NCBI GenBank assembly: GCA_051532055.1
Contig: JAOPTX010000010.1
Span: 126,175-167,610, forward strand
Reading direction: 5' to 3'
From: Fibrobacterales bacterium
GTDB taxonomy: Bacteria; Fibrobacterota; Fibrobacteria; Fibrobacterales; JAOPTW01
DNA length: 41,436 nt
Shown here: piece by piece, positions 1 through 41,436 of the stretch
Layout: every line of letters starts with the position of its first letter
How positions within the stretch are numbered: the first letter of the stretch is position 1
Position numbers and translations under genes: made by a program
Notes under the pieces: generated by a model
The model's database searches: none
Seen by the model: the letters and a program-made list of their open reading frames with translations, nothing else
What the model was told of the DNA's origin: nothing

Positions 1-1
1 A

Positions 2-367
2 GGTGCTACCGGTGGAGCGCTTATTCAGCAACTTGAAACTCGTTTAGACGCATTGGTTCTTAGATCAGGATTTGCAAAAACTGCATATGCTGCTCGTCAA
101 TATGTTGCACATGGTCACTTCATGGTTAATGGCGTTCGTTGTTTTAATGGCTCTATGAAAATCCGTGTTAATGACATTATCTCGATTAGAGAAAAATCAA
201 AAGCTCATCCACAAATTGTTGAGTCAGTGGCTAATGGCCCTGAAGCTCCAGCATACCTCGAAATTAACAAAAGCAAAATCGAGGCAAAGCTTGTTGTAAT
301 TCCAGAACGTGATCAGATTCCTGTTCAAGTTACTGAGCAACTCATCGTTGAGTTTTACTCGAAATAG
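2..367 (+). CDS. rpsD: 30S ribosomal protein S4, 3' part (5' end lies outside the window)
   Basis: The frame is open from position 2: GATGGALIQQLETRLDALVLRSGFA..AARQYVAHGH..VNG (S4 domain), ending EQLIVEFYSK, the typical S4 C-terminus. Confidence 0.96.
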   Translation, partial: GATGGALIQQLETRLDALVLRSGFAKTAYAARQYVAHGHFMVNGVRCFNGSMKIRVNDIISIREKSKAHPQIVESVANGPEAPAYLEINKSKIEAKLVVIPERDQIPVQVTEQLIVEFYSK

Positions 368-389
368 TAAAACAGCTTTTTGCTATATT

Positions 390-421
390 AAAAGCCTTCC
401 GGATTCCGGAAGGCTTTTTTT
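390..421 (+). terminator. Rho-independent terminator after rpsD
   Basis: AAAGCCTTCCGG-ATT-CCGGAAGGCTTT hairpin followed by a T-run. Confidence 0.9.
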
Positions 422-464
422 GTACCTATAAAAAGACTTGAGTCACTTCGTCAAAGGATAAAAG

Positions 465-1115
465 ATGTTGTATCGGATGATTCATCAAAATGAGTCGTTT
501 ATAGTTATTGATAAACTACCAGGGGTAAATTTCCATAAAGAGGGTGAAGATGATTCACTCTTTGAAGCTTTGCGAAGAGACCTTGCTGTTGAGGGACTCT
601 ATCCAGTGCATCGGCTTGATAAAATGACTTCAGGAGTTCTCATTATTGCTCTCTCATCAGAGGTAGCTGCTGAACTTACCACACAGTTTGAAAAACGGCT
701 TGTTCAAAAGACCTATATTGCGTTGAGTGACAAGAAGCCAAAAAAGAAACAAGGCACTATATCGGGTGATATGGAGCGTTCCCGTAGAAAGTCCTGGAAA
801 CTCTTGAGGACCCGTAATAACCCCGCAATTACTCTTTTTAAAAGTGCTAGTTGCGAGGCTAAAAAGCGCCTCTATATTGTGACTCCCAAAACAGGGAAAA
901 CCCATCAAATACGGGTGGCCCTCAAATCAATTGGTGCTGCTATTTTAGGTGACCCTATCTATAGTCCTGACGCAGATCAATATGACCGCGGCTATCTTCA
1001 TGCTTATGCCGTCACTTTTATGCTACAGAATAAAAACTACACATTCCATACAGAACCAAGTGAAGGTGTGGAGTGGGAAGGATATGATTTTAAAAAGCTG
1101 CTTTCTGATAGCTGA
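465..1115 (+). CDS. RluA-family RNA pseudouridine synthase (TIGR01621-like)
   Basis: Motifs VIDKLPG, PVHRLDKMTSG (catalytic Asp), TGKTHQIRV, ILGDPIY and LHAY. The KKPKKKQG..GDMERSRRKSWKL segment is typical of the short TIGR01621 group. Confidence 0.9.
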   Translation: MLYRMIHQNESFIVIDKLPGVNFHKEGEDDSLFEALRRDLAVEGLYPVHRLDKMTSGVLIIALSSEVAAELTTQFEKRLVQKTYIALSDKKPKKKQGTISGDMERSRRKSWKLLRTRNNPAITLFKSASCEAKKRLYIVTPKTGKTHQIRVALKSIGAAILGDPIYSPDADQYDRGYLHAYAVTFMLQNKNYTFHTEPSEGVEWEGYDFKKLLSDS

Positions 1116-1182
1116 ATAAGGTTGATACGAGATACATACAGTTAAATCTCGTTGTTTTAAGCTTGAGTGTATTAAGGGAGGA

Positions 1183-1614
1183 CTATCCTTGACATTTCTT
1201 ACAGATACCAAATATGGTACTTTTGTGAGAAACGAATGCAAAATCATACTCTTCAGAGAGTGATTCAATTGCATTCAAAATTTTTGGACTCTTCACTTCG
1301 GTTACTTTGCCACATTCGTTACAGACAAGATGCTCATGAGGTGCGCTTCCTGCTATTTCATAGTGAATGTGGCCATGCCCAAAGTCGGCTTCGATAAGAA
1401 TACCTGCATCGACAAGGTTATTGATTGAACGATATAGGGTTGCGCGTGATGCTTTTTTATCAGATTTTTGCATTTCAAAGTCAAGTTCATCAACACTAAA
1501 GTGTCCTTCTTGATTAAGAACAGCTTGCAGAATAAGAGCACGCTCTTTAGTGAAAAACATTTTGTTTTTACTGAGATACTCTTTGTATTGTATTTCTGCC
1601 TGAGCAAGTTTCAT
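1183..1614 (-). CDS. fur: Fur-family transcriptional regulator
   Basis: TKER..IL, HFSVDEL, SRATLYR, PHEHLVCNECG and C-terminal GICKKC zinc site. The Fur/Zur/PerR subtype cannot be resolved. Confidence 0.9.
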   Translation of the reverse strand: MKLAQAEIQYKEYLSKNKMFFTKERALILQAVLNQEGHFSVDELDFEMQKSDKKASRATLYRSINNLVDAGILIEADFGHGHIHYEIAGSAPHEHLVCNECGKVTEVKSPKILNAIESLSEEYDFAFVSHKSTIFGICKKCQG

Positions 1615-1656
1615 GACGGGTCCTGTCGCTTGTGTTATCTACATAGTGTTGTAAGA

Positions 1657-2976
1657 TTATTGGATGAAAGCACCATAGATTGAAGCGATAGCCCTCTCAT
1701 AGTCTTTTTGGTCAACCCCTATAATAATATTAATTTCCGACGATCCTTGGTCAATAATTCTGATATTGATGTTATCATTTGCCAAAGCTGTAAAAAGTTG
1801 CGCTGAAACACCAATAGTATGTGCCATGCCATGACCAACTGTTGCAATAAGTGAAATATCTTTACTCACCTTTACAAAATCAGGGTTTGTTGTACGGGTA
1901 ATTTCATCAAGAACCAAATCTTCTACAGCGTTAAGCTGTATTTGGTCCACTATAACTGACATTGAGTCAATGCCAGTAGGCGAGTGTTCATAGGCCACAT
2001 TGTGAGTTTCTAATATTCCAAGTATTTTACGACCAAAACCACGCTCTTTATTCATCATACCTTTCTCGATATAAATAAGTGAGAACTCTTTTTTACCAGC
2101 AATACCAGTAACAGTGTGCTTTGGAGTCTCAGGTGCGGGGCCAATAATTGTTCCTGAATCTTCAGGGCTATTAGTATTTTTTATGCTGATTGGAATGTTT
2201 TTTACCTTACAGGGAGCGATGGCTTCATCGTGAAAAACATTAGCACCCATATAGGCAAGTTCTCTGATCTCACGATAACTAACGCGTTTCATAGGGAGTG
2301 GGTTTTTGATCAGTCTTGGGTCAGCCATAAGAAGCCCCGATACATCGGTCCAGTTTTCGTATAGTGCCGCATTGAGCCCATTAGCTAAAATAGCTCCTGA
2401 GATATCTGATCCACCTCGTGAAAATATTTCGAGATTGCCATGATGTCCTTTGCCATAAAAGCCAGGAACAACATGAATAGCATCATCAGTCAATTGGTCG
2501 TTGATAGAGTCAAAGGAATGCTCATTTGCACGGCCATACACATCAATTTCGATTACGTCAAAGGCATCAATGAATGTACCACCAAGATACTCTGCCATGA
2601 GGCGGGCACAGAGGTATTCTCCGCGAGAGATCACGAATGATTCGGTGATTGTTTCAATCTTATTGGTTAGGGTAGATCGGAGTTCTTCTAAGTCGTCTAA
2701 AATACTAGTACTGAGGTCGAGGTCTTTTGCTATTGCACCAAATCTCTCTACGATAGGACTGAATGCGGGTGAGATATCGAGTCGTTTTGTAGCAAGTTCA
2801 AAAGCAGAAAAGAGGAGGTCTGTTATTTTAATATCATCTTTATGGGATTTGCCCGGGGCAGAAACAACAATTACTTTGCGATTGCTATCACTCAAAACAA
2901 TATTTTTAATTTTTTTGAACTGGTTCGCATTAGCAACAGAACTTCCGCCAAATTTAGAAACAATTATTTCACTCAT
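1657..2976 (-). CDS. lysC: Aspartate kinase (monofunctional, two ACT domains)
   Basis: KFGGSSVAN, VVSAPGK, SRGEYL, FSRGGSDISG, YENWTDVSG, ELAYMGA and IIDQGSSEINI. Confidence 0.93.
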   Translation of the reverse strand: MSEIIVSKFGGSSVANANQFKKIKNIVLSDSNRKVIVVSAPGKSHKDDIKITDLLFSAFELATKRLDISPAFSPIVERFGAIAKDLDLSTSILDDLEELRSTLTNKIETITESFVISRGEYLCARLMAEYLGGTFIDAFDVIEIDVYGRANEHSFDSINDQLTDDAIHVVPGFYGKGHHGNLEIFSRGGSDISGAILANGLNAALYENWTDVSGLLMADPRLIKNPLPMKRVSYREIRELAYMGANVFHDEAIAPCKVKNIPISIKNTNSPEDSGTIIGPAPETPKHTVTGIAGKKEFSLIYIEKGMMNKERGFGRKILGILETHNVAYEHSPTGIDSMSVIVDQIQLNAVEDLVLDEITRTTNPDFVKVSKDISLIATVGHGMAHTIGVSAQLFTALANDNINIRIIDQGSSEINIIIGVDQKDYERAIASIYGAFIQ

Positions 2977-3094
2977 AAGTACTCAGGTTTGGTAAAATGT
3001 GAGCCAAAAGTAGCAAAAATCAATTAAATGCCCATATGAGTAGCGCTATATGGTGCATTTCCAAAAAAGTTTTACAGAAAAGAGATAATAAAGG

Positions 3095-3121
3095 TAAAGA
3101 TTCAGAGAAACTGGTCGATAC
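3095..3121 (+). promoter_or_regulatory. Sigma-28 (FliA)-type promoter
   Basis: TAAA(3095-3098)-N15-GTCGATAC(3114-3121) matches the consensus TAAA-N15-GCCGATAA with exact spacing, directly upstream of the flgM-like ORF. Confidence 0.75.
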
Positions 3122-3150
3122 CTATAATAGGAGTAATTCTATCGAGGTGG

Positions 3151-3423
3151 ATGATGAATATATCATCTGTAGCAGGTTCATATGCTCAACAGGCCTATAA
3201 TAGCCAAGTGAGCTCAAAACGCCCCATCAAAGGGAGTGTTGTTGATTCCGGGGCGAAGTCCAAGCCTACTCAGCCGAAAGATAGTGTAGAACTCTCCTCT
3301 GCATCAAAAGATAAGCTCAAAAATATCCAAAGTAAAATTTCTACTGGATTCTATAATCGAAATGAAGTAACTGAAGATATCACCGATAAGCTCACTCGTT
3401 ATTTTGACGAAGCGACAGATTAA
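3151..3423 (+). CDS. flgM: FlgM-like anti-sigma-28 factor
   Basis: 90 aa with a low-complexity N-terminus, DSVELS and KLKNIQSKISTGFY...ITDKL (FlgM C-terminal pattern). GAGGTGG RBS and a sigma-28 promoter lie upstream. Confidence 0.72.
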   Translation: MMNISSVAGSYAQQAYNSQVSSKRPIKGSVVDSGAKSKPTQPKDSVELSSASKDKLKNIQSKISTGFYNRNEVTEDITDKLTRYFDEATD

Positions 3424-3627
3424 GCGTTCAAATAGCCCTTTTAAGTAAAAAAGAAGACATTTTAATGGCTTACTGTTCATAAAAATCATCGATATTATTG
3501 GCATAAAAAACTAAAAAACTGTAAACAATGTGTAAAATAAGCAATTATTGTTCAAAAAAAGTAAACACTATTTTGCATGTTTGATCTTTTAATATATCTT
3601 TAGTGAGTTCTAATAGGGGTTGGGGCA

Positions 3628-4461
3628 ATGAAATCCATCAGCATATACACTTACTTTGATTACCGCAAATATCTTGACGATTATTACAAGACTGAAAAAG
3701 CGGCAAAACCATATTTTTCTTATCGCTACTTTATGAAGAAGGCCGGGTTTAATTCTTCGGGCTCATATTCGAGAATCGTAGATGGTACCGTAAATATGAC
3801 TCAGCGTCTTATACCGAAATACGCAAAAGGATTAGCACTCAGTGAGAAAGAGACTGAATATCTCGAACTGATGGTGCTCTACGACCGAGCAAAAACTGTT
3901 GAAGCAAAGCAACAGATTTTTGATCAGATGGTTCCGTATCTGCCAAATAAGACAAAACGACTTAAAAATGATCAACGTGATTATTATTCTCACTGGTTTA
4001 ATGTTGTAATCCGTGAATCACTCTCCATTGTGAATATTGGTGATGATAATCATGGAGACATGGCATACTATTTAGAGCCACAGGTCCGTACTTCAGAGGT
4101 AAAAAGCGCTATTCGAACCTTAAGTAATCTCGGCCTTATTGCTAAAAATACCGATGGGTTTTGGAAGGCATGTGACTCGGGAGTAATGTCGGGTTCGGAA
4201 ATTGGCCCGCTTCACATACATAATTTTCAGTTTCAGATGATGGATCTCGCTAAAGAGTCTCTCGGTAGATTTGTACGAGGACAACGTTCAGTATCAACTA
4301 AAACATTTAGTGTATCAAGCAATGCATTTGAAGAGATAAAAAAGAAAATTGCAAAGGTACACAAAGAAATAGAAGAAATAATTATTGCGGACGAGAACGA
4401 AGGTAGGGTTTATGAAATGAACCTACAATTGTTTCCCGTTACCAAGGAGATGAAAAGATGA
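3628..4461 (+). CDS. TIGR02147-family (DUF4423-type) putative DNA-binding protein
   Basis: SIYTYFDYRKYLDDYY..FSYRYF..KAGFNS N-terminus, YYSHWFNVVIRE, and C-terminal VYEMNLQLFP. Paralog of 40383..41216. Confidence 0.88.
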   Translation: MKSISIYTYFDYRKYLDDYYKTEKAAKPYFSYRYFMKKAGFNSSGSYSRIVDGTVNMTQRLIPKYAKGLALSEKETEYLELMVLYDRAKTVEAKQQIFDQMVPYLPNKTKRLKNDQRDYYSHWFNVVIRESLSIVNIGDDNHGDMAYYLEPQVRTSEVKSAIRTLSNLGLIAKNTDGFWKACDSGVMSGSEIGPLHIHNFQFQMMDLAKESLGRFVRGQRSVSTKTFSVSSNAFEEIKKKIAKVHKEIEEIIIADENEGRVYEMNLQLFPVTKEMKR

Positions 4462-5684
4462 GTATAAAATTAGTATATACTTCGATATTGGGGATATCGC
4501 TTCTTTGGAGTGGATGCTCTGTTTCAGATACCATAGATCAAAATGCCGGTACTTACACAACAACAGAAGATAGTATTGCGGGTATCGTTGTTGACGAAAC
4601 AGGAGTGCCAGTAGAGGGGGTTTCGGTCGAGCTCATTAAAGATGATTTTGGAGTAATTGCAGCAAAGAGTGCTGTTGTAGCTAAAAGTGCAATTACCAGT
4701 ACCCTGTATACTGATGCTGAAGGAGTGTTTCATTTTCCTGAAGGTGGGAAAAAACGTCCTTTTGTTATACAGATGTACAAAGAGACTCAAGTGGATACCG
4801 TACTCATTGCACGGGTACTTTATAAAGCGTATGATCCGTTTGCTGACACCATTCCAATGGCTCTAAAGAAACGAGACCTTCTCACTTTTATGGCGTTAGG
4901 CTATGATAGTATTACAGAAGTGCGTGGAGCGGCAGATGTTTCAAGTTCAGCAACCGTAGTATCAAGTCAGGGTATGATATCGAGCAGCAGTGAAGTTGTT
5001 GCAGAAAGCTCTTCACAGAGTGGTGTGGTTGTTACGCCCCTGAGTTCAAGCGAGAGTAGTTCTTCACAGGCTGCAACAAGTAGTGTTGTAAGTTATAGCG
5101 ATAAATTAGTTGAATTATCCTTTCAAATTGATAGAGCTGATAATGATGCTTACGAGAATGAAGATAGCTTAGTGGTGACTCAACCAGATACTCCTTTGGA
5201 CCTTGGCTCTGAAACAGGTTCTTCTGCATGGGTAGTTCTCCTTTTTGATAATGTTCCCCTGAGTAAATCTGATTCAATTGAAGAGGCATATCTCCAGTTT
5301 TGGGGCACAAGTGCTGGTACAGAGAGTAACTGTACGGTGAGGGGAGTTCGCAATGCCGAAGGTCTGTCCCTCGATACTCTTAAAAGTATCGATTCATTAG
5401 GCTTAGTTGGGTTATCGAGTGATGTTCAGGAAGACGCACGAGTGTTTGAATGGATATCCTCTGGTACTTGGGGGCCAAAAGATAGCCTTGCTGGACGTTC
5501 AGAAAATATCAAAGATGTGCTCATTGGAATTCTTCAAAATGATAGTGCTGAGTGGGAAAGTTATAATACATTAGGACTGGTTTTAACATGTAACGGGTTT
5601 CGTGAAGTTACAAGTTATGATTTAAATCCCGAATTGGCCCCAACTCTGACAATACGTTTTAGAACTAAAGTTGAAAGTGAATAG
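4458..5684 (+). CDS. Lipoprotein: carboxypeptidase-regulatory-like beta domain, Ser-rich linker, C-terminal DNRLRE/CBM-like beta-sandwich
   Basis: Lipobox LWSGC; IAGIVVDETGVPVEGVSVEL..TDAEGVFHF; poly-Ser linker; DNDAYEN..LDLG..LLFDNV..IEEAYLQF..SYD...APTLTI. ATGA overlap with the upstream gene. Confidence 0.7.
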   Translation: MSIKLVYTSILGISLLWSGCSVSDTIDQNAGTYTTTEDSIAGIVVDETGVPVEGVSVELIKDDFGVIAAKSAVVAKSAITSTLYTDAEGVFHFPEGGKKRPFVIQMYKETQVDTVLIARVLYKAYDPFADTIPMALKKRDLLTFMALGYDSITEVRGAADVSSSATVVSSQGMISSSSEVVAESSSQSGVVVTPLSSSESSSSQAATSSVVSYSDKLVELSFQIDRADNDAYENEDSLVVTQPDTPLDLGSETGSSAWVVLLFDNVPLSKSDSIEEAYLQFWGTSAGTESNCTVRGVRNAEGLSLDTLKSIDSLGLVGLSSDVQEDARVFEWISSGTWGPKDSLAGRSENIKDVLIGILQNDSAEWESYNTLGLVLTCNGFREVTSYDLNPELAPTLTIRFRTKVESE

Positions 5685-5746
5685 AATTAAGTAACAATTT
5701 TTGTAATCGGGTCGTCTAATGGGTAACAAGTTTCTGGAGAAGAGAA

Positions 5747-6853
5747 ATGGTTACCCAAAAACGACCTATTGTTTTATTACAGTCAATCCTTAAAGAGAAA
5801 AGATCAGCAAGGCTTTTTGATGCTCGATCACTCGAATTGGTCCACTCGATAAATAGAGTTCTCAGTGGATGGGGCATAGAGACGACTCTCATTATTGATA
5901 TAGATGGCAAATCAACAAGTTTTTCAAAACATGGAATCGTTTATCTTGATTCCCAACCCAAAGTCACTAAGTTTTTACGTCCCTACGCCACAGTGCCTTT
6001 TTCTGGTTTTTCTCTCAAGAGATGGCAGGTGTTTTCTGAGAGTCTCGAAGGGGCCTTAGAGTGTTTGAGTGCGGGTATACCTGTTGCAAGTAATAATGGG
6101 GCCTATCACTGGGTTCTTCAAGGAGCTCAGCTCACGGAGTTATTGGGAGGTGTCAAACGATCAGCTAAAGTGATGCGACTATTTAGGAGGGTTTCAGAGC
6201 AATTGCAAGTTCTTTATAATAATGAACAACGTCAGCAGATTGACGAAGGAAAAGAGCGACAACAGTTGACTGATCTTTTTGTACATGAACTCAGAAGCCC
6301 ATTACAACAACTCACTTTTTTAAAAGGTAATAGCGATAACCTAGGGGTTCATTCCGTCGTAGAGCATGCCCAGCAGATGGTATCAGATTTCTTGAGTCAC
6401 TCTCAAACTACTAAAGTACTTATAAATTATTGGAATGTGAATGAGCTTTTTCAAGAACTACAATGGTATTACGGAGGGGACCCACGGTGTGATTCGATAC
6501 AATTTGATGAGGCTTCTCTGGTAATAGAATGTGATAGAGTACGTTTAATGCAAAGTATGATCGTGGTAATAGATAATGCGGTAACAGCTAGTGGTAGTGG
6601 TGGACAGGTTGTACTTTCAGTGGAAGAGTATACTGAGAGGGTTAGAATAGTTGTTCAAAATAACGGCCCTTATATTCCTGTGGTCCATCAGAATAAACTT
6701 TTTGTCCCTTATTTTACTACCAATAGTGAGGGTACTGGGCTTGGACTTTATGGTGCTCGTAAACGTATGAGAGCTATGGGCGGTGACCTCTCTCTTTTTG
6801 CCTCTACTGAAGAGTGTACTACGTTTCTATTTGAGTTACAGCATGCCATATAG
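5747..6853 (+). CDS. Soluble sensor histidine kinase
   Basis: H-box HELRSPL, N-box IDNAV, degenerate G1 NNGPYI, F/G2 LFVPYFTT..GTGLGL. No clear transmembrane segment. Confidence 0.85.
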   Translation: MVTQKRPIVLLQSILKEKRSARLFDARSLELVHSINRVLSGWGIETTLIIDIDGKSTSFSKHGIVYLDSQPKVTKFLRPYATVPFSGFSLKRWQVFSESLEGALECLSAGIPVASNNGAYHWVLQGAQLTELLGGVKRSAKVMRLFRRVSEQLQVLYNNEQRQQIDEGKERQQLTDLFVHELRSPLQQLTFLKGNSDNLGVHSVVEHAQQMVSDFLSHSQTTKVLINYWNVNELFQELQWYYGGDPRCDSIQFDEASLVIECDRVRLMQSMIVVIDNAVTASGSGGQVVLSVEEYTERVRIVVQNNGPYIPVVHQNKLFVPYFTTNSEGTGLGLYGARKRMRAMGGDLSLFASTEECTTFLFELQHAI

Positions 6854-8171
6854 AGTATGTATTATTGAGGATGAAGCGCCCTTGAGAGTTCTGTTGCAAC
6901 AGGAATTAGAGGGATGTAATTATACTGTTGATGCCTATGGGAGTGTTGAGCGCTTTCTCAATTGTGAAGGGTATGTCAATAGCCAAGTAATCATTAGCGA
7001 TTTAATGCTTCCAGGTCTTTCTGGAATAGATCTTATCGAAGCACTTAAAGAGAGGGGGGTAAGAGTTCCTGTATTAGTTGTATCAGGTCAAGGATCAATA
7101 CCACTTGCTGTTGAGGCGGTCAGAAAAGGAGCCATTGATTTCCTTGAAAAGCCTGTATCAATCGAAACAGTGGTTCGGTATCTTGAACAATATATTCCAA
7201 AATATTCTCGTAACTCTACTCGACAATTTTCAGAAATTTGTTGTACTGAATCATCTCCAATGCAAGAGGTGATCTCTCTGCTCGCACCCGTTGCTCAAAG
7301 TAATGGCACTCTATTTATCAATGGTGAGACAGGAACAGGTAAAGAAGTAGTTGCACGTGCGGTGCATAATAATTCCCCTCGTCGGGAAGGGAATTTTGTA
7401 CCGATAAATTGTGGTGCAATTTCCCCGAGCCTCATTGTGAGTGAACTGTTTGGGGTTAAGCGGGGGGCCTTTACTGGTGCTGACCGGGATACTCCTGGTA
7501 AAATTAAAATGGCAGATAGCGGAACTCTTTTTTTGGATGAGATTGCTGAACTCCCCCTTGCGGCGCAGAGTGTATTACTCAGAACATTACAAGAAAAAAC
7601 CATAGTGGCAGTGGGTGATTATGAAGAACAGAAGGTGGATTTTCGACTTATTGCAGCCACGCATAAAAATTTGTATCAAGAAGTGAGAGAGGGGCGTTTT
7701 AGAGAAGACCTTTTCTATCGTATTAATGTTTTTGAAGTGACACTTCCCCCTTTAAGAAATCGTACTGTTGACCTGCCTACTCTCACGGCAATACTTCTCA
7801 AACAGTCTGCTGAAAAATTGGGTGTTGAAGAAAAAATATTAAGTAGTAGTGAATATGAAGAGTTGATTCAGTATAACTGGCCGGGTAATATTCGAGAACT
7901 GCGAAATGTAATTGAGCGATTTCTCGTTACGAGTCGATTGGGGCTTCATAATTTTATGCAAGAAAAACCAACGTGTCTTCTTATACCAAGCGATCAGTCA
8001 ACGGTACTGAGTTCAAAAAGAAAAAAGCATGAGAAGAGTGGTATTACTGCTCAGCAGGTATTAGATGCATTCGAGCGATGTAGGGGGAATAAATCTCAGG
8101 CGGCTCGTTTACTCGATATTTCTCGTGGAGGATTTATCTATCATTTACAGAGGGCACAGGGCAGTGAGTGA
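6843..8171 (+). CDS. Sigma-54-dependent response regulator (NtrC/AtoC type)
   Basis: Receiver (IIEDE, SDLMLPG, FLEKP), Walker A GETGTGKE, GAFTGA, LFLDEI, FREDLFYRI, WPGNIREL and Fis HTH GNKSQAARLLDISR. The likely start is ATG 6843, overlapping the kinase 3' end. Confidence 0.93.
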   Translation: MPYRVCIIEDEAPLRVLLQQELEGCNYTVDAYGSVERFLNCEGYVNSQVIISDLMLPGLSGIDLIEALKERGVRVPVLVVSGQGSIPLAVEAVRKGAIDFLEKPVSIETVVRYLEQYIPKYSRNSTRQFSEICCTESSPMQEVISLLAPVAQSNGTLFINGETGTGKEVVARAVHNNSPRREGNFVPINCGAISPSLIVSELFGVKRGAFTGADRDTPGKIKMADSGTLFLDEIAELPLAAQSVLLRTLQEKTIVAVGDYEEQKVDFRLIAATHKNLYQEVREGRFREDLFYRINVFEVTLPPLRNRTVDLPTLTAILLKQSAEKLGVEEKILSSSEYEELIQYNWPGNIRELRNVIERFLVTSRLGLHNFMQEKPTCLLIPSDQSTVLSSKRKKHEKSGITAQQVLDAFERCRGNKSQAARLLDISRGGFIYHLQRAQGSE

Positions 8172-8186
8172 GCTCTGTTGAGAAAA

Positions 8187-9734
8187 CTAATTGTCCTCAA
8201 ACTCTTTTTGTAAATGGTGTTTATAAGAATCGGCTCCGAAGCGTATATACTTATCAAAATTTTCTTTAGCATTGTATGGATTGTTATTGTAAAATTTATC
8301 AAAGAGCGCAAGATTTTTATATACAAACGGGTCTTTACTACCTTGATCTTTTGCTTTATTCAGCATCATTTGGGCAATTGGAAGCTCGCCTTCAGCAGCA
8401 TGCAGGAGGGTAAGATAGATGTATGCTGTCGTACGGTTATTGTCGAGTATTATGGCCTTTTGAAAATAATTTTTTGCTTCAGGGTATTTACCATTTTTTG
8501 CAAAGAGTAAGGCAAGTTTCTCGGTTGTTTCTGCACTGTTACTCCGTTCTAGTTGTTTCTGGAGAGAGCGTCTTTTTGACTCGTATTGTTTAAATGGTTC
8601 ACTGGTCCCACGCCTAAAAAATGGGGTGTTGTAGCGTTTCCATACAATGTGCATCAGTTCTTTTTTTATAATATTCACATCAAAATCATTCTGTTTTTGA
8701 GGATTTTTCTGCATGTACTTATAATAGTAGCGCCAGGCGAGGTTTGTGTCATTGAGGTAGAATTGGTTAAGAAAACCAAGATTTTTTAGGGTGTGTATAT
8801 TGTTAGAATCAAGCGCGAGAGCTTCTCTAAAAATGTAGTCAGCTTTTGAAAAATGTTCGGTTTCGATATATAAATTTCCCAGAAGGTTTTTATAAAGAAC
8901 ATTAGTGGGTAGTATGGAATCGGCATTTCTCATATACATTTCAGCATTGTTATAGAGTCCTTTTTGCTGATAAATATAGCCGAGCCATCGGTATATTTCG
9001 GGATTGCTCGGTTCGAGCTTTAGTGCCTTCTTTAAAATTTGGATAGCCTGTGTTGCTTCTGCAATAGGCATTCTGTCTTGCCCTGCTCGTGGTAGATTGC
9101 CATATCCACCTTTCTCTCGAGAGTTTTTATTTCGAATCCCATAGGCACTCCAGTTGGTTGAGTCCATCTGAGCCCGTGCTTTCGACATGAGATTCATCGC
9201 TTCTGCAATGTAGGGTGCCGTATTATAGGGATTGTCTTTTATGCTCTTTCTGAGGAGAGTACTTGCTTCATCAAACTGTTTTGTGCCTATAAGCTGAGTT
9301 CCTTTTTTGGCTGCCTTGTAGCTTTTTTCATCAGCAGAACGTGAGCTGGTATATGCCCAATAAATGGTAGGTACAAGCACTGCTAGACCAATAATGGTCA
9401 AAAAGAAAATGATGGCAAAGGAGATGTGCCACGTTCCTTTCAGTTCCTTCTTTGTGGCACTTATTTTTATCGTTTCAGGTTGAACTACTCCACTCTCTTT
9501 TTTTGTTTTTAGTGGAGGTGTACAAACAACGATCCCTCCCATCTCAGTAAGTTGATTGGTAACTTCTCGAGCTGTATCAGATGAACAATGGGTAAAAAGA
9601 GGATGGGGGAGGTTTTTCACCCAGTCGATGCTTTGATTGGTAGTAGAGCTTTTTAAGGCACTGATGTAAATAATGATTCGCTTTAGATCACTTTCAGGTG
9701 CAATCGAATGTAATACGACTTTATGGGTGATCAT
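8187..9734 (-). CDS. Membrane-anchored tetratricopeptide-repeat protein
   Basis: One hydrophobic segment (ISFAIIFFLTIIGLAVLVPTIYWAY) followed by multiple TPRs (ALKLEPSNPEIYRWLGYIY, ALALDSNN..LKNLG, AKNYFQKAIILD). Confidence 0.8.
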   Translation of the reverse strand: MITHKVVLHSIAPESDLKRIIIYISALKSSTTNQSIDWVKNLPHPLFTHCSSDTAREVTNQLTEMGGIVVCTPPLKTKKESGVVQPETIKISATKKELKGTWHISFAIIFFLTIIGLAVLVPTIYWAYTSSRSADEKSYKAAKKGTQLIGTKQFDEASTLLRKSIKDNPYNTAPYIAEAMNLMSKARAQMDSTNWSAYGIRNKNSREKGGYGNLPRAGQDRMPIAEATQAIQILKKALKLEPSNPEIYRWLGYIYQQKGLYNNAEMYMRNADSILPTNVLYKNLLGNLYIETEHFSKADYIFREALALDSNNIHTLKNLGFLNQFYLNDTNLAWRYYYKYMQKNPQKQNDFDVNIIKKELMHIVWKRYNTPFFRRGTSEPFKQYESKRRSLQKQLERSNSAETTEKLALLFAKNGKYPEAKNYFQKAIILDNNRTTAYIYLTLLHAAEGELPIAQMMLNKAKDQGSKDPFVYKNLALFDKFYNNNPYNAKENFDKYIRFGADSYKHHLQKEFEDN

Positions 9735-9742
9735 AGGCGTCT

Positions 9743-10279
9743 CTAAGGTTGTTGTAGTGGAGGTTCTTCTCCAGGGGTCTCATTCGTAACACCTGCATCA
9801 GCAGGGATGGATTCTGTTTGAGATTCTTTTTCAGTGGGGGTCTGCTCTGGTTCAGGAGCCTTCTCTTTTTCGATAACTTGAGTAATTCCTTTTACTGATT
9901 TCAGGGGTAGGGTTACTGAACCAACTTCGGTCATTCCTTTAACTTTGTGGCCTATATCAATATATAGAGAATGATCGACGATAGTTGAATCGCTGGAGAT
10001 CGCAGGTTTTTTACCTTCCATAAATGTTACTGTTGCTCGATAGAGTACACGGCTATTATGGACGCGTTTATACGTCGCATCGATTTTTAAAGTGAGTATA
10101 TCTTCGAGGGGTATGGTGATTTCACTTTCACCAAGGAGCCCAAAGAGCTCATTGGATTTGCCAATATTGACCTTGTCGAGGGTTATGGTACGGCCACTAA
10201 AGTCTGTTATGGTAAATTGGCTGCTACAAGCCATTAAACACAGTAGTAGGCTTGTACTAACTATCATAAGTATTTTCAT
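9743..10279 (-). CDS. Hypothetical lipoprotein
   Basis: Signal peptide with lipobox LMAC, beta-rich core and acidic Pro-rich tail; 8-bp gap to the TPR gene. Confidence 0.7.
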   Translation of the reverse strand: MKILMIVSTSLLLCLMACSSQFTITDFSGRTITLDKVNIGKSNELFGLLGESEITIPLEDILTLKIDATYKRVHNSRVLYRATVTFMEGKKPAISSDSTIVDHSLYIDIGHKVKGMTEVGSVTLPLKSVKGITQVIEKEKAPEPEQTPTEKESQTESIPADAGVTNETPGEEPPLQQP

Positions 10280-10461
10280 TGTAACTCCACATCTCTCTCA
10301 AAAAAGAGGGTAATATTATTTACTAATTCATCAGTGCGAGATTCAATAAAAAACCACCCTTGGTTGTACATTTTTTGAGCTGCACTATCAATGACCTGAA
10401 CAATAAGGTCAGGATCTCCATCATAGGGAAGAGGGATTATTGTTTCTTTAAATTCCTTCAT
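10276..10461 (-). CDS. Small hypothetical protein (DUF4177-like pattern)
   Basis: 61 aa; its stop overlaps the next ATG (ATGA). The AQKMYNQGWFFI..LFFER pattern resembles small DUF4177-like domains. Confidence 0.6.
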   Translation of the reverse strand: MKEFKETIIPLPYDGDPDLIVQVIDSAAQKMYNQGWFFIESRTDELVNNITLFFERDVELQ

Positions 10462-10721
10462 ATACTGAGTCTCGCTTTAGGGGACCTTTAAAAAATTTAT
10501 TTTCTATTCATAGTATAAGGTATCTAGATGATTCAGTACTATGGAATTCTTTGAGGTGCCATCTATGTAATTTTAAATTTATTCACTCTTAAAGTGTAGA
10601 GATATTGCTGTACGGGTAATGATTTACCTTATAATTACTATTTGCTTTAAATATTACTTGAGTGTCATGCAGGTTTTTTAGTCTGGTTATACTATTCAAT
10701 GGGGGTGTGAGTATTGGGGGG

Positions 10722-10750
10722 TTGCAAAACCACGGCAAAAACGGTAAAAT
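10722..10750 (+). promoter_or_regulatory. Sigma-70-type promoter of argA
   Basis: TTGCAA-N17-TAAAAT, about 40 bp upstream of the argA ATG. Confidence 0.55.
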
Positions 10751-10789
10751 TTAGGTATATTTTGATTAAACCCCATTTATTGAGCAAAA

Positions 10790-12124
10790 ATGTCATCTCT
10801 TGCCGGAAAAACCAGCTTTGAACCCGTGAATGCTATTCGCGAGGTATTCAGTTATATTAAGCGTTTTAAGGATAAAATATTTGTTATTCATATTGATGAC
10901 TGCCTTAGAGAGACATCACTCTTTCCCATACTCATGAAAGATATTGTGGAGCTTCACAATGTTGGAGTTAAAATATTGATCATTCCAGGGACTCGAGAGA
11001 CCATTAATAAACATCTTACCCAATATGGCATACAAACTACAATGTATGATGGAATTCGTATTACAACGGAAGAAGCGTTGCCCATGGTTAAGCTTGCGGC
11101 AATGGAGGTTATTCAGGATATTATTTCTCATCTTGCAGCTAATGGCGGTAAGGGACTGATGGGGAATTGGGTAAAAGCACGTTCAATGGGAGTTGTTGAT
11201 GGTATTGACTATCAATATACTGGTGTTGTTGAAAAGGTTAGTTCAAAAATTATTTTAAATCTCATTGATGATGGGTTTCTTCCTGTACTCTCATCCTTAG
11301 GATGGAATAGTACCGGTGCAAGTTATAATGTAAACTCTAATGTGTTGTTACTTCGTCTTTGTGAAGACCTTGATGTTGCTAAAGTTTTTTATATCTCTGA
11401 TCAAGATGGGATACATGTTGAAGGTTTGAGTATTTCTGATGACGTTGATGTTCGTAAGACAGGGGTTGCTTCAAGTTTGAATTTGGAGCAAGCGAAGCAG
11501 CTTCTCGCTGAAAATAAAGATTCCATACGATTTGGAACTAAAGAGTGTTTGGAGCATGCGGTATCGGTTTGTTATAATGATGTAAAGCGTGTCCATTTTG
11601 TTTCCGGTTTGCGTCAGGGTGCCATTCTTCAAGAGGTATTTTCTAGTTTGGGTGGCGGTACCATGGTATTTAGTAATAAATATTACGCAATTCGAGCCGC
11701 GACAGTTCGTGATGTACCCGACCTTCTGAAGTTGATGGAGTACTATGTACAGAAAGGGTATTTGGTTGAACGGAGCGAAGAGAGTATCGCACTTTCAATA
11801 GATGATTATTATGTCTATGAAGTGGATGGGCGTATTCATGGTTCGGGAGCACTTCATGTTTTAGAAGAGGGTAAGGCTGAGGTTGCTGCAATTGCTGTAG
11901 ATAAAACGTATCGATCCAAAGGGATTGGGCGAGATATGCTCGAATTTATTATCGAGCAATCAGAAAAGAAAGGGATTACTGAACTTTTTATTCTTACAAC
12001 TCAAGCGGCTGACTGGTTCTATGAATTTGGTTTTGAAAACGCTGATGTTGATGCACTCCCTAAAAAGAAGTTTGAAGCATATAATAGAGATCGAAACTCA
12101 AAGGTGCTTCTTAAAAGAGTATAA
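10790..12124 (+). CDS. argA: Amino-acid N-acetyltransferase (N-acetylglutamate synthase; AAK + GNAT domains)
   Basis: YIKRFKDKIFVI, GVVDGIDYQYTG, KRVHFVS...ILQEVFS..GGGTMV, GNAT AEVAAIAV..YRSKGIG, LTTQAADWF and YNRDRNSKV. Confidence 0.92.
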   Translation: MSSLAGKTSFEPVNAIREVFSYIKRFKDKIFVIHIDDCLRETSLFPILMKDIVELHNVGVKILIIPGTRETINKHLTQYGIQTTMYDGIRITTEEALPMVKLAAMEVIQDIISHLAANGGKGLMGNWVKARSMGVVDGIDYQYTGVVEKVSSKIILNLIDDGFLPVLSSLGWNSTGASYNVNSNVLLLRLCEDLDVAKVFYISDQDGIHVEGLSISDDVDVRKTGVASSLNLEQAKQLLAENKDSIRFGTKECLEHAVSVCYNDVKRVHFVSGLRQGAILQEVFSSLGGGTMVFSNKYYAIRAATVRDVPDLLKLMEYYVQKGYLVERSEESIALSIDDYYVYEVDGRIHGSGALHVLEEGKAEVAAIAVDKTYRSKGIGRDMLEFIIEQSEKKGITELFILTTQAADWFYEFGFENADVDALPKKKFEAYNRDRNSKVLLKRV

Positions 12125-12173
12125 TGTAGTGTCACACTGTATTTGACGCCGTGTGATTAAAAGGTATGATTAG

Positions 12174-12725
12174 ATGGATAAAGAAAAAATAAAAGCAGGC
12201 TTTAAAATGATTCTCGAAGGTGTGGGTGAAGATCCAAACCGAGAAGGGTTACTCGATACTCCGCGGAGAGTTGCAGATATGTATGAAGAACTCTTTGCGG
12301 GCCTGCACAAAGACCCGAATGATCTCATGAAGACTTGTTTTGCTGAAGATTTTGATGAGATGATTCTTGTGAAAGATATCGAGTTTCAATCTATGTGTGA
12401 ACACCACTTCCTCCCTTTTAAAGGGGTAGCTCATGTTGCATATATTCCTAAAGACAAAGTGGTAGGGCTCTCTAAAATCGCTCGTGTAGTAGAGCATTTT
12501 GCACGTCAACCACAAATCCAAGAAAGAATGACTCGTGAAATTGCAAACTTCATACAAGAAAAGCTCGATCCACAAGGGGTTGCAGTAGTGTTGGAGAGTG
12601 AGCATATGTGTATGACCATGCGTGGTATTAAGAAGCCGGGTTCTAAAATGCTTACAAGTCAGCTTAAGGGTGTATTCAGAGAGAATCAAGACACACGTGA
12701 AGAGTTTATGTCATTGATAAAATAA
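12174..12725 (+). CDS. folE: GTP cyclohydrolase I
   Basis: [41 protein letters not shown] and HMCMTMRG. Confidence 0.97.
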
Positions 12726-12747
12726 TCACTATACAGAGGCCTTAAAA

Positions 12748-12782
12748 TAAGAAAAGCCAGCTCAATGAGCTGGCTTTTCTTA
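12748..12782. terminator. Bidirectional terminator between folE and the rubrerythrin-like gene
   Basis: TAAGAAAAGCCAGCTC-AAT-GAGCTGGCTTTTCTTA perfect inverted repeat between convergent genes. Confidence 0.9.
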
Positions 12783-12806
12783 TAACTATAGGATTACTAA
12801 GTGGTC

Positions 12807-13298
12807 TTAGTACTCTTCAAGGTTTGAGAATTCTGCGTCCTCAACCCATTGTTGTGGGCGGGCTACAAATTCTACGATATTTTCAAGAAGGTGTGCGTGT
12901 TTTTTCTCTTCTTCTGCAAGTTGGAGAAAAAGCTCTTTGTATTTTGCATTATCCATTTCAGCAGCTTTCTCTTCATAAAAAGTTGCTGCGCCATCTTCGA
13001 TCTCTGCGGCCTTTTTGTACATATCAACTTGTGCCGAATCGATATTAAAAGCTTTAGCATCGCCACCTTTCATTGACTCAAATACATTTTTAGCTTCAGT
13101 AAGTACCGCAGCATTAGCCATGTCGGCTTCAGGATCTTCCGCTTTCATTTGCTCAAGAGTTTTGTAGTGAACCGCTTCTTCATCTGCAAGCAAAGTAAGG
13201 ATGGTAATGAGGCCTTTATTGGTTGTTTTGCTTGCAAGATCTCTGTAATATGCTTCGCCGTCTTTCTCCATCTTCATAGCGTATTCATAAATATTCAT
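12807..13298 (-). CDS. Rubrerythrin/ferritin-like di-iron protein
   Basis: Two repeats of the helix pair A..ME..G..YY / LA.EE..H (LADEEAVH, LAEEEKKH). No rubredoxin domain. Confidence 0.88.
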   Translation of the reverse strand: MNIYEYAMKMEKDGEAYYRDLASKTTNKGLITILTLLADEEAVHYKTLEQMKAEDPEADMANAAVLTEAKNVFESMKGGDAKAFNIDSAQVDMYKKAAEIEDGAATFYEEKAAEMDNAKYKELFLQLAEEEKKHAHLLENIVEFVARPQQWVEDAEFSNLEEY

Positions 13299-13471
13299 AG
13301 TTCACTCCTTGTAGTGGTTACTCTTTAGGGTACCATTTATCTCATCGTGAAAGGCACCAAATTAGATTCTTCTTGTCAAATAAGTTGTAACAAAATCAAA
13401 CCTGTAAAATTCAGGCCTAGAAATGTAACCGTGTTTGACTTTTTTGATCATTCTCAATATAAAAAAAATGC

Positions 13472-13499
13472 AAAAAAAAAGGTGCACAAAGTGCACCTA
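13472..13499 (-). terminator. Rho-independent terminator after OM protein copy 1
   Basis: Minus strand AGGTGCAC-TTT-GTGCACCT followed by a long T-run. Confidence 0.8.
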
Positions 13500-13527
13500 A
13501 ATTCGATCAAAATCATTGATTCTAAGC

Positions 13528-15531
13528 TTAAAACTTCCAACCTAGGTTAACTGAACCACTATAGATTGGGAAGCCTATATCGAGGTTCGGATAGTGTTGG
13601 TATCCGCCACCACCAGTAAGGATGATGTAAGTACCAATTGGGTTAATCATGAGTTTTGCTTGAAGTTCTGCTTGTGCTTTCCATGTGTCAAATTTGTTTT
13701 CGTAGCCAACAGGGCCATCAATGGCAAAGTCGTATGACGCAGGAACACTGAGTTGAAGGAATACTGGTGAAATAATGGCGCCAGCACTGCCTGGCATTCC
13801 AGGTACAACATCTTCGTCGATAAAGCGCGTGAGCACGTGTGCGAATACTTGAGCATATTTGAGGCTTTCGTCAACATCACCAATAGCCCAAGGTTTTGTA
13901 TAGAAGTATGTTCCTTGGATCTGGAAGTCAAATGGGCCAATTCCTTTGAGGTGTGTTCCAAAATAAATATCAGTATTCTGAATGCGTGCCCGAGCTGAGT
14001 CACGAGAGGCGATGTTTTGTGTCTTTAGTGAATCACTATAATACTTAGCAAGGTCATCATTAGCATCAATTATACTGTCACGAGTATCATCGTCAATTGC
14101 ATCGTCTTCGTCTCTTGGGTCGAAATCTTTAATACTGTCAAGGATATCTTGTTCGATTTTTGCTATTTCTATATCTTGTGCCCACCATTTTTCACTATCA
14201 AACATTACTCCACCATACCAGTGCCAGCCGCGAGTATACATTGCCTTTTTCTGGAATGGAAAACGAATAGGGCGATACAGGGCATAGTCAAATTTTACGC
14301 CAAACATAAATCGGTCACGTTCAAGGGTTGTAGATGGAATTACATCTTGAGCTCCAGTTAATTGAGTATAGCCGGCATCAGTTGCCCATACTTTTCTTAC
14401 AGGATATGTTACATCAGAAATATTCTGATTCATATAGAAAAGGTCAATTATCAATTTGTCAGGCCCAATGAATCGAGACAATTTTATTTTAGTATCAATT
14501 TGATTTGAGTAATCAGATTCCTCAGGGTACCACTCTATAAAGCCTTGGCGAGTTTGTTCTCTTAACGCTACTTCCCAGTACACATCAAACAAAGGGTATA
14601 GATTGAAATTTCTGTGGAGTACCACGCCTTTATCAAGAATGTAAAGTGATGTGAAATCATTCCATCCAATTTGCTGATGTACAGGGTTTTTATTTGCAAA
14701 AAGCATTGAACTAACTATCATACCATCATCAATATTAATTTCCCTCATATAAGCATCAACACTGATGAAAGGATGTCTGAGACGTACTCTGGCAAGTTTG
14801 TTATTGAAATCCGACCCACTATCATGTGTAGCAATTCTTTCTAATTGCGTTTGAGTTAGGTAATTACCTTGATATGGAGCATTTTTTACCCATATCGCTT
14901 CACTTGCACGAGATCGCGCATAATCAGGTTTGTCAAATTCACTCAACCCTTTAGTGTAGCGTTGTGTATAAGTGAAAAATAACTCTGGAAGCATATTGTC
15001 TGATGCATCGAGATGTTTATGTCGTGAAGGCCATGTCCATGGAGTTATAGCAATACCATCTTCCTGGTACATTTTACTGTAGCCGCGTTGTATCCAGCTA
15101 TAAAGGTTCTGGTCAACTTCGTTGAGATTGTCAAGCGATCCACCGTATTTATTCTTGAGTTTTTCAATAGCTCTCAAGTAATGAATTTTACCTTGTTCTC
15201 TTAAAGGGACCATTGAACCACGTACTTGAGTAAGGTAATTTGCATACCAAAGTTCCCAACCGGGTTCTTCAGGGTCCATGGCGATTGCTTTTTCATAATG
15301 ATATTCGGCATCGCTGTGACCAAGCCGCTTTTTTAGTTCAGCAATGACACAGTGCTGTTGACCAATGAGATTTTGTTCGTTGGCTAATTGCATTTCTACA
15401 AATGTTTCAGCGTCAGAAAGGTCAGCTCCAAGAAGCATACCTTCGGCTTCACCATAACATGAAAATGAGTTTGCAAATGGTGTTGTAGCAGAAGCCAGAA
15501 GAAAAGAAAGGGTAAGTAATAATTTTTTCAT
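13528..15531 (-). CDS. Unknown secreted protein, probable outer-membrane TPR + beta-barrel protein (copy 1)
   Basis: Sec signal peptide; TPR-like helix pair (AEYHYEKAIAMDPEEPGWELWYANYL); alternating beta-strand-rich C-terminal two thirds; ends YSGSVNLGWKF (BAM-type terminal Phe). Paralog of 18241..20202. Confidence 0.65.
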   Translation of the reverse strand: MKKLLLTLSFLLASATTPFANSFSCYGEAEGMLLGADLSDAETFVEMQLANEQNLIGQQHCVIAELKKRLGHSDAEYHYEKAIAMDPEEPGWELWYANYLTQVRGSMVPLREQGKIHYLRAIEKLKNKYGGSLDNLNEVDQNLYSWIQRGYSKMYQEDGIAITPWTWPSRHKHLDASDNMLPELFFTYTQRYTKGLSEFDKPDYARSRASEAIWVKNAPYQGNYLTQTQLERIATHDSGSDFNNKLARVRLRHPFISVDAYMREINIDDGMIVSSMLFANKNPVHQQIGWNDFTSLYILDKGVVLHRNFNLYPLFDVYWEVALREQTRQGFIEWYPEESDYSNQIDTKIKLSRFIGPDKLIIDLFYMNQNISDVTYPVRKVWATDAGYTQLTGAQDVIPSTTLERDRFMFGVKFDYALYRPIRFPFQKKAMYTRGWHWYGGVMFDSEKWWAQDIEIAKIEQDILDSIKDFDPRDEDDAIDDDTRDSIIDANDDLAKYYSDSLKTQNIASRDSARARIQNTDIYFGTHLKGIGPFDFQIQGTYFYTKPWAIGDVDESLKYAQVFAHVLTRFIDEDVVPGMPGSAGAIISPVFLQLSVPASYDFAIDGPVGYENKFDTWKAQAELQAKLMINPIGTYIILTGGGGYQHYPNLDIGFPIYSGSVNLGWKF

Positions 15532-15541
15532 AGTTTAGCTC

Positions 15542-16600
15542 CTAATTAGTAGTCCATTGTTTTTGCTCTGAAGCCCATTCAGACTTTGATCGAGTCATTT
15601 GGAAGTCTTCATCAATATCCTCATCTGAGTATAATATTCGGTCTATATAAAAGGATAGTGGATCATCAGCTGGAATGGCGCCTGATGCATTTGTCCACAT
15701 AAATCCCGTTGATACAAGTCTCGGCGAAGATAATGGGTGTGAAAAGAGTGTATCATTCTCAAATGTATCTTGGTTGAGCTCAGTCACATAAATAGTTTCT
15801 GGAAGTGGAAGTTCATAATACTGCCATTCATATGAAAGATCTATTACGTATTCGAGTGATGTTGGATTGAAATCACATGATGTTGTTAAGTTACCGCATA
15901 CTGCCACAGTGAGTTTGTGGTTGTAATCTTCTAATGTAATAGTGGTTGATTCATCTTTTTGGACAAACCAGAGGTCTTTAGGATTATCTTCTGTACGGTT
16001 ATGGAGGTCGGCATCTTTTCTAATTGATTTAGCCCAGAATGATATTTTTTTAGCTCCGGGACCAATTCGAATAAGGTCATCATAGCGGTGTCCCCAGTTT
16101 GTTCCTTGGAGCCAAGCAACGCCACCCCAGTTGTTGAGATCTCTTTCTTTTACATCAACGGTTTCATCATCATCATCATTAAAATTGGGGGCAATAGTAT
16201 ATTGCTTACATAGTGATTCGTCGGGTACATAAAGCTTCCCCTTTTTGACTTTTTCCTCATCTATATAGCCGCCATCTTTGGTCTCATAACTTGGGCATCC
16301 TTTAGATACACCAATATCACCAAATTGACCTGCTCCCATCCAGCCCTCATCAATAAACCAATGATTTAAGTAAAAAGGTACGGGTATATATTCGACTACA
16401 GTATCTTTGATGATCATTAATTCATCAGCAGAGTCCCTTTGGACTCCTCCCTTAGAGGAGCGTATGGCAACATCTGTTTCTATAGTTTCATATGGCAAGT
16501 CTACCTTGATGGTATCCAACTCAAGAGTTCCTGTGCTGGGTTCACTACAAGCTATAAAAGCTGTAGAAACTGCAAATAGCAATAATGCTAGCTTTTTCAT
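15542..16600 (-). CDS. Lipoprotein with CBM-like (galactose-binding-like) domain (copy 1)
   Basis: Likely start ATG 16600 (MKKLALLLFAVSTAFIAC lipobox). Trp-rich motifs FIDEGW, WGGVAW..TNWG, AKKISFWAK, LSYEWQYYEL and FYIDRILY are shared with 20202..21203. Confidence 0.65.
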   Translation of the reverse strand: MKKLALLLFAVSTAFIACSEPSTGTLELDTIKVDLPYETIETDVAIRSSKGGVQRDSADELMIIKDTVVEYIPVPFYLNHWFIDEGWMGAGQFGDIGVSKGCPSYETKDGGYIDEEKVKKGKLYVPDESLCKQYTIAPNFNDDDDETVDVKERDLNNWGGVAWLQGTNWGHRYDDLIRIGPGAKKISFWAKSIRKDADLHNRTEDNPKDLWFVQKDESTTITLEDYNHKLTVAVCGNLTTSCDFNPTSLEYVIDLSYEWQYYELPLPETIYVTELNQDTFENDTLFSHPLSSPRLVSTGFMWTNASGAIPADDPLSFYIDRILYSDEDIDEDFQMTRSKSEWASEQKQWTTN

Positions 16601-16858
16601 AATAGTTCCTTGTACTTCCGTTTGAAATTTGATTCGCATTATAAATAGATAAAAATGAGGTTGAATGCTACTAAAAAATGTCACTATTGAGAAAAGGATT
16701 CTGTTCTAACATGTTATAAATCAATGGCTTAGTTGTGGTTTTGCTGTAGACAATAATTACTATTAGTAAGAAAAAGAGGTTTTCATTATCACATATTTTA
16801 TCTAATTTATACTTAGAAAATATAAGATTGCATTGATGCAAAACAATTGGAGAAAGAG

Positions 16859-18145
16859 ATGAAATTAAATCTAAGTGTATTATTACTTTTATTGCCATTT
16901 GTCATGGTGGGTTGTTTTAGTGGACCAGATGACGACAATACAGCAGATAAAGACTCGAGTTCAGATGTAACAACATCTTCTGAGGCTGAAATGTCTTCTG
17001 ATGCGGACCCTGATGGTTCTTCTGAAGAACCAGTATCTTCAGATGCAGATATCGATGCCTCTTCAGAAGGGAATGATTCATCTCCATCTTCAGATGATGA
17101 TTCGTCAGATGAACCAGAATCATCTGTAGCTGATGTATCATCTTCAGATGAGACATCAAGTGATGCAGGAGATTCAAGTTCTTCAGACCCTGTATCTTCA
17201 TCTACTGGCGGGAATGTCTACAATACTGAGCTTTGTGGAGATAAATGTGAAGATGCCTTTGGTGCGTACCCTGGACATACTCTTTATTTTTATGAGGAAT
17301 TTACACGAGAGATTCCGTTTGCAGACAATATGATGACCAAAGATAAAGAAGGAATGGATTGGATCTGGACATGGGGTGATGGTAACTTCAGTGGTAATTT
17401 AACTCGCTTTGTTAAAGAAAACATCGAAGTCAAGACTGAAGGAGATGGGTCGTTAATTCTTCATCAAAAATGGGAATCTACAGCAGCTAGTATTTCAATT
17501 GCTCAGAATGGTGCTGAAATGCCTGCATTAGATATTACTGGCGGTGAGCTTAGAACACATGTTAATGATTTCTTTTATGGTATTTACGAAGTTAAAGTAC
17601 GGTTGAAAGAGATTCCAGATGAAAAAAATGTGTTTGGCACAATGTTTCTTTACAAAATACCACGTGGTGATGGTTGGAGAGAGATTGATCTTGAAATAGT
17701 TCCTAATAAAGCAGATGGAGGTATCATTACTAATGTTATTAATACTCAAAATATGGATGGTATTAATGATGATGTTGTTGAGTTTGATCCAATGTTTACT
17801 GCAGAAGAGCCTGGTGACTTCTCAAATGTACCAAACTGGGATGCAAACAATGGCGAATGGTATACTTATACAATCGAGTGGAAACCAAATAAAATTGTTT
17901 GGACTTGTAATGGTGAAGTGATTCGTACCTATACAGAAGAAACTGATAATGGTGCTGGACCGGTACAGGTTGCTGAAGAGCCATTAGCATTATTCTTTAA
18001 CTTTTGGACACCTGGTTGGGATGGTTCTGGTGGAGTAGGCGAAGATGAACTACCTGCTTGGATTGAGTTTGATTATGTCAAGTACTATGCTTGGGATGAT
18101 ATGGAAAATTATAGCCCTGAAGTACTTCAGGATATGACTAAGTAA
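16859..18145 (+). CDS. GH16 glycoside hydrolase lipoprotein with Ser/Asp-rich linker
   Basis: Likely start ATG 16859 (GGAG RBS); lipobox MVGC; GGELRT..YGIYEV, catalytic WREIDLE, WYTYTIEWKPNKIVW and FDYVKYY. Confidence 0.9.
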   Translation: MKLNLSVLLLLLPFVMVGCFSGPDDDNTADKDSSSDVTTSSEAEMSSDADPDGSSEEPVSSDADIDASSEGNDSSPSSDDDSSDEPESSVADVSSSDETSSDAGDSSSSDPVSSSTGGNVYNTELCGDKCEDAFGAYPGHTLYFYEEFTREIPFADNMMTKDKEGMDWIWTWGDGNFSGNLTRFVKENIEVKTEGDGSLILHQKWESTAASISIAQNGAEMPALDITGGELRTHVNDFFYGIYEVKVRLKEIPDEKNVFGTMFLYKIPRGDGWREIDLEIVPNKADGGIITNVINTQNMDGINDDVVEFDPMFTAEEPGDFSNVPNWDANNGEWYTYTIEWKPNKIVWTCNGEVIRTYTEETDNGAGPVQVAEEPLALFFNFWTPGWDGSGGVGEDELPAWIEFDYVKYYAWDDMENYSPEVLQDMTK

Positions 18146-18166
18146 TTTTACTTTTGTAAAATATAT

Positions 18167-18197
18167 AAGGGCTCCCTACATAGGGAGCCCTTTTTTT
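18167..18197 (+). terminator. Rho-independent terminator
   Basis: AAGGGCTCCCTA-CA-TAGGGAGCCCTT followed by a T-run, between convergent genes. Confidence 0.88.
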
Positions 18198-18240
18198 GTG
18201 CAGTTATGTGGGTTTAGTTATGTCGTCAAATGTAATAACG

Positions 18241-20202
18241 TTAAAACTTCCATCCCATATTCACACTCCCACTATACAGTGCAAATCCAGTATCAAGGTG
18301 ATTATAATATTGGTACCCACCTCCAACAGTGAATATAATATAGGTTCCGAGGGGATTAATAAGAAACTTCATCTGAACTTCACCTTGTGCTTTAAAGGTG
18401 TCGAATTTATTTTCATATCCCTGTGGGCCATTTATTGCAAAATCATAAGAGAGTGGAAACCCGAGTTGTAAAAATACCGGAGAGATTAATGAGTACTGAG
18501 GCATTCCAGGGACGACATCTTCATCTATAATTCGATATAATACATGTCCAAAAATTTGGTTGTACTGAAGAGCGTCTTTGTTAGACCAGAGTGCGTAATC
18601 CTCTACATATGGTTTTGTGTAAAAGAAAGTGTATTGCAGTTGAAGGTCAAAATTGCCAATCCCTTTGAGGTTGGTACCAACATAAACATCGGTATTTTGA
18701 ACAATGGACCTAGACGAATCAAGACTATTAGTAATGACCGTCTGAATACTATCTCTATAGTTCTTGCTTTCTTCGAGTGAGTCAAGTGTCTGTTGTAGAG
18801 CCATATCACCATTATTAATGAGTTGTTTTACCTCTTTGGTTGCTCTCTGAAGTATGCCATCATCAACGGCCCACCAGCGCTCTGAATCAAACATAATGCC
18901 GGTATACCAGTGCCAACCTCGTGTATATTGAGCTTTCTTTTTAAAAGGGAACCGTATGGGGGTGTAAAGGGCATAATCTACTTTAATACCTGCCATGTAT
19001 CGGTCGCGCTCAAGAGTAACCCCTGGGGTGATGTGCTTTTGAGCATCTGGTTGCCAGTTTACAGAGGTGGGGTAGGTGTAGTCTTGAATGTTTTGATTCA
19101 TATAAAAGAGTTCCAGTTGCAGCTTGTTGGGGCCAATAAAACGCGAAAGCTTCATCTTGGTATCAAACTGCATGGTGTACCCTTTTGACTCAGGAAACCA
19201 TTCGATAAAGCCTTTGTTCATCTGAGATGTTACTCCGGCCTCCCAGTAGAGGTCAAAGAGTGGGTAGAAATCAAAACTTCTGTGAAGAAGAAGTCCATAA
19301 TCTTGGCTGGTGATAGTGTTGAAATCGTGCCAGTTATTAAGCTTGTCAGAAGGTGCTGTACTGTTGAGTAACATTGCACTCGAAACCATGCCATTGGTGA
19401 TGGAAACCTGTTTAATATATGCATCAATACTGATGATAGGGTGACGGAGCCGGGTCCGTATCAAGCGGGTGTGAATATCAGAGCCGTTGTTGTGTGTTGC
19501 AATACGTTCAAGGTCTTGTTGAGTGAGCGTGTCTCTCCAGAGTGCGTCTCTGACCCAGAGAGCTTCACTTGCACGGCTCCGTGCATAATCTGGTTTGTCA
19601 AATTCACTGAGACCATGAGTAAAGCGGTCGATATATGTTATAAAAAGGTTGGGGAGCATGTAGTCTGATACATCAAGGTGCTTATTGCGTATAGACCATG
19701 TCCACGGAGTGAGAGCAATACCATCCTCTTGATACATTTTACTGTACCCTCTTTGGATCCAGCTAAAAAGGTTTGCGTCTACTTCAGATAGTGAATCAAG
19801 TGAGCCACCATACTTATTTCTTAATTTTGTAATTGCATTTAGATAGTGACACTTACCTTTTTCTCGCAGGGGGACCATTGGTCCGCGAACTTGCGTTATA
19901 TAGTTGGCATACCACAACTCCCAACCTGGTTCAGTAGGGTCAAGGGCTATTGCTTTTTCGTAGTACTCAGATGCACGTGAGTCTCCGAGGCGTTTCATTA
20001 ATTCGGCAACAACGCAGACCTGTTGGCCTACCAGTTGGTCTTCAATTTTTAATTGAGCTTCTACAAACACTTCAGCATCTATAAGGTCGGCACTTTTAAA
20101 AATTCCTTCGGCCTCACCATAGCAAGAGAATGAATTTGCAAATATTGTTTGAGTTGTCATTGTAAGGGTAAAGAGGGTGAGTAATAGAGTAACGTTTTTC
20201 AT
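18241..20202 (-). CDS. Unknown secreted protein, probable outer-membrane TPR + beta-barrel protein (copy 2)
   Basis: Shares long identical blocks with 13528..15531 (FANSFSCYGEAEG, EPGWELWYANY, GLSEFDKPDYARSRASEA, YTRGWHWY, GYENKFDT); ends GWKF. TAATG overlap with the upstream lipoprotein gene. Confidence 0.65.
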   Translation of the reverse strand: MKNVTLLLTLFTLTMTTQTIFANSFSCYGEAEGIFKSADLIDAEVFVEAQLKIEDQLVGQQVCVVAELMKRLGDSRASEYYEKAIALDPTEPGWELWYANYITQVRGPMVPLREKGKCHYLNAITKLRNKYGGSLDSLSEVDANLFSWIQRGYSKMYQEDGIALTPWTWSIRNKHLDVSDYMLPNLFITYIDRFTHGLSEFDKPDYARSRASEALWVRDALWRDTLTQQDLERIATHNNGSDIHTRLIRTRLRHPIISIDAYIKQVSITNGMVSSAMLLNSTAPSDKLNNWHDFNTITSQDYGLLLHRSFDFYPLFDLYWEAGVTSQMNKGFIEWFPESKGYTMQFDTKMKLSRFIGPNKLQLELFYMNQNIQDYTYPTSVNWQPDAQKHITPGVTLERDRYMAGIKVDYALYTPIRFPFKKKAQYTRGWHWYTGIMFDSERWWAVDDGILQRATKEVKQLINNGDMALQQTLDSLEESKNYRDSIQTVITNSLDSSRSIVQNTDVYVGTNLKGIGNFDLQLQYTFFYTKPYVEDYALWSNKDALQYNQIFGHVLYRIIDEDVVPGMPQYSLISPVFLQLGFPLSYDFAINGPQGYENKFDTFKAQGEVQMKFLINPLGTYIIFTVGGGYQYYNHLDTGFALYSGSVNMGWKF

Positions 20203-21203
20203 TAGATGTCCTCTGGAGTTATGTCGTTAAATGTTGCGTTGTCTCCAATCATTTCTTCGTCAGTATACATAAGGCTATCGAGATTAAATTCTAGCCGATA
20301 TCCGGGCACTACAATTTGAGTTACAGATGTTGCTGTAAGCCAACCGAAGGCATTATACTGGGTTTGACTGGTTGAATCAGTAGCATAACCGGTGAGTTGC
20401 CTATCACAATCTAAGTCGAATTCACTACAGTGATAACCGGTTTGCTCACGGAGGGCCATTTCATATTTATGCCATTTAGTATCAAGGGCAACTTGCTGTG
20501 AGTTAAACCATGCACTTTGCAGTGGGTAACTGGTGAATCCAGAATAGGTTGTTTCATTGGTCTCATTGCCAACAACAAGATTCAAATGTCTAAGCCAGTC
20601 ACATTCGCCGACCTCTATAAATTGAGGGTTTTCTGTACAAGCTTTAAGTGTGTCAATGTTAGTAGTGCCTCTCAACCAAAAGGTTACTTTTTTGGCGGTA
20701 TTTTTAATTTTAAAATTTACGGGACGTTCAGCTCCTTGTGCATCAGTACCCCAGTTAGCATCATTGAGCCAGTACATGCCCACATATAATGTATCACTTA
20801 TTGAATGGTAGTTAATGGTATTACAGAGTTTACTGTCTGGGGTATACGTGCTTGATTTATCTGTATGAATGGGCTCTGAATTTTGACAGGTACCTTTGGA
20901 AAGGTGCATTTCAAACTCAGGATTATCTTTGCTTAATGTGTTGTTGGCATAGCGAGGGTTCAACCAGCCTTCTGGTATAAAGTAATGATCTGCCATAAAA
21001 GGTGGGGTTATGACGGGTATTTTTTCTTGATTGCTATTGTAAGTACTGTCTTCTGGAATGGTTCCATCAGGAGCTGCGATTCTTTTGTCGATGGATGTGA
21101 GCTGATACGGTCCTCCTCCAGGCTCTGTAAAGAGCGGAGCTTCATAACATGATGAAAGGAAGAGAACAATTGCAGTTGTAGCAAAAGCTTTTAACATATT
21201 CAT
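20202..21203 (-). CDS. Lipoprotein with CBM-like domain (copy 2)
   Basis: Lipobox LSSC; FIPEGW, YVGMYW..ANWG, AKKVTFWLRG, LDTKWHKYEM and FNLDSLMY. Paralog of 15542..16600. Confidence 0.65.
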   Translation of the reverse strand: MNMLKAFATTAIVLFLSSCYEAPLFTEPGGGPYQLTSIDKRIAAPDGTIPEDSTYNSNQEKIPVITPPFMADHYFIPEGWLNPRYANNTLSKDNPEFEMHLSKGTCQNSEPIHTDKSSTYTPDSKLCNTINYHSISDTLYVGMYWLNDANWGTDAQGAERPVNFKIKNTAKKVTFWLRGTTNIDTLKACTENPQFIEVGECDWLRHLNLVVGNETNETTYSGFTSYPLQSAWFNSQQVALDTKWHKYEMALREQTGYHCSEFDLDCDRQLTGYATDSTSQTQYNAFGWLTATSVTQIVVPGYRLEFNLDSLMYTDEEMIGDNATFNDITPEDI

Positions 21204-21325
21204 TGTGTACCCTTAGTGTATTGTGTGCGTGTGTGTATGTTGTGTATGGCCAAATAAATAAGTAATTCAAAAAGAAAAGGCTAGTAAAATATGGTTTACC
21301 CTGTGCTCTTTGAGGCCTTATTCCT

Positions 21326-21347
21326 GCTTGTAAACAGCTTGTAAACA
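21326..21347. promoter_or_regulatory. Tandem direct repeat GCTTGTAAACA x2, candidate operator in the divergent promoter region
   Basis: Perfect 11-bp direct repeat (one helical turn) near the centre of the 266-bp divergent intergenic region. Confidence 0.45.
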
Positions 21348-21385
21348 GATTGTGCAAGAAGGGGTGTTCTACAAGAAAGTGACGT

Positions 21386-21414
21386 TTGCGAATTGAAGGG
21401 TCTGAACGTATCTT
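21386..21414 (+). promoter_or_regulatory. Sigma-70-type promoter of GH16 copy 2
   Basis: TTGCGA-N17-TATCTT, ending 55 bp upstream of ATG 21470. Confidence 0.5.
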
Positions 21415-21469
21415 TAACACCACACACAATGCACACATATTTATACATATATAATCGAGGGGATTAAGA

Positions 21470-22723
21470 ATGAAATTAAGACAGTGGTTTATTACATCGG
21501 TATTGATGTTGGTAGGATCGCAATTGATGTTTGTAGGATGTCAAAGTGCAGGTAATACAACTCCAGAAACAAGTGACTCAAGTTTTGAAGAATCTTCAGA
21601 CGCAATGGTTTCATCTGATGCTATACCTGATGGTAGCGATATTCTTTCATCTGATGCAGTTGTAGAATCTTCAGAAGAAGGTGATGAATCTTCAGATGCG
21701 AACGATGTTTCGTCAGAAGCAGTTGTAGAATCTTCGGACGAACGTGATGAATCTTCAGATGTGAGTGATGTATCATCAGAAGCAGTTATAGAATCATCGG
21801 AAGAAAATGGAGAATCATCTGATGGCGCTGATAGTTCTGAAGACACTGTTTCTGAATGTGTACCCCCTGAAGTTGATGGGGGCGCATACGATACTTATGA
21901 TGGGTTTACTCTAGTTATTGCAGATGAGTTTGATTCTTTTGATGACTGTATGTGGACTAAAACATATGGAAGTTGGACAGATAATGACGTGTTGTTTATG
22001 CCGGAAAATGTTTCAGTAGAAGACGGAAAGCTTCTTCTTAATATGACCCGTGATAACCCTAAAGGTGGCATTGCGTGGGATCAAAGAACAGTACGTGACC
22101 CAAGAGGAAAAATTGTGGGCTCAAAAGATTTCTCTTCAGGAGAAGTGCGCTCACATAGAGAGTATAAATATGGTCGATTTGTATCTTCTTTTAGGTCTGA
22201 AGCGCCGAATCACATTTCTACAATGTTCTTATATAATATTCCAAGTGATAGTATTTGGTTAGAAATTGATATTGAAGTTATGACTAATCATCCTGGTAAA
22301 CCAACATCTAATCTTCTGATAGATTGGGATGGGGCTCAAAATTATAATGATCTTATTAAAGATGGTAATGATGATTTGATTCAAGCAGCGAACGGTGTCG
22401 AAGATGCTGCCCACAATGAATTTCATGAATATATGATTGAGTGGACTCCAGATAGAGTTGCTTGGTTTATTGATGGTGTTCAGTTTCGTGAAATTACTGA
22501 TAAAACACTTATACCAGATGAAGGTATTCATATTATGTTTAACTTCTGGTTACTCACAGCATTATCTGGTGCAACTCAAGATGGCTATCTAGAAAATGGT
22601 GAGTACGCATCAACTGAGTATGAATACTTCCGTTATTATAAGTGGGATGGTGAGGATGATTATGAAGAGCCGGCTTGGTGTGGCGATAGAACATGGAATG
22701 ATGCACAAGGTAAGTGCGAATAA
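21470..22723 (+). CDS. GH16 glycoside hydrolase lipoprotein with repetitive Ser/Glu/Asp linker
   Basis: Lipobox FVGC; DEFD, SGEVRS..YKYGRF, catalytic WLEIDIE, FHEYMIEWTPDRVAWFIDG and YEYFRYY. Confidence 0.92.
   Translation: MKLRQWFITSVLMLVGSQLMFVGCQSAGNTTPETSDSSFEESSDAMVSSDAIPDGSDILSSDAVVESSEEGDESSDANDVSSEAVVESSDERDESSDVSDVSSEAVIESSEENGESSDGADSSEDTVSECVPPEVDGGAYDTYDGFTLVIADEFDSFDDCMWTKTYGSWTDNDVLFMPENVSVEDGKLLLNMTRDNPKGGIAWDQRTVRDPRGKIVGSKDFSSGEVRSHREYKYGRFVSSFRSEAPNHISTMFLYNIPSDSIWLEIDIEVMTNHPGKPTSNLLIDWDGAQNYNDLIKDGNDDLIQAANGVEDAAHNEFHEYMIEWTPDRVAWFIDGVQFREITDKTLIPDEGIHIMFNFWLLTALSGATQDGYLENGEYASTEYEYFRYYKWDGEDDYEEPAWCGDRTWNDAQGKCE
21647..21835 (+). repeat. Three imperfect 63-bp (21-aa) tandem repeats in the GH16 linker
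   Basis: SSDAVVESSEEGDESSDANDV / SSEAVVESSDERDESSDVSDV / SSEAVIESSEENGESSDGADS; also visible in the DNA (gcagttgtagaatcttc...gatgaatcttcagatg). Confidence 0.85.
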
Positions 22724-22749
22724 AAATATTTAGTTGTTTGAAGATTTTT

Positions 22750-22780
22750 AAGCCTCTCGGGATTCCGAGGGGCTTTTTTT
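22750..22780 (+). terminator. Rho-independent terminator
   Basis: AAGCCTCTCGG-GATT-CCGAGGGGCTT followed by a T-run. Confidence 0.85.
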
Positions 22781-22958
22781 GCTTTTTACTTATTAATTAC
22801 ACTGAGTTCAATATTCAAATGATGGCATAAGTTGGTTTATTTAGTGTGAGTATAGGTTTAATGAAGTTCATAATGTAAAAAACACATAAAGTCTATTGTT
22901 AGGGCACAATTCTTAATTTATATTTATCTCACACATATACATTTTTATCGGGGTAGAG

Positions 22959-24197
22959 ATGACACACATACGTTTGCTGTTACTAACATCAATTACATCA
23001 TTTTTTTTAGTGGGGTGCCTCGGGGCGGATCCTGCTGATTCGTCTTCTGTTGGGGGGTCAAGTGAAGAAGTGCTCTCATCTGAGGAATCTTCTGAAAGTT
23101 CCGAAGGAATTACCATGGATAGTTCTGGGGAAGAGTCATCAGAAGGTGGGAGCTCTGAATCTAAGCCTTCCGAGGTTAGTAGTTCAAGTGTCGTTGTTGA
23201 ATCAAGTAGTAAAGAATTGTCTAGTGAGGGAGCCTCTTCAATAGTGATGTCGAGTGAGGAAAATTCGTCCGGGACAGTATCGACTGATGAAAGCTCTTCC
23301 GACGTAATGTCAAGTGAAGCTGTTGTAGATACAGATATGCCGATGTATGATGACTTTACGTTTGTATTTGAAGATGAATTCGATACATTTGATGACTCAA
23401 TGTGGGAAAAGTCTGATGGTGGCTGGATGGATAATGAATCTAATTTTGAAGTAGAAAATACAGATGTTAATGATGGTAAAATGGTTCTTACAATGAGACG
23501 AGATAACCCATCGGAAAAAGTTTCGTGGTCGCAACGAAATACGAGGAATCCAGATGGGAAAGAAGTAATTGAGCGAGTTTTTTCTTCAGGAGAATTACGG
23601 TCACATAGGCAATATTTGTATGGACGATTTGTAGCGCCGATTAAAGTATCAGATAATGCTGAGTATTACCTTTCTACAATGTTTCTCTACCGAGTGCCAA
23701 GTGATGACCGGTGGTTGGAAATAGATATTGAGCTCATGAGTGGGAATAAGGATCGTCCGACGACAAATATGCTTATCGATTGGGATGGAGCTGAGAATTG
23801 GGCCCACTTAGTCTATGGGGGAGATGCTTCTGACTTTAATGGGGCAAAAGGTTTTGAAGAGTTTGTTAAAATTGAAGATAAAGTTTTTGTCCATACAGAA
23901 ACTCATGAGTATGCAATTGAGTGGACACCAGATAGGATAGCATGGTATATAGATGATGTGCTGATAAGAGAGTTTACAAATAAAGATCAGATTCCTAATG
24001 AGCCAATGCATATAATGTTTAACTTCTGGATTTTTGGACCACTGACAGGTAATTATCCTGCTGACTATTTGGATGGGGGAATTGAGCCAACTACTGAGTA
24101 TGAGTATTTCCGTTATTATAAATGGAATGGTGAAGATGAGTATGAGCATCCAGCATGGTGTGGTAATAAAACGTGGAATGGTACTCGTTGTGAATAA
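22959..24197 (+). CDS. GH16 glycoside hydrolase lipoprotein (close paralog of 21470..22723)
   Basis: Lipobox LVGC; Ser-rich linker; SGELRS..YLYGRF, WLEIDIE and HEYAIEWTPDRIAWYID. Shares the C-terminal PAWCG..TWN...CE with copy 2. Confidence 0.92.
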   Translation: MTHIRLLLLTSITSFFLVGCLGADPADSSSVGGSSEEVLSSEESSESSEGITMDSSGEESSEGGSSESKPSEVSSSSVVVESSSKELSSEGASSIVMSSEENSSGTVSTDESSSDVMSSEAVVDTDMPMYDDFTFVFEDEFDTFDDSMWEKSDGGWMDNESNFEVENTDVNDGKMVLTMRRDNPSEKVSWSQRNTRNPDGKEVIERVFSSGELRSHRQYLYGRFVAPIKVSDNAEYYLSTMFLYRVPSDDRWLEIDIELMSGNKDRPTTNMLIDWDGAENWAHLVYGGDASDFNGAKGFEEFVKIEDKVFVHTETHEYAIEWTPDRIAWYIDDVLIREFTNKDQIPNEPMHIMFNFWIFGPLTGNYPADYLDGGIEPTTEYEYFRYYKWNGEDEYEHPAWCGNKTWNGTRCE

Positions 24198-24230
24198 ATA
24201 GCATTACTAATCATTACTTAAATTAACTAT

Positions 24231-24260
24231 AAGGGCCTTAATCTATGGAGGCTCTTTTTT
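24231..24260 (+). terminator. Probable terminator
   Basis: AAGGGCCTT...GAGGCTCTT imperfect stem followed by a T-run. Confidence 0.5.
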
Positions 24261-24422
24261 ATAGGTGCTTTGGTTGCAATGAGTTTCTGTAAATAGCTAT
24301 TTACAAATCACAGTGTAAATCTCTGTTAGCTACAATTGTAAACTTATCATTTTGTACCAAGTACTTTTAAGCGGGTGTTAGCTCAGTAAGTTATAGTGGG
24401 TGTATCAATATTAAAATTTTTG

Positions 24423-26720
24423 TTAATCTTTGATACATCTTACATATTGCTGTAAAAACTCGTCTAAAGAATTTGATGAAATTGATATTTTAGATAGTTG
24501 TACTATATATATACTATGCTGGGAACCCATGGGGGCGTTGTCAGAAGTGGTCCACCAATATTCGTTTGTGTTGATACCCTCCCAGGCTAAGCGAGTTATA
24601 AAATATCCCCCTAATTTTACAGAAAATCCAGTGGTATTAGTTTCATGTAGGATGTACTGTTGCCCGCTGGGTCCTGCAAAATCAATTAATTGGGTCCACT
24701 CGTTTTTGCTCGGTAAATGCCAGTTGTTTGGGCAGATACCTTGAATGTTACTTGGGGTGTCATTGGAACCTCTTACACCAGATACGACAGGATGTGTATA
24801 GGGGGTGTACTTTTGGCCGGTGATTGCTGTAGGCCAATAATACATTCGGCCATGTATATTACAGTTGCTTGAGCGGCTTTCATAACAAAAAGAACTAATG
24901 GTGTCGTAGATAGAGTAATTTAAGTTCTCCGCCATCCAAATTTGTTCACCAATTCTCACCCATTTATAAATTTGACTATCTCGTGAGTCGGGAAATTCAC
25001 CATTAATGAGTTCAGTATATTCAGCGGTAACCATAGTATTCGTATAACAACTATACGTAATAGACTGGCCAGTAGCACCAGGGATAGTACAGTCTTTATC
25101 ATCAAATTCCCAGTGAGAAAATTCATACCCAAATGGGGCGTCAGGTGCAGTGATTTGATGAGGGGCTTGGTACTTCACCGAGGCAGTTTCACTAAAAAAG
25201 TTGGACGGTGTAGAGTTAAAGGTTACGGTAAAGAGCTTTCGAGTATATTGGGCGATCACTTGGCCTTCACCTGATTTTTTGAAACCAATAGTAGAGCCCG
25301 AGACATCTGCATTGGATTCTTCTACGAGAGTTGAGAAGGTGAATCCCCAAGCGGCTGTTGTGGTAATGCTCTTTGGGGCGTCATCCTCTTTAATGGTAAC
25401 AGAAGAAGGAATCTCGTCGGATACATCCGCGCAGTTAATATCGATGTTATCAGCTTGACAGGTAATAGATATAGTCGTTTGTGGGATAGTAATTTCGTTA
25501 AATGTTACTGTTGCAGTGAGGACAGGTTTTACAAAGGCGCCGTCCTGTATTCCTGTAATAATGTGCTCACTGAGTTCTAGATCATCGGAGGTGTAATCAG
25601 GGTCACAATATTCATCGATATCCGTTTCAATAATGACGTTGTCGCTATCCATAGTATAAGAGAGTGTTTCATTACTCACTGTTCCACAGGTACCTTTGGC
25701 AGAAACAACAATAGTGTAGGCCTTAGGCGTAAATATTGCGTCTATGACCTCATTCTTTGTACAGCCTATTTTGGTGTTGAGTGCATTGGTTTCATATTTA
25801 AGAGAACACCCTGGTCCACTATCCCACTCTTTAAATTCATAGCCATCAGGGGCAATGGGTTCAATAGAGAGTTTGATTTCTGTTTCTTCATTAATTGAAA
25901 TAGATTCAGTTTCATTGGAGCCCTTGTTGACCGTAATAGTATAGGTGTTTACTTCTTCAGATGAACTTAAATAACTCGACGACGACTTTAAATCAAGCTG
26001 AGGATTGGAGCTTGAAGAGTTAGTGTCTTCAACAAAAGAGCTTTCAGGGGTGACTTCTTCTGATGAATAGGGTTCAGTCGGTTGGTCTTGCGAACTTCTT
26101 CCAGATTCGTCAAGCTCTTCATTTTCAACCTCTTCTTCGCTAGAAAAAAGTTCAGAGGATTGGTGTTGTTGATTGGGCTCTTCAGCGAGTAAGGTGCCTA
26201 AGGTATTTAATCGATTTAATTGGTTTAGGTCTGACCCGAAAATTTCCTCGAGTTCCTCTTGGTTGTCATTATCTTCGAGGAAATCTATGAGGTTCGAAAT
26301 TCGCTCCTTCTTCATTGCTTTTTCGTGTTTTTCTAAAAATGCAATGTTTTCAGTAAAGCTGTGGCTATTGGACTGGGACTTTTTAATTCTATTCTTTGAA
26401 ATTGTTCGAGTTATTGTAGTGGTAGGGAGTCCATAAGACTTACAGATTATTTCGACAGTACTTGGTTTTTCTTCAGAGTTAGGGATGTCGAAGGTTATCT
26501 CAATTGAGGAATCATCACTTTCAAAGTCGTCTTTGGAGGTGAATATGTGACTTGTGGTTTCGTTTATTGAAACTTCTACAGTATGGATTGGTAGGTCGGT
26601 ATCATTCTCGATATCAACTTGGTACTCCTGAAAGTCGGGAGTTGGGCTGTAATCCATGCAGCTTTGAGTAAAAAAGAGAGCATAACAGACAATAAATAGC
26701 GTCATTAATGGACGATTCAT
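24423..26720 (-). CDS. FISUMP (Fibrobacter succinogenes major paralogous domain) lipoprotein with InlB-B/Flg_new-like repeats
   Basis: Likely start ATG 26720 (AGGAG RBS; lipobox TQSC); Ser-rich linker; APDGYEFKEW and APFGYEFSHW repeats; C-terminal DSRDSQIYKWVRIGEQIWMAENLNY..GICPNNWHLPS..EW..WWT..VRCIKD. Confidence 0.88.
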   Translation of the reverse strand: MNRPLMTLFIVCYALFFTQSCMDYSPTPDFQEYQVDIENDTDLPIHTVEVSINETTSHIFTSKDDFESDDSSIEITFDIPNSEEKPSTVEIICKSYGLPTTTITRTISKNRIKKSQSNSHSFTENIAFLEKHEKAMKKERISNLIDFLEDNDNQEELEEIFGSDLNQLNRLNTLGTLLAEEPNQQHQSSELFSSEEEVENEELDESGRSSQDQPTEPYSSEEVTPESSFVEDTNSSSSNPQLDLKSSSSYLSSSEEVNTYTITVNKGSNETESISINEETEIKLSIEPIAPDGYEFKEWDSGPGCSLKYETNALNTKIGCTKNEVIDAIFTPKAYTIVVSAKGTCGTVSNETLSYTMDSDNVIIETDIDEYCDPDYTSDDLELSEHIITGIQDGAFVKPVLTATVTFNEITIPQTTISITCQADNIDINCADVSDEIPSSVTIKEDDAPKSITTTAAWGFTFSTLVEESNADVSGSTIGFKKSGEGQVIAQYTRKLFTVTFNSTPSNFFSETASVKYQAPHQITAPDAPFGYEFSHWEFDDKDCTIPGATGQSITYSCYTNTMVTAEYTELINGEFPDSRDSQIYKWVRIGEQIWMAENLNYSIYDTISSFCYESRSSNCNIHGRMYYWPTAITGQKYTPYTHPVVSGVRGSNDTPSNIQGICPNNWHLPSKNEWTQLIDFAGPSGQQYILHETNTTGFSVKLGGYFITRLAWEGINTNEYWWTTSDNAPMGSQHSIYIVQLSKISISSNSLDEFLQQYVRCIKD

Positions 26721-26967
26721 AGTGACTTCTCCTGAATAGTTGTGGCATTTAATGTGTGGCCTATCATAAATGAAAAAAAATGAGTTGTAAAAGAGGCCAG
26801 ATGCCATATAAATTATAGGGCAAATAATTTAGAAATCCAGGAAAGAAAATGAGTTGAAATAGTGTTAATATTTGTTCACAAAAGGGCAATACAACAGGTG
26901 TTTCTGTATTGTAAACAGTGTAGCCATATAAAAGTCACATTCTTACCCCTAGTAACATATATAGCGT

Positions 26968-26995
26968 TTGACTTTTCGCATAAACAAGCTAAATT
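26968..26995 (+). promoter_or_regulatory. Possible sigma-70 promoter of the GH-A lipoprotein gene
   Basis: TTGACT-N16-TAAATT, 30 bp upstream of ATG 27026. Confidence 0.4.
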
Positions 26996-27025
26996 ATCCC
27001 TAAATCAATATATTAAGGTTGTATA

Positions 27026-29761
27026 ATGCGTCCAATATCAATCCTCGCAGTGGTTGGTCTGGTAAGTATTTTCGCAGGTTGCGGAAATCCTCCACCACCA
27101 TCAAAAGAAGAATCAAAAATTCAGCTTCGTGACTACGGATCTGAGATCATTGTAGACTACGATAAGTATGGGACATACCTCAATGCTGGTACCCCAGAAT
27201 TCTCCTATCGAGCAGATGATATTCGCGGTCTTAAAAAAGCGGTTGGTGAAGGCATTTACCCTAACATGTATGGTGTAGAGAAGAATCCTCTGCATAAAGA
27301 AATCAAAGGCCGTAAGGACTTCAAACGTGATCATTGGGATCTTGAAAATGAGGCGTCATATGAGCTTCGTTTCTTTAGATGGCCACGTGCCTGGGAGGCC
27401 CTCGGTGTTCGTCAGCTTTTTATTGCAAAAGCTCTTGCTGAAGGCGGCTATGTAGAACAAGCTATTAAAGCTTACTACGCATGTCTTTTGACATTTCCTC
27501 GTGGATATGGATACCTTGCTGATGGTAAAACCACTTGGTGGATTGCTCCTGCTGCAATAAATAACATTAAAATTCTCATTGGAAAAAATCCAGAGCTCGG
27601 CCTGCGTTATGAAGGTAATCCATATGCTATTGAAAAAGCTGATGGTAAACTCTATGTGAATCCAGGTAAAATTGCTGGTGACATTGTTGGTAAAGCAAGT
27701 GGACTTAATTTGGGTGTTACGGAAGTTCAAATTGATAACGAGCTTTTTAAACAACCACTTAAACTTACCAACTACGGTAAATCAATTCTTGATATTGATT
27801 ATTCTAAGTTTGGAACGTTTGAGAAAGTGGGAACCAATGATTATAACTACACTCTAGAAGACTCTGCAGGGCTCGCAGCTGCAGTAGGTGAAGGTGTTTG
27901 GCCGAACGTAAGTGATGTAAAAGAGAACCCTCTTTATAAAGAACTCGACGAAGCGGGGCTTCTGAAAGGGCATGCTTGGGAGCATACCAGTGCAGGTGTT
28001 CCAATGAGCCAGTACTTTAAATGGGCGACAAATAACGACCAAGCTCCTGGTGTTAAAATGTTCTACATGGCTGAAGGTCTTCGTAAAGCTGGTACCGCTC
28101 AAAAAGATACCCGTCTTATTGAGCAAGCAGTTAAAGCATTCCACTCAGTTCTTCTTCACTTCCCTGAAACTCCAGTGTACGCTCCTGATGGATCATACCT
28201 TTGGTATGCGGGTAAAGCAAGTCTTGATATTATTCACGTAATGCTCAGAGACTTCCCACAAATTGGCGCAGAGCATAGACCACTTCTTAAAAAACATAGA
28301 TGGCCAGTACTCAGAATTACAAATGAGTATGACCTTACTATTGAGAATGATATAAAAATCATTGATCCAGGTAAGATTGTGAAAGCACCAAAAGTTAAAC
28401 TTAAGCCTGTTGATGTTTCAAAACTTAAAGTTGTTGAGCAACGGTGTGGTGGTAAAAAATCTGGTGATTATAACTGTAAAGCGAAAGTACACCTTAAAAA
28501 ATATTCAAACGGTCACTGGCAGCTGTTTGTTGACGGTAAAGCGACTACCGTTAAAGCAATTACCTATGACCCAACTATGATTGGTGAATCAGCATACAAT
28601 GAAAGTATCGAAAACTGGCAGTTCCAGGATGAAGATAAAAATGGTAAAATTGATGCGCCATACGATGCATGGGTAGATAAAAATAGAAATAACAAACAAG
28701 ATGCTGATGAGCCATCTGTTGGTGACTTTCAACTCTTGAAAGACATGGGTGCAAACTCAATTCGTTTCTTCTACAAGCCATACAAAGAAGTAGTGAACGG
28801 AAATACTACGTGGCATTACATCAGTGAAGAGAAAGCAAAAACATTTTGTAAAATTGATCGCCCTGATGATCATAAATGTCATCCGTCACTCAACAAGCCA
28901 CTTCTGAGAGACCTTTGGAAAACCTATGGTATTAAAGCTATGATTGGTGATTTCCTTGGTGCATATACTGTAGGTTCTGGTGCAGACTGGTTTACAGGAA
29001 CTGACTACACTAATGAAGAACAGAAAACAAAAATGAGAAATCTTGTAAGAGATCTTGTTTCTGACAATAAAGATGAAGACTACATGCAGTTTTGGATTCT
29101 TGGTAATGAGAATAACATGAACAATGGTCATGGTGGTATCAATGCAACGAAAACTCTAGCAGGTGAGCAGCCTGAAGAGTTCGGTACATTCCTTACTGAG
29201 ATTGCAGAAATGATCCATGAGATTGATCCAGATCATCCAGTAGTTATCGGTAACCTTGAAACACAACTTATTGAGTATTATGAGCAGTATGCACATGGTA
29301 TTGATATTGTCGGTGTGAATTCATATCGTGGTGAGATGGGTTTTGGACTTCTTTTTGATCAGGTACGTGATGTGTTTGACCGCCCAGTAATGATCACTGA
29401 GTACGGTTCAGACATGTTGAACTTTGCACAAGTGGGATCTATTTGGGACGAAAAATCTCAAACTCGTTACCATAAAGGTACATGGAGTGATATCTACTAT
29501 AACCGTGCTGGTCATATTGGCTCAGGAAACTCTATTGGTGGTATTGCATTTGAGTGGCTTGATGAATGGTGGAAATCAAATCAAGGTGCTGCAGACATGC
29601 ATGACCAAGTACAAGATTCTCCAATGGCATTCCAAGATGGCTGGTCATCTGAAGAATGGCTAGGGCTTATGGGTCAAGGTGATGGAAGAAGTTCTCCATT
29701 TTTACGAGACGCACGCAAAGCATACTATTGGTACATGAAGACTTGGAATAAAATCCAATAA
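27026..29761 (+). CDS. Clan GH-A (GH2-like TIM barrel) glycoside hydrolase lipoprotein with duplicated TPR-containing N-terminal domain
   Basis: Lipobox FAGC; DFQLLKDMGANSIR, WILGNEN (acid/base), IHEIDPDHPV, GVNSYRG, MITEYG (nucleophile) and FEWLDEWWK; two ~200-aa N-terminal repeats. Confidence 0.8.
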   Translation: MRPISILAVVGLVSIFAGCGNPPPPSKEESKIQLRDYGSEIIVDYDKYGTYLNAGTPEFSYRADDIRGLKKAVGEGIYPNMYGVEKNPLHKEIKGRKDFKRDHWDLENEASYELRFFRWPRAWEALGVRQLFIAKALAEGGYVEQAIKAYYACLLTFPRGYGYLADGKTTWWIAPAAINNIKILIGKNPELGLRYEGNPYAIEKADGKLYVNPGKIAGDIVGKASGLNLGVTEVQIDNELFKQPLKLTNYGKSILDIDYSKFGTFEKVGTNDYNYTLEDSAGLAAAVGEGVWPNVSDVKENPLYKELDEAGLLKGHAWEHTSAGVPMSQYFKWATNNDQAPGVKMFYMAEGLRKAGTAQKDTRLIEQAVKAFHSVLLHFPETPVYAPDGSYLWYAGKASLDIIHVMLRDFPQIGAEHRPLLKKHRWPVLRITNEYDLTIENDIKIIDPGKIVKAPKVKLKPVDVSKLKVVEQRCGGKKSGDYNCKAKVHLKKYSNGHWQLFVDGKATTVKAITYDPTMIGESAYNESIENWQFQDEDKNGKIDAPYDAWVDKNRNNKQDADEPSVGDFQLLKDMGANSIRFFYKPYKEVVNGNTTWHYISEEKAKTFCKIDRPDDHKCHPSLNKPLLRDLWKTYGIKAMIGDFLGAYTVGSGADWFTGTDYTNEEQKTKMRNLVRDLVSDNKDEDYMQFWILGNENNMNNGHGGINATKTLAGEQPEEFGTFLTEIAEMIHEIDPDHPVVIGNLETQLIEYYEQYAHGIDIVGVNSYRGEMGFGLLFDQVRDVFDRPVMITEYGSDMLNFAQVGSIWDEKSQTRYHKGTWSDIYYNRAGHIGSGNSIGGIAFEWLDEWWKSNQGAADMHDQVQDSPMAFQDGWSSEEWLGLMGQGDGRSSPFLRDARKAYYWYMKTWNKIQ

Positions 29762-29788
29762 TCAAGTAACAGAGTCACAAAGTATTTT

Positions 29789-29822
29789 AAAGGCCAGAAG
29801 CGATTGCTTCTGGCCTTTTTTT
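29789..29822 (+). terminator. Rho-independent terminator
   Basis: AAAGGCCAGAAGC-GATT-GCTTCTGGCCTTT followed by a T-run. Confidence 0.9.
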
Positions 29823-29927
29823 GTTTGATCATATATAGTGAAAGAATGATGAAAGGTGACTTAAGCTTAATTATATGAGGATTCTTATTGAGCGTGGCTC
29901 ATGAAGCTCATAATAGATAGATTTTGA

Positions 29928-30449
29928 TTAGCGCTTCAAAGGAGGGAGGTCGAAGGTTCGTCGTACTTCTTGTACTTTTTCTATAAACTTCTTCTCTTTA
30001 TGGAATATTCGGTTGAGAGCGCTCGACGTGAGCTTGAATAATTGTGCGGTGGCTTTAAGCTCCCCGTTTTGCATGACGAGTACATCAAGTACCTGTTTGA
30101 TGAAAAGGTAGTAGAGAGGGTTCTTAATACTAATTCGTGTCTCACTTCCAGGGAATTGAATGGTTGTGAAGTCTGTTATTGTATGACGTTCACCGAGGGC
30201 GATAGAGATCTTTAGCTTGCGTACAGCATCAACGGTATTGGCCTTGGGACTTCGCTGCTCACATGACGTTGTTTCATAGGAGGTACCCGTAAGAGTGAGT
30301 CGTATACCCGACTTAACTTTATTGCGCTTTTGGCCACCCGCACCTTGAGATTGGTAGTTCGAGGAACGACACCGTTTGAGGAGGTCTTCTGACGATAAGG
30401 TAAGAAGTGTTGTTACTTCACTGTAATCCATGGGGGTTCTTTTACTCAA
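29928..30449 (-). CDS. Peptide chain release factor-like protein (RF-1 GGQ domain, ArfB/PrfH-like)
   Basis: SQGAGGQKRNKVKSGIRL, EQRS..N..A..KL, plus a C-terminal helical extension. Confidence 0.8.
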   Translation of the reverse strand: MSKRTPMDYSEVTTLLTLSSEDLLKRCRSSNYQSQGAGGQKRNKVKSGIRLTLTGTSYETTSCEQRSPKANTVDAVRKLKISIALGERHTITDFTTIQFPGSETRISIKNPLYYLFIKQVLDVLVMQNGELKATAQLFKLTSSALNRIFHKEKKFIEKVQEVRRTFDLPPLKR

Positions 30450-31227
30450 GAATTTTCATATAGAGTCCACGGCGAGACTCTTTGAGGTATTGGTCTATAG
30501 CCCCTGAATCTTTAAGTTTTTGGAGACCTCGATTAAACTTTTTGAGGAGCTCTGGAGTGCGAGGATTCTTTTTTGAAAAAATAAGGTGTGTTGGCTTTGA
30601 TGAGAATCTCTGAGGGCTATGAGTAATGGTAAGAGTTTGCTTTTTGGTGAACTTACTGTGAAGTAAGTAGTAACCTACATCAATATTTAAAGGAACGGCA
30701 TCAAATCGTTTGCCAACCAATTTTTTGAGATTCATTTCATCAGAAGCGGCAAATTCTACTGTGAGTATGCTGTCTTCAATTGCCTTATAGAATTCACTAG
30801 TATAGGTGTAACTTTTTGTTGCCCCCAGAGAGAACTGTTTAAGATCAGAAAGAGTGTTCCAGTTAACGGGGTTCTCTTTTCTATGAAAGAGAACATACGT
30901 AGAATGGTAGAGGGGGTCGCTGTATTTAACGTCTTTTTCACGTTCAATTTTATAAGACCATGTAGCAGAAGCGTCCCATTCTCCACTCGCAACATAGTGG
31001 TAACTGCGTTTCCAAGGGAAAAAGCCATAAATAACAGTAACGCCTTCACTTTCAAATATTTCTGAAATAATTTTGAGTCCCACTCCGGAAAATTGTAACT
31101 CTTGAGAGAGAAATGGTGGATATTCACCCGTTGCGATGGTAATCGTATCATTACAAAAACTAGTTGTACAGGAGAAGAGAAGTACGAATACGAGGGTATA
31201 GCTTAGATATAGTTGTTTGGATGTCAT
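30442..31227 (-). CDS. Periplasmic solute-binding protein, family 3 (orphan)
   Basis: IATGEYPPF, FFPWKR, YSDPL, NLKKLVGKRFD and FNRGLQKLKDSG; signal peptide present. Confidence 0.85.
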   Translation of the reverse strand: MTSKQLYLSYTLVFVLLFSCTTSFCNDTITIATGEYPPFLSQELQFSGVGLKIISEIFESEGVTVIYGFFPWKRSYHYVASGEWDASATWSYKIEREKDVKYSDPLYHSTYVLFHRKENPVNWNTLSDLKQFSLGATKSYTYTSEFYKAIEDSILTVEFAASDEMNLKKLVGKRFDAVPLNIDVGYYLLHSKFTKKQTLTITHSPQRFSSKPTHLIFSKKNPRTPELLKKFNRGLQKLKDSGAIDQYLKESRRGLYMKILE

Positions 31228-31239
31228 AGATAAAAGGTA

Positions 31240-32184
31240 CTATTTTCCCTGTTTATTAAGAAGATTTTGTCTGGCTATGGCAATATTGCGAGCCATTTTG
31301 GGTTTTCCTGCTCTATAGAGTGGGGTATCTTTGAATAGGCGCTTAAAGCCACCCCCATGAGCAAGTATCTTATCCCACTCTTCAAAGGTATTCACAAATT
31401 TAGAATCTTGAGAGAGGGGAGTATCACCGAGGTGTTTTTTGTTCCACGGGCACACTTCAAGGCAGATATCACACCCAAAAATATTGGTACCCATTTTGGA
31501 TGCGAGTTCAGGATCTATGTCACCTTTTTTTTCTATGGTGAGGTAGGAGATGCAGCGGCGTGCATCAATGGAACGATTGTCTTCGATAGCTTGTGTTGGG
31601 CAGGCGTCAATACATTTACGGCAGGCAGCACAGCCATCAGGATAGGTACGTACATCTTTTGTCACTTCTTTATTTATAAAAAAGCCACCGATAAAAAACT
31701 GGCTTCCCGATTTAGGGTGTATGAGATTACTGTGTTTACCTAGCCAACCGAGGCCTGCGCGCACTGCAAGCTCTCGCTCATTTACTGGTGCAGAGTCCAC
31801 AAATGCTTTCATGGAGATTGTTGCATCAATTTCCTTTAATTGATCACCTAACTTAAAGATAAGGGATTTCATTATAGTGTGATAATCGGTACCACGTGCG
31901 TAGGCAGAAATATGTGCTTCTACATCTTGGGTGCCTTTTATAATCGAGTCAGGGTAGCGGTGCAGAAAAATAATGGCACTTTGGGCTTCTGGAAAAAACT
32001 GCTTTGGATCGGTCCTCAGTTCTATGTGGTTTTCCATGAATTGCATTTCACCATTTTTTCCTTGTGAAAGCCACGTTTGGAGAGCTTCGGAGTGGGTGCT
32101 TGGCTCTGGAGTGGCGGTGCCCCAGTGGAGTACTTCGGGTATCTCCTCAAAATAGTTATCAATTAATTCAAAGAGCTGCTCCAT
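31240..32184 (-). CDS. queG: tRNA epoxyqueuosine(34) reductase QueG
   Basis: ISAYARGTDYH, FVDSAPVNERELA..AGLGWLGK, CAACRKCIDACPT, RCISYLTIE and GCDICLEVCPWN. Confidence 0.95.
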   Translation of the reverse strand: MEQLFELIDNYFEEIPEVLHWGTATPEPSTHSEALQTWLSQGKNGEMQFMENHIELRTDPKQFFPEAQSAIIFLHRYPDSIIKGTQDVEAHISAYARGTDYHTIMKSLIFKLGDQLKEIDATISMKAFVDSAPVNERELAVRAGLGWLGKHSNLIHPKSGSQFFIGGFFINKEVTKDVRTYPDGCAACRKCIDACPTQAIEDNRSIDARRCISYLTIEKKGDIDPELASKMGTNIFGCDICLEVCPWNKKHLGDTPLSQDSKFVNTFEEWDKILAHGGGFKRLFKDTPLYRAGKPKMARNIAIARQNLLNKQGK

Positions 32185-32185
32185 C

Positions 32186-33199
32186 CTATGGCCTACTTAA
32201 GGTAATAGCACAGTTTATAGCATCAAGCATACTTCCATGGTGAGCAATGCCTTGCCAAGCGATGTCAAACCCAGTGCCATGATCTACTGAGGTTCTAATA
32301 ATATCAAGCCCGAGAGTGGCATTGACTCCGTTAAGGGTGCGCTTTTCACCTAATGAAAAAGAGAGAGTCTTCGTTACAATATGACCTTGATCATGATACA
32401 TTGCGACAACCCCATCAAAGGTGCCCGCTTTCATCTGAGGAAATACCACATCAGCAGGATAGGGGCCGTGCGCATCAATACCTTTTTGTTGTAATTCAGC
32501 AATGGTAGGAGCGATAATTTCAATCTCTTCACGCCCAAATAAGCCGCCCTCCCCAGCGTGAGGGTTGAGTCCAGCTACGCCAATTTTTGGAGTGCTTTTT
32601 CCTGTAAGTTTAATAAGAAGGTTGTTAAGAAGTTCTGCTGTTTTTGTAATACGGATTGGCTCAACTCTGTCAATAGCCTCTCTGAGAGAGACATGGGTTG
32701 ATACATGAGAGATAACCCATCCTGGTTCAATAAGTGTTAACACTGGATGTGGGTCACCACACATCTCGCCAATATATTCAGTATGTCCTTGAAACCCTGG
32801 AATGGTTGGTTCAATTGCTTCTTTACAGATAGGAGCGGTAACCATTGCTGCCGCATGCCCCTGTTTTAATAGATTCACCGCAGTAGTTATATAACTCAGT
32901 GATACAGCACCAGCCAATTTCGTTATCGTTCCCGGTTGCACTGTTTCACTAAAAGGTGTTGGACAAAGTACCGGAATTGTTTGGGGCTCTACTGGACTAG
33001 TGAGTGAATCAATGGCCACAATGGGGAGTGTCCCCTTCAGGAGTTCAGATGCTTGGGTGAGAACTAAAGGGTCGCCAATAATTATGGGGGTACAGAGGTC
33101 AAAGAGTGAGCTTTCGTTGAAAGAGCGAATGCATACTTCTGGGCCGACACCATTAGGGTCGCCCATAGTAATAAGAATTATTGGTTTTATTGAGCTCAT
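32186..33199 (-). CDS. pdxA: 4-hydroxythreonine-4-phosphate dehydrogenase PdxA family
   Basis: TMGDPNGVGPE, TAPICKE, GHTEY, GLNPHAGE, AMYHDQG and RTSVDHGTGFDIA. Confidence 0.93.
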   Translation of the reverse strand: MSSIKPIILITMGDPNGVGPEVCIRSFNESSLFDLCTPIIIGDPLVLTQASELLKGTLPIVAIDSLTSPVEPQTIPVLCPTPFSETVQPGTITKLAGAVSLSYITTAVNLLKQGHAAAMVTAPICKEAIEPTIPGFQGHTEYIGEMCGDPHPVLTLIEPGWVISHVSTHVSLREAIDRVEPIRITKTAELLNNLLIKLTGKSTPKIGVAGLNPHAGEGGLFGREEIEIIAPTIAELQQKGIDAHGPYPADVVFPQMKAGTFDGVVAMYHDQGHIVTKTLSFSLGEKRTLNGVNATLGLDIIRTSVDHGTGFDIAWQGIAHHGSMLDAINCAITLSRP

Positions 33200-33225
33200 A
33201 AAAATCCTGTAACCGGAGTGTAGGG

Positions 33226-34467
33226 TTAGAGGTAGTCGAGGTGACGCTCTTGCTCTTTTCCGGTCTGCATAAAAGGTTCGATTGCTTGCTCAAATATACC
33301 ATGGCAATAGGCAATTGTCATCCCGTAGTTGGTAATAGGTATCACATTATCCACACCTGGTTTGACGCGGTTGATCAATTGTTTCCGTGTCAGCATGCAA
33401 CCACCACATTGCACAATAAGGCTGTACTCTTTAATGTCTTTAGGTGCTTGATTAAACCCTGCTACAATATCATAATTGAGTGTAAGGCCAGTAAAATTTG
33501 AGAGCCAGCGAGGTATTTTAACCCGTCCAATATCGTCACCCGTTACATGGTGTGAGCAGGATTCGAGTATGAGAACATTGTCATTCTCTTTTAATGTTGA
33601 AATTTGGCGCGTTCCTTCAATGAACATATTGAAGTCACCCTTCATGCGAGCAAAGAGTATACTGAAACTTGTGAGGGGGATACCCTTGGGTATCGATGCG
33701 GAAGCCTTCAGAAAAATTTGACTGTCAGTAATAACCAGCTTCGGTTTCATATTATACTTTTTAAAAAAGATATCGAGCTCTCGCTCTTTCATCATGACGA
33801 CCATGCACTCATTGTCGAGGGCGTCTCTAATAGTTTGTACCTGTGGAAGAATGATGCGCCCTTTAGGGGCTTCAATATCAATAGGAGTTACTAAAACGAC
33901 CACATCACCATAACTGACAAGGTCACCCAGAATAGAGGGGTTGTTGTAGGATGATGTGGGTAGGTTTTTCTTTATGGATGCAATAACTTCACGAACATTA
34001 GTGCGTTCGATAGTACTGAATTCAAGAATGTCATCTGCGGTAGTTTTCTCAGTTAAATGTTCTTTGAGCTCTTTGCTGAGAGGCTCTACATCTGATTTGT
34101 TGTGAATGATAATGAACGGAGTATTCTTTTTGTCGAGGAGTTTTATAATCCCTTGCTCGTGTTCATCAAAACTGTTTTCAGAGATAATAACAATACCAAT
34201 ATCAATTTTTGGAATCGTTTTTTGTGTGGCTTCAATTCGTTTTTGTCCAATCTCACCTTCGTCATCAACTCCTGCGGTATCGATAAGGATGACGGGGCCA
34301 ACCTCTGCAAGTTCCATGGTTTTATTGACCGGATCAGTTGTGGTACCTGCATAGTCAGAAACAATAGCAATATCTTGGTTGGAAAGAGCATTGATAAATG
34401 AACTTTTACCAACGTTTCGTTTGCCAAAAATTCCGATGTGAGGTTTTAAACTTTTCAAATTTGCCAT
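33226..34467 (-). CDS. hydF: [FeFe]-hydrogenase H-cluster maturation GTPase HydF
   Basis: GKRNVGKS, GTTTDPV, DTAG, NKSD, APKGRIILPQVQ, ESCSHH...QCGGCM and TNYG. Likely start is ATG 34467. Confidence 0.95.
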   Translation of the reverse strand: MANLKSLKPHIGIFGKRNVGKSSFINALSNQDIAIVSDYAGTTTDPVNKTMELAEVGPVILIDTAGVDDEGEIGQKRIEATQKTIPKIDIGIVIISENSFDEHEQGIIKLLDKKNTPFIIIHNKSDVEPLSKELKEHLTEKTTADDILEFSTIERTNVREVIASIKKNLPTSSYNNPSILGDLVSYGDVVVLVTPIDIEAPKGRIILPQVQTIRDALDNECMVVMMKERELDIFFKKYNMKPKLVITDSQIFLKASASIPKGIPLTSFSILFARMKGDFNMFIEGTRQISTLKENDNVLILESCSHHVTGDDIGRVKIPRWLSNFTGLTLNYDIVAGFNQAPKDIKEYSLIVQCGGCMLTRKQLINRVKPGVDNVIPITNYGMTIAYCHGIFEQAIEPFMQTGKEQERHLDYL

Positions 34468-34518
34468 GCTATCTCTCTCAGTATACGTATCATTCAAAAC
34501 TTATGCTTGAGTGATTTA

Positions 34519-35967
34519 TTATTGTTCGTGTGCTTTTTTGATGTCACTATAGACAAAGCCGAGTTGCAATAATTTGCTGGGGTTTAAAATATCATCCAAT
34601 GACTCGGTTGGTAAGTAGTTTGTTTTTTCAACAGCCTCATGAATGGTAATGTGGTCATTTTTAATGAGGTGTGCAATTGCTGAGGCTTTGTTGTATCCAA
34701 TGTATGGGACAAGGGCGGTCGCTATTGAAGGACTTCTGAGGAGGCGTTCAGCAGAACGGTTTTTATCAATAGTGAGTCCCTCAAGTAAGTTGGTTCGAAA
34801 GGTGTCACAGGATGCAGTGAGTTGTTCGATGGTACTGATGATTGCAGTTCCAATGGTTGGAATATAAGCATTGAGATCAAGATATCCCATGCCACAGAGT
34901 GCGGTGAGTTTTGCATCATTTGCATAGACTTCATGACTCACTGAAATTACATACTCGGCAATAACAGGGTTCACTTTGCCGGGCATTATTGAACTCCCTA
35001 CTTGCCGTGCAGGGATAGTCATATCACTTTCATGAAATGTGTCTGCACTGAGTGCACGTATGTCGTTTGCTGCCTTTTCAAGATTAACTGCAAGAGATTT
35101 GAGGATCGCATGTACCTCCACGAAAGGGTCAAGGTTGCAGGTTGTGTCTTGTAAATTGTCACCACGACTCAGGGGGAGTTGTGTTTCGTGTCGAAGGTTC
35201 TCAATTACTTCAAAAATAAAATACTTTGGAACAGTAATTCCAGTGCCAATGGCGCTCCCCCCAATGTTGATGACCTTAATGCGTTCCATACACTTGGAAA
35301 TGCGCCACCAATCACGTGAAAGGGCTTCTTGGTAGGTGCTGAAAAGTTTTCCGTAAGAAGAAGGTACAGCCTCTTGCATCTGAGTGTAGGCGATTCGGAG
35401 GGTATCGCGGTATTCGCGTTCAAGGCCTTCAAAACTTTGACGAATAAGGTCAACAGATTTTTCAAGATCAATAAGGAGGGTCATGACTGCTATTTTAAGG
35501 GCAGATGGAATAACATCGTTGGTGGATTGGTAGATGTTGGCCTGTTCAATAGGGTCAATTTCTAAGTAGTTTCCCGGAGTTGAGTCAAGGAGCTGGAGTG
35601 CACGGTTCGCTATGATCTCGTTGACATTCATATTGAAGCTCGTCCCGGCTCCGCCACATACACCTGGTACAATAAAGTCTTTAAAGTGGGCACCGGTTTG
35701 AACTTCGGCAGCGGCTTGGGTTAGAGCGTCGACCGTTTTACTAGAAATAAATGATGACTCAGTTTCTGGGTACTTTTTGCCCATCTCTCTGGTGTACTTT
35801 TGATAGGTTTCGTAGCAACTCTTTTTTACTAAACCAATTGCTCGATACCAACTTTTTGGGAATGGTGTGCTGTGGGGAAAGTTACTTCGAGCACGAATGC
35901 TATGTATACCGTATAGGGCTCCATCGTCGATGGATACTTCACCTAGAAAATCCTTCTCAGTTCTCAT
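34519..35967 (-). CDS. aspA: Aspartate ammonia-lyase (fumarase/aspartase family)
   Basis: MRTEKDFLG, YGIHS.RA..NF, GGAGTS.NMNVNE, QSTNDV and signature GSSIMPGKVNP. Confidence 0.88.
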   Translation of the reverse strand: MRTEKDFLGEVSIDDGALYGIHSIRARSNFPHSTPFPKSWYRAIGLVKKSCYETYQKYTREMGKKYPETESSFISSKTVDALTQAAAEVQTGAHFKDFIVPGVCGGAGTSFNMNVNEIIANRALQLLDSTPGNYLEIDPIEQANIYQSTNDVIPSALKIAVMTLLIDLEKSVDLIRQSFEGLEREYRDTLRIAYTQMQEAVPSSYGKLFSTYQEALSRDWWRISKCMERIKVINIGGSAIGTGITVPKYFIFEVIENLRHETQLPLSRGDNLQDTTCNLDPFVEVHAILKSLAVNLEKAANDIRALSADTFHESDMTIPARQVGSSIMPGKVNPVIAEYVISVSHEVYANDAKLTALCGMGYLDLNAYIPTIGTAIISTIEQLTASCDTFRTNLLEGLTIDKNRSAERLLRSPSIATALVPYIGYNKASAIAHLIKNDHITIHEAVEKTNYLPTESLDDILNPSKLLQLGFVYSDIKKAHEQ

Positions 35968-35979
35968 TGGGGCCTCGGG

Positions 35980-37074
35980 TTACGGTTGTTTAAGTTGACG
36001 GTTTTCAAAATGTTTAGAATCTCCCCATTCGCCATAGCCAATGGTTTCACCAATATGAGCGACTTTACGCTCTATTGTCTCCTTGGCTTCTTCTTTCTCT
36101 TTAAAGAGACCGGGTTTTCCTTGATAGAGAAGATACTCTTCGTGATACTGTTTTGGAGTAAGGTTGGGCATCGCAATATTTGCTCCAGCCATGAGGCCAT
36201 GTTCTCTGCCATCAGGGTGGAGTGTCTCAAGGGCTGTTGTGGATGCAATGTTTATGTCTTTCATCATGATACGCAGTACAGAAATACATTTAATAGCAAG
36301 GATGTAACGTTCTTCTTTGCTTAAGAGTGTATCGCGATGTTTCCAGAGAGGAGTGCTTTCATGCTCTATATAGGGACCCATGCCGACCATATCTATATCG
36401 TATTCCTGAATAAAGAGGAGATCATTGGCAATGTCTTCTAGAGTTTGAAAGGGGAGGCCTATCATAAATCCAGTGCCTACTTGAAATCCTGCTTTGCGGA
36501 GATTGCCAAGAGCTTCGATTCTATCATCATAACAGTGAAATTCATCTGTAGGGTGAATTTTTTTATAGAGCTCTTGATTTGATTCTTCTATTCTAAGGAG
36601 GTATCGGTGAGCGCCAGCATCGTACCATTTTTTATAGGTTTCGAGGCTTTGTTCGCCACATGAAAGGGTGATGCCCAGTTCATTATTGGTCCGTTTCTTA
36701 ATTTTTTTGAGAAGTCTCTCTACGCGTTGGGTAAAGCGGGGGTCGGAACGCTCACCTGACTGAAGTACCACTGATGCAAAGTCACTTTTCCATGCAAAGT
36801 CAAAGGCATCAAGGACTTCATTATCGGTAACAGTATACCGACGTACTTTATCATTTTCTCGGCGAATACCACAGTAGTAACAATTTTTTGCACAGGTATT
36901 TGAAAACTCAACGAGTCCCCTTAAGTAGACTTTAGTACCTACATTCTCTTTTTTAACTCTATAGGCGTGTTGTTTAAGGAGCTCAATCTCATCGGGATCA
37001 GTGGTTGAGAGAAGAGCCACAATATCACTTTGATTAAAGTGGCTCTTGTAGAGAATATCTTGAATACCTGACAT
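35980..37074 (-). CDS. hydE: [FeFe]-hydrogenase radical SAM maturase HydE
   Basis: RGLVEFSNTCAKNCYYCGIR, VLQSGE, GAHRYLLRIE, GMGPYI, GANIAMPN and YLLYQGK. Confidence 0.95.
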   Translation of the reverse strand: MSGIQDILYKSHFNQSDIVALLSTTDPDEIELLKQHAYRVKKENVGTKVYLRGLVEFSNTCAKNCYYCGIRRENDKVRRYTVTDNEVLDAFDFAWKSDFASVVLQSGERSDPRFTQRVERLLKKIKKRTNNELGITLSCGEQSLETYKKWYDAGAHRYLLRIEESNQELYKKIHPTDEFHCYDDRIEALGNLRKAGFQVGTGFMIGLPFQTLEDIANDLLFIQEYDIDMVGMGPYIEHESTPLWKHRDTLLSKEERYILAIKCISVLRIMMKDINIASTTALETLHPDGREHGLMAGANIAMPNLTPKQYHEEYLLYQGKPGLFKEKEEAKETIERKVAHIGETIGYGEWGDSKHFENRQLKQP

Positions 37075-37097
37075 GAAACTCCTTAAGGAACGGGTGG

Positions 37098-38522
37098 TTA
37101 GAAATAGATATCGCGTTCGCCGTCTTTAATATCTTGAAGATATTGTTTGGTTAGTTTTTTGGTTTTCTCTTTTGCAATATCGTTATCAACCATCTTTTGT
37201 ATGAGCTTTTCTCCATCTTCTTTGAGATCTTTATCCGCAAAATCTTGTAGATATTCCTCAAAGGTAAGGAGGCCGTTGGGGAGACAGTGGTCTTTTATGA
37301 GGCCTGGTTTTGCAAGGTCCATAAAGTCTGCGCCCACTCGTCCACGGCGGTAACAGCCGGTACAGAAAGATGGTACATGGTCGGCATCAACAACATCTTT
37401 GAGGACATCAAGCATAGGGCGTTCATCACCAAGTGAAAACTGTCCTGCCATTCCTTCTTCTGCTTCTTCTTCGAATGTTCCTTCTTCGCCTTCGTATCCA
37501 CCCGGGTTTGTTTTTGAGCCCGCTGAAATTTGAGAGATTCCGAGTGAAAACGCATCACGTCGCATTTGAGCATTTTCTCGTGTACTGAGGATAATGCCGG
37601 TGTACGGTACTGCAAGTCTGAGAACTGATATGATTTTTTTGAAATCTTCATCACTCACTGCAAACGGAGGTTGTTCACTAATGTCTGATTCGTGTGCAGG
37701 TTCAAGACGCGGTACTGAGATAGTATGTGGTCCTAGGCCAAAAGTAGACTCTAGGTGATTTATGTGTTGAAGAAGTGCAAGTATTTCGTACTTCCAGTCG
37801 TAGAGACCAAAAAGTACGCCGATCCCTACATCATCAAAACCGGCTTCGAACGCACGGTCAATTGCTTGAAGGCGGAAATCATAATTTGATTTAGGGCCTT
37901 TGACATGGACACTTTCATAGGTATCTCTATGATAGGTCTCTTGGAAGAGTTGGTAGGTACCAATATCATGGGCGTAGAGTTTTTTAAACTCTTCGACAGT
38001 GAGGGGGGCAATATTAACATTTATGCGACGAATATTGCCTTTGTCCGTTTTTGTTGCGTATACTGTTTTAATTGACTCCAAGACATAGTCCAGGCCTTTT
38101 TTACCATAGGCTTCACCAGCAACAAGTAACATTCTCTTGTGGCCTTGGGCAATAAGTTGTTCAGTCTCATGCTTAATTTCGTGTTGTTCAAGTGAACGAC
38201 GTATTAATTTAGTATTGTCTTTTCTAAAGGCACAATAGGTACATTCATTGTTACAAAGGTTCGAAATGTACATTGGTGCAAATAGTACCAAGCGGTTCCC
38301 ATAAATCGCTTCTTTCACAAAGTTTGCGGTTCTGAAAATCTCTTGGGTAAGCTCTTCATCTTCTACCCTAAGAAGTGTGAGAACATCTTGGTAATCAATG
38401 CCTTTAAGTTTTGATGCTTTTTCAAGGACAGCATGTACTGCTTCTGCAGATGTATCAATAGGTTTAGTAAGTTCTTCGCGTATCTTCGCGTCGTCAATTA
38501 TCTTTTTATATTCTGTACTCAT
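37098..38522 (-). CDS. hydG: [FeFe]-hydrogenase radical SAM maturase HydG
   Basis: FAPMYISNLCNNECTYC, FQETYH, GPHTISVPR, and auxiliary cluster motif FCTGCYRRGR...HCLPN. Confidence 0.96.
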   Translation of the reverse strand: MSTEYKKIIDDAKIREELTKPIDTSAEAVHAVLEKASKLKGIDYQDVLTLLRVEDEELTQEIFRTANFVKEAIYGNRLVLFAPMYISNLCNNECTYCAFRKDNTKLIRRSLEQHEIKHETEQLIAQGHKRMLLVAGEAYGKKGLDYVLESIKTVYATKTDKGNIRRINVNIAPLTVEEFKKLYAHDIGTYQLFQETYHRDTYESVHVKGPKSNYDFRLQAIDRAFEAGFDDVGIGVLFGLYDWKYEILALLQHINHLESTFGLGPHTISVPRLEPAHESDISEQPPFAVSDEDFKKIISVLRLAVPYTGIILSTRENAQMRRDAFSLGISQISAGSKTNPGGYEGEEGTFEEEAEEGMAGQFSLGDERPMLDVLKDVVDADHVPSFCTGCYRRGRVGADFMDLAKPGLIKDHCLPNGLLTFEEYLQDFADKDLKEDGEKLIQKMVDNDIAKEKTKKLTKQYLQDIKDGERDIYF

Positions 38523-38661
38523 GGGCGTTCCACTTTTGTAATGAGTGCTCTTGTTTATGCTGTAAAGATACCTAAAAAGGCCGTTTTTTCTTTGATGGGG
38601 GTCAACAAAATTACAACTTTATAACAGATTGAAAACGTGAAAAAGTAACATAAATAGGGGG

Positions 38662-39300
38662 CTATTCAGCAGGGATGTTTTGGTTTGCTTTGGCAAAATA
38701 GGCTGTTTTTTCAATAGCCATAGTTATGTCTATATTTTCCAAATAGACATCTTTGGGGACCTTAAGGTGAACGGGAGCAAAATTGACTATACCCTTGATG
38801 CCAGCATTAATGAGGGTGTCAGCTATAGCTTGGGCATCTGATGCAGGGACTGTTAAAATACCAATAGTTATATTGTGTTCTTTTATGGCGTCCAACATAG
38901 TATTAATATGAAAACTGTTACATCCTGAAATGACGCGGTTTATCTTTTGGGGATCGTCATCGAATGCTGCAACAATTGAAATTGTTGGCTTCCGGTTCGA
39001 AAAATAGGTAAGTACAGCACGACCCAGGTTGCCCACTCCGATCATACAGGCGTTTTGTGTTTGATCGCTATCAATAATCTTACGAATTTCCTGGAGAAAC
39101 TCTTTGATGAGGTACCCTTTTTGTGGTGAGCCAGTGAGTGTGAGGAGCATAAGGTCTCTGCGAACCTGGGCTGGAGAGCTATTTATGTCGGAAGCGAGTT
39201 CATGAGAAAATATATGGGTTTTACCGAGAGAGATAAAGTTCATAAGAATCTGCCGATATCGACAGAGTCGCTCTATGCTCTTTGCTGATATATTATCCAT
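38662..39300 (-). CDS. rex: Redox-sensing transcriptional repressor Rex
   Basis: ERL..Y, SHELA, AQVRRDL, GVGNLGRA, AAFDDDP, ILTVP and GIVNFAP. Confidence 0.95.
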   Translation of the reverse strand: MDNISAKSIERLCRYRQILMNFISLGKTHIFSHELASDINSSPAQVRRDLMLLTLTGSPQKGYLIKEFLQEIRKIIDSDQTQNACMIGVGNLGRAVLTYFSNRKPTISIVAAFDDDPQKINRVISGCNSFHINTMLDAIKEHNITIGILTVPASDAQAIADTLINAGIKGIVNFAPVHLKVPKDVYLENIDITMAIEKTAYFAKANQNIPAE

Positions 39301-39385
39301 TAGTGCTCCTTTAGATGGTGTTGGGTGTTTTTTTTGCCCAATGAGGTATCACAATGGGAAGCGAAAGCTCTAAATATACTATTAA

Positions 39386-39403
39386 ATGTGAAAATATTAA
39401 CGT
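39386..39403. promoter_or_regulatory. Candidate Rex operator upstream of rex
   Basis: ATGTGAA-AATA-TTAACGT compared with consensus TTGTGAA-N4-TTCACAA; 85 bp upstream of the rex ATG. Confidence 0.65.
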
Positions 39404-39446
39404 AAAAGTACAATCACCGTTATTATACTCACGGTGGCATAAGAAT

Positions 39447-39472
39447 GGCCACCCAACTTATGTAGGGTGGCC
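39447..39472. terminator. GC-rich hairpin downstream of the 39505 gene, possible terminator
   Basis: GGCCACCC-N10-GGGTGGCC; only a weak U-tract on the minus strand. Confidence 0.45.
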
Positions 39473-39504
39473 GAGTATTTTTTTATTGAAAAGCTAGAAA
39501 TGTG

Positions 39505-40386
39505 TTAAGGAGCTAACTCAAAGAGGAGGTAGTTAATAGTGAAATTACTCTCTTCTGGTGAAATAAATTTAAGGGTGTACTCACCTGCATCGAGATAAAG
39601 GAGTTCTTCAATAGTGCTCCATTTACCGTTTGCTGGTATTTGGAATGTTGTCTCTGTTTCAAAAGTACTCTCAGTTGACGCAAGAGGTACCTCAAGGATG
39701 TAGGGCGAATCATTAGGTTCCCCCATTACTCGTAGCGAAAGGACGTAGGTTTGAGATTTGTCCACGAGTAGCTCGAAAGTAAGAGTATCAGCTCCCGATA
39801 GGAGAATACCGGTCGAATTACCAACATTAATAGTATCGGATATGATTTCTGAGTTTGCTTGAGGTGCTAGTGAAGGACTTGAGACCTCACCCAAGATAAT
39901 GGTATTCGAGCCGTCGCCCGACTCTTTGTCAGAAGAATCGGTCGGGGCCTCAGTGAGGAAAGAGCTGGAAGCTTCGTCTGATTCTTCTGAAGAGATAGAG
40001 GGAGTTTGGTCCTCAGATCTTTCGACACTCGAGATAATTGACTCTGAATCATCATTATGGTTTGAGGAATGACTTTCCTGAGAACTTATCTCTGTAACAT
40101 GTTCTTCAGAGGAATCGTCACTGTCTTCTGACGAATCAGAATAGTCCTCATCAGCCTCAGTTGAGCTTTCGAGGTCCACAGTTTTTGAGCCTGATGATTC
40201 ATCAGTGATATTTCCAGATAAATTATCGAATGAGCTTTGATCACTTATATTGTCTGAAGAGCTTCCTTCTGATAATTGAGTACTCGGATTCGAAATATCT
40301 GAGCCGCCACCTGCAAAAAGGTCACCTACAGCAGAACAGCCTGAGGTTAATAGTGCTATTATGAGAAGAGCGAATAGTTGTATCAT
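39505..40386 (-). CDS. Lipoprotein with long Ser/Asp-rich linker and C-terminal CBM6/35-like domain
   Basis: Start ATG 40386 (ATGA overlap with the TIGR02147 stop); lipobox LTSGC; DTLTFEL..YVLSLRV..W..LYLDAGEYTLKF..FTINYL beta-sandwich pattern. Confidence 0.7.
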   Translation of the reverse strand: MIQLFALLIIALLTSGCSAVGDLFAGGGSDISNPSTQLSEGSSSDNISDQSSFDNLSGNITDESSGSKTVDLESSTEADEDYSDSSEDSDDSSEEHVTEISSQESHSSNHNDDSESIISSVERSEDQTPSISSEESDEASSSFLTEAPTDSSDKESGDGSNTIILGEVSSPSLAPQANSEIISDTINVGNSTGILLSGADTLTFELLVDKSQTYVLSLRVMGEPNDSPYILEVPLASTESTFETETTFQIPANGKWSTIEELLYLDAGEYTLKFISPEESNFTINYLLFELAP

Positions 40387-41216
40387 ACTGTGCCCTGGTG
40401 GTTTTCTTTGGTGAGTGGAAAACATTGAAAATTCATATGGTAAACTCTGTTTTCTTGCGTGTCATTTTGCGCAATTTTTAAAATATCTTTTCGCGCTTTT
40501 TCCATTACAGCTTGTATTTTGCTGAACCCTTCATCTGATGCACTAATGGTAAGGCTTGAGGTGTCTCTCATTTTTGCAGGCATGGTATTGATAGCCTGGG
40601 ATGCAAGTGCAGAGGTCTCCATTAAAAAGTTGCCGATTTCAACAGATCTAGGTTTAGTACCGGCTGAGATTGTATCATTAGTTTGTGTATAGTACCCATT
40701 CTCATCAGGAGCGATTAGCCCAAGTTTTGTTAATAGGCTAATTGACTCTTTAGCTTCGCTCTCTGATATGGCAGGAATGAGGGATTTGGCAAGCTCTCTA
40801 TAGTTATCTTTAAATTTAAAATAGAAAAGTATTTCACGAATGGCAGTGTGGTGCCATTTTGAGTAAAATGTATATTGGTCGCGATTTAATACTTCCATAC
40901 TCAGTTTTTTGCACAAGAGCAGATTTTGAAAATATTTCTTCTGTTCCTCAACCGTTTTAGCTTGATTGTAGAGAACGAGGTTTTCAAAATAGAACTGTGC
41001 CTCTCCGGTTAACTTTAAAGCAGTGGTAAACTGCTCAATATTTTTTTGAGAGAGATTGCGTCTACTTTTTAAGACGTCCGAGAAGAATCCAGATGACTTG
41101 ATGCCGAGTTTTTGTGCAAAATACCGTTGGGAAAATTTTGCATTTAACTCTTTTTGTTCTGCATAGTAGTCAGCTAAATAGCTTCTGTAATCAGAGTAGT
41201 CAAAAATAGTTACCAC
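40383..41216 (-). CDS. TIGR02147-family (DUF4423-type) putative DNA-binding protein
   Basis: IFDYSDYRSYLADYY..FSQRYFAQKLG, FYSKWHHTAIRE and VYHMNFQCFP. Paralog of 3628..4461, with the same length (277 aa). Confidence 0.9.
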   Translation of the reverse strand: MVTIFDYSDYRSYLADYYAEQKELNAKFSQRYFAQKLGIKSSGFFSDVLKSRRNLSQKNIEQFTTALKLTGEAQFYFENLVLYNQAKTVEEQKKYFQNLLLCKKLSMEVLNRDQYTFYSKWHHTAIREILFYFKFKDNYRELAKSLIPAISESEAKESISLLTKLGLIAPDENGYYTQTNDTISAGTKPRSVEIGNFLMETSALASQAINTMPAKMRDTSSLTISASDEGFSKIQAVMEKARKDILKIAQNDTQENRVYHMNFQCFPLTKENHQGTV

Positions 41217-41436
41217 AATGTACTCTCTTTCATAGTATAGGTTTAATATACCGTGTGAACCGGTTGATTCTAATATAGCTTGCTAATACCGCTCCCAATC
41301 TGTGAGCACAGTAATTTTACAAAAGTTTATATATATAGCTTAATTGAGATCTTTGGGATGTTTTCACTGTTATTTAATACGTTGCTCAAATCAAAAAGCC
41401 TTACGAATGTGAGCAAATATGATTTTATGTTAAAAG

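Follow-up and report, generated by a model that had tools for sequence, protein, structure and literature searches.

A marine Fibrobacterales bacterium (genome 94% complete) carries two adjacent copies of a divergent gene cassette that joins a predicted outer-membrane (OM) β-barrel to a CBM-like lipoprotein and a GH16 lipoprotein. We consider it quite possible, if slightly short of an even chance, that these barrels are passive entry pores for β-1,3(-1,4)-glucan oligosaccharides and belong to an undescribed family of OM channels.

Cassette layout, control signals and enzymes

The preliminary description of the window (the whole analysed stretch of DNA, 41,436 nucleotides) had reported a three-part divergent cassette twice in a row. 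The coordinates, gap, overlap and paralogue identities all agree with this, and seven of seven ORFs of the duplicated module lie where it had placed them. In cassette 1, OM1 (13528..15531, minus strand; 667 aa) comprises a signal peptide, a short TPR-like domain and a putative 16-strand β-barrel of an unnamed family, a fold taken from its paralogue OM2. A 10-bp gap (15532–15541), read in the sequence, separates it from LP1 (15542..16600, minus strand; 352 aa), a lipoprotein with a predicted CBM4/11/30-like β-sandwich. The most plausible start of LP1 is ATG 16600, and its lipobox is FIAC; the ORF caller extends the gene to GTG 16684. Across a divergent intergenic region (16601..16858) lies GH16a (16859..18145, plus strand), which starts at ATG 16859. 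Cassette 2 consists of OM2 (18241..20202, minus strand; 653 aa), which is the copy used for modelling, the CBM-like lipoprotein LP2 (20202..21203, minus strand; 333 aa), a divergent intergenic region (21204..21469) and GH16b (21470..22723, plus strand). LP2 and OM2 are coupled by an overlapping TAATG, read in the sequence at 20202. An additional GH16 lipoprotein, GH16c (22959..24197, plus strand), is 53% identical to GH16b.

OM1 and OM2 share 61% identity over 653 aa, and LP1 and LP2 share 25% (E-value of 2e-15). The tandem pair is not the whole set, as a third cassette of identical layout was found on contig C37 of the host genome. In all three cassettes, the barrel gene is translationally coupled to the lipoprotein gene and a GH16 gene lies divergently beside them. 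Since a GH16 profile search matched just 17 of 3928 ORFs in this genome, the GH16-barrel pairing is not chance. Among the paralogous cassettes the barrel stays ~60% identical and the LP/GH16 pair only 23–28%; the swapped pairs probably serve different glucans. A genome of the same genus has cassette 1 at a conserved place between flanks of 96–99% identity, with identities of 72% for the barrel, 36% for the GH16 and 28% for the LP, while GH16c is absent from the corresponding place.

A control region shared by the divergent genes had also been proposed. The divergent layout is real, but promoter-like matches (35) show no excess over shuffled sequence (42.9 ± 7.9), and we infer the shared region from the layout alone. 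Hairpins resembling terminators lie 3' of OM1 (13480..13498, minus strand; consensus match only), on each of the two strands where GH16a and OM2 converge (18167..18192), and before and after GH16c (22750 and 24231). The last two suggest that GH16c is probably a separate unit, although terminator-like matches overall (11) are not in excess of shuffles (9.1 ± 3.1). RNA contigs cover parts of OM1 and positions 16886–18101 of GH16a, and one bridges the LP1/OM1 junction, which is compatible with, not proof of, a single transcript.

All three GH16 proteins score above the Pfam GH16 cut-off and carry the E-x-D-x-E motif (EIDLE in GH16a, EIDIE in GH16b and GH16c) without the β-bulge residue, as do lichenase-type 1,3-1,4-β-glucanases. 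The best PDB matches of GH16b are 1,3-1,4-β-glucanases (E-value of 6e-21); it falls below the NCBIfam BglS cut-off. Each of the three has a lipobox followed by a stretch of 30–40% Ser, in line with the GH16 lipoproteins on Ser-rich stalks described earlier. As 93 of 460 lipobox-like ORFs in the host genome carry such a stalk, it is not diagnostic of the module.

The preliminary description overlooked a GH158-like lipoprotein encoded at 27026..29761 (plus strand). This 911-aa protein has two ~200-aa repeats and a GH158-like TIM barrel, and its residues 657–808 match 9oro (GH158; E-value of 1e-9), a match that covers part of the catalytic domain only and includes both apparent catalytic Glu motifs. 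Proteins of this type share the phylum distribution of the barrel and occur in the barrel gene cluster of other Fibrobacterota. The module probably takes in this lipoprotein, outside the stretch of the original finding.

Predicted folds and comparison with known systems

The OM2 model (pLDDT of 90.2, pTM of 0.88) has seven N-terminal helices, in a domain of ~136 residues, followed by 16 long strands. The barrel strands are amphipathic in an alternating pattern, tight turns of 2–4 residues fall mostly after even strands, and strand 1 leads into a predicted 43-residue loop of two helices. OM2 models as a short TPR-like domain and a β-barrel; a TPR and barrel protein had been proposed. Neither OM1 nor OM2 matched Pfam or NCBIfam, including TonB_dep_Rec and Plug, and so neither was assigned to a characterised family. 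Twenty members of the barrel family gave weak TPR or appended-domain matches only and no DUF560, BCSC_C or NfrA_C, and a PDB profile search with the barrel protein gave TPR matches only.

In VIA-align comparisons, the OM2 model scored highest against PgaA (Z of 19.7, rmsd 3.3, 264 aligned) and PelB (18.2, 4.2, 338), with CymA (16.4, 5.1, 280) and BcsC (Z of 15.7) lower. Values for the two-partner secretion barrels were 16.0 (FhaC) and 14.9 (CdiB), and for sugar porins 15.6 (chitoporin), 15.1 (OprB) and 12.5 (LamB). The modelled fold therefore appears most like that of the exopolysaccharide export pores PgaA, PelB and BcsC, and the ESM-Atlas neighbours of the barrel are NfrA and BcsC (0.93–0.94, with a low recognition score).

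PgaA, PelB(C), BcsC and NfrA, which include the best structural scores, resemble the modelled protein in having an N-terminal periplasmic TPR region and a C-terminal 16-stranded barrel. The Pel system also has a partner lipoprotein, PelC, and a glycoside hydrolase, PelA, according to part of PMC12141448. However, sequence identity to these pores is 6–10% with no BCSC_C or NfrA_C Pfam match, the TPR part here is far shorter, the partner is a CBM-like sandwich and no synthase was found in the loci. SusC/SusD PULs of Bacteroidota likewise combine an OM transporter, a glycan-binding lipoprotein and an endoglycanase in substrate-diversified paralogous cassettes, and endoglycanases are co-located here too (three GH16 and one GH158-like). 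We rejected SusC/SusD membership given the 16 strands without a plug, compared with 22 strands and a plug (from an excerpt of PMC13543919), the helical N-domain, the lack of a TonB_dep_Rec or Plug match, and a partner that is a β-sandwich, probably periplasmic, instead of a helical SusD. The preliminary view of uptake without canonical SusC/D is consistent with the lack of any SusD (PF07980) match in the 94%-complete host genome. Sugar-specific porins (CymA, chitoporin, OprB and LamB) offer the closest functional analogy, TonB-independent oligosaccharide entry, but at 6–10% sequence identity, and solved sugar porins are not known to carry TPR domains or to be encoded together with a CBM lipoprotein. 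Slam proteins (type XI secretion, DUF560) share a short TPR region, a barrel and an adjoining lipoprotein gene, as one section of PMC5449769 describes them. Membership of this 14-stranded family was rejected on the 16 modelled strands and the missing DUF560 match, and the neighbour here is CBM-like, not TbpB-like.

Pfam gave no match for LP1 or LP2. A profile search returned CBM4-2 (E-value of 2.8e-6), and the LP model (pLDDT of 69) resembles CIA30, CBM11, the ExoP extra domain and CBM30 with middling Z-scores of 7.8–8.5. As the preliminary description held, LP appears to be a CBM-like lipoprotein, with a predicted CBM4/11/30-like β-sandwich that may bind glycans. The domain is also appended to a GH158-like enzyme in the host genome (contig C44) and to GH17-like enzymes at two other loci (L049 and L059), and one L049 protein (P0088) is a natural fusion of signal peptide, GH17, CBM, TPR and barrel. 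This fusion suggests that the CBM-like module is periplasmic and not a SusD-like outer lid; of the "binding lid" envisaged earlier, the CBM-like partner stands, but its extracellular position is the less likely one.

Distribution and genomic neighbourhoods

The barrel, the CBM-like domain and the 27026..29761-type protein occur in the identical 4 of 296 Fibrobacterota genomes, which represent three families and three lineages, close kin not being independent. The barrel was found in none of the 151 genomes of the largest Fibrobacterota family and in 1 of 401 sampled Acidobacteriota genomes. The module is rare and is not a general Fibrobacterota uptake route, which narrows the preliminary interpretation.

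Counted over all phyla, the barrel is usually accompanied by the CBM-like domain (42 of 74 loci). Any GH16, GH17 or GH158-type match was found in 17 of the 74 loci, or in 13 of the 29 with good flanks (two matches doubtful); 7 of these 29 have no CBM-like domain nearby. Two of 99 additional Acidobacteriota genomes where the barrel search was empty (three candidates scored per genome) also have that domain. The expected linkage of homologues to glycanases holds in part: it is conserved with β-glucan enzymes, but GH16 itself is near the barrel in just 7 of 74 loci. At the many loci outside Fibrobacterota without a recognisable glucanase, caspase-CBM fusions, clostripain, CHAT proteases, kinases and ECF sigma factors are frequent, a content that suits signalling better than feeding. 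Genes with a caspase domain occur at 10 of 74 loci, in most cases as fusions with the CBM-like domain, and a conserved multi-TM gene and a small TPR-like gene occur at 14 each; all three were absent from the loci of the window and of other Fibrobacterota. An (α/α)6-like enzyme is also among the partners that carry the CBM-like domain.

Two loci, L012 and L079, have the gene order GH16-LP-OM-GH16-GH158-like-GH149-like-permease, the GH149 identity being tested on the L012 protein and the MFS_2 call made on that of L079. Of the four genomes with the barrel, three have GH149, compared with 6 of 292 other Fibrobacterota genomes. In G072, a 90%-complete barrel genome, no GH149 match was found, and its barrel locus has a GH26-like gene in place of GH16. 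In the host genome, GH149 is next to an operon of ABC type (read from N-termini only). This genome also has eight TonB-receptor matches, one immediately after the C37 cassette, so glucan uptake could be TonB-dependent instead. As the preliminary description had noted, no polysaccharide synthase was seen in the window, nor was one, or any glycosyltransferase, among the neighbours scanned (including 90 of 166 remaining candidates). No CelA scored above the cut-off in five genomes, and the best GT2 candidate, in 255 of 296 Fibrobacterota genomes, does not track the barrel system.

Proposed mechanism and its alternatives

From the genes, their predicted folds, their linkage and their co-occurrence, which are what the analysis shows, we infer transport, its direction, the ligand, topology and any physical contact. 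GH16 endoglucanases with lipid anchors and flexible Ser-rich stalks would cleave β-1,3-1,4- or β-1,3-glucan, putatively at or close to the surface. The oligosaccharides would diffuse across the OM inside the 16-strand barrel, with no need of energy and under the control of a gating loop, likely the two-helix loop behind strand 1; no TonB plug domain was seen. A periplasmic CBM-like lipoprotein next to the short TPR domain may then capture the product, biasing flux inward and setting specificity. The GH158-like lipoprotein would trim it, and an inner-membrane MFS or ABC importer with a GH149 phosphorylase would complete catabolism. Against an import pore, the closest folds and ESM-Atlas neighbours are export pores, and conserved barrel positions are rich in Arg, Asp and Glu with no obvious aromatic track; against a feeding role, many loci outside Fibrobacterota lack a recognisable glucanase.

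The preliminary description had considered a BcsC/PgaA-type export pore, and these folds do score closest, but the lack of a synthase among the neighbours scanned weighs against it. Such a pore would export or trim a self-made β-glucan edited by the glucanases, with the synthase elsewhere or unrecognised. PelB partners include a periplasmic lipoprotein and a TPR-bound hydrolase (part of PMC12141448), some GH17 enzymes are transglycosylases (an excerpt of PMC11005184), and the (α/α)6-like partner has no assigned activity. However, the helical N-domain offers little length to reach an inner-membrane synthase when set against ~800 residues before the resolved part in PelB (same part of PMC12141448) and the 900–1350 aa of NfrA/BcsC clusters. 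With no CelA above the cut-off in five genomes, the best GT2 candidate not following the system, and three divergent paralogous cassettes whose swapped enzyme pairs resemble substrate diversification, we judge export improbable. We give as little credence to β-glucan sensing, in which the pore would admit small amounts of algal or fungal fragments to periplasmic CBM proteins (CBM-caspase fusions, TPR proteins and the multi-pass membrane protein), which would then set off a proteolytic or ECF response, with feeding in second place. The caspase, multi-TM, small TPR-like, clostripain, CHAT, kinase and ECF genes fit it, but many partner-bearing loci are near-duplicates, Fibrobacterota loci lack such partners and their operons hold catabolic genes (GH149, MFS). 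Its inward direction is common to the import reading, and it may apply to other lineages only.

Slam-like protein display, left out of the preliminary description, fits part of the evidence. The barrel would bring the adjacent lipoprotein, and perhaps the GH16 and GH158 lipoproteins, to the surface; the CBM-like domain would serve as the cargo or as a recognition tag, and sugars would enter via TonB receptors. Slam too is a periplasmic TPR and barrel protein with about half of its genes beside a lipoprotein gene (one section of PMC5449769). Coupling in three of three cassettes, one CBM-like domain common to unlike partners (caspase, GH17 and the (α/α)6-like enzyme) and the FhaC and CdiB scores agree with this, and the fusion of GH17, CBM, TPR and barrel could represent a passenger form like that of autotransporters. 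Set against them are the 16 modelled strands compared with 14 in Slam (same section), the lack of DUF560 in 20 family members, the CBM-like domain found without a barrel and the 7 of 29 well-flanked loci without that domain, and we regard display as unlikely.

The import reading can be taken further, into a version that we hold possible but doubtful. An exopolysaccharide-secretin-type pore (TPR and 16-strand barrel) would have been turned round for TonB-free import of β-1,3-glucan fragments, with a periplasmic CBM lipoprotein docked at the TPR face as sink, and would add a third type of OM system for taking up glycans. It would be a mobile module among Fibrobacterota, Acidobacteriota, Myxococcota, Desulfobacterota and others, serving catabolism in some hosts and CBM-caspase sensing of algal or fungal β-glucan in others.

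One passage of PMC6851124 terms the mechanism of cellodextrin transport in Fibrobacter succinogenes unknown. Being rare and undetected in the largest Fibrobacterota family, the module does not resolve the question of cellulose in Fibrobacter. Literature look-ups found no earlier report of the barrel module. It has a small parts list, in which an unnamed OM barrel family is paired with an unnamed CBM-like domain. β-1,3-glucans rank among the major glycans of the sea and of fungi. Little of the OM uptake beyond SusC/D and TonB systems has been mapped. If the barrel is an importer built like export pores, its fold would be able to run in both directions; if it is a translocon, it would represent a new Slam-like route for lipoproteins.

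Cassette structure and evolution

The open reading frames, strands and junctions of the preliminary description were borne out by the sequence. In cassette 1, the outer-membrane (OM) barrel gene OM1 (13528-15531, - strand) and the lipoprotein gene LP1 (15542-16600, - strand) lie opposite a GH16 gene (16859-18145, + strand). Cassette 2 consists of OM2 (18241-20202, - strand) and LP2 (20202-21203, - strand) opposite a second GH16 gene (21470-22723, + strand), followed by a third (22959-24197, + strand). All three + strand genes encode GH16 lipoproteins with E-x-D-x-E, as had been claimed. OM1 and OM2 are 61% identical, and LP1 and LP2 25%. A third cassette on contig C37 has the same divergent arrangement, followed by a TonB-receptor gene; pairwise identities across the genome are about 60% for the three barrels and 23-28% for their lipoproteins. 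A repeat search returned paralogy and stalk repeats and nothing else, and the Ser-rich stalk was rejected as a diagnostic trait.

In a comparison with a same-genus genome (G238), identity stays at 85-97% across the whole of cassettes 2 and 3. In cassette 1, which has kept its position between flanks of 96-99% identity, the barrel is at 72%, the lipoprotein at 28% and the GH16 enzyme at 36%. Because the lipoprotein and the GH16 enzyme have both diverged between conserved flanks, they appear to have been replaced together, as would be expected of a specificity module. G238 also encodes an orphan lipoprotein (locus L105:1210-2328, contig C11) with 46% identity to LP1, versus 28% for the lipoprotein at the syntenic position, which we regard as a trace of module shuffling.

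The host genome (5.17 Mb, GC 39.6%, completeness 94%) has its closest named homologues in a Fibrobacterales MAG, and a search for a plasmid match found none. Its DNA is present in two marine runs (metagenome/metatranscriptome) of one sample, possibly the source; one DNA contig lacks 1 base of an intergenic A-run at 13470. RNA contigs, which give neither level nor strand, span the junction of LP1 and OM1 and cover the first GH16 gene as well as parts of OM1 and of a gene at 27026-29761 (+ strand). Cassette 2 (18161-23368) lacked RNA contig cover in one small run of the source sample, which is not evidence of silence. Promoter and terminator scans of the window gave matches not above shuffled controls.

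The gene at 27026-29761 encodes a 911-aa lipoprotein that has two repeats of about 200 aa and matches GH158 towards its C-terminus (E 1e-9); its look-alikes in the ESM Atlas are Omnitrophota/Elusimicrobiota GH2_C clusters. The repeat matched no known family. The genome (G000) holds a second full protein of this type (C9:54466-57285) and a version that has the repeats but lacks the catalytic domain (C14:45416-46927). Elsewhere in the window, a FISUMP (Fib_succ_major) lipoprotein with InlB-like repeats (24423-26807, - strand), which separates the GH16 genes from the GH158-like one, is probably outside the module. At 33226-39300 (- strand) lie genes for a HydF GTPase, two radical-SAM proteins, presumably HydE/HydG-like, an aspartase/fumarase-family lyase and a Rex-like regulator; this [FeFe]-hydrogenase maturation cluster suggests anaerobic fermentation. 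At 3628-5684 and at 39505-41216, a DUF4423 regulator-like gene is paired with an unannotated gene downstream of it, a type of pair that recurs genome-wide.

Predicted folds of the barrel and the lipoprotein

OM1 and OM2 had no matches in Pfam or NCBIfam, and a family-model scan of 20 barrel-family members yielded weak TPR matches or an appended domain, nothing more. A representative search with the barrel recovered 171 proteins at E <= 1e-3, and a structure model was built from a 98-row alignment; FastTree and identity clustering served solely to pick query subsets. In the OM2 model (pLDDT 90.2, pTM 0.88), the first 136 mature residues form seven helices, followed by 16 long strands, in agreement with the TPR/beta-barrel protein proposed earlier. 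Hydrophobic and polar faces alternate in most barrel strands. Of the seven connections that follow even strands, five are 2-4 residues long and the other two 16 and 13; the connections that follow odd strands are mostly long, the one behind strand 1 having 43 residues and that behind strand 9 having 52. The model thus points to an ordinary outer-membrane topology with a periplasmic N-domain.

The Foldseek search suggested in the preliminary description upheld the barrel fold and placed the export pores BcsC and PelBC on top. VIA-align gave Z scores of 19.7 for PgaA, 18.2 for PelB (TPR part included), 16.4 for CymA, 16.0 for FhaC and 15.7 for BcsC, all top matches being at only 5-10% identity. 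In the ESM Atlas, the nearest entries were NfrA and BcsC, and the recognition score was low. PelB, BcsC and PgaA are described in the cited part of PMC12141448 as export barrels of 16 strands whose TPRs lie in the periplasm. As the top fold matches are export pores, yet no curated model of these families matched, the barrel has an export-pore build without belonging to them at the sequence level.

A 15-row lipoprotein profile matched CBM4-2 (E 2.8e-6) and, weakly, CBM30. The LP2 model (pLDDT 69) matched CIA30, CBM11, the ExoP extra domain and CBM30 at a middling Z of about 8, among matches that were mostly carbohydrate-binding sandwiches. A second profile was built after a sequence search had yielded 119 homologues of a Desulfobacterales neighbour, which the first profile served to trim; it recognised the Fibrobacterota lipoproteins of this lineage and of genome G251 (E 6e-10 to 6e-4). 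CBMs usually occur appended to enzymes, and this domain likewise extends a GH158-like enzyme encoded on contig C44 of the same genome and GH17-like enzymes in other loci. These profile and fold matches support the assignment as a CBM-like lipoprotein, with putative carbohydrate binding. A predicted OM2-LP2 complex scored 0.00, which we count neither for nor against binding.

Barrel neighbourhoods across phyla

The barrel, the CBM-like domain and the 911-aa-type protein each occur in the same 4 of 296 Fibrobacterota genomes (G000, G238, G251 and G072), which represent three families, and in none of the 151 genomes of the largest Fibrobacterota family, which we infer to be the rumen Fibrobacter family. 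GH149 occurs in 9/296, three of the nine being barrel genomes. The G251 locus reads GH16-LP-OM-GH16-GH158-like-GH149; the related locus L079 runs on into an MFS_2 sugar permease, a homologue of which is at the same place in loci L012 and L013. The G072 locus reads LP-OM-GH26-like-LP-GH158-like. In G000, a GH149 phosphorylase gene is divergent from an oligopeptide-type ABC operon (C25:47228-56628), likely an inner-membrane glucan-oligosaccharide importer. Among sampled Acidobacteriota, the barrel was found in 1 of 401 genomes, the seed genome only, versus 3 of 100 for the CBM-like domain, which can therefore occur without a detected barrel.

We compared 74 loci, comprising 5 Fibrobacterota genome regions, 10 loci from named genomes (Desulfobacterales, Acidobacteriota and Entotheonella; L023, which duplicates L012, was left out), and 59 metagenome loci. 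Many are near-duplicates, the 8-row alignment pattern used for the scan biases 11 + 59 loci to one subfamily, and Myxococcota-type neighbourhoods were not deliberately sampled. A profile scan found the CBM-like domain in 42/74. Other partners, whose profiles were seeded from these same loci, were an (alpha/alpha)6-like enzyme (15/74), a small TPR-like protein (14/74), a multi-TM protein (14/74), a caspase (10/74) and GH17-like (8/74, doubtful at L015), GH16 (7/74) and GH158-like enzymes (4/74, L069 being doubtful and GH2 by Pfam). Where both flanks spanned at least 1.5 kb (29 loci), the CBM-like domain was present in 22 and at least one counted partner in all 29. The neighbours scanned also include proteases, kinases, ECF sigma factors and mobile-element genes.

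The (alpha/alpha)6-like partner, possibly a new CAZyme family, had no solved relative when searched as a single protein, and its profile weakly matched cellobiose 2-epimerase and GH76. Unclassified enzymes of this kind are fused to the CBM-like domain at L025:6579-8471, L033, L037, L044 and L114. HHalign put the probability that the small TPR-like neighbour is homologous to the repeats of the 911-aa protein at 1.2%; only a motif of about 45 residues is common, via intermediates (E ~1e-5 both ways), which leaves the relationship as a lead. At L024:11599-13086, L028, L029, L031, L032, L035, L036 and L038, the barrel gene is directly followed by a fusion of caspase and CBM-like domains that has an apparent signal peptide. 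Such fusions often lie near clostripain, CHAT and ECF genes and could form a glycan-triggered protease system.

Proposed direction of transport and significance

At locus L049, a single contig-truncated reading frame (P0088) joins signal peptide, GH17-like, CBM-like, TPR and barrel regions. Should its N-terminal part remain in the periplasm, as that of PelB and BcsC does, hydrolase and binding module would both act on the inner face; alternatively, it may be an autotransporter-like passenger. The best-supported reading of the module, which we put somewhat short of an even chance, is that beta-1,3(-1,4)-glucan fragments would pass inward through a TonB-independent pore gated by loops, aided by a CBM sink in the periplasm and by trimming enzymes. 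Here transport is inferred from the catabolic linkage and the missing synthase. The module is PUL-like in logic but falls outside SusC/D membership, judged by the SusC/D PULs in the cited part of PMC13543919, consistent with the non-SusC/D system first proposed.

Export through the barrel with an unlinked synthase would fit the fold, which is that of the PgaA/PelB/BcsC-type pores, but the sequence places it outside those families and Pfam scans of 49, 53 and 90 neighbours (the last from 166 candidates, E <= 1e-7) detected no polysaccharide synthase, in line with the lack of a glycan synthase noted earlier; we consider this reading improbable. In five barrel genomes, CelA scored below cut-off. 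A CelA-like protein of about 500 aa (C92:31971-33476, L109), which is the best synthase-like GT2 in G000, was used as a control and rejected as a dedicated synthase, being present in 255/296 Fibrobacterota genomes (a tally including the unpublished genome G253). A Slam-like translocon for protein display, by analogy with the cited part of PMC5449769, would be an unlikely explanation; Slam is absent among the best 50 VIA-align matches listed, an absence that carries no evidential weight. Glucan sensing by the module seems as improbable as export.

The open-access literature searched contained no description of the barrel family or module. The module is not the answer to Fibrobacter cellulose uptake, a question raised in the cited part of PMC6851124; it is real, conserved and testable, but rare, and its barrel family is without a name.
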